From an uncultured Clostridium sp. (GTDB lineage Bacteria > Bacillota_I > Bacilli_A > RF39 > UBA660): a DNA stretch of 53,943 nucleotides. The notes beneath the pieces are model-generated. The model had not been told where the DNA came from. It worked only from the letters and a program-made list of their open reading frames with translations, and searched no databases. The DNA lies in the NCBI GenBank assembly GCA_964388545.1, contig CAYMAV010000005.1:298-54240 (forward strand). Direction: 5' to 3'. The translations under genes were made by a program, and so were the position numbers. Each line of letters opens with the position of its first letter. The stretch's first letter is position 1. Shown in pieces: positions 1-53,943 of this stretch.

Positions 1-20
1 TAGATCGAGGATTTAATCAT
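1..20 (+). rRNA. rrl: 23S rRNA, extreme 3' end (partial)
   Basis: The first 20 nt, 'tagatcgaggatttaatcat', resemble the conserved Firmicute 23S 3' terminus (...ATCGATCGAGGACTTAACCAT in Bacillus). A 5S rRNA follows about 60 nt downstream. Confidence 0.5.
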
Positions 21-83
21 ATTTGTTTAATTTGATTGAGTCTAACACATTATCTAAGTTTTCAAAGAATTATTAATTTAATT

Positions 84-190
84 TATTGGTGACGATAGCT
101 AAGAGGATACACCTGTTCCCATCTCGAACACAGAAGTTAAGCTCTTAAACGCCGACGATAGTGTAAGCGAAAATAGGTAGTTGCCAATAT
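84..190 (+). rRNA. rrf: 5S ribosomal RNA
   Basis: Contains the conserved 5S blocks 'cacctgttcccatctcgaacacagaagttaagctc' and 'gccgacgatagt'. The ends 'ttattggtgac' and 'gttgccaata' pair to form helix I. Confidence 0.85.
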
Positions 191-202
191 TTTTTTTGTC
201 TA

Positions 203-228
203 AAAATAAGGATTTCCTTATTTTTTTC
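203..228 (+). terminator. Rho-independent terminator of the rRNA operon
   Basis: Hairpin 'aataagg-attt-ccttatt' followed by a T-run. Confidence 0.6.
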
Positions 229-281
229 TTTATTGGTAGATACTAATGATTTATAATGATATAATGATGGTGGTGATAAAA

Positions 282-734
282 ATGGATTATAAAATAACTT
301 CAAGAAGTGAGCAAGATACTATTAATATTGCTGAAAATCTTGAATCAGAAAAATTAAAAAATATGGTTATATGTTTAGAAGGAGAGCTTGGTAGTGGAAA
401 GACAATTTTTACCAAGGGTTTTGCTTATGCTTTAGGTATTAAGGAAAATATTACATCTCCAACTTTTAATATAATAAAGGAATACTATGATGGAGAAAGT
501 CCTCTTTATCATATGGATGTATATCGTTTAGATGGGATAATAGATGGCGTAGGTATTGAGGACTATTTTAAAAAAGAAGGAATAGTTATTATTGAGTGGT
601 CTGATACTATTAAAAATTATCTTCCAGAAGAAAGATTAGACATTAAATTTAAAATAATAGATGAAGAAACAAGAATTCTTACATTTGTCCCACATGGAAG
701 AGAGTATGAAGAAATTTGTGAGGCTATACTATGA
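282..734 (+). CDS. tsaE: tRNA t6A37 biosynthesis ATPase TsaE (YjeE family)
   Basis: Walker A motif 'GELGSGKT' followed by 'SPTF' and 'YHMDVYRL'. ATG 282 is preceded by 'ggtggtga' (RBS), whereas the ORF-track start at 246 has no RBS. The stop overlaps the tsaB start (ATGA). Confidence 0.85.
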   Translation: MDYKITSRSEQDTINIAENLESEKLKNMVICLEGELGSGKTIFTKGFAYALGIKENITSPTFNIIKEYYDGESPLYHMDVYRLDGIIDGVGIEDYFKKEGIVIIEWSDTIKNYLPEERLDIKFKIIDEETRILTFVPHGREYEEICEAIL

Positions 735-1363
735 GAATTATTTATCTAGATACCACAACTCCTAATCTTTATTTTACTATTATAGATGATAGTGATTTAC
801 TTATTGAAAAAAAAGTATATCTAGGTAATGAAATGTCTGTTAATACTCTACCTATAATAAAAAAGTCATTAGAGGAAGTAAATTTAAATATTAAAGAAAT
901 TGATAAAATAATAGTTGTTAATGGTCCGGGATCTTTTACTGGAACTAGAATATGCCTAACTATTGCTAAAACACTAGCATGGTCTCTTAATATACCGATA
1001 GTTACAATATCTAGTTTAGAAGCGATGGCAATATCCTATAAAGGAGATAAAAGGTATGTTGTTCCGATGATTGATGCTAGAAGAGATCATGTTTATGGGA
1101 CAATATACGATAGAGAAAAAAAAGAATTTATTTTAGGTGAAAGATATATAAACCTAAAAACTTTATTTGAGGAAATTGCTGGTGAAAGTTCTGTTGATTA
1201 TATATCAAATGATGATATAAAGATTGAAAAAGAATTAATAAAATATACTCCTGATTTCTTAAGTATTGCAGAATATCTTAAAAATAAAGAACTGATAGAG
1301 GTGCATTTAGTTGATGCTAACTACTTAAAATTAACGGAAGCGGAAGAAAAACTTGCATCATGA
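731..1363 (+). CDS. tsaB: tRNA t6A37 biosynthesis protein TsaB (YeaZ family)
   Basis: YeaZ-like N-terminus 'IIYLDTT...' with 'VVNGPGSFTGTRI'. It sits between tsaE and rimI/tsaD, as in the Bacillus ydiB-ydiC-ydiD-ydiE operon. Confidence 0.85.
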   Translation: MRIIYLDTTTPNLYFTIIDDSDLLIEKKVYLGNEMSVNTLPIIKKSLEEVNLNIKEIDKIIVVNGPGSFTGTRICLTIAKTLAWSLNIPIVTISSLEAMAISYKGDKRYVVPMIDARRDHVYGTIYDREKKEFILGERYINLKTLFEEIAGESSVDYISNDDIKIEKELIKYTPDFLSIAEYLKNKELIEVHLVDANYLKLTEAEEKLAS

Positions 1364-2766
1364 TAAAAGAACTTGATAATAAAGATATCGCTATATTAGA
1401 AAAAATATTTAAATTATCTAATATAATAAAGGAATTACAAGAAAATAAAGCTAGTAAATACTTTATTTATTTTGCTGAAAATAATATAATAGGATATATA
1501 AATTACTATGATTTAATCGATCGATATGAGATAGCAAATATTGAGGTATTAGAAGAATATAGAAATCAAAAAATAGGGTATGAATTACTCTTTTATATAA
1601 TAGAATTAGGTTATAAAAACAAAATTAATAATATAACATTAGAGGTAAACATTAATAATTTATATGCGATTAAATTATATAAGAAATGTAATTTTGAAAT
1701 AATAGGTGTAAGAAAAAGATATTATGATGGACAAGATGGTTATTTAATGGAAAGAAAGATGATTATGAAGGATATACATATATTAGCAATTGAAAGTAGT
1801 TGTGATGAGACTAGTTGTTCAATAGTAAAAAATGGTAAAGAAGAATTAGCAACAGTTACTTCAACCCAAATCGATATTCATAAAAAATATGGTGGAGTAG
1901 TTCCAGAAATAGCGAGTCGTGAACATTTAAAAAATATTACCATAATTATAGAAGAATGTTTAGAAAAATCTAATATGAAGATGGAAGATATTGACTATAT
2001 TGCTGTTACTTATGGCCCAGGATTAATAGGATCCCTATTAGTAGGAATTGAAGCGGCTAAAACATTGTCTTTTGTTTATAATATACCGATAATTCCAGTT
2101 CATCATCTTGCTGGACATATCTATGCTAATAGTTTGGAAAAAGAGATGAAATTTCCTTTAATCGCACTTGTTATAAGTGGAGGCCATACAGAATTAATAT
2201 ATATGCCTGCTGACTTTAAATTCGAAATAATTGGTTCGACTTTAGATGATGCGGTTGGAGAGACCTATGATAAGGTTGCTAGGGTAATAGGTATAGGATA
2301 TCCTGGAGGACCGGTAATCGATAAAATAGCTCAATTAGGTATAGATAGTTATGAGCTGCCTTTACCGATGATTAATGATCGATATAACTTTAGTTTTAGC
2401 GGATTAAAGAGCGCGGTTATTAATTTAGCTCATAATGAAAAACAAAAGAATCGAGAAATAAATAAAGAAAATTTAGCTAGATCTTTTCAAAATGTAGTAG
2501 TTGAAACAATTGTAAGGAAAACCGAAAATGCTTTACATGATAAAAAAGTTAAAAATTTAGTAATTGCAGGAGGAGTTGCAGCTAATAGCGATATTAGAAA
2601 AGGTTTAATTAAAATGTGTGAGGATAACGATATCAAATATAGTTTTCCAAACATAAAGTATTGTACGGATAATGCAACAATGATAGCAGCAGCAGCTTAT
2701 TACATTAGAGATAGAGCGGTTAACGATTTAAATATAAATGCAATATCAAGCGAAAAGATTAATTAG
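1360..2766 (+). CDS. tsaD: Fused RimI-like GNAT acetyltransferase (aa 1 to about 133) and TsaD/Kae1/Gcp t6A transferase (aa about 134-468)
   Basis: The N-terminal part has the GNAT motif 'YRNQKIGYELL...AIKLYKKCNF'. From 'MIMKDIHILAIESSCDETS' onward there are TsaD motifs ('GGVVPEIASREH', 'GPGLIGSLLVG', 'HHLAGH', 'SGGHTE'). No stop codon separates the two parts. Confidence 0.85.
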   Translation: MIKELDNKDIAILEKIFKLSNIIKELQENKASKYFIYFAENNIIGYINYYDLIDRYEIANIEVLEEYRNQKIGYELLFYIIELGYKNKINNITLEVNINNLYAIKLYKKCNFEIIGVRKRYYDGQDGYLMERKMIMKDIHILAIESSCDETSCSIVKNGKEELATVTSTQIDIHKKYGGVVPEIASREHLKNITIIIEECLEKSNMKMEDIDYIAVTYGPGLIGSLLVGIEAAKTLSFVYNIPIIPVHHLAGHIYANSLEKEMKFPLIALVISGGHTELIYMPADFKFEIIGSTLDDAVGETYDKVARVIGIGYPGGPVIDKIAQLGIDSYELPLPMINDRYNFSFSGLKSAVINLAHNEKQKNREINKENLARSFQNVVVETIVRKTENALHDKKVKNLVIAGGVAANSDIRKGLIKMCEDNDIKYSFPNIKYCTDNATMIAAAAYYIRDRAVNDLNINAISSEKIN

Positions 2767-2781
2767 TTTTAGGAGGATTTT

Positions 2782-3798
2782 ATGGAAGAAAAGAAGAAAA
2801 TAAATTTAAAAAATAAAAAAGATGTAAAAAAGAAATTACATTCTTCTATAAAGACTCCAAATAAAAAGAAAAAAATAGTAGAAAAAAAATCAGCAAAAAA
2901 GAAAAAAGTTGTTACTAAACCTAAAGAAAAAGAGGAAGTAGCTAAATTAATTGAAAACAAAAAAAGAGTTACTAAGAAAATAACTCCAAAAAAAGAAGCC
3001 AAAAAAGTAGAAAAGAATAAAAAACAAAATAATAAGACGGAATTAGTACTACCAAAAGAGTGGCAAAAATTAACTAGTACAAAGAAAAAACCTAGTAATT
3101 TAAAAGCAAGACTTCAAGATACGATGTTTGAAGAGCTGTTAATAGAAGAAGGCGAAGAAAAAAAGAAAGAAGAAAAAATAAAATATACTAAAAGAGGAAT
3201 TTATTTTATAGTTTTTGTTATAGGTATAGTATCTTTATTAATGTTAATAGATTATTTAAAGATAACTAATGCTCGTTCCTTTTTTAAATATGTAGAATAT
3301 AAAACAGGGCAAAGGATAAGATTAAAGGATGGAAGCTTTTGGTATGTTGTTGATAATAGTTTAGGAAATAATAATAAGGTAATTTTACTAAAAGAGACAA
3401 TTGTTGATATAAATAATGATGATAAAATAGATAATAATGACAAGATTAGATTTAATACTAATGGTAAAAATGAATACGATATAAAAAGCAAGGATAGTGT
3501 TGGAGAATATTTAGAAAAAGAATATAAAAAGAAGTTAAATAATAAAATAGGAAATGTTATTGAAATTAGATTGTTAAAATCTAGAGAATTTGTAAAAATG
3601 CGAGAAGAGTTGGGATTTCCCTTTGAATGGAAAACGGAAAATATTCTTGCAGGAAAGACACTAGGGGTTTGGTGGATAGAAGGAGTAAATAAAGATAGCG
3701 TATATGCTGTTACAATAAGAGGGGTATATAAATTATATAAGCCGGGAGATTATAACTATATTAGACCTGTAATAGTTATTGATAAGGATCTTATTTAG
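2782..3798 (+). CDS. Membrane protein with a Lys-rich cytoplasmic N-terminal region, one TM helix and an extracellular C-terminal domain (DUF6273-like 'WW...IRPVIVI' ending)
   Basis: Strong RBS 'aggagg'. The first ~135 aa are a Lys-rich (charged Lys/Glu), low-complexity region. The TM helix is 'IYFIVFVIGIVSLLMLI'. The C-terminus is 'GVWWIEG...YIRPVIVI'. Confidence 0.6.
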   Translation: MEEKKKINLKNKKDVKKKLHSSIKTPNKKKKIVEKKSAKKKKVVTKPKEKEEVAKLIENKKRVTKKITPKKEAKKVEKNKKQNNKTELVLPKEWQKLTSTKKKPSNLKARLQDTMFEELLIEEGEEKKKEEKIKYTKRGIYFIVFVIGIVSLLMLIDYLKITNARSFFKYVEYKTGQRIRLKDGSFWYVVDNSLGNNNKVILLKETIVDINNDDKIDNNDKIRFNTNGKNEYDIKSKDSVGEYLEKEYKKKLNNKIGNVIEIRLLKSREFVKMREELGFPFEWKTENILAGKTLGVWWIEGVNKDSVYAVTIRGVYKLYKPGDYNYIRPVIVIDKDLI

Positions 3799-3842
3799 AT
3801 TTTATAAAGTTATAATATTTTTATAAAAAAACATTCCGTTTA

Positions 3843-3851
3843 TGATATAAT
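3843..3851 (+). promoter_or_regulatory. Extended -10 promoter element (TGaTATAAT) upstream of the Abi_2 gene
   Basis: TG at 3843-3844 and TATAAT at 3846-3851, 17 nt upstream of the ATG at 3868. The -35 region is weak. Confidence 0.45.
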
Positions 3852-3867
3852 TTATTAAGGTGATACT

Positions 3868-4824
3868 ATGTCAGAGAAGAAATTTAGAAATCTAGAAGAA
3901 CAGATAAGTATATTTATTAATCGTGGAATGATTGTAAATGATGTTGAATATGCTAAAGATGTTCTTTTAAGAGAAAATTATTTCTTTTTAAATGGTTATA
4001 GACACCTTTTTTTAGATAAAAAAAATAATAAAAACTATTTAAGTGGTGCTACTTTTGAAGAATTATATAGTTTGTTTTTGTTTGATAGACAAGTAAGAAA
4101 TATTATCTTTAAAAATGTTTTAATTGTTGAAAATAATGCAAAATCAATTTTTTCATATCAATTATCAAAAAAATATGGTTATAAGGAAGAAGACTATTTG
4201 GTACCTTCAACCTTTGATAATCATCCAGCTAGAGCAAGACAAGTAAATGACTTGATTAGAAAAATGAAAAGACAAATAAGAGTTAATGGTTCCCAACATT
4301 CGGCAACGATGCACTATATGAATAAGTATGGATACATCCCTCTATGGGTTTTAGTAAAAGTTCTATCGTTTGGAATAGTTAGTGAATTATATTCAATATT
4401 AAAAAAAGAAGATAAGTTAGCGATTTCAAAAATTTATAATATAGATATGGATGAACTTATCAATTATTTAGCAATTCTTGCTAATTACCGTAATCTTTGT
4501 GCTCATGAGGATATTTTATATGAGAATAAGACACAGAGAAGTATTAATGATACTGTTTTTCATCTTTTAATGGGTATTGAAAAAGATGAATTTGGTATCT
4601 ATAAAAAAGGAAAAAATGATTTATTTTCTCTTTTGATTATTTTAAGACAAATTTTGAGAAATGAAGATGTAAAGAATTTAATAATTGAAATAAAAAGGGA
4701 AGTTAATAATTTAGAATTTAATTTACATTCGATATCTATTCAAGCTGTTTTAGATCGAATGGGATTTCCAGCTAATTGGGAAGAAATAGCAAATATAGAA
4801 AAGAGGCCATATTATGAGGAATAA
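3868..4824 (+). CDS. Abi_2 family (AbiD/AbiF-like) abortive-infection protein
   Basis: Matches the Abi_2 pattern along its length: 'LEEQISIFINRGM', 'NYFFLNGYRHLF', 'FEELYSLFLFDRQVRN', 'YIPLWVLVKVLSFGIVSELY' and 'LANYRNLCAHEDILYE'. Confidence 0.8.
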   Translation: MSEKKFRNLEEQISIFINRGMIVNDVEYAKDVLLRENYFFLNGYRHLFLDKKNNKNYLSGATFEELYSLFLFDRQVRNIIFKNVLIVENNAKSIFSYQLSKKYGYKEEDYLVPSTFDNHPARARQVNDLIRKMKRQIRVNGSQHSATMHYMNKYGYIPLWVLVKVLSFGIVSELYSILKKEDKLAISKIYNIDMDELINYLAILANYRNLCAHEDILYENKTQRSINDTVFHLLMGIEKDEFGIYKKGKNDLFSLLIILRQILRNEDVKNLIIEIKREVNNLEFNLHSISIQAVLDRMGFPANWEEIANIEKRPYYEE

Positions 4825-5896
4825 ATTATCGATAATTATAATAGGAATATTATCTTTTGTAATAGGTATTTTGTTTACTCTTGTAATTAAATTATTACCA
4901 GAGAAAAAGGTAAATACTGTTGAAGAAGAAAAAGAAATGATTGTAAATAAATATACAATTAACGAATCAGGAATTAGCGTTCCGGTTAAAAAGGTATATG
5001 ATTCGGTTGTTTTAATTGAAAATTATGATAATGTTAAAATACAGGGGTCTGGAAGTGGATTCGTTTATAAAAAGGATAAGGATTATGCTTATTTATTGAC
5101 TAATCATCATGTAATAGATAAAGCAAAAAAGATAACTGTAACTTTTTCAAACAATAAAGTAGTGGAAGCAAAATTATTAGGAAGTGATGAACATCTTGAT
5201 ATAGCAGTTGTTAGAGTTAAAGCTGAAGAGTACATTAAACCTTTAAAATTATCAACTTCTAAAAATTTGGTTTTAGGAGAATTAGTGTTTGCAATTGGAA
5301 CTCCAGTTTCTAGGGAATATTTTAATTCGGTAACTGGAGGGTATGTATCGGGATTAAACCGTAAAGTAGAAGTAACTTCTGGATTAGTTCAAAATGTAAT
5401 ACAAATAGATGTAGCGATTAATCCTGGAAATAGTGGAGGACCTTTATTTAATATAAAGGGAGAAGTAATTGGTATAAATTCATTAAAATTAGTAAATGAT
5501 AAGATTGAAGGAATGGGATTTGCGATCCCAATTGAAGATGCTATAGAATATGTTGATGAATTGGAATCTGGTAAGAAAATTGAAAGACCAAAGTTAGGTA
5601 TTACAAATACTTCGGTAACAGATGCTTATAACTTGTTAAAATTTAATATTAAACTTGATGAGAGTATTAAACAAGGAGTAGTTATATTAGATGTTGAAAA
5701 AAATTCAGTTATGGATAAAGCTGGATTTAAAAAAGGTGATGTTATAACAAAACTTAATGGTGAGGTTATTACAACTCCAGGAAATTTAAAACATTCTTTA
5801 TATAAATCAAAAGTAGGGGATACCTTAAAAATTACTTTTATTCGTGGAAAAGAGACGAAGGAAGTAAGCGTTAAATTAACTGATAAAATTAACTAA
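4814..5896 (+). CDS. htrA: HtrA/DegP-family trypsin-like serine protease with N-terminal TM anchor and C-terminal PDZ domain
   Basis: Motifs 'LLTNHHV', 'DIAVVRV' and 'INPGNSGGPLFN' give the His/Asp/Ser triad context. A PDZ-like domain ('GVVILDV...GFKKGDVITKLNG') follows. RBS 'aagagg'. The start overlaps the abi 3' end by 11 nt. Confidence 0.85.
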   Translation: MRNKLSIIIIGILSFVIGILFTLVIKLLPEKKVNTVEEEKEMIVNKYTINESGISVPVKKVYDSVVLIENYDNVKIQGSGSGFVYKKDKDYAYLLTNHHVIDKAKKITVTFSNNKVVEAKLLGSDEHLDIAVVRVKAEEYIKPLKLSTSKNLVLGELVFAIGTPVSREYFNSVTGGYVSGLNRKVEVTSGLVQNVIQIDVAINPGNSGGPLFNIKGEVIGINSLKLVNDKIEGMGFAIPIEDAIEYVDELESGKKIERPKLGITNTSVTDAYNLLKFNIKLDESIKQGVVILDVEKNSVMDKAGFKKGDVITKLNGEVITTPGNLKHSLYKSKVGDTLKITFIRGKETKEVSVKLTDKIN

Positions 5897-5914
5897 TGAA
5901 AGAAAGTTGAAAAT

Positions 5915-7549
5915 ATGAAGAACAAAAGGAATACTTATATTGGAGGAGCTTTAATAGCATCCCTTGGGATGATAGTTAGTAAAGCCTTAGGAATAATTTA
6001 CGTTATTCCTTTTTATAATATAATAGGAACAACCGGAGGAGCCTTATATGGTTATGCTTATAATATATATTCGATATTTTTAGGTATATCAACAGCGGGT
6101 CTTCCTTTTGCTATTAGTAAAATGATAAGTGAATTTGATACACTAGGTAATCATCGTGCCAAGGAAAAAACCTTTAAAATTGCAAAGTATATATTAGGGA
6201 TTTTAGGCCTATTATCTTTTTTCACAATGTTTTTATTTACTGAGCAAATTGCTTATTTAATAATTGGAAATGTAAAGGGTGGAAATACTATTGAGGATAT
6301 TGTTTTTGCTATTAGAGTAATTTCATTTTCGGTTTTAATAGTACCGATATTAAGTATATATAGAGGTTATTTACAGGGACATAGAATAATTACTGTTACA
6401 AGTGTTTCACAGGTATTAGAGCAGTTATTAAGAGTTTCAATAATCCTTTTTGCTTGTTTCTTCTTAAAAGACGTTTTGAGTATAACAAATATTGTAATGG
6501 TTTCATTAGCAGCAGCGACAATTGGGTCAGTTTTTTCCTGGTTATATTTAGTTGGGAAGGTTAGTCGCAAAAGAAAAGAAAATAATGAATTAGTAACTGA
6601 AAAAGATCAAGAAGATATTTCATATAAATCTTTATTAAATAGAATTATTATGCATGCATTACCATTTGTTTTTGGAGATGTTTGTAAATCGTTATATAAT
6701 TCTATCGATACCTTCTTCGTTGTTAAAACTCTAACAAATAGTCTGGGTTATTTAGTAAGTGATGCGGAAACAGTAATTAGTGTTATTACCTTATGGGGAA
6801 ATAAGCTAAATAGTATTGTTCTAGCTTTAGCGACTGGCTTTGCTACTAGTTTAATACCTCATTTAACAAGATCTTATGTAAAAAAAGATTATGCAGGAAT
6901 TAGCGATAAAATAAATAAAACCTTTCAGATATTAATTTATGCAACTCTACCTTTAGCAGCTGGGCTAAGTTTTTTAAGCGGTGAGGTATGGCATGTTTTA
7001 TATGGAAGTAATGTATTGGGAGCAAAGGTGTTTTCAGTTTCTATATTTGGAGCTTTTTCAACGGTTTTATTAACAACCTGTACAGTAGCTTTATTAACTT
7101 TACGAGAATATAAAACAATGTATAAAGCGCTGATTGCCGGATTAATCTTTAATGCAGTTTTTGATGTCCCATTTATGCATTTATTTCACCTAATAGATAA
7201 AGCTTATATAGGTGCATCCTTTGCAACGATTTGTGGAAATTTTGTTTCGATACTAATGGTTGTTAGATTTTTACATAAGGAATATAAAATAGACTTTAAG
7301 AAGACCTTTAATATGTCGGTTAGAATAGTTATAGCAAATATTATTATGGTAATGGTTTTATATGGATTTTCAAAGGTTATTCCTCAAGTGTTTATTTCTC
7401 ATATGAGAATTAATTCAGCAATAAATATTGTTATATATGCTGTTATAGGATCAGTTATTTATTATCTATATACAAAAAAAATAGGTTTATATAAAGAGAT
7501 TACGAAAAATGTTAAACTTAAAGATTTGTTAAGGGGTGTTACGGAATGA
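5915..7549 (+). CDS. MOP-superfamily flippase (YtgP/SpoVB/MurJ-like), putative lipid II flippase
   Basis: Polytopic membrane protein. Its N-terminus 'GIIYVIPFYNIIGTTGGALYGYAYNIYSIFLGISTAGLPFAISKMISEF' parallels B. subtilis YtgP/SpoVB. It is directly followed by FemAB genes. Confidence 0.75.
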   Translation: MKNKRNTYIGGALIASLGMIVSKALGIIYVIPFYNIIGTTGGALYGYAYNIYSIFLGISTAGLPFAISKMISEFDTLGNHRAKEKTFKIAKYILGILGLLSFFTMFLFTEQIAYLIIGNVKGGNTIEDIVFAIRVISFSVLIVPILSIYRGYLQGHRIITVTSVSQVLEQLLRVSIILFACFFLKDVLSITNIVMVSLAAATIGSVFSWLYLVGKVSRKRKENNELVTEKDQEDISYKSLLNRIIMHALPFVFGDVCKSLYNSIDTFFVVKTLTNSLGYLVSDAETVISVITLWGNKLNSIVLALATGFATSLIPHLTRSYVKKDYAGISDKINKTFQILIYATLPLAAGLSFLSGEVWHVLYGSNVLGAKVFSVSIFGAFSTVLLTTCTVALLTLREYKTMYKALIAGLIFNAVFDVPFMHLFHLIDKAYIGASFATICGNFVSILMVVRFLHKEYKIDFKKTFNMSVRIVIANIIMVMVLYGFSKVIPQVFISHMRINSAINIVIYAVIGSVIYYLYTKKIGLYKEITKNVKLKDLLRGVTE

Positions 7550-8808
7550 AGTTAGTAGAACTTACAGAAAAAGAATATCGTAATTTTATAAAAGGTAGAG
7601 ATGATTTATCTTTTATGCAGATGCCGGAAGTTGGCAATTTAAGAAAGATTTATGGTAGTGAGGTAAAATATTTAGGGATTAAAGATAGCGAAAAAGTAGT
7701 AGCAGCATCTCTTTTCCTTATTACTACAACATTTATGAAAAAGAAAACTTTTTACGCACCTCGTGGATTTCTTCTTGATTATAATGATAGTAAAGTTTTA
7801 AAAACATATCTTGAGGAGTTAAAGAAATATTGTAAGAAAAATAATGGTTTAATGATTAAAATCGATCCCAATATTAACTATCAAATTAGAGATAATAAAG
7901 GGGAAGAGTATCCTGATATTAATAAAAATGATAAAGTAATAAATGATTTAAAGAAACTAGGCTTTATTCACTATGGCTTTAATACAGATCTAATTTATAC
8001 TCAATCGAGATGGAATGTTTTGTTAAGTTTAGATAAACCCTATGAAGAGGTCGTTAGCAATTTTTCTAAGAGTACAAGGAAAAACATCGAAGAAGTTTAT
8101 CGAAAAGGCCTTAAGTGCCGTGTGGCTAAAAAAGAAGATTTAGCGATAATTCAACCGATTTTTGATCTTACAGCTGAAAGAAAAGATTTTAATGCTAGAG
8201 ATTTAGATTATTATAAGAATATGTTTGAATGTTTAGGAGATAAGATGCGTATTTATATTGCCTATTTAGAACCAGATCATTATTTAGATAATTCTAAAGA
8301 AAATTTAAGAGTTGCTGAAGAAGAACTAAAGGTTGTTCTAGATAAGATGGCAAGAGAAAAGGTTGGTAATAAATTAAAAGAACAAGAAGCGGTAGCTAAT
8401 AAAAAGGTAGATAAATGTAAAGAGGAATTAGAGCTAGCTAAAACTTTTAAAAAAGAATATCCAAAAGGAAGAGATATCGCAGTCTTAGTATCAATTAAAT
8501 CAGGTCCTGAATATCTCACTCTTTATAGCGGATATCTTACTGAGTATGCAAGATTTACTCCTAAATATATGCTTTACAATGAGCATATAAAAGATGCTTA
8601 TGAATTTAAGATGCTTAGAGTTAATTTTTATGGAATAACCGGAATCTTTGATCCTAAAGATAAGAATTATGGAATGTATGATTTTAAAAGAGGTTTTGGA
8701 GGAGAGGTCCAAGAACTTATTGGAGAATTTACTTATCCACTTTCCTGGCATTATCATTTATATATGATGTTAAGGAATTTAAAGAGAAAAATTAAAAAAG
8801 TAGATTAG
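7546..8808 (+). CDS. FemAB-family peptidoglycan interpeptide-bridge aminoacyltransferase (paralog 1)
   Basis: Has 'F(M/L)Q', 'YAPRGFLLDY', 'IKIDPN', a central coiled-coil insert and the C-terminus 'YGMYDFKRGFGGEV'. Its start overlaps the flippase stop (ATGA). Confidence 0.8.
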   Translation: MKLVELTEKEYRNFIKGRDDLSFMQMPEVGNLRKIYGSEVKYLGIKDSEKVVAASLFLITTTFMKKKTFYAPRGFLLDYNDSKVLKTYLEELKKYCKKNNGLMIKIDPNINYQIRDNKGEEYPDINKNDKVINDLKKLGFIHYGFNTDLIYTQSRWNVLLSLDKPYEEVVSNFSKSTRKNIEEVYRKGLKCRVAKKEDLAIIQPIFDLTAERKDFNARDLDYYKNMFECLGDKMRIYIAYLEPDHYLDNSKENLRVAEEELKVVLDKMAREKVGNKLKEQEAVANKKVDKCKEELELAKTFKKEYPKGRDIAVLVSIKSGPEYLTLYSGYLTEYARFTPKYMLYNEHIKDAYEFKMLRVNFYGITGIFDPKDKNYGMYDFKRGFGGEVQELIGEFTYPLSWHYHLYMMLRNLKRKIKKVD

Positions 8809-8816
8809 GTGATTTT

Positions 8817-10073
8817 ATGAAATTAGAAATATTAAATAATATTGAGTTTGAAGAATTTGCTAAGAATCATAAATATGCTAACTTTTTACAAAATATTTAT
8901 TTTGCTGAACTAAAAAAGAAAAATGGTTGGGATTATATCTTGTTAGGTGTAAAACAAGATAAAAAGATAGTAGCAGGTACTCTTCTTTTAATAAAGGATT
9001 TTAAATTTAAAAAGAAGATCTACTATGCTCCTCGTGGATACTTAGTAGACTATGATAATAAAGAGTTATTTTTATCTTTTGATAAATTAATAACTGATTA
9101 TTGCAAAAAAAATAATGGAATGTTTTTAAAGATTGATCCGAATCTAATCGTTGTAGACCGTGATAAAGATGGTAATGTAGTTGAAAAAGGAAAAGATAAT
9201 AGAGATTATATTAAATTATTTAAATCAAATGGTTATAAAGAAGAAAAGAAAAATCCTTTACAGATGAAGTGGATTTATACTTTAAATATTAAAGATAAGG
9301 CCTATGAGGAAATATCAGCTTCTATGACATCAAAAACTAGACAGATGATTAGAAAGAATGAAAAGAATGGTATTATATCAAGAGAAGGTAGTATTGAGGA
9401 GTTAGAGAGATTTAAGGACATTTTAGATGCAACAGGAGAAAGAAGGGGATTTGCTTCTCGTTCAATTAAATATCTTAAGGATATGTATGAAATTTATGCT
9501 AAAGATGGTTATGCTAAATTAATCTTCGCAGATATTATGATTAAGGATAATTTAGATAGCTTAAATGAAGAAGTAAATAGATTAACAATTGATTTAGAAA
9601 AAGCAAAAAGAGAGAAAGAACAGGGTAGAAATAAGATAACTGATGCTAAACTCTTAGAAAAAGAAAGTGAAATAGATAAGTTAAAAGAAAAGGTTAAAGA
9701 ATATGAAGTATTAAAAGAAAAATATGGATATAAAAAGACCATTGGGGCGATTCTTTATATCAACTATGGAAAAGAAGTTATGTCTTTTATCGGTGGGGCC
9801 TATGAAGAATTTATGGAATATCAACCATTCTACACGATTCATAACGATATGATTAAATACGCGATAGAAAATAAAAAAGAATGCTATAACTTCTATGGAA
9901 TATCAGGAGTCTTTGATCCAAAGGATTCAATGTACGGAATTTATCAATTTAAAAGAGGTTTTGGAGGGCAAGTTGTCGAATTAATAGGAGAATTTGATAA
10001 GAAGTTGTCATGGATGTATTATCCTTATAAAATTGCCTATTCTTTATATAGAAAGATAAAAAAAGGAGACTAG
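8817..10073 (+). CDS. FemAB-family peptidoglycan interpeptide-bridge aminoacyltransferase (paralog 2)
   Basis: Same architecture as paralog 1: 'YYAPRGYLVDY', 'LKIDPN', a coiled-coil insert and 'YGIYQFKRGFGGQV'. Confidence 0.8.
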   Translation: MKLEILNNIEFEEFAKNHKYANFLQNIYFAELKKKNGWDYILLGVKQDKKIVAGTLLLIKDFKFKKKIYYAPRGYLVDYDNKELFLSFDKLITDYCKKNNGMFLKIDPNLIVVDRDKDGNVVEKGKDNRDYIKLFKSNGYKEEKKNPLQMKWIYTLNIKDKAYEEISASMTSKTRQMIRKNEKNGIISREGSIEELERFKDILDATGERRGFASRSIKYLKDMYEIYAKDGYAKLIFADIMIKDNLDSLNEEVNRLTIDLEKAKREKEQGRNKITDAKLLEKESEIDKLKEKVKEYEVLKEKYGYKKTIGAILYINYGKEVMSFIGGAYEEFMEYQPFYTIHNDMIKYAIENKKECYNFYGISGVFDPKDSMYGIYQFKRGFGGQVVELIGEFDKKLSWMYYPYKIAYSLYRKIKKGD

Positions 10074-11339
10074 TTAGTCTCTTTTACTTTTTCTTCTTTT
10101 TTTAATAATTTTTCGATAGGTTGGTATTATTTTGGTGAAAGCTAGATACATTGGTTTATTAAGGACAAGATCAAATTCTCCGATAAATTCAATGTATTCT
10201 CCACCAAATCCGCTTTTAAACATATGTATTCCAAGTAGTGGATTATCTTTATTTAAATCGCCAATAGTGCCGAATTGATCAAATATTTTAATACCTTTTT
10301 CTTTGCAGTATTTTATATGCTCATAATAGGTTTTATAATTTGAATAGGAATTCATCAATATATTGTGGTTAGCAGCATATAATCCCCAAGCCCTATCATT
10401 ATAGATAACTGCAACATGAATATTTAAGGTTATTTCCTCTCCGTATTTTTCTAAAGCTTCTTTATATTCAGTAATATACTCATTTACTTTTTCTTCTTGG
10501 CTAATAATTTCCTTTAGCATTCCACTTTTACGAGGATTATTTTTAATCTTTCCTATTTCTTCTTGCAGTTTTTCTTTTTCATCTTCATAATCTTTTAAAA
10601 CCTTTTTAATATTTAGTGAACTTACAAAAAAAGTCATCTCATTATCTTTATTGTATATCTCATAAAAGTTTTTATAGTAATCATAGTTATAAGAAATAAA
10701 GTCTTTTCTTTTTTCCGTTATATCCATTAAATCACTAAAAGTCTTAATGTCATCAATATTACCGATTCTTACTTTTGTATGGAGTTTTTCGGCTTTGTTA
10801 ATTCTTTGTTTGGTAGTCTTTGAAAAATTATCAAAGATATCATTTTTTAAATTAATTCTAAAACTATAACGCGGTTGAGTAGATTCGAAGTTTTTAGTAA
10901 AACCTAGATGTTTAAATCCAAGATTTTTAAGGTTGTTAAATATCTTTTCATAGTCTTTAGAGTGTTCGATTACTTTTCCTTCATTATTAAATTTATTAAT
11001 AATTATATCTGGATCAATCTTTATAAAAATTGATTTCTTTTTTTTAGCATATTTTTTAATTTCATTGGTAAAGAACTTTAATAGTTCATTATCTAAAAAA
11101 TTGATTACAAAACCACGAGGTGAATAAAAGTATGAATAACCTAGAGGTAATTTTTTTTCAAGAAGTAGGGCAGTTGCTACTAATTTACTATCTTTTTCAA
11201 CCCCCACATAGTGAGGAATTAATTTACGGTTTTTTTCTTGAATTTCTCCCCAGGCATAGCTTTGTAAAAAATGACACTTTTTATGTCCTTTAACAAATTC
11301 TTCATATCTTTTTTTATCTATATTTTCGATGAATTTCAT
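10074..11339 (-). CDS. FemAB-family peptidoglycan interpeptide-bridge aminoacyltransferase (paralog 3, convergent)
   Basis: Has 'HFLQSYAWGE', 'FYSPRGFVINF', 'IKIDPD', a coiled-coil insert and 'LGIHMFKSGFGGEY'. Confidence 0.8.
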   Translation of the reverse strand: MKFIENIDKKRYEEFVKGHKKCHFLQSYAWGEIQEKNRKLIPHYVGVEKDSKLVATALLLEKKLPLGYSYFYSPRGFVINFLDNELLKFFTNEIKKYAKKKKSIFIKIDPDIIINKFNNEGKVIEHSKDYEKIFNNLKNLGFKHLGFTKNFESTQPRYSFRINLKNDIFDNFSKTTKQRINKAEKLHTKVRIGNIDDIKTFSDLMDITEKRKDFISYNYDYYKNFYEIYNKDNEMTFFVSSLNIKKVLKDYEDEKEKLQEEIGKIKNNPRKSGMLKEIISQEEKVNEYITEYKEALEKYGEEITLNIHVAVIYNDRAWGLYAANHNILMNSYSNYKTYYEHIKYCKEKGIKIFDQFGTIGDLNKDNPLLGIHMFKSGFGGEYIEFIGEFDLVLNKPMYLAFTKIIPTYRKIIKKRRKSKRD

Positions 11340-11395
11340 ATAATACCTCTATAAAAAATTATATAGGCCTAGATATTAAAAGTCAAACCATATAG

Positions 11396-11422
11396 TTAGC
11401 ACATTAATTTGACAAGTGCTAA
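11396..11422 (+). promoter_or_regulatory. CIRCE-like HrcA operator (TTAGCAC-N13-GTGCTAA) upstream of htpG
   Basis: 'ttagcacat-taatttgac-aagtgctaa' compares with the consensus TTAGCACTC-N9-GAGTGCTAA. The outer 7-nt arms are perfect and the spacing is correct. Confidence 0.75.
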
Positions 11423-11437
11423 AATTGATGTTACTAT
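11409..11437 (+). promoter_or_regulatory. SigA-type promoter of htpG, overlapping the CIRCE element
   Basis: TTGACA (11409-11414), a 17-nt spacer, then TGtTACTAT (extended -10, hexamer at 11432-11437). Confidence 0.55.
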
Positions 11438-11458
11438 TTTAAATAGGAGGAGAAAAAT

Positions 11459-13333
11459 ATGAGTAAAAAAGAATTTAAAGCAGAATCGAAAAGATTATTA
11501 AATTTAATGATTAATTCAATTTATTCTAATAAAGAAATTTTCTTAAGAGAATTAATATCAAATGCTAGTGATGCGATTGATAAGTTAAATTTTATTTCTC
11601 TTACGGATAAAAAGTTAAAAGTTAATAGAGAAGATTTCGCTATTAGAATTGATGTAGATAAAGAGCATAATATCCTTACTATTAGTGATAATGGTATTGG
11701 TATGAATGAAGAGGAACTAGAAAAGAATTTAGGCACAATAGCAGAATCAGGAACTTTACTTTTTAAAGAAGAAAATAAAGATAAGGTTGAGGATTGTATC
11801 GGTCAGTTTGGAGTGGGGTTTTATTCAGCTTTTATGGTAAGTAAAAAGATTGAGGTTACAACTAGAAGATATGATTCTAAAGACGCTTATCTGTGGGAAA
11901 GTGATGGAGTAGATGGTTATACAATTACTAAGACTAAAAAGGATGATATTGGTACAACTATTAAATTATATCTAAAAGATGATACGGAAGATGAAATGTA
12001 TTCAAAATATAGTGATGACTTTACTATTCAAGGTTTAGTAAAAAAATATTCCGATTATATAAAGTATCCAATTAAGATGATGATAACTCATGAAAAGTTA
12101 AAAGAAGGTTCAAAAGAGGAGTATGCGGAACATACTGATGAACATGTAATTAATAGTATGGTTCCAATATGGAAGGAACAAAAATCAAAGGTTAAAGACG
12201 AAGATTACGATAAGTTTTATATGGATGAATTTTATGACTATAAGAAACCGTTAAAAGTTATTCATGCATCAGTTGAAGGAAAAGTAAGTTACGATACTTT
12301 AATGTTTATTCCTTCACAAGCTCCACATGATTTTTATTCTAAGGACTATGAAAAGGGTTTAGCACTCTATTCTAATGGAGTTTTAATAAAGGAAAAAGTT
12401 AGTGAATTAATACCGGAATATTTTAGCTTTGTTCGTGGACTTGTTGATACTCCTGATGTATCTTTAAATATTTCAAGAGAAATGGTTCAGCAAGATTCTC
12501 AAATCAAAGTAATTGCTAATAGTCTTGAGTCAAGAATAAAAAAAGAATTGGAAGCGATGCTTAAAGACGAAAGAGAAAAGTATGAAGAATTCTTTAAGGC
12601 TTTTGGAATTAACATAAAATTCGGTATATATAATAGTTTCGGACAACATAAAGACTTATTAAAGGATTTATTATTATTTTATTCATCAAAGGATAAGAAG
12701 TTAATTACATTGAAGGAATATGTTGGGAATAAGAAAAAAGATCAAGATAAAATTTATTATGCTTGTGGAGAGACTCTAGATAAGATAGATTTATTACCAC
12801 AAACTGAAAAGGTTAAAGAACTTGGATATGAAATTCTTTATTTAAATGAGTATGTTGATGAATTTGTTGTTCAAATATTACAAGAATACGATGGATTAAA
12901 ATTTGTTAACATTAGCAGTGAAGCCCTAGATTTAGATAGTGAAGAAGATAAAAAAGAATTAGAAAAATTAAATAAAAAATATCAAGAGATGTTTAATGAA
13001 ATGAAAAAGATTATAGATGTTAAAGAGGTTAGATTTACTAAAAAGTTAAAGAAACATCCAGTGTGCTTAACTAGTGATGGAGCAATTTCGGTTGAGATGG
13101 AAAAGGTTATCAATGCGATGCCTACGGATCAAAAGATCAAGGCTCAGTTAGTGCTTGAGGTTAATGCTGATCATAAGGTTGCTAAGAAGCTTCAAAGTTT
13201 ATATAAAGAGGATAAAAAGAAATTAGATAAGTATACAAAGATTCTTTATAATCAAGCGAGATTAATCGAAGGTTTACCAGTTGAGGATTCAACGGAATTA
13301 GCAAGACTAGTATGTGAAGTAATAGCAGATTAA
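11459..13333 (+). CDS. htpG: Molecular chaperone HtpG (Hsp90)
   Basis: Contains 'FKAESKRLLNLMINSIYSNKEIFLRELISNASDAIDK' and 'GQFGVGFYSAFMV'. The 624-aa length is typical. RBS 'aggagg'. Confidence 0.95.
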   Translation: MSKKEFKAESKRLLNLMINSIYSNKEIFLRELISNASDAIDKLNFISLTDKKLKVNREDFAIRIDVDKEHNILTISDNGIGMNEEELEKNLGTIAESGTLLFKEENKDKVEDCIGQFGVGFYSAFMVSKKIEVTTRRYDSKDAYLWESDGVDGYTITKTKKDDIGTTIKLYLKDDTEDEMYSKYSDDFTIQGLVKKYSDYIKYPIKMMITHEKLKEGSKEEYAEHTDEHVINSMVPIWKEQKSKVKDEDYDKFYMDEFYDYKKPLKVIHASVEGKVSYDTLMFIPSQAPHDFYSKDYEKGLALYSNGVLIKEKVSELIPEYFSFVRGLVDTPDVSLNISREMVQQDSQIKVIANSLESRIKKELEAMLKDEREKYEEFFKAFGINIKFGIYNSFGQHKDLLKDLLLFYSSKDKKLITLKEYVGNKKKDQDKIYYACGETLDKIDLLPQTEKVKELGYEILYLNEYVDEFVVQILQEYDGLKFVNISSEALDLDSEEDKKELEKLNKKYQEMFNEMKKIIDVKEVRFTKKLKKHPVCLTSDGAISVEMEKVINAMPTDQKIKAQLVLEVNADHKVAKKLQSLYKEDKKKLDKYTKILYNQARLIEGLPVEDSTELARLVCEVIAD

Positions 13334-13386
13334 AGGTTTAGTTTTAACTAAATCTTTTCTATGATAAAATTATTTTAGGAGGATAT

Positions 13387-13812
13387 ATGAAATTTGAATA
13401 TTTACAAGAAAAGGATTATGAAAAATATCTATTGTTAATTAAAAGATCTTTCGCATCAGAAGGTACGGTTGAAAATTTAAAAAAGCTTGATTCTAATACT
13501 AAGATATTAGTTTTAAAAGACAAGGATAATTTAGTAGGTACGGGAATGATAAGATATATTTATAATCCTATTAAAGATAAAAAAACCTATTATTTAGATT
13601 ATATTTGTGTATCAGGAGATTATCAAAATCAAGGAATTGGTAAAAAGATAATGAATGAAATAGAAAGAATTGCTCTTGAAGATGGAATTGATAGGCTAGA
13701 ATTAACATCTAATTCTAAAAGGTGTTATGCTCAAAAATTATATAAATCATTTGGTATGGAAATTAGGGATACCAATGTCTTTGAAAAAACAATAAAAAAA
13801 GATAATGAATAA
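13387..13812 (+). CDS. GNAT-family N-acetyltransferase
   Basis: Acetyl-CoA binding motif 'YQNQGIGKKIMNEIERIA' followed by 'AQKLYKSFGM'. Confidence 0.75.
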   Translation: MKFEYLQEKDYEKYLLLIKRSFASEGTVENLKKLDSNTKILVLKDKDNLVGTGMIRYIYNPIKDKKTYYLDYICVSGDYQNQGIGKKIMNEIERIALEDGIDRLELTSNSKRCYAQKLYKSFGMEIRDTNVFEKTIKKDNE

Positions 13813-13817
13813 TTATC

Positions 13818-15812
13818 TTATAAAGACTTAATAGATTCTATTAGTCTTTTTTTTATCTCTTCATTATCATATTTTTCATCGTTAAGATATTCGTAGGAGT
13901 CTTTTTTTGTTTGAATTAATATCTTATAATCATTTTTTAAATTTGCTATTTTAAAAGTCATATCTCCACTTTGTTTAGTTCCAAATAAATCTCCTGAACC
14001 TCTTAATTTAAAGTCTTCTTCGCTTATTTCAAAACCATCATTAGTCTTTTCCATGACCTTTAATCGAGCTTCTTCTTCTGTATTACTGATCAGTAAGCAT
14101 TGAGACTGAATATTACTTCTTCCAACTCTTCCTCTTAATTGGTGAAGAGTAGATAGCCCAAATCTATTCGCATCGAATATTACCATCATTGTAGCATTAC
14201 TAACATCAACTCCAACTTCGATTACCGTAGTACTAATAAGAATATTTACCTCGTTATCCTTAAACTTTTTCATGATTTCGTCTTTTTCTTTGGATTTCAT
14301 CTTACCATGAACAATGTCGATGGAATATAGATTACCAAAAAGGATATTCATCTTATCTCTAAGCATATAGACATTAGTTAAATCTAGGGTTTCACTTTCT
14401 TCAATAAGAGGTGAGATAACATAGATTTGTCTTTTTTCTTCTAATTCCTTTTTCATTAGGTGATAAACTTTATTAATATTTTTGGTATTAAATACTTTTG
14501 TTTCAATTGGCAGTCTTCCTTTAGGTTTTTCACTTATGATAGATATATCCATATCGCCATAAATAGTTAAAGCATAAGTTCTAGGAATTGGAGTAGCACT
14601 CATATATAAAACATCGGGTGTAAGGCCTTTATTCTTTAAGTTAGCTCTTTGATTAACTCCAAATCTTTGCTGTTCATCGGTTACTACTAAACCAAGATTG
14701 TTATATACTACGTTTTCTTGAATTAAAGCATGGGTTCCTATTACGATATCGATTGATCCATCTTCTAATCCTTCATAGATTCTTTTCTTTTCTTTTTTAG
14801 TAGTTGATCCGGTTAATAATTCAATATTAACATCAAACTCTTCAAACATCTTTTTCATATTATCAAAATGTTGAAAGGCTAAAACCTCGGTTGGTACCAT
14901 TAAGGCGCTTTGAAATCCACATAGTTTAGTATAATACATTGCAATTACCGAGATAACGGTTTTACCACTACCAACATCACCTTGTAATAATCTATTCATT
15001 TTTCTAGTGGATGCTAAATCATCGATTATTTCTTTTAAAACCTTTTCTTGATCATTAGTTAAAGTAAAAGGTAATTTCTTTATAAATGGATTTAATGATC
15101 TCTTTGTTTTCTTTTCGATTCCGGTATTATTAGTAAGCATCATCTTTGAATAGTTTATCTTAAACATAAATTCAAATAATTCTTCATATTTTAATCTAAT
15201 ACTAGCTTCTTTCATCTTTTCATAATTTGGAGGATTATGAATTATGTTTAAAGAAGTCTTTTTATTTAGAAAATCATATTTATTAATTAAATGTTTTGGA
15301 ATACTATCGTTAATCAAATTAGATTGATACAAAAGAGCATTATTAATCGCATTACTCATAATTTTTTGACTAATTCCACTAGTTAAGCGGTAAACAGATT
15401 CAATTCTTTCTTTATTTCCTAAAACACCAAACTTTATATCACTCGCAATTATTATATTAGTATTTTTGTCAAACTTACCTAAGACGATTATCTTAGTTCC
15501 AACGCTTAGATTATCTTTTAAAAATCCTCTTCCAAAGATAGTAACTCCAACTACTTTATTAACAGTTCTAAAACGAAAGCTTAATTTGTTTTTTCCACCT
15601 CTAAATCTAAGTAGAACAGGATAGGATTCAACGATACCATCTACTACAATTTTTTGTTCAGGATCTTCAATTTTATTTAAATCATCTCTTCTTAAGACAT
15701 CGTAACGATATGGATAATGAGTTACTAAATCATTAACAGAGTAAATATTTAATCTATTAAATAGACCGGCGGTTTTTGGCCCGATTCCTTTAACACTAAC
15801 TAAATCATCCAT
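13818..15812 (-). CDS. recG: ATP-dependent DNA helicase RecG
   Basis: N-terminus 'VKGIGPKTAGLFNRLNI', a wedge domain and helicase motifs 'LLQGDVGSGKT', 'VVTDEQQRFGV', 'MSATPIPRT' and 'LHQLRGRVGR'. Confidence 0.9.
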   Translation of the reverse strand: MDDLVSVKGIGPKTAGLFNRLNIYSVNDLVTHYPYRYDVLRRDDLNKIEDPEQKIVVDGIVESYPVLLRFRGGKNKLSFRFRTVNKVVGVTIFGRGFLKDNLSVGTKIIVLGKFDKNTNIIIASDIKFGVLGNKERIESVYRLTSGISQKIMSNAINNALLYQSNLINDSIPKHLINKYDFLNKKTSLNIIHNPPNYEKMKEASIRLKYEELFEFMFKINYSKMMLTNNTGIEKKTKRSLNPFIKKLPFTLTNDQEKVLKEIIDDLASTRKMNRLLQGDVGSGKTVISVIAMYYTKLCGFQSALMVPTEVLAFQHFDNMKKMFEEFDVNIELLTGSTTKKEKKRIYEGLEDGSIDIVIGTHALIQENVVYNNLGLVVTDEQQRFGVNQRANLKNKGLTPDVLYMSATPIPRTYALTIYGDMDISIISEKPKGRLPIETKVFNTKNINKVYHLMKKELEEKRQIYVISPLIEESETLDLTNVYMLRDKMNILFGNLYSIDIVHGKMKSKEKDEIMKKFKDNEVNILISTTVIEVGVDVSNATMMVIFDANRFGLSTLHQLRGRVGRSNIQSQCLLISNTEEEARLKVMEKTNDGFEISEEDFKLRGSGDLFGTKQSGDMTFKIANLKNDYKILIQTKKDSYEYLNDEKYDNEEIKKRLIESIKSL

Positions 15813-15899
15813 ACCATCACTCCTAGGTGTATATTATATCATAAAAATCTTTAAATATTAAGGATAAATTGATATAATTTTTATAGCTAAGGTGATTAT

Positions 15900-17954
15900 A
15901 TGAAACTAGATTTTTTAAATGATAAACAAAAAGAGGCGGTTCTTTATAAGGATGGTCCTTTAATGATACTTGCAGGAGCAGGTTCCGGTAAAACAAGAGT
16001 TATTAGCACGAAAATATATTATTTAATCGAAGAGTGTAAGGTTGATCCTTATAATATTTTAGCAATTACCTTTACTAATAAAGCAGCTAATGAGATGAAA
16101 GAAAGAACGGAGTTAATGCTTGGTAGAGTTGTTGATAATCTTATTATTAGTACCTTCCATTCTCTAGGGTTAAGAATATTGATGTATCATTATGAGAAGT
16201 TAGGCTATTCAAGTAACTTTGTAATAATGGATACTAGCGATTCATTGGGGATAATAAGGACTATTTTAAAAGGTATGAAATTAGATACTAAGGAATATCC
16301 GCCAGGGGAGCTTTTAAAAAGGATTAGCAGTTATAAAAACAATCAAGCTAAAGTTGAAACTGATGAGTTATTTTTAACGATATATGAAGAGTATGAAAAA
16401 ACTTTAAGAAGTAATAATTCGGTTGATTTTGATGATTTGATATTGCTACCTGTTTATTTATTCAATGATCATCCAGAAGTATTGGAATATTATCAAAATA
16501 GATTTAAATATATACTTATTGATGAGTTTCAGGATACTAATGATATTCAGTATCAGTTTGCTAAGGCTTTAGCAGGCAAACACCGTAATCTTACTTGTGT
16601 AGGTGATATCGATCAATCAATTTATAGTTTTAGGGATGCAAATTACGAAAATGTTTTTATGTTAGAGGAAGATTTTCCAGAGTTAAAGACTATTAAATTA
16701 GAACAAAATTATCGTTCGACTAAGAATATTCTTAATGCTAGTAATAGTTTAATAAAACATAATGAGAAAAGAAAAGAGAAAAATTTATGGGCAGATTCTG
16801 ATGATGGAGATAAGGTCTATCATTTTAGGGCTTATAACGAAGATAATGAAGCTGATTTTATTATGAAGGAGATTATCAAACTTCAGTCTCAAGGAGTAGA
16901 TAATAAAGAGATAGCAGTCCTATATCGAAACAACATTCTTTCAAGAAATATTGAACAAGCTTTTAAGGTTAATAGAATATCTTATAAGGTTTTTGGTGGA
17001 GTTGGTTTCTATGATCGAAAAGAAATTAAACTGGTTTCTGCTTATCTTAAATTTATCTATAACAATAAAGATAATGCTAGTTTAGAGAGAATTATTAACT
17101 TTCCAAAAAGAGGAATAGGTGAGAAATCTTTAGAAAAACTAAATGAAAAAGCAATTGAAGAAGATAAATCGATTTATGAGGCGATTGAATCCGGTAAAGA
17201 ATTGGAATTTAAAAACTTAATTGAAGAGTTAAAAACTAGTTTTGAAGAGATGACGGTTCCGGAAATGTACGAGGAACTTTTAGATAAAATCGATTTAATT
17301 AATGAATATGAAAATAGTAATGATATAAGAGATCATAATCGAATAGAAAGTTTAGAAGAATTTAAAAGTGTCGTTGTTAAAAATAGCGGTGATGAAAAAG
17401 GGCTTGAGGCTTTAGGTAAATTTTTACTTACAACATCCTTAGTAAATGAAGTAGATGATGATGAGGCTTCTTTTGACCGAGTTAACTTAATGACTATTCA
17501 TTCATCTAAAGGTTGTGAATTTGATTATGTTTTTGTAATTGGATTAGAAGATACAATTCTTCCTTCGATTATGGATGGAGCCGATATTGAAGAAGAGAGA
17601 AGACTTTTATATGTTGCAATAACCAGAGCTAGAAAAAAAGTTTACTTAATAACAACTCTAAGTAGAGTTCAATACGGAAAAAGCCTAATGCGTGGGCCTA
17701 GTCGATTTATAGAAGAAATTGATGAAGATTATATTGATTTTTCTTATCGAAAAGAAGAAAAGAAAATCGATATCGAAGAGATGTATAATGAAGAAATTGT
17801 TGATTTTTCTGAAGGTGATAATGTACATCATAAGATTTTTGGAAGAGGAAAAGTTATCAGATTAATCGATGATAAATTAATAGAGGTTAAGTTTGTTTCT
17901 CAAAAAGAAACAAAAATAATAATGAAGCAACATAAAGATTTAGTAAAATATTAA
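15900..17954 (+). CDS. pcrA: UvrD/PcrA-family ATP-dependent DNA helicase
   Basis: Contains 'LNDKQKEAVLYKDGPLMILAGAGSGKTRV', 'ILAITFTNKAANEM', 'ILIDEFQDTN', 'LEQNYRS' and 'RRLLYVAITRAR'. Confidence 0.9.
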   Translation: MKLDFLNDKQKEAVLYKDGPLMILAGAGSGKTRVISTKIYYLIEECKVDPYNILAITFTNKAANEMKERTELMLGRVVDNLIISTFHSLGLRILMYHYEKLGYSSNFVIMDTSDSLGIIRTILKGMKLDTKEYPPGELLKRISSYKNNQAKVETDELFLTIYEEYEKTLRSNNSVDFDDLILLPVYLFNDHPEVLEYYQNRFKYILIDEFQDTNDIQYQFAKALAGKHRNLTCVGDIDQSIYSFRDANYENVFMLEEDFPELKTIKLEQNYRSTKNILNASNSLIKHNEKRKEKNLWADSDDGDKVYHFRAYNEDNEADFIMKEIIKLQSQGVDNKEIAVLYRNNILSRNIEQAFKVNRISYKVFGGVGFYDRKEIKLVSAYLKFIYNNKDNASLERIINFPKRGIGEKSLEKLNEKAIEEDKSIYEAIESGKELEFKNLIEELKTSFEEMTVPEMYEELLDKIDLINEYENSNDIRDHNRIESLEEFKSVVVKNSGDEKGLEALGKFLLTTSLVNEVDDDEASFDRVNLMTIHSSKGCEFDYVFVIGLEDTILPSIMDGADIEEERRLLYVAITRARKKVYLITTLSRVQYGKSLMRGPSRFIEEIDEDYIDFSYRKEEKKIDIEEMYNEEIVDFSEGDNVHHKIFGRGKVIRLIDDKLIEVKFVSQKETKIIMKQHKDLVKY

Positions 17955-17996
17955 GATATGGTATATAATAAATATTATATAGACTAGGAGGTTAAT

Positions 17997-18485
17997 ATGG
18001 ATGAACTAATAAAAATATCAATAGATGCTAGAAAGCAGGGGATATTCACAACTTATGATGTGAAAAGACCAGAGAATTTAGAAAAAATAGAAGATCTATT
18101 TAAAAGGATTGAAGCTTTAGGAATGGATTGTAAGACGCAGGGCGAGTTTGAAGAGAAGTTTTCTTCGTCGGAATTAGCAGGAGAATATAGCAACCTATTT
18201 ATAGACCTTAATAAGACAGAGAAAAACAAATATTATGATCCGTCTGGCGAAGAAGATGATACAGAAGAATATATTAAAGAAGAGGTTAAAGATGAAGCTA
18301 AATTCCAAGCTAAACAATTAATTGGCGGAGCATTCTATGGTAAGGTTAGCGATTTGCTTGGAACCAATTTTGCTGCAAGAGAGGCTTTTGATTTGGCAGA
18401 TGATTTAGCACATGATTTAGCACATGATAAGTACGATCAATATAAGGAAAAGAAAGAAAAAGAAAAAGAAGAGGAAGATTTTTAA
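17997..18485 (+). CDS. Hypothetical acidic protein
   Basis: Good RBS 'aggagg'. No recognisable motif. The C-terminus carries 'DLADDLAHDLAHD', encoded by a 12-bp tandem repeat, and a KE-rich tail. Confidence 0.55.
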   Translation: MDELIKISIDARKQGIFTTYDVKRPENLEKIEDLFKRIEALGMDCKTQGEFEEKFSSSELAGEYSNLFIDLNKTEKNKYYDPSGEEDDTEEYIKEEVKDEAKFQAKQLIGGAFYGKVSDLLGTNFAAREAFDLADDLAHDLAHDKYDQYKEKKEKEKEEEDF

Positions 18486-18536
18486 AAATTAAAATAAAAT
18501 ATGTTATTATATAAATAAGAATAAAGGGTGAGGTAA

Positions 18537-20939
18537 ATGTACGATTTTGGAAACAATTTTCATCTTAATTTAGATGATTTAAAAGCTAAAGACGATGCGA
18601 TTATATTAGGGAAAAAATATCGAATAACGATACTTACAGAAAGACTTATAAGGCTAGAATATAGTCCGTCTTTTATTTTCAATGACCTTGCTACTGAACT
18701 TGTGGTTTTCCGTAATTTTGATTTGCCTCGCTATACAAAAAAAGAAGATGATACTTATTTAGAAGTTGAAACCGATTATTTTAAACTTACTTATGAAAAA
18801 GAAAAACCATTCAAAGGTTCGATATTTAATCCAACTAAAAATCTTAGAGTGGAGGTTAAAAATACTAATTCTATTTGGTTTTTTGGACATGCAGAAGCTA
18901 GAAATTATCATGGATCTAATATAAGTACGGAAGTAAAAGAAAGAGAAGAGGTCTATAATAAGGGATTATTTTCTCTTGAAGGTATGGCATCCTTTGATGA
19001 TAGTAAGAATTATCGAATAAATCAATTAGGGAACTTTGAGGCTCCAATAAACGGAAATGTAGATACTTATCTATTTATCTATAACAAGGATTTTGGTTTT
19101 TGTATTCAAGACTATTTTAAATTAACTGGAATGCCTTCGTTAATTCCAAGATATGCTCTTGGTAACTGGTGGAGTAGAGATCTAGCCTATACAAGTAACG
19201 ATATAAAGCTGTTGGTTGACAAATTTAAAGATGAAAATATTCCACTATCGGTTTTTATTCTTGATAAAAAATGGAAAAAAAGCGATGAAGAACCGGCTTA
19301 TTATTCATTTAATCCAAAATTAATTCCGAATCCGAAAGAGGTTACGGATTACCTTCACTCTAAGGGAATAAGAGTAGGATTACATATTGATCACAATGAT
19401 CCAATTACGGTTAATGAAAAAAATTATGATGAGATTAGGACTTTCTTAAATTTAGAAAAAAAAGAAGATATTTATATTAAAGTAAATGATCCTCAAAAAT
19501 TAGATGTCTTATTGAAATATGTCTTGGTTAATTTAGAAAATGATGGTATTGATTTCTTTTGGAATGCTAATAAGGAAGATAAAAATTTAAATGAGTTATG
19601 GCTTATCGTTCATTATGTATATAACAATATGACTAGAAATCCAGCTAAAAGAGGTATGATTTTATCAAGAAATTCAACGAAAGCTGCTCATAGATATCCG
19701 GTTTTATATGCCGGTACATCTGAGGTTAGTTGGACGAACTTTATGTCGATGCCATTTTTTACCTTATCCGCATCTAATATAGGTGTTTGTTGGTGGAGTC
19801 ATGATATAGGTGGATATAATAAAGGAATTGAAGATCCGGGTTTATATATAAGATCAGTCCAGTTAGGAACATTCTCACCAATTTTAAGGTTCCATTCAGC
19901 AGAAGGAAAATATTATAAAAGAGAACCTTGGAGATGGGGCACTAATGTCTTTCAAATTGTTAGTAAATATTTAACTTTAAGGCATCAATTAACATCGTAT
20001 TTATATACTGAAGCATATAAATATCACAAGACTGGTTCGATGATCTTTCAACCTTTATACTATTATTTACCAAAGGTTTATGATGATAAGGTCTATCGAA
20101 ATGAATATTTCTTTGGAAGTGAGTTATTAATCGCTCCAATTGTTAATAAAAAAGATCCAATTATGAATAGAACTATTCATAGATTTTACCTTCCTGATGG
20201 AGTTTGGTATGAGTTTACTACTGGTAAAAGATATAATGGTAATAAGAAATATATTTCTTTCTATAAAGAAGAAGATTATCCAATATTTGCTAAGAAAGGA
20301 AGTATAATTCCTTTATCGATAAAGAGTAATGTAAATAATACTTCTAATCCAACTGATTTGGAAATCCATGTATTCCCAGGAAAAAGCAATACTTATCGTA
20401 TGTATGAAGATGATGGTATAAGTAGTCTTCATAAAGAAGGATTTTACCTTATAACAGAGGTTGATTATAACTATTTACCAAATAACTATACTTTAATTAT
20501 TAGATCGGTTGAAGGTAAAAGCGGAATAGTACCGGATAGAAGAAATTATAAGATTAGATTTAGAAATACTAAATACACAGATGATGTAGATGTTTACTTT
20601 AATTCGGATAAGATAGAAATAAAGAACAAATATGTTAGTAAAAATGATTTTATCTTGGAAATTGAAAATGTTGCAACCGTAGGACAGCTTACGGTTAACT
20701 GTAAGGGTAATGATATCGAAATTGATGCGGTTATGGTTTTAAATGATGATATCGATAATATCCTTTTAGATTTACAATTACCAACAGAATTAAAAGAAGA
20801 AATAGCTGATATAATCTTTAGTGATGATGAATATAAGATAAAGAGATTAAATATAAGGAAGTTAAAGAAAAAGAATCTTGATAAATCATTTATTAAGTTA
20901 TTCTTAAAATTAATTGATTATATTGAAACAACAGATTAA
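18537..20939 (+). CDS. Glycoside hydrolase family 31 (alpha-glucosidase/alpha-xylosidase-like)
   Basis: GH31 landmarks 'PRYALGNWWSR', 'DGIDFFWN', 'CWWSHDIGGY', 'RSVQLGTFSPILRFHS' and 'REPWRW'. Confidence 0.8.
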   Translation: MYDFGNNFHLNLDDLKAKDDAIILGKKYRITILTERLIRLEYSPSFIFNDLATELVVFRNFDLPRYTKKEDDTYLEVETDYFKLTYEKEKPFKGSIFNPTKNLRVEVKNTNSIWFFGHAEARNYHGSNISTEVKEREEVYNKGLFSLEGMASFDDSKNYRINQLGNFEAPINGNVDTYLFIYNKDFGFCIQDYFKLTGMPSLIPRYALGNWWSRDLAYTSNDIKLLVDKFKDENIPLSVFILDKKWKKSDEEPAYYSFNPKLIPNPKEVTDYLHSKGIRVGLHIDHNDPITVNEKNYDEIRTFLNLEKKEDIYIKVNDPQKLDVLLKYVLVNLENDGIDFFWNANKEDKNLNELWLIVHYVYNNMTRNPAKRGMILSRNSTKAAHRYPVLYAGTSEVSWTNFMSMPFFTLSASNIGVCWWSHDIGGYNKGIEDPGLYIRSVQLGTFSPILRFHSAEGKYYKREPWRWGTNVFQIVSKYLTLRHQLTSYLYTEAYKYHKTGSMIFQPLYYYLPKVYDDKVYRNEYFFGSELLIAPIVNKKDPIMNRTIHRFYLPDGVWYEFTTGKRYNGNKKYISFYKEEDYPIFAKKGSIIPLSIKSNVNNTSNPTDLEIHVFPGKSNTYRMYEDDGISSLHKEGFYLITEVDYNYLPNNYTLIIRSVEGKSGIVPDRRNYKIRFRNTKYTDDVDVYFNSDKIEIKNKYVSKNDFILEIENVATVGQLTVNCKGNDIEIDAVMVLNDDIDNILLDLQLPTELKEEIADIIFSDDEYKIKRLNIRKLKKKNLDKSFIKLFLKLIDYIETTD

Positions 20940-20945
20940 TTAATA

Positions 20946-20975
20946 ATGTAGATACTTCGGTATTTACATTTTTTA
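20946..20975 (+). terminator. Rho-independent terminator after the GH31 gene
   Basis: A 10-bp stem 'atgtagatac/gtatttacat' closed by a UUCG tetraloop, followed by a T-run. Confidence 0.75.
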
Positions 20976-20985
20976 ATTTTTATAC

Positions 20986-21014
20986 TTGAACAATTGTTCT
21001 AATAATGTCATAAT
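20986..21014 (+). promoter_or_regulatory. Promoter with an overlapping LexA (Cheo/SOS) box, GAAC-N4-GTTC at 20988-20999
   Basis: -35 TTGAAC (20986-20991), a 17-nt spacer, then TGtCATAAT (hexamer at 21009-21014). The palindrome 'tGAACaattGTTCt' matches the Gram-positive LexA core CGAAC-N4-GTTCG. Confidence 0.7.
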
Positions 21015-21033
21015 ATATTTAGAGATGATTTAT

Positions 21034-22524
21034 ATGAATAAAGTCTATATTTGTATTGATTTAAAGAGTTTTTATGCCTCAGTTGAATGTGTTGAAAGAG
21101 GACTAGATCCCTTAAACACTAATTTAGTGGTGGCAGATGAGGCTCATACTGATAAAACGGTATGTCTTGCGGTAACTCCACCTTTAAAAGCTTATAAGAT
21201 AGGGGGAAGAGCAAGACTTTATGAGGTTAAAGAAAAAGTTAAAGAAATAAATAAAGAAAGAAGAAGAAAAAGTAGATTTACTGGAAAATCATACATAGAT
21301 TCAGAGTTAAAAGAAAATCCGAATTTAGAGCTTGATTTTATTATCGCACCTCCAAGAATGAGGCTTTATATGGATTATAGTGTAAGAATTTATCAAACAT
21401 ATTTAAAATACATTTCTAAAGAAGATATTTATCCATATTCAATTGATGAGATATTTGCTGATATTACGGAATACCTTGATTACTATAAATTAACTAGTGA
21501 AGAGTTAGTTATTAAGATGATAGAGGATGTTTATAAGGAAACAGGGATAACTGCAACCGCAGGGATTGGTACTAATATGTATTTAGCAAAAATTGCGATG
21601 GATATTATGGCTAAAAAGATGAAACCTAATGAATCTGGAGTAAGACTTGCTTATTTGGATGAAGAAAAATATAAAAAAGAGTTGTGGGATCATCTACCTT
21701 TAACTGATTTTTGGCGAATTGGACCAGCAACAGCCAGAACATTAATAAAAAACAATATCAACACAGTTGGGGATATTGCAAGAATATCTATTGAAAATGA
21801 AGATTTATTATATGATTTATTTGGAATTAATGCCGAACTCTTAATTGATCATGCTTGGGGATATGAACCATGCACTTTAAAGGATGTTAAAAATTATAGG
21901 CCAGAAACTAATAGTCTTTCTCGTGGGCAGGTCCTACACACGCCTTATAAATATGAAGATGCTAGATTAATCGTAAGAGAAATGGTTGATAGTCTAGTCC
22001 TAGATATCATAAAAAAAGACATGGTTACTTCGCAATTTCTTCTTATTGTTGAATATGATGTTTCTAATTTAACTGATGGGAAGATATATAACCATTATTA
22101 TGGAGATATTGAAAATGATCGTTATGGAAGAAAGGTTCCTAAAAGAGCTCGAGTAACCGTTAATTTTGGCGAAGATACCAATTCTCTTAATGTAATAGTT
22201 GATAAGGTTTTAAAATCCTATGATCGAGTAGTTAATCCAATTTTATTAGTAAGAAGATTAACAATTTCGGCTTGTAATTTAAAGGAAAAGAAGTTGGAGA
22301 AAATAACAAGGGTTGAACAATTAGATATTTTTACGGATTTTGAAGAAAAACAAAAAGAAAAGAAGAAAAAGAAAAAAGAAGAAGAAAAAGAATTAAAGAT
22401 TCAGGAGGCGATAATCAATATTAAAGAAAAGTTTGGAAGTAATTCTATTTTAAAAGGTAGTAATTTAGAAGAACATTCAACTGCGATTGAAAGAAGAAGC
22501 GATGTGGGAGGGCATAGAGGATGA
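21034..22524 (+). CDS. Y-family (UmuC/UvrX/DinB-like) translesion DNA polymerase
   Basis: Begins 'YICIDLKSFYASVE' and contains 'SIDEIFADIT' and 'TATAGIGTNMYLAKIAMD'. The ORF-track TTG start at 20986 lies inside the promoter and SOS box, so ATG 21034 (or 21025) is more plausible. Confidence 0.85.
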   Translation: MNKVYICIDLKSFYASVECVERGLDPLNTNLVVADEAHTDKTVCLAVTPPLKAYKIGGRARLYEVKEKVKEINKERRRKSRFTGKSYIDSELKENPNLELDFIIAPPRMRLYMDYSVRIYQTYLKYISKEDIYPYSIDEIFADITEYLDYYKLTSEELVIKMIEDVYKETGITATAGIGTNMYLAKIAMDIMAKKMKPNESGVRLAYLDEEKYKKELWDHLPLTDFWRIGPATARTLIKNNINTVGDIARISIENEDLLYDLFGINAELLIDHAWGYEPCTLKDVKNYRPETNSLSRGQVLHTPYKYEDARLIVREMVDSLVLDIIKKDMVTSQFLLIVEYDVSNLTDGKIYNHYYGDIENDRYGRKVPKRARVTVNFGEDTNSLNVIVDKVLKSYDRVVNPILLVRRLTISACNLKEKKLEKITRVEQLDIFTDFEEKQKEKKKKKKEEEKELKIQEAIINIKEKFGSNSILKGSNLEEHSTAIERRSDVGGHRG

Positions 22525-22928
22525 GTAAATATGAAGATATTATTAATTTAACTAGGCCAAAGTCTAAAAGAGGAAAGATGCCTGTAAATGATCGCGCTGG
22601 TCAATTCGCTCCTTTTTCAGCTTTAACTGGTTATGATGATAAAGTAATAGAGGTTTCTCGTCTAACGGATAAAGAAAGATATATAGACGATGATAAAAAG
22701 GAAAGAATAAGCAAGAGGATAAATCTACTAGGAGATAGAATATATGATAGAATACAAGTAGAAATAATTTACTTTGTGAAAGATTTAAAAAAAGAAGGCG
22801 GAAGTTATAAAAAGGTAAACGGTTTTATTAAAAAGATAGATTTAGTTAATAAAAGAATAATTTTAGAAGATAAAAACATTATCTATATAAAAGATATAAC
22901 GGAATTAAATTCTAAGATATTTGATTAA
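22521..22928 (+). CDS. YolD-like protein (accessory partner of Y-family polymerases)
   Basis: Its start overlaps the polymerase stop (ATGA). It has 'DRAGQFAPFSALTGYD' near the N-terminus and a C-terminal beta-rich domain. Size and position match uvrX-yolD and yqjW-yqzH arrangements. Confidence 0.65.
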   Translation: MSKYEDIINLTRPKSKRGKMPVNDRAGQFAPFSALTGYDDKVIEVSRLTDKERYIDDDKKERISKRINLLGDRIYDRIQVEIIYFVKDLKKEGGSYKKVNGFIKKIDLVNKRIILEDKNIIYIKDITELNSKIFD

Positions 22929-22943
22929 TTTAAGGAGTAATAT

Positions 22944-24443
22944 ATGTCCATAATAAAAGTATCTAATTTAACATTTTCCTATTCAGGTAGTTATGATAAC
23001 ATTTTTGATAATGTTAGTTTTTCTATTGATACTAATTGGAAATTAGGCTTTATTGGACGAAATGGAAGAGGTAAGACAACATTTCTAAATTTACTTATGA
23101 ATAAATATGAATATAGTGGAAATATTGCTAAACAAGTAGAATTTGACTATTTTCCTTTTGAGGTAAAGGATAAAGAGAAGAACTCTTATGATATTGCTAA
23201 TGAAATAAAATTAGGTTTTAAAGATAATTGTGAAAATTGGAAGTTAGATAGAGAAATAAATCTTTTAGAAATGGATGCCAAAATATTAAGTAGACCATTT
23301 ATAACTTTAAGTAAGGGAGAACAAACGAAAGTTTTATTAGCAATATTATTTATTAAAGATAATAATTTTCTTCTTATAGATGAGCCAACGAATCACTTGG
23401 ATGAGGAATCAAGGGATGTAGTAGCTAATTATTTAAATAGTAAAAAAGGTTTTGTTTTAGTATCTCATGATAGAAAATTTCTTGATTCTTGTGTTAATTA
23501 TATTTTATCGATTAATAAAAACAATATAGAGATTCAAAAGGGCAATTTTTCTTCTTGGATTGAAAATAAAAATAGGCAAGATAATTATGAATTAGCAGAA
23601 AACGAAAGATTAAAAAAGGATATTAATAGATTAGAGAGATCTGCTAGTATAGCTAGAGACTTTTCAATTAAAGCGGAAAACAAAAAAAGAAGAGATCTTA
23701 CTCAAAGTGATAATAGGGTGGATACGGGATTTATCGGTAAAAAGTCAGCTAAAATGATGAAAAGATCTATAAGTTCTTTAAAGAGAAAAGAAAGCGCGGT
23801 TGAAGAAAAATCTCAATTGTTAAAAAACATCGAGGAAGTTGAAAGTTTAAAGATAAATCCTTTAAATTTTAAAGGTAATAGATTAATAGAAGCAGAAAAC
23901 TTATCTATTTATTACGATGATAATATAATATTTGAGGATATAAGTTTTATTGTAGAAAAGGGCGATAGGCTTCAAATAAAAGGGAAAAATGGTACAGGAA
24001 AATCTAGTCTTATAAGATTAATATTAGGTCAAGATATACCTTATAAGGGTGAAATTAGAATTCCGAATAGTTTAAAAATATCCTATGTGTCGCAAGATAC
24101 AACTTATTTAAATGGTAATCTAACTAATTATTCAATTGAAAATAATATAGATGACAGCTTATTTAAAACAATTTTAAGAAAACTTGGATTTGAAAGAATA
24201 CAGTTTGAAAAAAATATTGAGGATTATAGTGAAGGCCAAAAGAAAAAGGTACTTATCGCTAAAAGTCTAGCCGAAAGGGCGGATATATATATTTGGGATG
24301 AGCCTTTAAACTATATTGATTTATTATCGAGGATTCAAATAGAAGAACTAATCTTAAATTATTCTCCTACAATGATCTTTGTAGAACACGATGAGGCGTT
24401 TTCAAAAATAATCGCAACCAAAATAATAGAATTAAAAAAATAG
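22944..24443 (+). CDS. ABC-F ATPase, Lsa-like (ARE-type ribosomal protection protein)
   Basis: Two ABC cassettes with no TM domain. The N-terminus 'LTFSY...NVSFSIDTNWKLGFIGRNGRGKTTFLNLLM...YSGNI...FDYFPF' closely parallels Lsa(A). A charged inter-domain linker is present. The 499-aa length is close to Lsa. Confidence 0.8.
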   Translation: MSIIKVSNLTFSYSGSYDNIFDNVSFSIDTNWKLGFIGRNGRGKTTFLNLLMNKYEYSGNIAKQVEFDYFPFEVKDKEKNSYDIANEIKLGFKDNCENWKLDREINLLEMDAKILSRPFITLSKGEQTKVLLAILFIKDNNFLLIDEPTNHLDEESRDVVANYLNSKKGFVLVSHDRKFLDSCVNYILSINKNNIEIQKGNFSSWIENKNRQDNYELAENERLKKDINRLERSASIARDFSIKAENKKRRDLTQSDNRVDTGFIGKKSAKMMKRSISSLKRKESAVEEKSQLLKNIEEVESLKINPLNFKGNRLIEAENLSIYYDDNIIFEDISFIVEKGDRLQIKGKNGTGKSSLIRLILGQDIPYKGEIRIPNSLKISYVSQDTTYLNGNLTNYSIENNIDDSLFKTILRKLGFERIQFEKNIEDYSEGQKKKVLIAKSLAERADIYIWDEPLNYIDLLSRIQIEELILNYSPTMIFVEHDEAFSKIIATKIIELKK

Positions 24444-24459
24444 TTGTTTTATCAACTAT
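24440..24459. terminator. Bidirectional hairpin between the convergent ABC-F and arginase-family genes
   Basis: 'atagttg-ttttat-caactat' flanked by an A-run and a T-run. It partly overlaps both stop codons. Confidence 0.45.
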
Positions 24460-25292
24460 TTTATTTTATCTGTAACTTTTTTAATAAAATACTTAGCTAT
24501 TTCTAAACATTTATTATCTTTGTCTTTAGCGTGATTATATTCGACAAAATCAAAGGATACAATGTTTGATTTATTTAGTATTTTATCTAAAATAATATCC
24601 ACTTCTTCAACTGTAAATCCACTTTCTACCGGTACTGATATTGCTGGAAATATTTTTGGATCCATCGAGTCAAAATCAAAGCTAACATGAAGATTTTTAT
24701 TATTTACTAAATCGATAATTTCGTCCATTATGATTTCTATTCCTTTTTCTTTAATTTCATCATAGTAATAGCCTTTAATATTATTTCTTTTAATATATAT
24801 TGCTTCTTCTGGATCAACGTCTCTAAGGCCTAGATAAATGATGTTTTCGTGTCTTATATTTCCACCAAGATTTGCTAATTCTCTTTTTCCTTCGCCAAGT
24901 AAGAATCTTAAGGGCATTCCATGAATATTTCCAGTAATAGTAGATTCTTCACTATTGATATCTGAATGTGAATCTATCCATAGTACATGTAAGTCATCAT
25001 AATTTTTAGCAGAAGCTGCGATACTTCCTATTGCAATAGCATGGTCTCCAGCAAATAAAATAGGTTTTAATCCTTCTTTTATAAGTTTACCGGAGTAATT
25101 ATATACCTTTGTACAAGAGTCAACTATCGCCTCAAAATTTCTTAGTTTTGGATTAGAAAAATCAAATTTATCTAATTCATCAAATATTATCATCTCTGGA
25201 TAAATATATTTTTTAATAGAGTACACACTATCTTTTAAATTATCAACATGTACTCCTTTTGAATTATTCATTCCATAAAAATTTTTGTTCAT
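24456..25292 (-). CDS. Arginase/agmatinase/formiminoglutamase-family ureohydrolase
   Basis: Metal-binding motifs 'GDHAIAIG', 'LWIDSHSDIN' and 'SFDFDSMDP'. Confidence 0.8.
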   Translation of the reverse strand: MNKNFYGMNNSKGVHVDNLKDSVYSIKKYIYPEMIIFDELDKFDFSNPKLRNFEAIVDSCTKVYNYSGKLIKEGLKPILFAGDHAIAIGSIAASAKNYDDLHVLWIDSHSDINSEESTITGNIHGMPLRFLLGEGKRELANLGGNIRHENIIYLGLRDVDPEEAIYIKRNNIKGYYYDEIKEKGIEIIMDEIIDLVNNKNLHVSFDFDSMDPKIFPAISVPVESGFTVEEVDIILDKILNKSNIVSFDFVEYNHAKDKDNKCLEIAKYFIKKVTDKIK

Positions 25293-25364
25293 ATTAATAC
25301 CTCATTCTTGTCGGTTTATATTAAATAATAACTTAGAAGTTTACATAAATCAAGAGAGGTATTT

Positions 25365-25393
25365 TTGACAATAATTAATTCTTTTGCTATAAT
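25365..25393 (+). promoter_or_regulatory. Consensus SigA promoter for the HD-domain gene
   Basis: Perfect TTGACA (25365-25370), a 17-nt spacer, then perfect TATAAT (25388-25393). Confidence 0.7.
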
Positions 25394-25416
25394 CTAACAA
25401 TAGCAGGTGTAAAAAA

Positions 25417-25926
25417 ATGAATTATAATGAAGATATTGAATATATGTCCCTTGTGGATGATATATTAAACCATAAAGAATTTGAAAAAACAAAAGACATT
25501 AATCATCATGGATTAAATAGATATGACCATAGTATAAGAGTATCATACTCTTCTTATAAAATTGCCAAATTTTTAAGATTAGACTATGAAGAGGTAGCAA
25601 GAGGTGGTCTATTACATGATTTCTTTTTAACTAATGGTAAAAAGATTAGTAGGGGAGAAAGATTAAGTACTTTAGTTAGACATCCTAAATATGCGGTTGT
25701 TTATTCTGAAAAGTTTTTTAGACTTACTGAAAAAGAAAGAGATATTATAAGAACGCATATGTTTCCAATATCGCTTACTTTAATTCCAAAGTTTGCTGAA
25801 AGTTGGATTGTAAATATAATGGATAATATCGTAGGTTGTTATGAACAACTTTATGTTAAGAATAAATTGCTTAGTAGATATGCTAATACATTCTTAATTA
25901 GATTAATGAAATTTATGAAATATTAA
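25417..25926 (+). CDS. HD-domain phosphohydrolase
   Basis: 'YDHSIRVS' followed by 'GGLLHDFF' gives the H...HD signature. Confidence 0.75.
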   Translation: MNYNEDIEYMSLVDDILNHKEFEKTKDINHHGLNRYDHSIRVSYSSYKIAKFLRLDYEEVARGGLLHDFFLTNGKKISRGERLSTLVRHPKYAVVYSEKFFRLTEKERDIIRTHMFPISLTLIPKFAESWIVNIMDNIVGCYEQLYVKNKLLSRYANTFLIRLMKFMKY

Positions 25927-25948
25927 CTCTTTAAAAAGAGTTTTTTTA

Positions 25949-25957
25949 TGGTATAAT
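25949..25957 (+). promoter_or_regulatory. Extended -10 (TGgTATAAT) driving tRNA-Arg
   Basis: Located 12 nt upstream of the mature tRNA 5' end and downstream of a weak hairpin plus T-run at 25926-25947. Confidence 0.5.
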
Positions 25958-25969
25958 TACCTTGTTAAT

Positions 25970-26045
25970 GTTCTCGTAGCTCAGCAGGATAGAGCAGTCC
26001 CCTCCTAAGGGACCGATGTGGGTTCGAGTCCTACCGGGGACACCA
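25970..26045 (+). tRNA. tRNA-Arg (anticodon CCT), with encoded CCA
   Basis: Folds by hand into a cloverleaf. Acceptor stem 'gttctcg/cggggac', D arm 'gctc agcaggat agagc', anticodon stem 'gtccc/gggac' with loop 'ctCCTaa', T arm 'gtggg ttcgagt cctac', and 3' 'acca'. Confidence 0.9.
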
Positions 26046-26055
26046 TAGAGAATAG

Positions 26056-26079
26056 AATGCCTTTAAAGGGCATTTTTTA
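26056..26079 (+). terminator. Rho-independent terminator after tRNA-Arg
   Basis: 'aatgcct-ttaaa-gggcatt' followed by a T-run. Confidence 0.6.
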
Positions 26080-26141
26080 TTTATCTTTTAATAGTATTTT
26101 ATTATAAAAAATGATAAACTTTTATCAATAGGAGGTCTTAT

Positions 26142-27209
26142 ATGGGATCTTATGTCTCTTCAATTAAAATAGGTTTAATTATATTTCCAATATTAGCGCT
26201 CCTAATTACAGTTCCTTATATGATATATCAATATCATAAATATGGATCAATTCCTTATTTAAAGACAATTATTGTTTATTCCTTTGTTTTATATCTTTTA
26301 GAAGCTTATTTTATGGTAATTTTACCACTTCCCAAGATTAATACAGTTAAATATTCAACAAGGGATTGGGCACAACTTGTACCATTTAACTTTATAACAG
26401 AGATTTCAAATAAGATTAATTTTAATCCTTTAAGTTTATCTTCATATATAAAATTTATAAAACATCCTTTAGTTTATCAATTATTATTTAATATCTTTTT
26501 AACCGTACCATTTGGAATTTATTTAAGATATTATTTTAAGAGAAGCTTAAAAGAAATAATTATTTTATCATTTATCTTAAGTCTATTTTTTGAATTTACC
26601 CAGATTACCGGTTTATATGGTCTATATCCAAGACCTTATCGTGTTTTTGATGTTGATGATTTAATAGCTAACACTTTAGGTGGGACCTTGGGTTATTTGT
26701 TAACCCCATTATTTACCTTCTTTTTACCTACTAAGGAAGAATTAGATAAAAGGGCATTAGAAGATAGTCTAAAGGTGTCTTTTCCTAGAAAATTAATAGG
26801 AAATATAATTGATTTTTCATTAGTATACCTTATTTTTTCTCTAATTGTTAGAACAAGTATCAAGCATGAATTTCTTTTTTTTAGTCTTATGCTATTAATT
26901 TACTATATTCTATGTACTTATTTATTTAGAGGATATACTCCTGGAAAGTTTATAGTTCGAATAAAATTGGTAAATGAGGGAGAAAAAAGAGTTAAATTTT
27001 ATCAATTATTATTAAGATATCAAGTAATTTTTATCTTGTTTTTTGAAGTATTTTATTTTTATTATTACTTTAAGATAAAATATGTTTTTACTTTATTAAT
27101 AATTTTAACCTTTATTATATATCTTGGATTATTTATAAACTTTTTGAGAAAAAAAACAAATATTTATGAAAAGATAAGTAAAACTAAGCATATAAGCACG
27201 AAGGTTTAG
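26142..27209 (+). CDS. Membrane protein with an N-terminal VanZ-like domain fused to a C-terminal RDD-family domain
   Basis: VanZ-like block 'NIFLTVPFGIYL...FFEFTQ...FDVDDLIANTLGGTLGY'. The C-terminal half is 'IIDFSLVY...FRGYTPGKFIVRIKLV' with flanking TM helices, which is RDD-like. Confidence 0.65.
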   Translation: MGSYVSSIKIGLIIFPILALLITVPYMIYQYHKYGSIPYLKTIIVYSFVLYLLEAYFMVILPLPKINTVKYSTRDWAQLVPFNFITEISNKINFNPLSLSSYIKFIKHPLVYQLLFNIFLTVPFGIYLRYYFKRSLKEIIILSFILSLFFEFTQITGLYGLYPRPYRVFDVDDLIANTLGGTLGYLLTPLFTFFLPTKEELDKRALEDSLKVSFPRKLIGNIIDFSLVYLIFSLIVRTSIKHEFLFFSLMLLIYYILCTYLFRGYTPGKFIVRIKLVNEGEKRVKFYQLLLRYQVIFILFFEVFYFYYYFKIKYVFTLLIILTFIIYLGLFINFLRKKTNIYEKISKTKHISTKV

Positions 27210-27221
27210 AAAGAGGTAGTT

Positions 27222-29525
27222 ATGAAAGAAGAAAAAATAACAGGACTAACAGAAAAGGAAGTAGAAGAAAGATTTGCTAATAATTTAAATTATAAAGAGG
27301 TATCGGTTGCTACTCTTTCAATTGGCCAAATTATTAGAAAAAATTTGTTTACTTTATTTAATTTTTTAAATTTTGGTCTAGCTTTTTTACTTATAATGGT
27401 AGGAAAGTATAAACATATGCTTTTTATAGGAACAGTTATTTTTAATATGGTTATTAGCATTATCCAAGAGATAAAAGCTAAAAGAATAGTTGATAAATTA
27501 TCTATATTAAACCAAGGAGAAATAATTGTTTTAAGAAATGGTAAGGAAATTAGTTTAAAAAGAGACTTGATAGTTCTTGATGATATTATGGTTTTAAGAA
27601 ATGGTTCTCAAGTAGTAGCAGATTCGATATTAGTTGATGGAGAGTGTTTGGTTAATGAATCTTTTATTACTGGAGAAGATGTTCCAATAACTAGAAAAAA
27701 AGACGAAATGATTCTATCAGGAAGTTTTATTGTTGGTGGTAAGGCCTATGCCAAGGTTTTGCATATTGGAGAAGATAATTATACTTCTAAGATTAGTTTA
27801 GATGCTAAATATATAAAGAAATTAAATTCCGTTTTAATGATGACTTTAAATAAAATTATTAAATATATTTCTATTTTAATAGTTCCCATTGGAGCGGTTA
27901 TGTTTATTAATCAATATTTATGGTTAGATAATACTTTAACTCATTCAATTGTAGCAACAGTAGCAGCTCTTATTGGGATGATTCCAGAAGGCTTAGTATT
28001 ACTTACAAGTACAGTTTTAGCAGTAGCAGTCATTAGACTTAGCAAATATAATGTTTTAGTTCAAGAACTTTATTGTATTGAAATGTTAGCAAGAGTAGAT
28101 GTGCTATGTCTAGATAAAACAGGAACCTTAACAGAAGGTATTATGGAGGTTAAAGACATGGTTCCTCTAAGCAATTATTCGGTTAAAGAAGTAGAAGAAT
28201 TAATGGAAATACTTTGTGTTACCTTAGACGATTTATCTCCAACGATGAAAGCTCTGAAAGAAAGGTTTAAAAACGAAGAGGTAAGACCCTTTAAATATGA
28301 TGAGTTAATACCTTTTTCATCCGATAAGAAACATTCTAGATTAAGGGTAGGAGATTTAACTTATTGTTTGGGAGCACCAGAATATATAATTAAGGGATTT
28401 GATACTTCTAAATATAATAAGGATTATCGTGTGATCTTAGTAGCTGTCGAAGAAAAAAAGAAAGTTACACCAATTTCTCTTTTCTTAATACAAGATAAGA
28501 TTAGGAAGGAAGCTAAGGATACTCTTAAGTATTTTAAAGAACAAGGAGTAGAATTAAAAATAATATCCGGGGATAATCCAGAAACCGTATCTAATATTGC
28601 TAAGAGATTAGAGATGGATAATTATGATAAATATATTGATCTAACAGGAATTGATTCTAAGAAAGAATTAAAAAAAGCTTATTTAAATAACACTATTTTT
28701 GGAAGGGTTAGCCCACAGCAAAAAAAGGAATTAATACTTTTAATAAAGGAACTTGGTCATACAGTTGCAATGACTGGAGATGGGGTTAATGATTGTCTTG
28801 CTTTAAAAGAAGCAGATTGTAGCATCGCGATGGCATCCGGTAGCGATGCAGCAAGAAATGTAAGTCAATTAGTTTTAATGGATTCTAATTTTGATTCTAT
28901 GCCTAAAGTTGTAGAAGAAGGAAGAAGAAGTATTAATAATATTGGTAGAAGTGCTTCATTATTCTTAACAAAAACAATATATACGATTTTAATTGTTTTA
29001 ACAGTAATTTTCTTGCAATATCAATATCCATATCAGCCAATTCACTTAAGCATGATGAATTTGATTACCATTGGAATACCTTCTCTTGTTTTGGCTATGG
29101 AACCAAATGATGAAAGAGTAAAAAGTAATTTTTTGGTTAAGATTATCGCCAATGCTTTACCAACCGCACTAACGGTATATACAATACAATTCTTAATATT
29201 AGCCTTATCGGTACATATTAATATAAATCATTTAGAAATGTCTACAATCGCTGTTATTGCTAATACAACAATTATGCTTATTTATATTTACAAGTTGTCT
29301 TATCCTTTTAATATGGTTAGAAAGATTATGTTTTACTCGCTTATTACAATATTTTTAATTGAGGTTTGTTTCTTTAGAGACTTTTTCTCACTTGCTAAAA
29401 TAGATTTAAATTTATTGATGCATATTGGAATTGTCTTAACTTTATCTATGATATTGTGGAAAGCATATGATGAGTTTTTTGAAAGATTAAAGAAAACTAA
29501 AAAATTTAAAAAAATGTTTGAATAA
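27222..29525 (+). CDS. Cation-translocating P-type (E1-E2) ATPase
   Basis: Contains 'TGEDVPI', the phosphorylation motif 'CLDKTGTLTEG', 'MTGDGVNDCLALKEAD', and 10 predicted TM helices. Confidence 0.9.
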   Translation: MKEEKITGLTEKEVEERFANNLNYKEVSVATLSIGQIIRKNLFTLFNFLNFGLAFLLIMVGKYKHMLFIGTVIFNMVISIIQEIKAKRIVDKLSILNQGEIIVLRNGKEISLKRDLIVLDDIMVLRNGSQVVADSILVDGECLVNESFITGEDVPITRKKDEMILSGSFIVGGKAYAKVLHIGEDNYTSKISLDAKYIKKLNSVLMMTLNKIIKYISILIVPIGAVMFINQYLWLDNTLTHSIVATVAALIGMIPEGLVLLTSTVLAVAVIRLSKYNVLVQELYCIEMLARVDVLCLDKTGTLTEGIMEVKDMVPLSNYSVKEVEELMEILCVTLDDLSPTMKALKERFKNEEVRPFKYDELIPFSSDKKHSRLRVGDLTYCLGAPEYIIKGFDTSKYNKDYRVILVAVEEKKKVTPISLFLIQDKIRKEAKDTLKYFKEQGVELKIISGDNPETVSNIAKRLEMDNYDKYIDLTGIDSKKELKKAYLNNTIFGRVSPQQKKELILLIKELGHTVAMTGDGVNDCLALKEADCSIAMASGSDAARNVSQLVLMDSNFDSMPKVVEEGRRSINNIGRSASLFLTKTIYTILIVLTVIFLQYQYPYQPIHLSMMNLITIGIPSLVLAMEPNDERVKSNFLVKIIANALPTALTVYTIQFLILALSVHININHLEMSTIAVIANTTIMLIYIYKLSYPFNMVRKIMFYSLITIFLIEVCFFRDFFSLAKIDLNLLMHIGIVLTLSMILWKAYDEFFERLKKTKKFKKMFE

Positions 29526-29548
29526 AAAACCAGTATTTACTGGTTTTT
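29525..29548. terminator. Bidirectional terminator
   Basis: 'aaaaaccagta-tt-tactggttttt' lies between the convergent ATPase gene and a minus-strand ORF. Confidence 0.7.
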
Positions 29549-29731
29549 GCTTCTTAAAAATTTTTTTACTTTATTTTTAATTTCTTCTTTTTCTTTTTTA
29601 TCGCCATTATCTAATAAACTAGAAATATAATTATTAAATTCATCCTCTGTCATTTCAATAATCGGATCTAATTCTATCCCTGAAAAAATATCGAAAAGGA
29701 TATCATAGTTTATACTTTTGAAGGAATCCAC
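29537..29731 (-). CDS. Hypothetical small protein (possibly the 3' fragment of the same frameshifted gene)
   Basis: The start is GTG with no RBS. The reading frame is open from 29775 down. Confidence 0.35.
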   Translation of the reverse strand: MDSFKSINYDILFDIFSGIELDPIIEMTEDEFNNYISSLLDNGDKKEKEEIKNKVKKFLRSKNQ

Positions 29732-30197
29732 TACAGTATAAAGGCCATCTATGTTTAGAACTGGCCATAACAGTTAGTTGGTGATAAAGAGGAGCGACAT
29801 TATTTTCGTTATCAATTTCAATTGTATTGCTATATAAGTCATAACTTGATAATTTTTTTGGGATAAATGATAGAAGATCTAAAAGATTATTTGGTAAATC
29901 TTTTATATTTAATCTGTTAATATTATTATAAAAGTTTGTTAAATCTTCATCATTAAAGTTCTCAATCACCTTTTTGGCAAATTCTACAATATCTTCTCCA
30001 CATTTCATTTGAGCTAAGCGATCAAAATCAACAAAATCAAATTCTTTCCTAAAATAAGGAGTAAATCTTATTTGTCTTATATCCTTAGGATAATTTTTAT
30101 TGATAAGTTTCTTACTATTTATAAGTCTATATGTATTTTGATATATTTTAAGTGATAAAATTGGATTAAGAATTAATAAAAGCGTCAATAAATCCAT
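29703..30197 (-). CDS. Hypothetical protein (possibly the 5' fragment of a frameshifted gene)
   Basis: ORF with RBS 'aaggagg' upstream. No recognisable motif. It overlaps the next ORF, whose frame stays open well upstream of its GTG start. Confidence 0.5.
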   Translation of the reverse strand: MDLLTLLLILNPILSLKIYQNTYRLINSKKLINKNYPKDIRQIRFTPYFRKEFDFVDFDRLAQMKCGEDIVEFAKKVIENFNDEDLTNFYNNINRLNIKDLPNNLLDLLSFIPKKLSSYDLYSNTIEIDNENNVAPLYHQLTVMASSKHRWPLYCSGFLQKYKL

Positions 30198-30342
30198 AAT
30201 AAAACCTCCTTTTTCATTTAGTGCTATATTATAACATATATATTATAAAAAAAACATAATTTATTATATATTTATTAAGGTTTACGAAAAGTACTTTATG
30301 ATGTTATAATACATATATATTAAAGAAAAGAGGTAGAATTAA

Positions 30343-30960
30343 ATGTTTATAGGTAAATTTAATAAATCAATAGCTATTTCATACTTAGGGGTAGTATTTG
30401 CAGTTGTGGGAATGTATTTTGCTTTTTCAGAAAATTTTAAATTATCAGCGATTTGTTTAATGGCTGCAGGGGTATGTGATCTCTTTGATGGATTGGTAGC
30501 AAGAAGTATGAAAAATAGAACTAAAGATGATGAATTATTTGGAATTCAACTTGATTCTTTAGCTGATACTGTTAATTTTGTTGTTTTACCAATTGTAATC
30601 GGATATAACCTTGGACTTAGAGAGTGGTATCATATAATTGGATTTTCTTTACTTGCAATAGCAGGAATTCAAAGATTATGCCATTTTAATGTTGTTGTAA
30701 TTAATAAGAAGGATTCAGGACCAGTAAAATTTTTCAGTGGGCTTCCGGTAACATCAACATCGATAACTTTTCCATTAATTTATTTAATATCAAAGTTGAT
30801 TAGTCCAGGAACATATCATATTGTATATATTGTATTAGTTTATCTAACAGCATTCTTTTTTGTATTAAATATTAAAATTCCAAAATTAAAGGGTATTGCC
30901 TATCCGATAATGGCTATTTTAGCATTTGCTTTTACAATTTTATTGGTAGTGATTGAATGA
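30343..30960 (+). CDS. pssA: CDP-alcohol phosphatidyltransferase, probable phosphatidylserine synthase
   Basis: Motif 'DLFDGLVARS...GIQLDSLADTV' in a multi-TM protein. It is directly coupled to psd (ATGA overlap). Confidence 0.75.
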   Translation: MFIGKFNKSIAISYLGVVFAVVGMYFAFSENFKLSAICLMAAGVCDLFDGLVARSMKNRTKDDELFGIQLDSLADTVNFVVLPIVIGYNLGLREWYHIIGFSLLAIAGIQRLCHFNVVVINKKDSGPVKFFSGLPVTSTSITFPLIYLISKLISPGTYHIVYIVLVYLTAFFFVLNIKIPKLKGIAYPIMAILAFAFTILLVVIE

Positions 30961-31820
30961 GTAAAATTATTAATAGAAAGACAAAAGAAATTATAGAAAA
31001 TAAAAACCCAAAAGGTTCTTATTTTTTGTATAGTAGCTTTTTAGGAAGATTTATTTTAAAAATAGTTAATAAGCGATTTTTATCTGTTTTTGTTGGATTT
31101 TTCCTTAATAGAAGAATATCGAAATTACTAATAAAAAAATTTATTAAAAGTAATAATCTTAATATGGATGAATATGAAGATGTTAAATATAAGTCTTTTA
31201 ATCAGTTCTTTTCGAGAAAAATAAAAAATGGTAGTAGAAACTTTCCTAAGAATAAAAAGGAATTATGTAGTCCAGCGGATTCTAAATTGTTGATTTATAA
31301 AATTAATAAGGACTTAAAATTTATAATTAAGAATAAAGAGTATAATATTGAAAGAATCCTAAAAGATAATGAGTTAGCAAAAGAATTTAACAATGGTTAT
31401 TTATTAGTTTTTAGATTAGAAGTAGATGATTATCATCGCTATTCATATATTGATGACGGTAGTGTTATATTGAGAAAAAAAATAAAAGGATTATATAATA
31501 CCGTTGCGCCAATCGCCTTTGATCGTTTTAAGGTTTTTGAAGAAAATATTAGAGAATATGAAGTTCAGGATACAAATAAATTTGGAAGAGTAATTCAAAT
31601 GGAAGTAGGCGCGATGTTTGTTGGAAAGATAAAAAATTATTATCTAGAAAATTTTAAAAGAGGCGATGAGAAGGGTTATTTCTTATTTGGTGGATCAACA
31701 ATTATAATGATTTTTAAAGATAAATCTATTACAATAGATAAAGATATATTAGAAAATTCTAAAAACAACTTAGAAACAAAGATAGTTTTAGGTGAAAAAA
31801 TAGGAGAAGTTTATGAATAG
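30957..31820 (+). CDS. psd: Phosphatidylserine decarboxylase proenzyme
   Basis: 'FNQFFSRKI', 'SPADSK', 'VDDYHRY' and a self-cleavage site-like 'FGGSTI'. Confidence 0.8.
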   Translation: MSKIINRKTKEIIENKNPKGSYFLYSSFLGRFILKIVNKRFLSVFVGFFLNRRISKLLIKKFIKSNNLNMDEYEDVKYKSFNQFFSRKIKNGSRNFPKNKKELCSPADSKLLIYKINKDLKFIIKNKEYNIERILKDNELAKEFNNGYLLVFRLEVDDYHRYSYIDDGSVILRKKIKGLYNTVAPIAFDRFKVFEENIREYEVQDTNKFGRVIQMEVGAMFVGKIKNYYLENFKRGDEKGYFLFGGSTIIMIFKDKSITIDKDILENSKNNLETKIVLGEKIGEVYE

Positions 31821-32544
31821 ATTTAAGAAAGCAATATTGATTATTCATGGTTTTGCTGGTGGTACTTATGACCAAGAGGATCTAGCAACTTCTCTTGAAA
31901 CAAAGGGAGGGTTTGATGTATATTCTTTTACTCTACCTGGGCACGAGGTGAAGGATAAGACAAAAAGCACTGCCAAAATGTGGATTAAAGAATCAGAAAG
32001 ACAACTTCAACTTTTAATTGATTCTGGTTATAAAAGTATCTATCTAATTGGCCATAGTATGGGTGGAGTTATCGCATCTCATTTAGCAGCAACTCACAAA
32101 GAGGTAAAAAAACTTGTTTTGGGTGCTCCAGCATTTTCTTGCCTAGCTTCAAAGGGTGAGGGTGGTTTATTAAATATAATTAAAAATAGTTCTCAAATTA
32201 TTAAGGATTTTGATTTAAAGGAAGTTATATCAAGAGCTAAAAAATTACCAATTTCAGCAGTTAAAGAATTTTTTGATTTAGTAGAGCAATATAAGGATTC
32301 TATATACAAAGTAGAGGTTCCAGTATTAATAATTCATGGAGAGCATGATAATGTAGTACCAATAAGCATGTCTAAAAATATATTTAAAAATATGAAAAAT
32401 AATAAGAAAGTTTTAATCGTTGTAGAAGATTATAATCATGCTTTATTTAGGAGCAAGGAAAAGCAGGATTTGATAAATAATGAGGTAAGAAAATTTTTAA
32501 AAACAAATAAATTTCTTATAAAAGAGGTAGAAAAAAGACTATAA
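31813..32544 (+). CDS. Alpha/beta-hydrolase (carboxylesterase/lysophospholipase-like)
   Basis: 'ILIIHGFAGG', the nucleophile elbow 'GHSMGG' and 'IIHGEHDNVVP...HAL'. It overlaps psd by 8 nt. Confidence 0.75.
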   Translation: MNRFKKAILIIHGFAGGTYDQEDLATSLETKGGFDVYSFTLPGHEVKDKTKSTAKMWIKESERQLQLLIDSGYKSIYLIGHSMGGVIASHLAATHKEVKKLVLGAPAFSCLASKGEGGLLNIIKNSSQIIKDFDLKEVISRAKKLPISAVKEFFDLVEQYKDSIYKVEVPVLIIHGEHDNVVPISMSKNIFKNMKNNKKVLIVVEDYNHALFRSKEKQDLINNEVRKFLKTNKFLIKEVEKRL

Positions 32545-32574
32545 ATGTAGTTTAATAATGGTAAGGAGATAAAA

Positions 32575-33123
32575 ATGGAAGAAGATAAAATAATTAAAGA
32601 AACAGAAGAAAATATGAAGAAAGCGATTGAAAATTTAAAAAATAGATTTTCAGTGGTAAGAGCAGGAAGGGCTAATCCAGCTATTTTAGATGGAATAATG
32701 GTATCTTATTATAATGTAGATACACCATTAAGACAGTTAGCAACAATTTCGGTACCGGAAGCTAGACAGATATTAATTAAACCTTTTGATAAAACGTGTC
32801 TTCAACAAATTGAAAAGTCTATTTATGAAGCAGATATTGGTCTTACACCGGGAAATGATGGAGAAACAATTAGACTAATTATTCCGCAACTTACAGAAGA
32901 TCGTAGGGTTGAACTTACTAAACAAGTAAAGCAAATAGCAGAAGATTCTAAAATATCTATTAGAAATATTAGAAGAGAAGCGATTGAAGATATTGAAAAA
33001 CTAAAATTAGGTGAAGATATTGAAAAAAGAAAGTCTAATGAAGTACAAGACTTGGTTAATGAGTTTAACAAAAAAATTGATGAGTTGCTAAAAGAAAAAG
33101 ATGAAGAATTAATGAGTATTTAA
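32575..33123 (+). CDS. frr: Ribosome recycling factor
   Basis: 'RAGRANPAILDGIMVSYYNVDTPLRQLATISVPEARQILIKPFDK' and 'IPQLTEDRR'. Confidence 0.95.
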   Translation: MEEDKIIKETEENMKKAIENLKNRFSVVRAGRANPAILDGIMVSYYNVDTPLRQLATISVPEARQILIKPFDKTCLQQIEKSIYEADIGLTPGNDGETIRLIIPQLTEDRRVELTKQVKQIAEDSKISIRNIRREAIEDIEKLKLGEDIEKRKSNEVQDLVNEFNKKIDELLKEKDEELMSI

Positions 33124-33133
33124 TAAAAATAAG

Positions 33134-33166
33134 AATTGGATTTTATTTACAAAATTCAATTTTTTA
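33134..33166 (+). terminator. Rho-independent terminator after frr
   Basis: An 11-bp stem 'aattggatttt/aaaattcaatt' with one G-U pair, loop 'atttac', then a T-run. Confidence 0.7.
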
Positions 33167-33228
33167 TTTGTTTTATTGTTTATTTATTATAAAAAAGAGG
33201 TTATTTTAATAATAGGATAGAGGTATTT

Positions 33229-33975
33229 ATGAAAAGTAAAATTAAAAATCAAGGAAAAGATAATAAAAGTAAGAAAAAAATAGGTTTTACTTTAATAGAA
33301 TTATTAGCAGTTATTATTATTTTGGGAATATTAATAACAATTGCAGTAGTAGGTGTATCAAGATATATAAGGGATTCTAGAAAAGATTCGTATGTTGCAA
33401 CAGCAAAAAGCTATATATCTTCTGCTTTAAATTATGTGAATTCAGAAAAATTAGAAATGTTTGATGAAGGTATTACTTATTATTTACCTGAGAAATGTGT
33501 ACCTATGGAAAAAGCAAGAAGAAGTCCAAATGGTGACTTTAAGGAAGCATATGTTGCGGTTACTTATGATAAATATAGATTTAAGTAAATTTAACACTAT
33601 GAACGTAACTGATATGAGCTGGATGTTTAATTATTGCAATAGTATGACAAATATAGATTTAAGTAATTTTATAATATCAAATGTAAAAACTATGAAAGGT
33701 ATGTTTTGTCAAAATCAAAAATTAATTAATTTGGATTTGAGTTTTTTTAACGTTGCAAAAGAAATAGATATTTCTAAAATGTTTTATGGAAATTATGAGC
33801 TTACATATTTAAATATTCAAAATTTTAATATTAGTCTAATTGAGAATTCTGGTGGTCTTTTTCGAGGCTCATCTAGGATTAAGACAAGAGTAATTGTAAA
33901 AATCAAGAAGTTAAAAGTTTTCTTGAATCTAAATATTTAGAGGGGAATCCTAATTTAGTAATAACAACTATCTAA
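33229..33975 (+). pseudogene. Chimeric, frameshifted gene: type IV pilin-like N-terminus joined out of frame to DUF285/BspA-type leucine-rich repeats
   Basis: Frame 1 reads 'KKIGFTLIELLAVIIILGIL...AYVAVTYD' (prepilin motif and pilin core) and stops at 33588. Frame 2 continues from about 33571 with 26-aa repeats 'NIDLSKFNTMNVTDMSWMFNYCNSMT / NIDLSNFIISNVKTMKGMFCQNQKLI / NLDLS...'. A second frame change at the A5 run (33896-33900) returns to frame 1 with 'NQEVKSFLESKYLEGNPNLVITTI*'. Confidence 0.6.
33571..33666 (+). repeat. Exact 18-nt direct repeat 'aaatatagatttaagtaa' (33571-33588 and 33649-33666), 78-nt period
   Basis: Read directly from the sequence. The period equals one 26-codon DUF285 repeat unit. 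The first copy forms the pilin/DUF285 junction. Confidence 0.7.
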
Positions 33976-34077
33976 ATATTATAGCAATGATAATTATTAT
34001 AAAAAAATTCAAGTAACAAAAGATAAAATATTATCAAATAAATATCCAAATTTAAATTTTGTTATAAAATAATATTT

Positions 34078-34105
34078 AAAGTGTAGAATTAATCTACACT
34101 TTATT
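34078..34105 (+). terminator. Rho-independent terminator downstream of the pilin::DUF285 remnant
   Basis: 'aaagtgtaga-attaa-tctacacttt' followed by 'atttg'. Confidence 0.6.
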
Positions 34106-34197
34106 TGTCACTTAAAAGTTTTTTTAAGATAAATTCTTTCAATTTCTTGTATAATTAATAACTAAATGATAAGATTATTATGATAGTAGGTGACTAT

Positions 34198-34560
34198 ATG
34201 TTTATAATTGAATTTTTTAGAGATGTTCTTTCAGGTCCACTATACTTTGTTTATTTAATAGTGTGTATTGTGGTTTTTTTTGCTCTTTTAGGAGTGGTTG
34301 GCGATAGTAAAAGAGAAGCGATTGAGAAGAAATTAAAGGAGAAAAAATCCTATGATATTTCTTCAGGTAGAGAAGCTGAAATAGCATCTCTTGAATCAAA
34401 ACAGGTATTAGATGTTATGACAGAGGAAAAACCTAAAGAAGAAGAGGTTCCTCAGGTTATTGTCTTGGATTCTTCTAATCAAAGTACAGAAGGTAATAAG
34501 GATATTGTAAAAGAAATACCAATGGCTAATACTCCAGTAGTAACTAATCAAGATAATTAG
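34198..34560 (+). CDS. Small membrane protein upstream of cdaA
   Basis: ATG 34198 is preceded by 'aggtga'. It has one TM helix, 'LYFVYLIVCIVVFFALLGVV', then a charged tail. It ends 8 nt before cdaA. Confidence 0.5.
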   Translation: MFIIEFFRDVLSGPLYFVYLIVCIVVFFALLGVVGDSKREAIEKKLKEKKSYDISSGREAEIASLESKQVLDVMTEEKPKEEEVPQVIVLDSSNQSTEGNKDIVKEIPMANTPVVTNQDN

Positions 34561-34568
34561 GAGGACTT

Positions 34569-35396
34569 ATGAAAATTACTGTTGATTTAATAATAGATAT
34601 AATAAAAAGTACTGTAGATATAATGTTAGTTTGGCTAATGTTTTATTATCTAATGAAAAGTATAAAAAACAATGTAAAACTAACACTTATTTTTAAAGGA
34701 GTATTAATAATCGCTCTTTTAAAAATATTTAGTGATACTTTTGATTTAACAACTATTGGTTTTTTACTAGAATATGTAATTATGTGGGGGCCATTAGCAA
34801 TTATAATAATTTTTCAACCGGAAATTAGAAGTGTTTTAGAGGATTTAGGAAGAAGTCAACTTTTAGGTAGACATAAAACCTTAACAGTTGATGAAAGAGA
34901 AAAAATGGTTTATGAAATCGTTCAATCAATGGATTATCTTCGTAAACATAAAATAGGAGCTTTAGTCGTAATAGAAAGAAATGTAAGCTTGTCTGATTAT
35001 ATTGCTAAGGCAAAGAAAATATATGCAGATTTAACAGCTGATCTTTTAATATCGTTATTTTTCCCAAATAATCCAATGCACGACGGAGGAGTAATTATTC
35101 AAGGTAATAAAATAAGTTGTGCTGGAGCGGTATTTCCTACAAGTAGTAGTGAAAAAATAAGCAAAAGACTAGGAACAAGACATAGAGCAGCAGTTGGAAT
35201 ATCAGAAGAGACAGATTCTATTGCTATTTTAGTATCGGAAGAAACTGGTAGATTATCTCTTGCTATTAAGGGAGAACTATTCTACAACTTACCAATTGAT
35301 GAGGTTAGAATGATGCTTATCGACGAGTTAAGACCAAAGAAAGAATTATCGTTTGATGATGAAGAAGAGGATAGTATTTATGAAGAGAATATATAG
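34569..35396 (+). CDS. cdaA: Diadenylate cyclase CdaA (DisA_N/DAC domain, membrane-anchored)
   Basis: Three N-terminal TM helices. DAC motifs 'GALVVIER', 'MHDGGVIIQGNKISCAGAVFP' and 'GTRHRAAVGISEETDSIAILVSEETG'. Confidence 0.9.
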   Translation: MKITVDLIIDIIKSTVDIMLVWLMFYYLMKSIKNNVKLTLIFKGVLIIALLKIFSDTFDLTTIGFLLEYVIMWGPLAIIIIFQPEIRSVLEDLGRSQLLGRHKTLTVDEREKMVYEIVQSMDYLRKHKIGALVVIERNVSLSDYIAKAKKIYADLTADLLISLFFPNNPMHDGGVIIQGNKISCAGAVFPTSSSEKISKRLGTRHRAAVGISEETDSIAILVSEETGRLSLAIKGELFYNLPIDEVRMMLIDELRPKKELSFDDEEEDSIYEENI

Positions 35397-36735
35397 ATAT
35401 TTAATTAGATTTTTCAAAGGTATTTCAAACTTTTTTGATACTTTTATAATTAGTCCAATAGCAAAGATTTTTGTTAAGATAATCGACTTTTTTTTAAATA
35501 AGAAGAGTTCTAAATTTGAAAAAGTTATGGTTAGTAGAAATTCTCTTGTTATTATTTCTCTATTATTCGCGGTTTTATCCTTTTATATGGTAGAAAAAAA
35601 ATATATTTCAGTAGTTGATAAATCAGCGGAGATTTTATACAATCAAAAAGTTAATATTAATTATAATGAGGAACTTTATGTAATAGAGGGAATTCCTGAA
35701 TCGGTAGATGTTACTTTAGTTGGAAGAAAGATGGATGTTTATTTAGCAAAGCAAAAACCAATAGACGGGGTAACTCTTGATTTAACCGGATATTCTATTG
35801 GTAGTTATAATGTAACATTTAAATATGAACAAGCAGTATCTTCAGTAGATTATAAGGTAGATCCTTCTTCAGTAAATATTAGAATATATGATAAAATTTC
35901 GATAAATAAAGAAGTATCAACGGATATTATTCATAAGGATTATTTAGACTCTAAATTAAATATTGAAGGTGTAATATTAAATAGAGATGAAGCAATTGTA
36001 AAAGGGTCAGCTCACAAATTACAAGAGGTAGCAATCGTTAAAGCTTTAATAGATATGGAAAAAGTTAAAAGCGACAAGGAAGGAACAACGGTATTAAAGG
36101 ATGTACCTTTGATTGCTTATGATGTTAAGGGAAATAAATTAGAGGTTGAAATTGTTCCAAAGGTTGTTGATGCGACTGTTAAGATAACTTCACCGAGAAA
36201 ATTAGTACCGTTAAAACTAGTAGCAGAAGGAACGCTTGATGGAGTTGCTGTTAAGAGCCTAACATCTAATGTTCGAGAAGTAACAATTTATGGAAAGCAA
36301 GAAATCGTTGATAAAATTGAATTTTTAGAGGTTAAAGTAGATGTTAATGGTGTAAAAGATGATAAGACTTATAATATTAATTTAACTAAACCAGTAGGAG
36401 TAAGAGATATCGATATTAAGAGTATTACAGTAGAATTAAAAATCGATAAAATTAAGTCACGTGATATAAAAGATATTCCTATTGATGCGATTAATTTAAA
36501 TCCTAATTATACAGCTCAAGTAATAGGAGAGGATAATAGGACAGTAACTGTAATTGTTAATGGTAGTGGTGAAATAATTGAAGTGATTAAAAGTACTGAT
36601 ATCACTGCTTATGTTGATCTAAAAGGATTAGAACCAGGAGAACATACAGTATTAGTTAACGCTAAAGGAACAGATGATAGAGTTACTTATCTATCAAGAG
36701 TTAAGGAAATCAAAATAAAAATAATAAAAAAATAG
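35380..36735 (+). CDS. cdaR: CdaR (YbbR-domain) regulator of CdaA
   Basis: The position overlaps the cdaA 3' end. It has an N-terminal TM helix followed by repeated YbbR-like beta modules. ATG 35380 has RBS 'gaagaagagga'. Confidence 0.75.
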   Translation: MKRIYRYLIRFFKGISNFFDTFIISPIAKIFVKIIDFFLNKKSSKFEKVMVSRNSLVIISLLFAVLSFYMVEKKYISVVDKSAEILYNQKVNINYNEELYVIEGIPESVDVTLVGRKMDVYLAKQKPIDGVTLDLTGYSIGSYNVTFKYEQAVSSVDYKVDPSSVNIRIYDKISINKEVSTDIIHKDYLDSKLNIEGVILNRDEAIVKGSAHKLQEVAIVKALIDMEKVKSDKEGTTVLKDVPLIAYDVKGNKLEVEIVPKVVDATVKITSPRKLVPLKLVAEGTLDGVAVKSLTSNVREVTIYGKQEIVDKIEFLEVKVDVNGVKDDKTYNINLTKPVGVRDIDIKSITVELKIDKIKSRDIKDIPIDAINLNPNYTAQVIGEDNRTVTVIVNGSGEIIEVIKSTDITAYVDLKGLEPGEHTVLVNAKGTDDRVTYLSRVKEIKIKIIKK

Positions 36736-36760
36736 AAAGCCTCAAACTTGAGGTTTTTTC
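36736..36760 (+). terminator. Rho-independent terminator after cdaR
   Basis: 'aaagcctca-aact-tgaggttttttc'. Confidence 0.75.
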
Positions 36761-36825
36761 TTTCTTTTTAATAAGAGAGGTTTATTTTTAATTTTAGTCA
36801 TGTTATAATTTTTATGGTGATATAT

Positions 36826-37314
36826 ATGAAAAAAAATAATAAAAAAGTTTATTCAAGCGACAGTGAAGAAATAATGAATATGGGGAAAATATTACTTGGT
36901 ATAATTCTTTCTTTAGGTTTAGTTTATTTGGTATTTGGTATTATGTCTGGAGAAATCAAATTAAAAGAAGAAATTAAAGAAGTGGAAATAAATTATGAAG
37001 AGGTTTTAGGTGGTACTATAGCTAGTATAAAAGAGGAATCTTATTATGTATTACTTTATAATTTTAAGGATTATGATTTCTCAAGAGCGATTGATATTGG
37101 TAATTATCGTTCTAAAAAAGTTTATAAAGTTGATTTAGGAAAAAGTTTTAACTCTCAATATATGGTAACCGATCAAAAAGATGTAAATTTGAAGGATATT
37201 AGTTCTTTAAAGGTTTTAAATCCTACTCTTATAAAGGTAAATAATAAAAAAATAGTTAATAGTGTTTTAGGGAAAAATGAAATAATTAAGGAACTTTTAA
37301 AAGAGGTGAGTTAA
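36826..37314 (+). CDS. Hypothetical membrane-anchored protein
   Basis: Extended -10 'tgttataat' at 36801-36809 and RBS 'ggtga'. One TM helix, 'ILLGIILSLGLVYLVFGI'. No recognisable motif. Confidence 0.55.
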   Translation: MKKNNKKVYSSDSEEIMNMGKILLGIILSLGLVYLVFGIMSGEIKLKEEIKEVEINYEEVLGGTIASIKEESYYVLLYNFKDYDFSRAIDIGNYRSKKVYKVDLGKSFNSQYMVTDQKDVNLKDISSLKVLNPTLIKVNNKKIVNSVLGKNEIIKELLKEVS

Positions 37315-38513
37315 TGGAAAAAAAGAAGACTACTAAGCGAAAAGTTAAAGTAAGAGAAATAGATTTAAAGAAATTTAGTGTTTTAGAAGTAGTTATTCTA
37401 ATATCTTTAACGGCTTTGGTTTTTATGTTTGTAGGAGCTTTTATATTTTATAAAAAATATGATGGTGGGAAATTAAAAAATGGTAAGAATATAGGTGCGA
37501 TTGAAGAAGTTTATAATTCGGTTTTAAAAGAATATTATGGCGAAATCGATGAAGATATATTAACTGATTCAGCTCTTTGGGGTATGAGTAAGATGGGAGA
37601 TAGTTATGCAAGCTATATTCCAAAAGACGAAGTAGGTCTTAATAATGAAATATTAGATGGATCCTATATAGGACTTGGAGTTAATGTTATTAATAACAAA
37701 GATAATTATTTAGAAGTGGTTATAATAAATGATGATTCACCCGCTAAAAAAGCTAAAATAGAGTTAAACGATATAATTTATAAGGTAGATGATTTATCTC
37801 TTCATGATGTTTCGATGGAAGATGTAATAAAATACATAAAAAATTCTAAAAAAGGTGATAAGGTTAAACTCTATATTTTAAGAAATAATGAAAAGATAGA
37901 ATTAGAAGTTGAACTTGATGTAATAGAGCATCAAACAGTATCTTCTTATATAATAGAAAAAAATAATAAGCATATAGGGGTTATTAAAATAAGTTATTTC
38001 TCTAAAAATACCGCACTACAATTTAAGAAGATTTATGAAAATTTAGAAGCAGATTATTTAATTATTGATTTAAGGGATAATAAGGGTGGTTATTTATCTA
38101 ATGCATCGAATATATTGGAGTTGTTTTTAGATAGTAATTCGACTATTTATAGACTTAAAACAAAGGAAAAAGAAGAGTTTATAAAAAGTAACAAAGAGAA
38201 ATTAATCGATAAAAAGGTAGTTTTACTTGTTAATAATAATACTGCTTCTTCATCTGAGATGTTTGCAGCAAGCTTAAAAGATAATTTAAAAGTTAAAATA
38301 ATTGGTGTTCCTACTTATGGAAAAGGATATGTCCAAAAAGTTTTAGAGCTTAGTAACGGTGGTTTATTTAAATTTTCTGCTAGAGAAATATTAACTCCTA
38401 ATGGTATGAGGATTGAAGGAAATGGAGTTTTGGTTGACATATATGTTGAACAAAATGAAGATGATAAGATAGATTATCAACTTGAAAAGGCGATTTTGGA
38501 GGTATTGAAATGA
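37314..38513 (+). CDS. S41-family C-terminal processing peptidase (Ctp/Prc-like) with PDZ domain
   Basis: N-terminal TM helix. PDZ region 'GLGVNVI...SPAKKAKIELNDIIYKVDD'. S41 core 'IIDLRDNKGGYL', 'VLLVNNNTASSSEMFAASLKD' and 'GKGYVQK'. Confidence 0.8.
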   Translation: MEKKKTTKRKVKVREIDLKKFSVLEVVILISLTALVFMFVGAFIFYKKYDGGKLKNGKNIGAIEEVYNSVLKEYYGEIDEDILTDSALWGMSKMGDSYASYIPKDEVGLNNEILDGSYIGLGVNVINNKDNYLEVVIINDDSPAKKAKIELNDIIYKVDDLSLHDVSMEDVIKYIKNSKKGDKVKLYILRNNEKIELEVELDVIEHQTVSSYIIEKNNKHIGVIKISYFSKNTALQFKKIYENLEADYLIIDLRDNKGGYLSNASNILELFLDSNSTIYRLKTKEKEEFIKSNKEKLIDKKVVLLVNNNTASSSEMFAASLKDNLKVKIIGVPTYGKGYVQKVLELSNGGLFKFSAREILTPNGMRIEGNGVLVDIYVEQNEDDKIDYQLEKAILEVLK

Positions 38514-39094
38514 GAAAAAATAAAGGTTTTACCTTAATTGAAATTATTGCAGCGATTATAATTATAGGAATTATTGTACTTGTTGCTAATCCATTAGTTC
38601 AAAGCTTTATTATAAGTTCAAGAAAATCTTCCTTTGCATCGAATGCTAGTGCTTTTTTAGAAACAGTTAAAGCTAAAATGGAAATGTATGAATACGGTGA
38701 AATTGCAGAGACAGAGAGCATGATAGTGCCTCTTCGTTATGTAAAATTAGAAAAAGGTTCAACTGTTGATAGCCCATTTGGAAAATATGATTTGGATCGA
38801 AGTTATATAATTATTACTAATCACAATAATTCAAAAGGCCCAGCTTATCTGTATCACATTAATTTGATGGATGAGACAGGACATGCTATTAAAGAGGGGA
38901 CTTTTAATACTTTAAATAAAAATAAAGTAGAAGCAGGAGATCGAAATAGAATGCCAACCTTAGTAGAAATTGCAACAAATGGTTACAATTGTGAGGTTGC
39001 TAATACTAATTGCTATGAGTTTTTAGAAAAAAGAGATATCTCTGGTGCAACTGGTATTGCTGGTTCTGAAGTCTTAATTTTAATTAAAAGATAA
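38510..39094 (+). CDS. Prepilin-type N-terminal cleavage/methylation-domain protein (type IV pilin/pseudopilin-like)
   Basis: 'MRKNKG|FTLIEIIAAIIIIGIIVLVA' gives the G-F-T-L-I-E class III signal. A C-terminal Cys pair 'NCEVANTNC' is present. The start overlaps the ctp stop (ATGA). Confidence 0.8.
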   Translation: MRKNKGFTLIEIIAAIIIIGIIVLVANPLVQSFIISSRKSSFASNASAFLETVKAKMEMYEYGEIAETESMIVPLRYVKLEKGSTVDSPFGKYDLDRSYIIITNHNNSKGPAYLYHINLMDETGHAIKEGTFNTLNKNKVEAGDRNRMPTLVEIATNGYNCEVANTNCYEFLEKRDISGATGIAGSEVLILIKR

Positions 39095-39179
39095 AATGTA
39101 AACTAATATAATTATAAGGTCAATTAAATAGACACTTTTATTTGTTTGTTATATACTGAAAATAGAATGGAGTGGTGTC

Positions 39180-41165
39180 ATGAAGAAGAAATTATTGACA
39201 ATTATAATTATATTTTTTATTTTTTTTCCTATGGCTTTTGCAAAAGAAATAGAAACAGCAATAGTAAACGCTCCAGCAGGTTTAAGATTAAGAGTGACTC
39301 CTACTACGGATGCATCAATTATATTATCAATGCCACATGGCTCTAAAGTACAAGTTTTAGAAAAAGGCTTTACAGGAACTGGATGCGATGCAGGATGGAT
39401 GAAAGTTGTTTATAATAGCAAGGAAGGTTATACTTGTTCAGCATATTTAATCAATTTTAAAAATGAAACAATACCCGATGATCCGGTTCCGCCAGTTAAT
39501 CCAATATATAATACGGACGAAGAATTTTATGCCTATTTAAGAGCTGAAGGATTTCCAGAAAGCTATTTTGCTAAGTTAAATGAATTAAGAAAAAAACACC
39601 CTAATTGGACTTTTAAAGCGATTAAATCTAGAGATACATGGACTAATTTATTAAATTATCAGGATTTTTCAGGAAGAGCATTATTAGGAGTATATTTAAA
39701 TTCTACTTATGAAGGATGGCTATCAACTAGACAAGGGGATTATAATTGGGAGACAAATATATTTAAACCATATGATGGGTTAGTGTGGAAACAAGCCTCT
39801 AGGGAGGTAATCGCATATCATATTGATCCGCGAAATTATTTAGATGAGAGAACAATTTTTATGTTTGAAACATTAAGCTACAATAGAGATATTCATACGA
39901 CAGAAGTGGTTAGAAATGTTTTATATTCGGACTTTTTAAGACAATTTACATCATTATTTATGAAAGCAGCCGAAGTAACTAATGCTTCTCCGCTATTTTT
40001 AGCTGCGGTATCAAGACAAGAGGTAGGAACATCTAGTACTAATATTGTTACTAATGGTAAAGCTGGAGTTTTATCCGATGGAGTTGATTATACCGGATAC
40101 TATAACTTTTTTAATGTCGGTGCTTCCTCATCATCAGATCCTAAATTAAAATCATTGCAATCAGCTAAGGCAAGAGGATGGAATACTCAAGAAAAATCAA
40201 TTACTGGTGGAGCTCAAGTAATCGCTGGAAATTATATTAAATATGGACAGGATACTTTATTTTATCAAAAATTTAATCATGCTGGGTATTCGCTGACTTA
40301 TATGTGGAATCAATATCAAACTAACATATCCGCACCATCTTCAACAGCGGTAACAACTTTTAATAGTTATAATAATATGGGAATAATTAATTCTTCCTTT
40401 GTTTTTCACATCCCTGTTTATGAGGAAATGCCAGAGGTAACAACTCTTCCACCTTTAGGAAATCCAAATAATTGGTTAAAGAATTTAAAAGTTAATGGAG
40501 TTACATTAACGGGATTTTCTGGTTCGATTACGGATTATAAATTAACAGTATCTGGAGATGTTATAAAAATAGAGGGGACACCTGTTTATGGTAAAGCTCA
40601 AATAACAGGTCTTGGTACCTTTGATTTAAGTGAGTCTAAAACTTTTGAAGTAGTAGTTAAAGCTGAAAATGGAAGTCTTAGAAAATATAAAGTTGAAGTA
40701 ACTAAAACCGAATTACCTGAAACCGATGTTACAATTAATCAAGTTTTAACAAATTCAATATATAAGACAAAAGATAATAAAATTCATAATATAGCTTTAG
40801 GAACTAATGTAGCAAAATTTAGGGATAATATTATAAAAGATAATATAGGAATAAGTATAAATATAAAGGATTCTAGTGGTGCAGCAAAACTAGAAGGAAC
40901 GATTGTTAATGGGGATATTGTTACAATATCAACGAAGAACGAAACAATAGTATTTTATGTAATTATTTATGGAGATGTTACAGGAACTGGACAAATAGGT
41001 ATAGTTGATTTAGGTTCAATTCAAAAGCATCTATTAAGTGTTAAAAAATTAGAAGGAAATGATTTTATAGCGGCAGATGTAAATCGCGATGGTAAGATTA
41101 CGATAGTTGATTTAGGAATGCTTCAAAAACATTTGTTAAAAATAAGTTATATTAATCAGTCATAG
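39180..41165 (+). CDS. Secreted multidomain putative peptidoglycan hydrolase: signal peptide, SH3b, GH73-like glucosaminidase region, cadherin-like beta-sandwich, C-terminal dockerin
   Basis: Signal peptide 'FFPMAFA|KE'. SH3b 'GLRLRVTPTTDASIILSMPHGSKVQVLEK...GWMKVVY'. 'HPNWTF', 'DPRNYL', 'LAAVSRQEVG', 'YYNFFNVGA' and 'GWNTQEKSITGGAQ...GQDTLFYQKFN' are typical of endo-beta-N-acetylglucosaminidases. Cadherin-like module 'LKNLKVNGVTLTGFSGSITDYKL...'. Dockerin duplicated segments at 40971-41138. Confidence 0.7.
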   Translation: MKKKLLTIIIIFFIFFPMAFAKEIETAIVNAPAGLRLRVTPTTDASIILSMPHGSKVQVLEKGFTGTGCDAGWMKVVYNSKEGYTCSAYLINFKNETIPDDPVPPVNPIYNTDEEFYAYLRAEGFPESYFAKLNELRKKHPNWTFKAIKSRDTWTNLLNYQDFSGRALLGVYLNSTYEGWLSTRQGDYNWETNIFKPYDGLVWKQASREVIAYHIDPRNYLDERTIFMFETLSYNRDIHTTEVVRNVLYSDFLRQFTSLFMKAAEVTNASPLFLAAVSRQEVGTSSTNIVTNGKAGVLSDGVDYTGYYNFFNVGASSSSDPKLKSLQSAKARGWNTQEKSITGGAQVIAGNYIKYGQDTLFYQKFNHAGYSLTYMWNQYQTNISAPSSTAVTTFNSYNNMGIINSSFVFHIPVYEEMPEVTTLPPLGNPNNWLKNLKVNGVTLTGFSGSITDYKLTVSGDVIKIEGTPVYGKAQITGLGTFDLSESKTFEVVVKAENGSLRKYKVEVTKTELPETDVTINQVLTNSIYKTKDNKIHNIALGTNVAKFRDNIIKDNIGISINIKDSSGAAKLEGTIVNGDIVTISTKNETIVFYVIIYGDVTGTGQIGIVDLGSIQKHLLSVKKLEGNDFIAADVNRDGKITIVDLGMLQKHLLKISYINQS

Positions 41166-41173
41166 GAGGCATT

Positions 41174-42502
41174 ATGAAGAAATTTATCAAATTATCAATA
41201 TTAATTGTTATCTTTTTCTTAAGTGTTTTAATTGTAAAGGGTGCAGCAAATAGTATTACAATTACCTCAAATACTAGTAAGGTTGTAGTAGGAAACAAAG
41301 TAACTTATACTGTTAAGATAACCTCTGCTAAATCTTTAATTGCGCTTCAATACAGCATCTCTTACGATACATCTAAACTGACCTTAATTAGCGGAACTGC
41401 CAAGGGGGTAGATTACTATACTGGCCCAAGAACATCGGCAACCTATACCTTTACTTTTAGAGCCAAAGCAAGTGGAACAGCAAATTTTACTTTTAAAGCC
41501 GAAGGAGCGGCCTATTCAACCGATGAGTCGATTAATTTTGGAAGTAAAAGCAAATCGATTAGTATTATTACTCAACAGCAATTAGAAGCTAGCTATAGTA
41601 AAAATAACAATTTAACTTATTTAGAGGTTACAGGATATAAAATTACTCCTGTCTTTAACGCTAATACAACAAATTATAATTTGGTTGTTGAAAATGATGT
41701 AAGAGAAGTTATTGTTAAAGGAACCTTAGCAGATTCTAGATCAACAGTTAAAGGATTAGGAAAACATAGTCTAGAAGAGGGTATAAATAAAATTGTTGTT
41801 ACGGTTACTGCTCAAAATGGAGTATCAAAAAATTATACGATTAATATTGAAGTAAAAGAGTTAGAACCAATAATAGTAGAAATTGAAGGAGTAAAATATA
41901 ATGTAGTTAGAAAAGCTAAATTATTAACTAAACCTAATAGCTTATTCATTGAAAAAAACACTAAAATAGGAGAATTTGAGGTACCCTCTTTTTATAATGA
42001 GGTATCTAATATTACTTTAGTGGGACTTAAGGATGAGAGAAATGATATTCATCTATATGAATTTAATAATGGTAAATATATTTTATATAATGAATTAAAA
42101 TTTTCAGAGATAATAACAGTATTTAAAAAGTTAGATAAAATTCCCAAAGGATATAATGAAACAAAAATCAAATATAATGATAAGGAATATATAGCATATA
42201 AAAAAGATAATATTTATTTGATTAATCTATTAAATTTAAAAACAGGTAAGACAAAACTTTATCGATTTGATAATAAAGAAGGTACTATTCAAGGTTATAA
42301 TTTAGATGAAGAAAACGAAAAAATTACTCTGGAGAAAAATAATAAAATATATATTTATATAATAATAATTCTTTCTGGTATTATTTTTACTACTTATTCC
42401 GTTCTTATTGGCTATAAAATTAAAAAGAATTTAACAAAAAAGAAGAAAAAAATAGAAAATAATGATAAAATAAAAGAAGAGAAAAATAAAGGAAAAAAAT
42501 AA
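41174..42502 (+). CDS. Surface protein: signal peptide, cohesin-like module, cadherin-like beta-sandwich, unknown domain, C-terminal TM anchor with Lys-rich tail
   Basis: Signal peptide 'LIVKGA|ANS'. 'VVVGNKVTYTVKITSAKSLIALQYSISYDTSKLTLISGTAKG...FTFRAKASGTANFTFKAEG' follows the cohesin sequence pattern. Cadherin-like module 'LTYLEVTGYKITPVFNANTTNYNLVVEN...'. TM helix 'IYIYIIIILSGIIFTTYSVLIGY'. Confidence 0.55.
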   Translation: MKKFIKLSILIVIFFLSVLIVKGAANSITITSNTSKVVVGNKVTYTVKITSAKSLIALQYSISYDTSKLTLISGTAKGVDYYTGPRTSATYTFTFRAKASGTANFTFKAEGAAYSTDESINFGSKSKSISIITQQQLEASYSKNNNLTYLEVTGYKITPVFNANTTNYNLVVENDVREVIVKGTLADSRSTVKGLGKHSLEEGINKIVVTVTAQNGVSKNYTINIEVKELEPIIVEIEGVKYNVVRKAKLLTKPNSLFIEKNTKIGEFEVPSFYNEVSNITLVGLKDERNDIHLYEFNNGKYILYNELKFSEIITVFKKLDKIPKGYNETKIKYNDKEYIAYKKDNIYLINLLNLKTGKTKLYRFDNKEGTIQGYNLDEENEKITLEKNNKIYIYIIIILSGIIFTTYSVLIGYKIKKNLTKKKKKIENNDKIKEEKNKGKK

Positions 42503-42525
42503 TCTTCTTTTTTCAAGGAGGAAAT

Positions 42526-44631
42526 ATGGCTAAAAGAAGAAAAAAGATAAGAATTAATTCATTTTTATCAATTTTTTATATACTATCAGCTCTTTATTTA
42601 ATAAGAGCAATTCTATATTTTAACAAAATAGAAAATAAAATAAGATATATCGTTGTGGGCGTAATAGGAATCTCAATCTTAATTTTTCTATTCCTAACTT
42701 TTATTAAAAAAGGTGGTAAGAAGAAAAAAGGCTTAACGATATCTTTAATATTTTTATTAATTTTTAATATTTATGTTGGATATAATCTATCTTCTATTTA
42801 TGAGCATATTTCTAATTTAAATAAAAAAGTTGTTTATTCAGTAACAATGGTTACTTTAAAGGAAAATGAAAACAAATATAACGATTTTAGCAATTTAAAA
42901 AAGAAGAAAATTGGCCTATTAAACAAGGAAGTGGATATTGAAATATATAATCTTTCAGTTTTATCAATTAATAATAATAATTTAAATAATAATACTATTA
43001 TCGACACTTATGAAGGTGAATTTACAATGATTAAGGATCTTTTAGATAAGAAGATTGATGTAGCGTATTTACCAACTAATTACAAAGAGGCATTAAATCC
43101 TGAATTATTTGGTGGAGAAGAGGCAACTAAAAAAGAATTTGATAAATTAGTAAGCATTAATAAGGCACAAGTTGAAAAAGAAGTATCTAAAGAAGATGAA
43201 AAATTAAGTAGTAAACAAATTGATATTAATAAACCTTTTACAATGCTTTTGATGGGAATAGATTCAACAACTGATAGCATTGCAAAAACTAATTCAACTA
43301 ATGGAGATTCCTTAATGGTTGTAACATTTAATCCTAAAACAATGAATATGACTATTCTTAGTTTACCAAGAGATAGTTATGTTTATATAACATGTATGGG
43401 AACAGAAAATAAATTAACTCATTCGGCCCAAAGAGGAATGAAATGTGTAATTAGTACAATAGAGGGATTTTTAAATGTAAAGATCGATTACTATGTAAAG
43501 ATTAATTTTAATGGAGTAGTTAAGTTAGTCGACCAAGTAGGTGGAATAGAAGTAGATGTTCCATATAATGTCTGCGAACAAGATAGTAAAAGAAGATTTG
43601 GAAAATATATGGTTTATATAGATAAGGGATTACAAAAACTTAATGGAGAACAAGCTCTAGCACTTTCAAGAAACAGAAAGATTCATTATGAATATTGTAA
43701 GGGTAAATATACTGAAGGATATAGAGATGACTTTACAAGAGGGCATAATCAACAGTTAGTAGTAATGGGACTTTTAGATAAAATAAAAGAATATACAAAT
43801 GTTAATAATTTTAAAAATTTATTAAAAATAGTGGAAAATAATATAGATACTAATATGAGTCAAGATACAATATTTTCTTTTTATGATTTATTTAAAGAGA
43901 TAATGAAGAATTCTTCAGGAGAACAAATATTTAATATTCAAAGACTGGTTTTAAAAGGTAATTCACAAATAATATTTGATGAGAGAAGTAAGTTAGAAAT
44001 GGATAATATAATTTTAAATCCTAATAGTCTTAAAGCGGTTAAAGAAGCGATGAAGGCTAATTTAGGGAAGGCATCAATTACTCCAAATAAAACATTTAGC
44101 TATAAATACGGAGAAAATTATATTAAAAATATTATCGGAAATATTACCTATGGGCAAAAATACTATACATTATTACCTAGTTTTATAGGTAAAACGGAAG
44201 GTGAAGTAAGTACTTATTGTAAAAATAATGGTCTTACTTTAAATGTAGAATATGTAGTTAGTAGTGGTAAAAAATCAGGTACAGTATTAGAACAAAATTA
44301 TCCTGAAAAGAAAAGAGCGGATTTAATTACTGATAAAATATTAAAAATTAAAGTAGTTAGAAATGAAGTCGATTGCCTAACTAGTACGGATAAGGTTTGT
44401 AATTTACCGGATTTCGAAGGAAAGAAGATAAGTGATTATAATGCTTGGAAAAACAAAATATATAATAAAATTACTTATAAAACAGTAGAAGTAGAAAGCG
44501 AAAAAACCGAAGGAACGATTATTTCTCAGTCGGTTTCCGCCGGAACAACGGTAAAGGAAATATTAGAGGCTAATAAAATAATCACTTTTGAAATCGCTAA
44601 AAAGAAAACAATAGAGGAGCCAACTCCATAG
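42526..44631 (+). CDS. LytR-CpsA-Psr (LCP) family glycopolymer transferase with an extra N-terminal extracellular domain and two C-terminal PASTA domains
   Basis: Two N-terminal TM helices. LCP core 'FTMLLMGIDS...GDSLMVVTFNP...ILSLPRDSYV...VKINFNGVVKLVDQVGGIEVDV...ALALSRNR'. PASTA-like repeats 'LPSFIGKTEGEVSTYCKNNGLTLNV...GTVLEQNYP' and 'LPDFEGKKISDY...GTIISQSVSAGTTV' (about 44173-44598). Confidence 0.8.
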   Translation: MAKRRKKIRINSFLSIFYILSALYLIRAILYFNKIENKIRYIVVGVIGISILIFLFLTFIKKGGKKKKGLTISLIFLLIFNIYVGYNLSSIYEHISNLNKKVVYSVTMVTLKENENKYNDFSNLKKKKIGLLNKEVDIEIYNLSVLSINNNNLNNNTIIDTYEGEFTMIKDLLDKKIDVAYLPTNYKEALNPELFGGEEATKKEFDKLVSINKAQVEKEVSKEDEKLSSKQIDINKPFTMLLMGIDSTTDSIAKTNSTNGDSLMVVTFNPKTMNMTILSLPRDSYVYITCMGTENKLTHSAQRGMKCVISTIEGFLNVKIDYYVKINFNGVVKLVDQVGGIEVDVPYNVCEQDSKRRFGKYMVYIDKGLQKLNGEQALALSRNRKIHYEYCKGKYTEGYRDDFTRGHNQQLVVMGLLDKIKEYTNVNNFKNLLKIVENNIDTNMSQDTIFSFYDLFKEIMKNSSGEQIFNIQRLVLKGNSQIIFDERSKLEMDNIILNPNSLKAVKEAMKANLGKASITPNKTFSYKYGENYIKNIIGNITYGQKYYTLLPSFIGKTEGEVSTYCKNNGLTLNVEYVVSSGKKSGTVLEQNYPEKKRADLITDKILKIKVVRNEVDCLTSTDKVCNLPDFEGKKISDYNAWKNKIYNKITYKTVEVESEKTEGTIISQSVSAGTTVKEILEANKIITFEIAKKKTIEEPTP

Positions 44632-44639
44632 GAGATTTT

Positions 44640-45464
44640 ATGGAAAAATATCGCGAAATAGAAAAAAGCATTATAAAGAAATATCGAAAAGAAATATGGA
44701 GTAAATTTGTAAGATCAGTTCAAGAATATGAGCTTATTGGAGAAAACGATCATATTATGGTTTGTATCTCAGGTGGAAAGGATTCCTTTCTTTTGGCTAA
44801 ATGTATTGAAGAATTGATAAGACATGGGAGGATTCCTTTTAAGGCCACCTATGTGGTTATGGATCCTGGATATAATAAGGAAAATAGAAAGTTAATAGAA
44901 GAAAATGCTAAAACACTAAATATTGATCTTCATATCTTTGATAGTGATATTTTTGAGGTAATTGATAAGGTTGATTTTAAAGCTCCTTGTTACATGTGTG
45001 CTAAGATGAGAAGAGGAACCTTATATAATAAGGCTAATGAATTAGGCTGTAATAAGATAGCCCTAGGTCATCATTTTGACGATGTTATTGAAACTACTTT
45101 ATTATCGATCTTTTATGGATCAGAGGTTAAAACGATGATGCCTAAACTTTACAGTACTAATTTTAAAGGATTAGAGTTAATTAGGCCTCTATACTTAGTT
45201 AAGGAAGAAGATATTATAAGTTGGCAGAAATATAATGGATTAAAATTTTTAAACTGTGCATGTAAATATACAACTAAAGAATATATCGATGAAAATAATA
45301 GTAAAAGAAAGGTTCTGAAAAGTCTTATTAAAGAGTTAAAAAAAGATAATCCTAATATTGATTATAATATTTTTAAATCGCTAGATAATGTTAATTTAAA
45401 CTGTGTTCTAGGAGTTAAAAAGGATGGGGTATATAAAAGCTTTTTAGATGATTATGATAAATAA
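44640..45464 (+). CDS. ttcA: TtcA-family PP-loop ATPase (tRNA 2-thiocytidine synthase-like)
   Basis: PP-loop 'VCISGGKDS', 'APCYMCAKMRRG' (CxxC), 'IALGHHFDD' and 'LNCAC'. Confidence 0.75.
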   Translation: MEKYREIEKSIIKKYRKEIWSKFVRSVQEYELIGENDHIMVCISGGKDSFLLAKCIEELIRHGRIPFKATYVVMDPGYNKENRKLIEENAKTLNIDLHIFDSDIFEVIDKVDFKAPCYMCAKMRRGTLYNKANELGCNKIALGHHFDDVIETTLLSIFYGSEVKTMMPKLYSTNFKGLELIRPLYLVKEEDIISWQKYNGLKFLNCACKYTTKEYIDENNSKRKVLKSLIKELKKDNPNIDYNIFKSLDNVNLNCVLGVKKDGVYKSFLDDYDK

Positions 45465-45478
45465 GAAAGGATGTTAAT

Positions 45479-48421
45479 ATGCGCTTAAAAGAGATTACTT
45501 GTAGTGGATTTAAGTCGTTTGCTGATAAAACTACTATTGCATTAGATGATAAAGTAACCGCAATTGTTGGTCCTAATGGTAGTGGTAAGAGTAATGTAGT
45601 AGATGCAGTTAAGTGGGTAATTGGCGAACAATCGATTAAGAACCTTAGAGGAACTGATTCGATGACCGATGTTATTTTTGCTGGAAGCAAGTCAAGAAAA
45701 CCTTTAAATGTTGCAAGTGTATCTTTAACCTTTGATAATAGTGATAATTTTTTAGCTACTCCATATAATGAGGTAGCAATAAAAAGAAGGGTATATAGTA
45801 GTGGAGAAAGCGAATATTTTTTAAATAATGCTAAATGTCGTCTAAAAGATATTACGGATTTATTAATTGACAGCTTATCTAGCAGAGATTCTTTTAATAT
45901 TATTTCTCAAGGCGAGATATCTAAGATTATCTCTAATTCTAGTTATGATCGAAGATTAATCATCGAAAATGCAGCCGGAGTTTTAAAGTATAAAAAAAGA
46001 AAAGAAGAAGCAATTAGAAAGTTAGAAAGAACAGAGTCTAATATTGAAAGAGTATTAGATATTATAAGTGAACTTGAGTTACAGCTTGATCCCTTGAAAG
46101 AAGAAAGAGATAAGGCTAAAGAATATCTTGAGGTTAAGAAAAAATTAGAAAATATTGAAGTAGCTCTTTTATCAAGAGAAATTGAAAGCATTTCTTATGA
46201 GATAAAAGAATTAACTAAGAAAAGTGAAGATATAAATAATAAGCTATTGAAAATAAATATAAAGTTATCAAATAATGATTCATCGATAATAAAGAAAAAG
46301 GATGAACTTTTTAAGATTAAAGAAGAGATAAAGAATGCAAGTAATAAATTAATTGAACTTATAAAATATGAAGAGCAGTTGGATAAAGAAAAAACTTTAT
46401 TACAAGAAAGATCAAAATATGATTCTAAGGACATAAAGGTTTACAATAATATTTCTAATTTAAAAGAGGATGAATTAAAGTATAGTAACCAGATAGAATT
46501 AATTAATAAAGATATTGAGAATCTAGAAAATAGCTTAGTAGAAATTAATAAGGAAATAAGCGAAATAGAAATAGATTTAAATAAAGAAAAGGATAAAAAG
46601 AATAGTGTATTAACAGAATTTAACTCTAAACAGAGAATTTTTTATGATTTAGAAAGTAAAATTGAAATAACTAAGGATAATATCGATAATAATGTTGGAG
46701 TGCCTTCCTCGGTTAAGAGTATTTTAAATAATCCAAGATTAGATATATACGGAACAATTTCTTCGTTAATAGAATGCGAAGATAAATATTTAAAAGCCTT
46801 AGAGGTATCATTATTAAGTAGTAAAAATTATATTGTTGTTGATTCTTCTGAAAAAGCCAAAATATGTATTAATTATTTAAAAGATAATAAATTAGGAAGA
46901 GCAACTTTTTTTCCGCTTGATGTAATAAAACCTCGTTATGTTGATTTTGATACAATTGATGAGGTAAAGAAGGTAACTGGATATATTGGAGTTTTATCAG
47001 ATTTAATTAGATATGATAATAAATATTCTTCAGTTATAAGAAATCAAGTTGGAAATATAATTGTGGTAGATGACTTTGAAACGGCTAAAAGAATAGGTAA
47101 TATAATTAATAATCGCTACCGAATCGTTAGCTTAGAAGGTGATGTTATCCATACTGGCGGAAGTATTACTGGTGGTAGTGTTGAGGTTGGTAAAAGTAGT
47201 ATTTCATTAAAGAATGACTTGTTAGATTTAGATAGAAGATATACTGAGATAAAAAAAGAATTAAAAAATTATACAAATAGTATTAATCTATATCAAACTA
47301 GTATTGAAAAAATAGAGAAAAAATATCTTGATACAAAAAATAAACTGTATGAGATATCGGAATTAATAAATATTAAAAAAGATGTTTTAAAAGAAATTAC
47401 TAAAACTAAAGATGAAATTACATTAGAATTAGAAACTCTTGATAATGTTGCAATTGCTAACATTTCTAAACAAGAAGAAAATCTTATGAAAGAATATTAT
47501 TCGATAAATTTAGAAAAGGAATCTTTAATAAAGGAAACTTCAATATTAGAAAGAAATAGAGATACTTTGGAACAGAGTATAGATGAAGAAGAAGGAAATT
47601 CAAGATTAAACAATTCGGAGATTAACAAGCTAAATAAGGAGTTAAAAGATATTGAAATTACTCTTAATAAAAATAATATGAAATTAGATAATTATTTGAA
47701 TATATTAAGTGAGGACTATTCTTTAACTTATGAAAGAGCCAAAGAAAATTATTTTCTTGAAATAACGCTTGAAGAAGCAAGAAAAGAAGTCTCTAAATAT
47801 AAAAATATTATAAAAGATATTGGAATGGTTAACATTTCTTCAATAAAGATGTATGATAGTATAAATGAAAGATATCAGTTTTTAAGTAGTGAAAGAAACG
47901 ATTTAATTGGTGCTAAAGACACTCTTTTAGAGATTATATCCGAGATGGACGCAGTAATGGTAAAAGAGTTTAAAGATACTTTTGATGAGTTAAGAGTAGA
48001 GTTTCAAAAGGTATTTAGAGAGTTATTTAAAGGTGGTGAAGCTGATTTAGTTTTAACAAATGAGGATAATCTGTTAGAAACAGGAGTTGATATATTAGCA
48101 TGTCCGCCAGGAAAGACTTTAAAGAAAATATCGCTACTGTCTGGTGGTGAAATGACTTTAACTGCGATAAGTTTAATATTCGCAATATTAAATATAAGAA
48201 AAGTGCCATTTTGTATCTTTGATGAGATAGAAGCGGCATTAGATGAAGCAAATGTTTGTCATTTTGGTAATTATTTAGAAAATTATAAAGATAAGACTCA
48301 ATTTTTAATAATTACTCATAAAAAGAAAACAATGGAATATGCAGATACTCTTTATGGAATAACCATGCAAGAAAGTGGAGTATCTAAATTAGTTAGTGTT
48401 AAATTAACAAATATAAAATAG
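45479..48421 (+). CDS. smc: Chromosome partition protein SMC (short, 980 aa)
   Basis: N-terminus 'GFKSFADKTTIALDDKVTAIVGPNGSGKSNVVDAVKWV', long coiled coils and a hinge ('GYIGVLSDLI...VVDDFETA'). C-terminus 'LSGGEMTLTAISLIFAIL...FCIFDEIEAALDEAN'. Confidence 0.9.
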   Translation: MRLKEITCSGFKSFADKTTIALDDKVTAIVGPNGSGKSNVVDAVKWVIGEQSIKNLRGTDSMTDVIFAGSKSRKPLNVASVSLTFDNSDNFLATPYNEVAIKRRVYSSGESEYFLNNAKCRLKDITDLLIDSLSSRDSFNIISQGEISKIISNSSYDRRLIIENAAGVLKYKKRKEEAIRKLERTESNIERVLDIISELELQLDPLKEERDKAKEYLEVKKKLENIEVALLSREIESISYEIKELTKKSEDINNKLLKINIKLSNNDSSIIKKKDELFKIKEEIKNASNKLIELIKYEEQLDKEKTLLQERSKYDSKDIKVYNNISNLKEDELKYSNQIELINKDIENLENSLVEINKEISEIEIDLNKEKDKKNSVLTEFNSKQRIFYDLESKIEITKDNIDNNVGVPSSVKSILNNPRLDIYGTISSLIECEDKYLKALEVSLLSSKNYIVVDSSEKAKICINYLKDNKLGRATFFPLDVIKPRYVDFDTIDEVKKVTGYIGVLSDLIRYDNKYSSVIRNQVGNIIVVDDFETAKRIGNIINNRYRIVSLEGDVIHTGGSITGGSVEVGKSSISLKNDLLDLDRRYTEIKKELKNYTNSINLYQTSIEKIEKKYLDTKNKLYEISELINIKKDVLKEITKTKDEITLELETLDNVAIANISKQEENLMKEYYSINLEKESLIKETSILERNRDTLEQSIDEEEGNSRLNNSEINKLNKELKDIEITLNKNNMKLDNYLNILSEDYSLTYERAKENYFLEITLEEARKEVSKYKNIIKDIGMVNISSIKMYDSINERYQFLSSERNDLIGAKDTLLEIISEMDAVMVKEFKDTFDELRVEFQKVFRELFKGGEADLVLTNEDNLLETGVDILACPPGKTLKKISLLSGGEMTLTAISLIFAILNIRKVPFCIFDEIEAALDEANVCHFGNYLENYKDKTQFLIITHKKKTMEYADTLYGITMQESGVSKLVSVKLTNIK

Positions 48422-48429
48422 GAGGATTT

Positions 48430-49296
48430 ATGAAAAAAATATTATATGGATTTATTTTAACAATGATGTTATTTGGGGGAATGTTGAATGTAAAAGCTGA
48501 TGTGTTGTTAGGAGACTTGAAATGTGGAGACTCTGAATATTCTGTAAAGATTAAAAATGGGCAAACTGTAGAATGTACTTTATTTGCTGGTGAAAGTTCT
48601 GGTAATTTGTTATTATTTAACGATGCAACTGTTAAGATAGTTGGATTTCAAGATGAAGTTGGTACTAAATATATTGATTTAACTTATCGTTTTGAACCAA
48701 ATAGCGCTTTGACTAAAGTTTCAGAAAATAATGGTACTTATACATTAAAAAATGAAAATAATAAGGTAAAAGATGGAAATATTGGAAAATTTTATTTAAC
48801 ATTTAATAATGCTGAAAAGATCAAACACGGTGTTAATTTTAGTGTTATAGTTAAATTAAATGGAGAAGATTATTCAATGGATATATCTAGAGATTTTTAT
48901 AATGAGGATAATGTTTATGAAATTTATTCAGAAGGTTATAACAATGATACTAGCTTACATAATATAATAATCGAAAATTATAATATTGATTTTAATAAGG
49001 ATAAGAAGGAATATAATTTAAATATAAATAAAGAAGATAAATTAGATATTGTTTGTAGTACAAATGATTCTAAAGCAAAATATGAAATAAAAGGAAATGA
49101 AAATTTAAAAGATGGCAGTAAAATAGAAATAATTGTAACGGCAACAAATGGTGCGACAGATACTTATGTAATTAATATTAAAAAAGAGGAGAGTTTGGAT
49201 ACATCTACTATCGCAATAATTGGATTAAGCGCAGTTGTTGTAATTTTACTTTCTTATGTTATCTATATAAATTTAAATAAAAAGAAAGTTTATTAA
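48430..49296 (+). CDS. Surface protein: signal peptide, N-terminal beta-rich domain, cadherin-like beta-sandwich, C-terminal TM anchor
   Basis: Signal peptide 'MLNVKA|DV'. Cadherin-like module 'LHNIIIENYNIDFNKDKKEYNLNI...IEIIVTATNGATDTYVINIKK'. TM helix 'IAIIGLSAVVVILLSYVIYI' followed by 'NKKKVY'. Same layout as the 41174 ORF. Confidence 0.6.
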   Translation: MKKILYGFILTMMLFGGMLNVKADVLLGDLKCGDSEYSVKIKNGQTVECTLFAGESSGNLLLFNDATVKIVGFQDEVGTKYIDLTYRFEPNSALTKVSENNGTYTLKNENNKVKDGNIGKFYLTFNNAEKIKHGVNFSVIVKLNGEDYSMDISRDFYNEDNVYEIYSEGYNNDTSLHNIIIENYNIDFNKDKKEYNLNINKEDKLDIVCSTNDSKAKYEIKGNENLKDGSKIEIIVTATNGATDTYVINIKKEESLDTSTIAIIGLSAVVVILLSYVIYINLNKKKVY

Positions 49297-49311
49297 TTAG
49301 GAAGGAATATT

Positions 49312-51213
49312 ATGCTAAAGTATTTAATCATATTTTTAAGTTTATTATATATAGATTTTGTTTTTGTAACCTTAACATATGGTGGGATTGATCTTTATTC
49401 GTTTATAAATATCTTTCTTTTTAATATGATTAATTCTTGTATAATATTCTTTTTAACCTCTCTTTTTAAAGATAAAGTTAATTCGTTTTTTAAATACTTT
49501 ATCTATACATTTTTAGCTTTTTGGTATTGTACATACTTTCTTTTTAATATGGTCTTTAAAACACCTTTTTCAATATCGCTTATAAGACAAAGTGATCAAA
49601 TAGCAGGTTTTGCTGGTAATACTATTAATGTAATAATTAATAATTTACATATAGAATTGTTGTTCTTCTTACCATTGATATTATTAATAATTTTTAGAAA
49701 AAAGGTAAAAGAAATAATTGTAACTAAAAAAGATAAGATTATCATAGGAATAGCTTTTCCAATTTTAATAATTGCTTATTTTATAAATCCTTATTTACAA
49801 AAAAGAGGAACCGGTTTAACTTATAACTTGCTTTTTGAAGACAATAATACTTCTCTTAACATAAAAACCTTAGGAGTTATGAGTAGTACTTTTCTAGATA
49901 TTTATCGAGGCCTTTTTGGGTTTGAGGAAAAAATTAAAATAATAATCCCAGAAACACCTGAGGAACCAGAAATACCAGAAGAGCCAGAGGCTCCTGTATA
50001 CGAATATAATAACTTAGAATATACTTTCCCAGGAAGTGATCAAATAAGCTCATTTATGAGGGCGGAAACTGGAACTTTAAAAAATGAATACACTGGAATG
50101 TTTAAGGGAAAAAATCTAATTTATATAGTTGCCGAAAGTTTTAGTGAAATAGCAGTTGATGAAAAATTAACTCCTACCTTGTATAAATTAGTTAATGAAG
50201 GTTTTTACTTTAAAAGATTTTATACATCTAATAATTTAAGTACAATAGGTGGAGAGTTTCAGGCATTAACCGGTTTATATGCAGATAATGATTTACTTAC
50301 TAGGTGGAGATCTGGAACTAATTATTTTCCATATGGATTAGCAAATATTTTTAGAAAAGAAGGATATAATACCTTTGCCTATCATAATCATAATGCCTAT
50401 TTTCAGGATCGTCATAAATATTTAAAAAGCCAAGGATTTACTAATTTTAAAGCATGTAATATGGGGCTTAATCGTTTGATGAATTGTAATTGGTGGCCAA
50501 ATAGCGATGTTGATATGATCGATGTAACAGTTGGAGAATATGTAAATAGCGATAAGCCTTTTATGACTTATTATGTTACGGTTTCAGGGCATTTTAATTA
50601 TACAAGAAATGGTAATAGGATCGTTTCAAAAAATTGGAATTTAGTTAAGGATCTACCATATCCAGAACGAGCTAGAGGTTACTTAGCAACTCAAATGGAA
50701 CTTGATAAAGCATTGGAATTATTATTAAAAAAACTTGAAGAAGCAGGTAAATTAGATGATACGGTAATTGTTTTATTAGCAGATCACTATCCATATGATT
50801 TAAGTTATGCGGAGATTAATTCGCTTTCTGATTATGAAAGGGATCCGATGATAGAAGTAAATAGTAATAATTTGATAATTTATAATAGTGCAATGACACC
50901 AACGACAATTGAAAAAGTTGGGATGAGTATCGATGTTATACCTACGGTTTATAATTTATTTGATATTTCGTTCGACTCGAGATTGATTATGGGAAAGGAT
51001 ATTTTGAGCACAAGTGAAGGGCTAGCTATTTTTAAAGATCGAAGTTGGGTTAGTGATAAGGGAGTTTATATAGCGGCACAGAAGAAATTCATTTTAAAAG
51101 AAGGCGAAGAAGTTGATGTAAACTATGTAGATAGGATAAACAAAATAGTTTCTAACAGGATTTCAATTAGTAAAAATATCATATTAAAAAACTATTATAT
51201 TAACTTTAAATAA
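49312..51213 (+). CDS. LTA-synthase/sulfatase-family membrane enzyme (LtaS-like phosphoglycerol transferase)
   Basis: Polytopic N-terminal domain, a 'PETPEEPEIPEEPEAP' linker, then a sulfatase fold ('NLIYIVAESFSE...LTPTLYKL...FKRFYT...GGEFQALTGLY...YHNH...DRHKY...VSGHFNY...LADHYPY'). Confidence 0.8.
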   Translation: MLKYLIIFLSLLYIDFVFVTLTYGGIDLYSFINIFLFNMINSCIIFFLTSLFKDKVNSFFKYFIYTFLAFWYCTYFLFNMVFKTPFSISLIRQSDQIAGFAGNTINVIINNLHIELLFFLPLILLIIFRKKVKEIIVTKKDKIIIGIAFPILIIAYFINPYLQKRGTGLTYNLLFEDNNTSLNIKTLGVMSSTFLDIYRGLFGFEEKIKIIIPETPEEPEIPEEPEAPVYEYNNLEYTFPGSDQISSFMRAETGTLKNEYTGMFKGKNLIYIVAESFSEIAVDEKLTPTLYKLVNEGFYFKRFYTSNNLSTIGGEFQALTGLYADNDLLTRWRSGTNYFPYGLANIFRKEGYNTFAYHNHNAYFQDRHKYLKSQGFTNFKACNMGLNRLMNCNWWPNSDVDMIDVTVGEYVNSDKPFMTYYVTVSGHFNYTRNGNRIVSKNWNLVKDLPYPERARGYLATQMELDKALELLLKKLEEAGKLDDTVIVLLADHYPYDLSYAEINSLSDYERDPMIEVNSNNLIIYNSAMTPTTIEKVGMSIDVIPTVYNLFDISFDSRLIMGKDILSTSEGLAIFKDRSWVSDKGVYIAAQKKFILKEGEEVDVNYVDRINKIVSNRISISKNIILKNYYINFK

Positions 51214-51298
51214 AAGCTACTTATTGTAAAATAGGGTGTATAGTTGTTGATTTTAAAAAAAATATATGCTAATCTTTTATTATAGAAAGGAGTACAAT

Positions 51299-51922
51299 AT
51301 GAAAAAGGAAAAAGGTTTTACATTAATTGAATTACTTGCAGTTATTATTATTCTAGGAGTATTAATGACAGTTGCAGTAGTTGGAGTAACAAGATATATT
51401 AACGATTCAAGAAGAAGTACTTATGCTACTTCAGCAGGAACATATGTAAATGATGTTATGAATGCGGTTAATGGGCAAAGAATTTATGCTAGTCAAGTTG
51501 GAACTTTATATCTTGTACCAGTAGGAACAGAAAGTGCAAAAACTTGTGTAGCATTAGAAAAGGGTGGTGTATCACCATTTAGTAAAACTTGGTCTTATGC
51601 ATATGTTGGAGTTAAATACGACGGACATTCAAATAAATATTTTTATGTAAGTCTTGATGGTGCTAACCATGCTATTAACTTTACAACAAATGAGATTTTA
51701 TTAGATCAAGGTGGAAAATTAATTGCTACAGGTGCCGATGTTACTACAGTTGATGAATTACAACCTAACTATGGTTTAACAAGTAGTAGAAGTTTCTTTG
51801 TAGGAACAGGAACGCCTCCAACAGGTATGACTAATGGTTCAGCTAATCTTAGAGCATTGGCAGGAGTTGCTGGAACTGATGTTACAATTGTAACATTTGT
51901 TGGAACAGACGCTTGTAATTAA
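51299..51922 (+). CDS. Prepilin-type N-terminal cleavage/methylation-domain protein (candidate major pilin/pseudopilin)
   Basis: RBS 'aaggag'. 'MKKEKG|FTLIELLAVIIILGVLMTVAVVG'. The globular part is rich in Gly, Thr, Val and Ala. Cysteines at 'AKTCVAL' and the C-terminal 'DACN'. The ORF-track start at 51266 lacks an RBS. Confidence 0.8.
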   Translation: MKKEKGFTLIELLAVIIILGVLMTVAVVGVTRYINDSRRSTYATSAGTYVNDVMNAVNGQRIYASQVGTLYLVPVGTESAKTCVALEKGGVSPFSKTWSYAYVGVKYDGHSNKYFYVSLDGANHAINFTTNEILLDQGGKLIATGADVTTVDELQPNYGLTSSRSFFVGTGTPPTGMTNGSANLRALAGVAGTDVTIVTFVGTDACN

Positions 51923-51943
51923 TAAGTTATTATTTAATTAAAT

Positions 51944-51972
51944 AAAAAAGGATATTATTAATCCTTTTTTTT
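51944..51972 (+). terminator. Strong rho-independent terminator after the pilin-like gene
   Basis: 'aaaaaaggat-attatta-atcctttttttt'. Confidence 0.8.
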
Positions 51973-52046
51973 GTGCTATACTTTATTTATGATGAATATA
52001 TTAGATATAATTTTATGATATATAAATGTTTTTAACAGGAGGGCAT

Positions 52047-52994
52047 ATGAAGAAAAAAGTAGTAGTTCTTGGCGGTGGGACTGGGATGAGTTCGCTATTA
52101 AAAGGACTAAAAGAGTTTCCAATGGAAATTACAGCAATTGTTAGTGTTTGTGATGATGGTAAAAATACCGGTAGATTAAGAGAAGAATTCCATGTTCCAG
52201 CAATGGGAGATATTAGAAAGGTATTAATTTCTTTATCGGAGACGGAACCATTAGTTCAAGATTTATTAAAATATCGATTTAAAACAACAAGTGATTTAGA
52301 TGGTCATTCGGTAGGAAATCTTATGTTAACTGCTTTAATTAATATTAGCGGTAACATGTCAACTGCGGTTGAGGCCTTAGGTAAGGTTTTAAATTTAAAA
52401 GGTAAGATATTGCCATTGACAGAAGAAGAAGTTACTTTAGTTGCTAAAATGGAAGATGGTAGTGTTATTGAAGGTGAACATAACATTACAGAATATAAGG
52501 GTAAAATAAAAGAAGTTTATTATAAGGAAGAGCCAAAATTAAATGATTTAGTAGAAGATGAAATAGAAGATGCTGATGCGATAATCCTTAGTATGGGTAG
52601 TATTTATACAAGTATTATTCCAAATCTATTGTGTCCTAAAACGATTGAATTATTAGATAAGAGTAAAGCTCCAATAATATATACATGTAATCTAATGACT
52701 CAACCAGGAGAAACCGACGGATTGAAAGTTAGCGAACATATTAAAATCATCAATAATTATTTAGGTAAGAGAAAAATAGATGTAGTAATTGCAAACGATG
52801 GGAAAATAGCCGAAGATATGCGAAAAAAATATGAAACATTAGAGCAGAAGGATCCGGTTTTATTAGATAAAGAAAAGATAAAAAATATAAAGATAATATC
52901 AAATGATTATGTTATTATTGATGATGAAGGTTATTTACGACATGATGCATTCTTTTTATCTTTAGATATTTATAAATTTTTACTAGGAAAGTAG
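52047..52994 (+). CDS. yvcK: YvcK/CofD-like gluconeogenesis/cell-shape factor (UPF0052)
   Basis: 'VVVLGGGTGMSSLLKGLK...ITAIVSVCDDGKNTGRLREEF..PAMGDIRKVL' and 'SMGSIYTSIIPNLL'. ATG 52047 has RBS 'aggaggg'. Confidence 0.85.
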   Translation: MKKKVVVLGGGTGMSSLLKGLKEFPMEITAIVSVCDDGKNTGRLREEFHVPAMGDIRKVLISLSETEPLVQDLLKYRFKTTSDLDGHSVGNLMLTALINISGNMSTAVEALGKVLNLKGKILPLTEEEVTLVAKMEDGSVIEGEHNITEYKGKIKEVYYKEEPKLNDLVEDEIEDADAIILSMGSIYTSIIPNLLCPKTIELLDKSKAPIIYTCNLMTQPGETDGLKVSEHIKIINNYLGKRKIDVVIANDGKIAEDMRKKYETLEQKDPVLLDKEKIKNIKIISNDYVIIDDEGYLRHDAFFLSLDIYKFLLGK

Positions 52995-53000
52995 GTTTAT

Positions 53001-53441
53001 ATGTTTACAGGAATTTTGATTTTAATTTGGTTACTAAAGTTTTATGATAATCTTAGCGATGGAAAAAAAGAAATAGTTAATTATATAATTGTTGGTGGAT
53101 TAACAACCGTTGTTAGTTTGCTTTCTTATTATTTATTTAGGTTATTTATTACTGATTATATGGTATGTACAGTTCTTTCTTGGGTTTGTGCAGTTTTATT
53201 TGCCTATATAACTAATAGACTTTTCGTATTTAAAAGTAGTAATAAAGTATCAGGAGAGTTGGTAAGTTTTGTTGGTAGTAGAATCCTATCTTTGTTGTCT
53301 GAGATGGCTACGATGTTTATTTTAGTAGATTTAATTAAAGTAAATGATAAAATTTCTAAAATATTAGTTCAATTCTTAGTTTTAGTGTTGAATTATATCT
53401 TTAGTAAAATATTTGTTTTTAAAAAGAAAAAGGTTAGTTAA
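53001..53441 (+). CDS. GtrA-family membrane protein
   Basis: 146 aa with four TM helices. 'YIIVGGLTTVVSLLSYYLF' and 'NRLFVFKS' are typical of GtrA-like proteins. Confidence 0.7.
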   Translation: MFTGILILIWLLKFYDNLSDGKKEIVNYIIVGGLTTVVSLLSYYLFRLFITDYMVCTVLSWVCAVLFAYITNRLFVFKSSNKVSGELVSFVGSRILSLLSEMATMFILVDLIKVNDKISKILVQFLVLVLNYIFSKIFVFKKKKVS

Positions 53442-53471
53442 TTACTAATTTTTTTTATTTGATTTATCATA

Positions 53472-53487
53472 TAGACAAAATTGTCTA
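53472..53487. promoter_or_regulatory. Perfect 7-2-7 inverted repeat TAGACAA-AA-TTGTCTA upstream of the ppdK promoter (candidate operator)
   Basis: Read directly from the sequence. The 2-nt spacer makes an RNA hairpin unlikely. It lies 17 nt upstream of the -35. Confidence 0.3.
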
Positions 53488-53503
53488 AAAAGAGCTAAAT
53501 AAT

Positions 53504-53533
53504 TTGCATTTATCGACCTAAATTGGTTATAAT
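53504..53533 (+). promoter_or_regulatory. SigA-type promoter of ppdK
   Basis: TTGCAT (53504-53509), an 18-nt spacer, then TATAAT (53528-53533). Confidence 0.55.
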
Positions 53534-53562
53534 AAATGAGTAGAAAGGAAGAGATTAATTAT

Positions 53563-53943
53563 ATGAAATATGTTTATAACTTCAAAGAAGGAAACAAAAG
53601 TATGAGAAATACGCTTGGTGGTAAGGGTGCTAACCTAGCAGAGATGATTTCAATTGGACTTCCAGTACCAAGAGGATTCACTGTTACAACTGATGCGTGT
53701 AATAAGTATTATGAAGATGGAAAAAAGATTTCATCAGAAATTGAAAAAGAGATTAAGGAAAATCTTACAAAGTTAGAAAAAGATACAGGTAAGACTTTGG
53801 GAGATCCTCATAATCCACTATTAGTTTCAGTAAGAAGTGGTGCGAGAGCATCAATGCCTGGAATGATGGATACTGTTTTAAATCTTGGATTAAATGATGA
53901 GGTAGTAGAAGGACTTATTAAATTAACTAATAATCCTCGATTT
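53563..53943 (+). CDS. ppdK: Pyruvate, phosphate dikinase (5' part; runs off the window)
   Basis: '[46 protein letters not shown]...[27 protein letters not shown]' is the canonical PPDK N-terminus. This gene is not in the ORF track because it has no stop in the window. Confidence 0.9.

Follow-up and report, generated by a model that had tools for sequence, protein, structure and literature searches.

A dockerin-bearing GH73-type hydrolase and an adjacent membrane-anchored cohesin protein as a probable one-to-one surface tether in uncultured gut Bacilli

Results

Gene pair and surroundings

Two neighbouring open reading frames were analysed within a window comprising the whole stretch of 53,943 nucleotides. 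Gene 1 encodes a predicted wall hydrolase that ends in a dockerin, and gene 2 a membrane protein that begins with a cohesin module. The features of the pair and of the gene that follows it are given below with the evidence on which they are based.

39180-41165, + strand: gene 1, secreted peptidoglycan hydrolase (predicted) of the order SH3b, GH73, two Ig-like modules, dockerin; 661 aa (ORF and domain searches)
39180-39242, + strand: signal peptide, aa 1-21 (hydrophobic aa 3-24; cleavage predicted from the sequence between AFA and KE)
39279-39449, + strand: SH3b domain (SH3_3, PF08239), aa 34-90 (Pfam E 5e-8, 33.5 bits against a cut-off of 27)
39783-40421, + strand: GH73-type N-acetylglucosaminidase core, aa ~202-414 (SagB structures 6u0o/6fxp; presumed catalytic Glu281 in the motif SRQEVG)
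40452-40964, + strand: two beta-rich spacer modules, aa ~425-595, the first cadherin-like, the second joining the dockerin without a linker
40968-41138, + strand: dockerin, aa 597-653, with two 22-residue Ca-loop/helix repeats (PF00404, Dockerin_1)
41164-41169, + strand: ribosome binding site AGGAGG, overlapping the gene 1 stop codon, 4 nt upstream of the gene 2 ATG (sequence)
41174-42502, + strand: gene 2, type I membrane protein of 442 aa with a cohesin, a cadherin-like domain, a domain of unrecognised fold, a TM helix and a K-rich tail (ORF)
41243-41581, + strand: short cohesin module, aa 24-136 (PF00963, PDB profile search, AF2 and Foldseek)
41615-41851, + strand: cadherin-like beta-sandwich, aa 148-226 (PF12733, E 5.8e-7, 30.3 bits against 24.2)
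41870-42343, + strand: membrane-proximal domain, aa ~233-390, conserved, all-beta with a helix in addition, not assignable to a family or fold (AF2)
42347-42499, + strand: TM helix, aa 392-414, and Lys-rich cytoplasmic tail, aa 415-442 (hydropathy)
42526-44631, + strand: LCP (LytR-CpsA-Psr) glycopolymer-to-peptidoglycan ligase with two C-terminal PASTA domains, downstream of the pair (Pfam, NCBIfam)

The stop codon of gene 1 (TAG, 41163-41165) and the ATG of gene 2 at 41174 leave an intergenic gap of 8 nt, and this distance as well as the separate ribosome binding site were described correctly in a preliminary description of the locus. Of the 74 related loci with enough sequence, 31 have the LCP gene directly downstream of the pair, and another 8 carry it close by on the other strand. 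The envelope-related neighbours in the window include CdaA, YbbR, an S41 protease, the LCP-PASTA protein, SMC, an LtaS-like protein, three FemAB proteins and a MurJ-like protein. The GC content is uniform throughout the window.

Pfam scans of all 46 window ORFs of at least 110 aa revealed neither cellulosomal genes nor dockerin-bearing plant-polysaccharide enzymes, and a six-frame HMM scan of the window detected exactly one dockerin and one cohesin, in line with the earlier statement that cellulosomal genes are missing from the window. For the sequence covered, a multi-enzyme complex of the cellulosome or amylosome type was considered and rejected given the single cohesin and single dockerin present in the window and in each of 83 related loci. 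The window represents 54 kb of the genome, and further cohesins or dockerins, and thus other partners, may be encoded elsewhere.

The hydrolase encoded by gene 1

The part of the gene 1 protein preceding the dockerin had been described as a signal peptide, an SH3b domain, a GH73-like region and a cadherin-like sandwich. The first three were recovered, whereas the cadherin-like match remained below the Pfam threshold in this protein (14.4 against 24.2 bits, E 0.053). Hydropathy analysis identified a single hydrophobic segment, which is N-terminal (aa 3-24), and the family profile of the protein matched SH3b domains in the PDB. A conserved N-terminal extension (aa ~112-201) lies ahead of the GH73 core. 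The spacer region is kept in 76 of 83 loci as determined by tblastn, and PF12733 is a precomputed annotation of many gene 1 orthologues. The gene 1 family comprises more than 1400 clusters, with Dockerin_1 present in 117 of the best 120.

A single-sequence search of the PDB with the GH73 region matched S. aureus SagB and Atl structures (E 2e-14, SagB 6u0o/6fxp). The family profile matched SagB, the Atl glucosaminidase and AtlE over approximately 220 residues with E-values from 3.5e-31 to 3.5e-24; among solved structures, SagB is nearest to the catalytic domain (E 3.5e-31). The Pfam Glucosaminidase model (PF01832), which had been suggested as a check, gave no reported match to the gene 1 protein; GH73 was seen through PDB similarity instead, and the domain therefore belongs to a divergent subgroup. 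E281 is part of an xxE(S/T)G-type motif and aligns with the Glu of the SagB motif 'ALLETG'; based on established GH73 knowledge, we take it to be the catalytic general acid. Both E281 and Y379 are invariant in an alignment of 28 family members and at least 90% conserved among 80 locus orthologues. By similarity, and by the catalytic Glu together with the downstream Tyr, the region belongs to GH73, and the gene product would be expected to act as an N-acetylglucosaminidase that cuts the GlcNAc-beta-1,4-MurNAc bond of peptidoglycan. An assignment as SagB orthologue (NCBIfam NF052642, 'peptidoglycan release complex glucosaminidase SagB') was rejected because the score of 71.1 bits is far below the cut-off of 425, so that gene 1 shares a related catalytic domain only.

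The dockerin of gene 1

The duplicated Ca-loop dockerin reported for the C-terminus was confirmed in full length, with Dockerin_1 (PF00404) matching aa 597-653 at 39.6 bits against a cut-off of 22.9 and across 57 of 57 profile positions, and with a family profile that detected PDB dockerins at E 6e-14 to 1e-5. While loop 2 (DVNRDGKITIVD) is canonical, loop 1 (DVTGTGQIGIVD) is not, having Thr in place of Asn/Asp at ligand positions 3 and 5, which renders Ca binding by repeat 1 of this dockerin uncertain. The family mostly carries N3 (52/82) and D5 (73/82) at these positions. The module had also been labelled type I; its identity as a dockerin holds, but the type is not established. The highest-scoring matches of the dockerin profile were type I dockerins borne by enzymes (2ccl, 1ohz; E 1e-12 to 1e-11), with a weak score for the type II XDoc of CipA (2b59, E 3e-4). 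Those of the cohesin profile were the type II cohesins 2y3n and 3l8q from B. cellulosolvens and A. cellulolyticus.

The cohesin module and the remainder of the gene 2 protein

When aa 22-140 of the gene 2 protein were scanned alone, the beta-rich module previously likened to a cohesin matched PF00963 with 31.9 bits against a cut-off of 24.1 (E 1.7e-7). The match spans only positions 4-102 of the 139 in the profile, and Cohesin was not reported in the Pfam scan of the full-length protein. Of the models proposed for verification, SH3_3, Dockerin_1, Cadherin-like (in the gene 2 protein) and, for the isolated module, Cohesin scored above cut-off. The module comprises ~113 aa and is about 25 residues shorter than a typical cohesin. 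Among 26 homologues, the Cohesin HMM matched 24 at E<=1, and models of the BatD/DUF11 type also matched 13-16. The top PDB matches of the N-terminal profile were the cohesins 2y3n, 3l8q and 5g5d, and the hhalign probability against one single cohesin sequence was 47%. An AF2 model of the module (pLDDT 92.9, pTM 0.84) had the C. perfringens cohesins 2jh2, 2vo8 and 2w1n as top Foldseek matches (E 1e-6 to 1e-5, TM 0.71-0.75), followed by at least ten further cohesins at E<1e-3; TRAP-beta and complement MG domains were almost equal to cohesins in E-value. According to HMM, PDB profile and a predicted fold of the cohesin-type beta-sandwich (jelly-roll) kind, the module is a cohesin, and cohesins lead both the profile and the Foldseek rankings.

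The other elements attributed to this protein, namely an N-terminal signal peptide, a cadherin-like module, a C-terminal TM helix and a Lys-rich tail, were all found. The TM segment is present in 83 of 84 orthologues, whose tails are rich in K and R, and the family includes at least 874 homologous clusters. For the membrane-proximal domain, no Pfam or PDB sequence match was obtained, and Foldseek searches of the PDB and BFVD with its AF2 model (pLDDT 87.9, pTM 0.78) yielded no match either (best E 0.15-0.19, TM <0.25). This domain with its 19 invariant residues, and not the cohesin, is the most conserved portion of the protein.

Conservation of the pair and covariation of the modules

As had been proposed for verification, the conservation of the two genes as neighbours was assessed, and the pairing is invariant: all 83 related loci, which come from uncultured gut Bacilli, have the two genes side by side, either overlapping or separated by 2-25 nt. 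These loci stem from species-level genomes that share only 33-50% identity. [quoted passage not shown] The pair is conserved throughout the lineage in the manner of a core gene.

At the classic recognition positions, the two dockerin repeats change together; concerted evolution was seen for positions 9-11, 14, 15 and 20. At positions 9, 10, 11, 14 and 20, the repeats of one dockerin match far more often than those of different proteins, with an identity at position 10 of 0.90 within the same protein versus 0.25 between proteins. This is the pattern that selection by a binding partner would produce. Between the proteins, the cohesin holds 54 of the top 100 covarying pairs versus 27% expected from its share of columns, and the cohesin residues 56, 59, 61, 113 and 117 covary with the dockerin. 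The six strongest pairs connect dockerin positions 14/15 of both repeats with cohesin residues 56, 113 and 117. Leu at dockerin position 14 (Doc14) was accompanied by Gly/Ala at cohesin residue 56 (Coh56) in 67 pairs, two of these with Ile in the second repeat, Gly/Ala at Doc14 by Val/Ser/Ile/Phe in 10 pairs, and Val at Doc14 by Ser/Ala in 5 pairs. The sizes of the two residues are complementary (Leu/Gly versus Gly/Ile) with zero mismatches in 82 pairs, a set of related sequences with few independent events. In a tree built without the dockerin and cohesin modules, Doc14/Coh56 changed in 3-5 separate lineages. Coh56-59 align with the strand-3 hot spot Asn37/Asp39 of cohesin 2 of C. thermocellum CipA, as we take the sequence and numbering of this template to be, and by this alignment the covarying cohesin residues would adjoin the canonical dockerin-binding hot spot.

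Discussion

With a probability of roughly 0.6, we propose that the two proteins form a dedicated one-to-one cohesin-dockerin tether that positions a GH73 enzyme, most likely on the cell's own wall. A docking principle of the cellulosome type is apparently reused here for holding a peptidoglycan hydrolase at the cell surface. The two-component tether suggested in the preliminary description is supported by the cohesin HMM match and predicted fold, the adjacency in all 83 loci and the covariation. The observations that would speak against it and can be checked in silico did not arise, as both a cohesin HMM match and a cohesin fold are present in the N-terminal module of gene 2. From these patterns we infer that the two modules bind each other physically, with the Ca2+ dependence and stoichiometry outlined below.

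Both proteins would be exported by Sec, with coupled translation probably providing equal amounts. Protein 2 would be retained in the membrane by its C-terminal helix, with its one cohesin capping a stalk formed by the cadherin-like domain and the membrane-proximal domain. The C-terminal dockerin of the secreted enzyme would dock into this cohesin, presumably in a Ca2+-dependent manner, and the two near-identical dockerin repeats suggest that binding is possible in either of two orientations. The enzyme and its SH3b wall-binding domain would thereby be kept at a fixed distance from the membrane, where the docked hydrolase most likely trims or splits the producer's own peptidoglycan in growth and division. 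We favour this own-wall role because the neighbours are housekeeping envelope genes in a window of uniform GC content, and because the nearest relatives with known structures are glucosaminidases with a physiological role in staphylococci.

The same tether could serve another purpose, which we regard as unlikely: it might display the enzyme on the surface as a weapon or for foraging, a minimal 'lyticome' with which a small-genome gut organism lyses neighbouring bacteria or harvests their wall sugars. Cell-wall hydrolases with a dockerin have been noted for rumen cellulosomes, and dockerin-linked lysozyme-type modules of rumen metagenomes were proposed to be a 'defense or attack mechanism' (Bensoussan et al. 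2017, PMC6487960); complexes of this kind have been given the name 'lyticome' (Vermassen et al. 2019, PMC6403190). They share with gene 1 the fusion of a dockerin to a peptidoglycan-cleaving catalytic module. However, their modules are of the lysozyme type and are thought to join multi-cohesin scaffoldins for microbial competition, whereas the window encodes a putative dedicated one-to-one receptor next to the enzyme and no scaffoldin within its 54 kb, and each locus has one enzyme and one cohesin instead of a multi-enzyme complex. The complete genome of a relative of just 1.31 Mb would fit a dependence on other cells. While an enzyme that carries an SH3b domain for targeting and has long spacers could reach outward, the membrane anchor would place it beneath or within the wall of the producer. 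Moreover, the pair resides among housekeeping envelope and division genes, often beside an LCP ligase, its lineage-wide conservation resembles that of a core gene, and the nearest characterised relatives of the enzyme are endogenous autolysins.

It is quite improbable that the modules do not bind each other and that adjacency reflects a shared pathway rather than a complex, with the dockerin as a Ca-stabilised terminal module or a ligand of some other partner, and with the gene 2 module as a generic Ig-like spacer in a protein whose real function lies in the membrane-proximal domain: the modest and partial cohesin signal, missing from the full-length scan, the BatD/DUF11-type matches, the non-cohesin beta-sandwiches at similar Foldseek E-values and the superior conservation of the membrane-proximal domain are compatible with this, but cohesins ranked first by three independent methods, the strongest covariation ties dockerin recognition positions to the cohesin and not to the other domains of protein 2, the Doc14/Coh56 size swap is free of mismatches, and both dockerin repeats evolve in concert.

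Returning to the own-wall tether, we put forward tentatively a wider possibility. An order-level lineage of small-genome uncultured gut Bacilli might place its principal glucosaminidase by a private, co-evolving plug of one enzyme and one receptor, the specificity of which was re-coded several times by complementary size swaps, and the receptor might couple this placement through its membrane-proximal domain and cytoplasmic tail to wall synthesis or to LCP-PASTA glycopolymer attachment. If true, this would represent a new class of autolysin anchoring or control beside LysM, choline-binding, SLH and GW modules and FtsEX-type control.

Several known systems resemble the proposed tether in part. 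The best structural matches to the window cohesin, at a sequence identity of about 15%, are cohesins of C. perfringens glycoside-hydrolase toxins (GH84C/NagJ-type, GH33/NanJ; 2jh2, 2vo8, 2w1n), i.e. modules on non-cellulosomal glycoside hydrolases of a non-cellulolytic Firmicute. In C. perfringens, each partner is a secreted enzyme, and together they build toxin complexes that act on host glycans, whereas in the window pair a membrane-anchored protein without catalytic function would serve as receptor and the enzyme is a predicted peptidoglycan hydrolase. In OlpA/OlpC of the cellulosome producer C. thermocellum (3ul4, 4dh2), a single cohesin on a surface-anchored protein holds one dockerin enzyme at the cell surface, as proposed for the window pair, and their cohesins are among the fold matches and their dockerins among the sequence matches obtained here. 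These proteins are anchored to the wall by SLH domains and carry plant-polysaccharide enzymes, in contrast to the TM helix with cytoplasmic tail and the GH73 enzyme of the window pair, which has no cellulosomal genes nearby.

The tether idea also has precedent in dockerin-bearing wall hydrolases and in a lone dockerin and cohesin associated with GH73, which the accounts cited here mention but do not characterise. For Ruminococcus bicirculans, a lone dockerin and cohesin 'associated with a GH73 enzyme' were noted (2014 study cited in Ze et al. 2015, PMC4611034). [quoted passage not shown] Among hydrolases with membrane partners, S. aureus SagB-SpdC (6u0o) offers a parallel: there too a GH73 glucosaminidase is kept at the membrane by a membrane protein, as predicted here. 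SagB is itself membrane-anchored and contacts its partner, a polytopic membrane protein, within the membrane, whereas the link in the window pair would be an extracellular cohesin-dockerin plug.

The gene pair and its junction

The window, of low GC content (25-30%) and uniform composition throughout, carries a gene for a secreted hydrolase with SH3b, GH73 and dockerin modules (protein 1), followed by the gene for a putative receptor (protein 2).

Features of the gene pair (nucleotide positions of the window, or residues of the protein)
39180-41165, +, gene 1, ORF of 661 aa
41160-41165, +, end of gene 1, TCA TAG (sequence)
41164-41169, +, AGGAGG, overlapping the stop codon of gene 1 (sequence)
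41174-42502, +, gene 2, ORF of 442 aa
Protein 1, aa 34-90, SH3_3 (Pfam, E 5e-8)
Protein 1, aa 597-653, Dockerin_1 (Pfam, 39.6 bits against a cut-off of 22.9, all 57 profile positions)
Protein 2, aa 148-226, cadherin-like (Pfam, 30.3 against 24.2 bits)
Protein 2, aa 392-414, C-terminal TM helix, then a Lys-rich tail

The preliminary description had placed the start of gene 2 8 nt downstream of gene 1 with its own ribosome-binding site, and the sequence agrees, with the ATG at 41174. Because AGGAGG lies on the stop codon of gene 1 and the ATG of gene 2 is nearby, the two genes are probably translationally coupled. A promoter and terminator scan, in which counts were at background level, returned no terminator-like site between the two genes and none in the region 36.8-49 kb except one within the downstream LCP gene; in the 85-nt gap 5' of gene 1, promoter-like matches occurred at chance frequency.

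Domain organization of the two proteins

Protein 1 has a single hydrophobic segment (aa 3-24), taken as the signal peptide. Similarity to GH73 glucosaminidases spans residues ~202-414: the domains of SagB, Atl and AtlE from S. aureus are matched at E 2e-14 with the single sequence and at E 3.5e-31 with a profile of the 28-member family. In the alignment, Glu281 in the motif SRQEVG pairs with the Glu of SagB 'ALLETG', which is the position of the general acid in GH73. Neither Glu281 nor Tyr379 varies in the alignment of the 28 family members, and both are conserved at 90% or more among 80 locus orthologues. Since the Pfam Glucosaminidase model gave no match in the scan of protein 1, we assign the catalytic domain to a divergent GH73 subgroup. 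It is separated from the dockerin by a beta-rich spacer of ~170 residues, where a cadherin-like match falls below the Pfam threshold in the window protein but is recorded for many orthologues. The signal peptide, SH3b domain and GH73-like region first described for protein 1 thus hold, and the SH3_3 and Dockerin_1 models exceed their cut-offs, the latter confirming the proposed C-terminal dockerin over its full length, whereas the Glucosaminidase model is silent and the cadherin-like sandwich is sub-threshold in the window protein. The first Ca loop of the dockerin (aa 602-613, window 40983-41018), DVTGTGQIGIVD, has Thr at ligand positions 3 and 5, which are Asn and Asp in most orthologues; the TG variant of this loop is common to few relatives only (related loci L005 and L012).

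Protein 2 begins with a signal peptide, in which Ala-Ala is nearly invariant at positions 23-24. Together with the C-terminal TM helix and the Lys-rich tail, this predicts a membrane protein of type I topology, N-terminus outside; these elements and the cadherin-like module were all recovered as originally described. Three independent tests, on sequence profiles and a predicted structure, identify the N-terminal module as a cohesin, with reservations. Scanned alone, aa 22-140 match Pfam Cohesin at 31.9 bits (cut-off 24.1, E 1.7e-7), a match that spans profile positions 4-102 of 139 only and is not reported in the Pfam scan of full-length protein 2; 24 of 26 homologues of the module also match at E<=1. 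A profile of the module searched against the PDB finds cohesins best, with 2y3n at E 9e-4, then 3l8q, 5g5d, 1tyj and others. The AlphaFold2 model (pLDDT 92.9, pTM 0.84) is matched best by the C. perfringens non-cellulosomal cohesins 2jh2, 2vo8 and 2w1n in Foldseek (E 1e-6 to 1e-5, TM 0.71-0.75), followed by many cellulosomal cohesins and the Archaeoglobus non-cellulosomal cohesin 2xdh; other beta-sandwiches, namely TRAP-beta, complement MG domains and CARDB, score well too. The supposed cohesin module therefore has both an HMM match and a predicted fold of this kind. It is ~25 residues shorter than usual cohesins, and by profile matches its closest relatives are type II cohesins, those of the dockerin being type I dockerins.

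The most conserved part of protein 2 is the membrane-proximal domain (aa ~233-390, window 41870-42343), with 19 invariant residues and a confident model (pLDDT 88) that is all-beta plus a helix. It had no match in Pfam, PDB sequences, PDB folds (Foldseek) or viral folds (BFVD), and may represent an undescribed extracellular domain.

Distribution and conservation of the pair

Homologues fall into at least 1434 clusters at 90% identity for protein 1, with Dockerin_1 in 117 of the top 120, and into at least 874 such clusters for protein 2. A scan of GTDB species-representative genomes gave at least 221 matching stretches, the best 80 of which all come from uncultured gut MAGs of rabbit, ruminants, Hadza and Brazilian humans, mouse and chicken, labelled mostly 'Bacilli bacterium' and in a few cases 'Tenericutes' or 'Erysipelotrichaceae'. 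The relatives, which include one closed chromosome of 1.31 Mb, OZ006981.1, appear to belong to a small-genome lineage of gut Bacilli such as RF39; genomes of this kind are reported to retain peptidoglycan synthesis (PMC7301438). A representative search with full-length protein 2 was uninformative on family breadth: its 23,957 matches were dominated by very large proteins that carry dozens of cadherin-like repeats, and among the top 150 most covered profile positions ~145-230 only.

Whether the genes are conserved as neighbours is answered by 83 related loci, in all of which the GH73 gene immediately precedes the cohesin gene, with a gap of 2-25 nt or an overlap, and ends in a two-repeat dockerin. 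Over 0.84 Mb, every related locus carries a single dockerin ORF and a single cohesin ORF. The 54-kb window likewise holds one of each, in line with the earlier statement that it contains no cellulosomal genes.

Coordinated variation of dockerin and cohesin

In type I dockerins, recognition classically involves positions 10/11 and 17/18, and concerted change of both repeats is characteristic of a dual binding mode. Within proteins of the present family, repeat 1 equals repeat 2 at positions 9/10/11/14/15/20 with frequencies of 0.67, 0.90, 0.70, 0.98, 0.46 and 0.85, compared with identities between proteins of 0.22, 0.25, 0.20, 0.66, 0.15 and 0.47 at the same positions; Gln17 and Lys18 are nearly invariant. 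Covariation was calculated as mutual information with average-product correction from 82 non-identical pairs, which are related sequences with few independent events, and the cadherin-like, membrane-proximal and TM regions of protein 2 served as internal controls of the same phylogeny. The six strongest inter-protein pairs connect dockerin positions 14/15 of both repeats with cohesin residues 56, 113 and 117, and positions 10/11 covary with residues 61, 113 and 117. The cohesin accounts for 27% of the protein 2 columns and for 54 of the 100 top covarying pairs. Position 14 of each dockerin repeat (Doc14) and cohesin residue 56 (Coh56) follow a size-complementary pattern.

Residues at Doc14 (repeat 1/repeat 2) and Coh56 in 82 pairs
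Leu/Leu with Gly: 59 pairs
Leu/Leu with Ala: 6 pairs
Leu/Ile with Gly: 2 pairs
Gly/Gly or Ala/Ala (window type) with Val, Ser, Ile or Phe: 10 pairs
Val/Val with Ser or Ala: 5 pairs
Any mismatched combination: 0 pairs

When a neighbour-joining tree is calculated from the GH73, cadherin-like and membrane-proximal domains only, the non-Leu/non-Gly state falls in 3-5 separate lineages. The third state, Val/Val with Ser or Ala, belongs to five related loci of separate lineages (L019, L028, L034, L052 and L059), in some of which HLW replaces HIL after Gln-Lys; these pairs may be natural orthogonal cohesin-dockerin variants. By hhalign, residues 56-59 lie opposite the strand-3 segment of C. thermocellum CipA cohesin 2, at a probability of only 47%. 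This segment holds Asn37 and Asp39, the type I binding hot spot, and a location of residues 56-59 at the hot spot is a lead.

Proposed function and alternatives

The tether originally suggested is supported by all available in-silico tests; binding, Ca dependence, enzymatic activity and the biological target are predicted. We put at roughly 60% the probability of a private one-to-one tether, in which the membrane-anchored receptor would present its single cohesin on a stalk, and the secreted GH73 enzyme would dock through its dockerin, be held near the membrane and most probably cut the producer's own glycan strands. The main rival, that the tether exists and the enzyme serves against other bacteria, appears unlikely to us; such a use has been suggested for dockerin-linked lysozymes in the rumen literature (PMC6487960), where the term 'lyticome' was also coined (PMC6403190). 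Still less probable is a second rival, that the cohesin and dockerin modules are not mutual binders; it has the covariation and the lack of mismatched Doc14/Coh56 combinations against it. A mobile or phage-derived lysin cassette was rejected on uniform GC, conserved synteny and housekeeping neighbours, and a cellulosome part on the single dockerin and single cohesin in the window, whose ORFs were scanned, and in each related locus.

Cohesin-dockerin pairs are mainly known as cellulosome builders, and non-cellulosomal pairs occur in C. perfringens toxins, the R. bromii amylosome and archaea. The outcome of the proposed tether would resemble that of SagB-SpdC in S. aureus, SagB being the closest solved relative of the protein 1 enzyme, but the coupling device there differs from a cohesin-dockerin pair. 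Cellulosome producers are known to have cell-wall hydrolases with dockerins (PMC6403190, PMC6487960), and one sentence in Ze et al. (PMC4611034) associates a lone dockerin/cohesin with a GH73 enzyme in R. bicirculans; a 2018 review on Gram-positive surface display treats cohesin-dockerin under cellulosomes only. Our literature search found no experimental characterisation of a TM-anchored cohesin receptor with a GH73-dockerin partner. Apparently new are the TM-anchored single-cohesin receptor, the strict adjacency and coupling of its gene with the GH73-dockerin gene, the spread of the pair across a large, uncultured lineage of gut Bacilli, the covariation evidence for a cohesin-dockerin pair and the conserved receptor domain without recognisable fold.

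If true, a conserved pair dedicated to holding a peptidoglycan hydrolase on a membrane receptor would extend cohesin-dockerin interactions to core envelope biology. To our knowledge, Gram-positive autolysin placement otherwise relies on wall-binding repeats or direct membrane anchors, which a protein-protein plug would then join. The large family with its natural specificity variants (Leu/Gly versus Gly/Ile) offers a ready test of the cohesin-dockerin specificity code and could supply protein engineers with small orthogonal pairs. It also provides a first entry point to wall remodelling in gut Bacilli that are abundant and uncultured, and flags a conserved extracellular domain without known fold in the receptor family.

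Neighbouring genes

Among the envelope genes of the window are those for three FemAB-family paralogues, a MurJ-like flippase, an LCP ligase and an LtaS-like enzyme. The LCP (LytR-CpsA-Psr) ligase gene (42526-44631, +) encodes an extended membrane region at the N-terminus and two PASTA domains at the C-terminus, a fusion that looks unusual. As it lies directly 3' of the pair in 31 of the 74 loci with enough downstream sequence, and nearby on the other strand in 8 further loci, it is a frequent, non-obligatory neighbour. The FemAB paralogues stand in tandem, the third on the opposite strand (7546-11339), directly after the MurJ/Wzx-like flippase (5915-7549), an arrangement suggesting that the interpeptide bridge of the peptidoglycan consists of several residues.

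A prepilin-type N-terminal methylation motif occurs in three stand-alone genes scattered among the envelope genes (33229-33588, 38510-39094 and 51266-51922), and the window holds no pilus-assembly genes. The second of the three is immediately upstream of the GH73 gene; among the called genes of two related loci (L001 and L002) it is not kept beside the pair. The first overlaps, in a different frame of the + strand, an ORF with a DUF285 'Mycoplasma' repeat domain (33461-33940), and the two may derive from a single gene interrupted by a frameshift or assembly error.

Two conserved-looking ORFs had no Pfam match: 36814-37314 (166 aa, N-terminal hydrophobic segment), between the YbbR and S41 protease genes, and 48430-49296 (288 aa), between the SMC and LtaS-like genes. 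An Abi_2 (abortive-infection-like) gene (3868-4824) is located between the tsaE-tsaB-rimI/tsaD cluster and an HtrA-type protease, and a single ORF (1360-2766) fuses GNAT (RimI-like) and TsaD domains.
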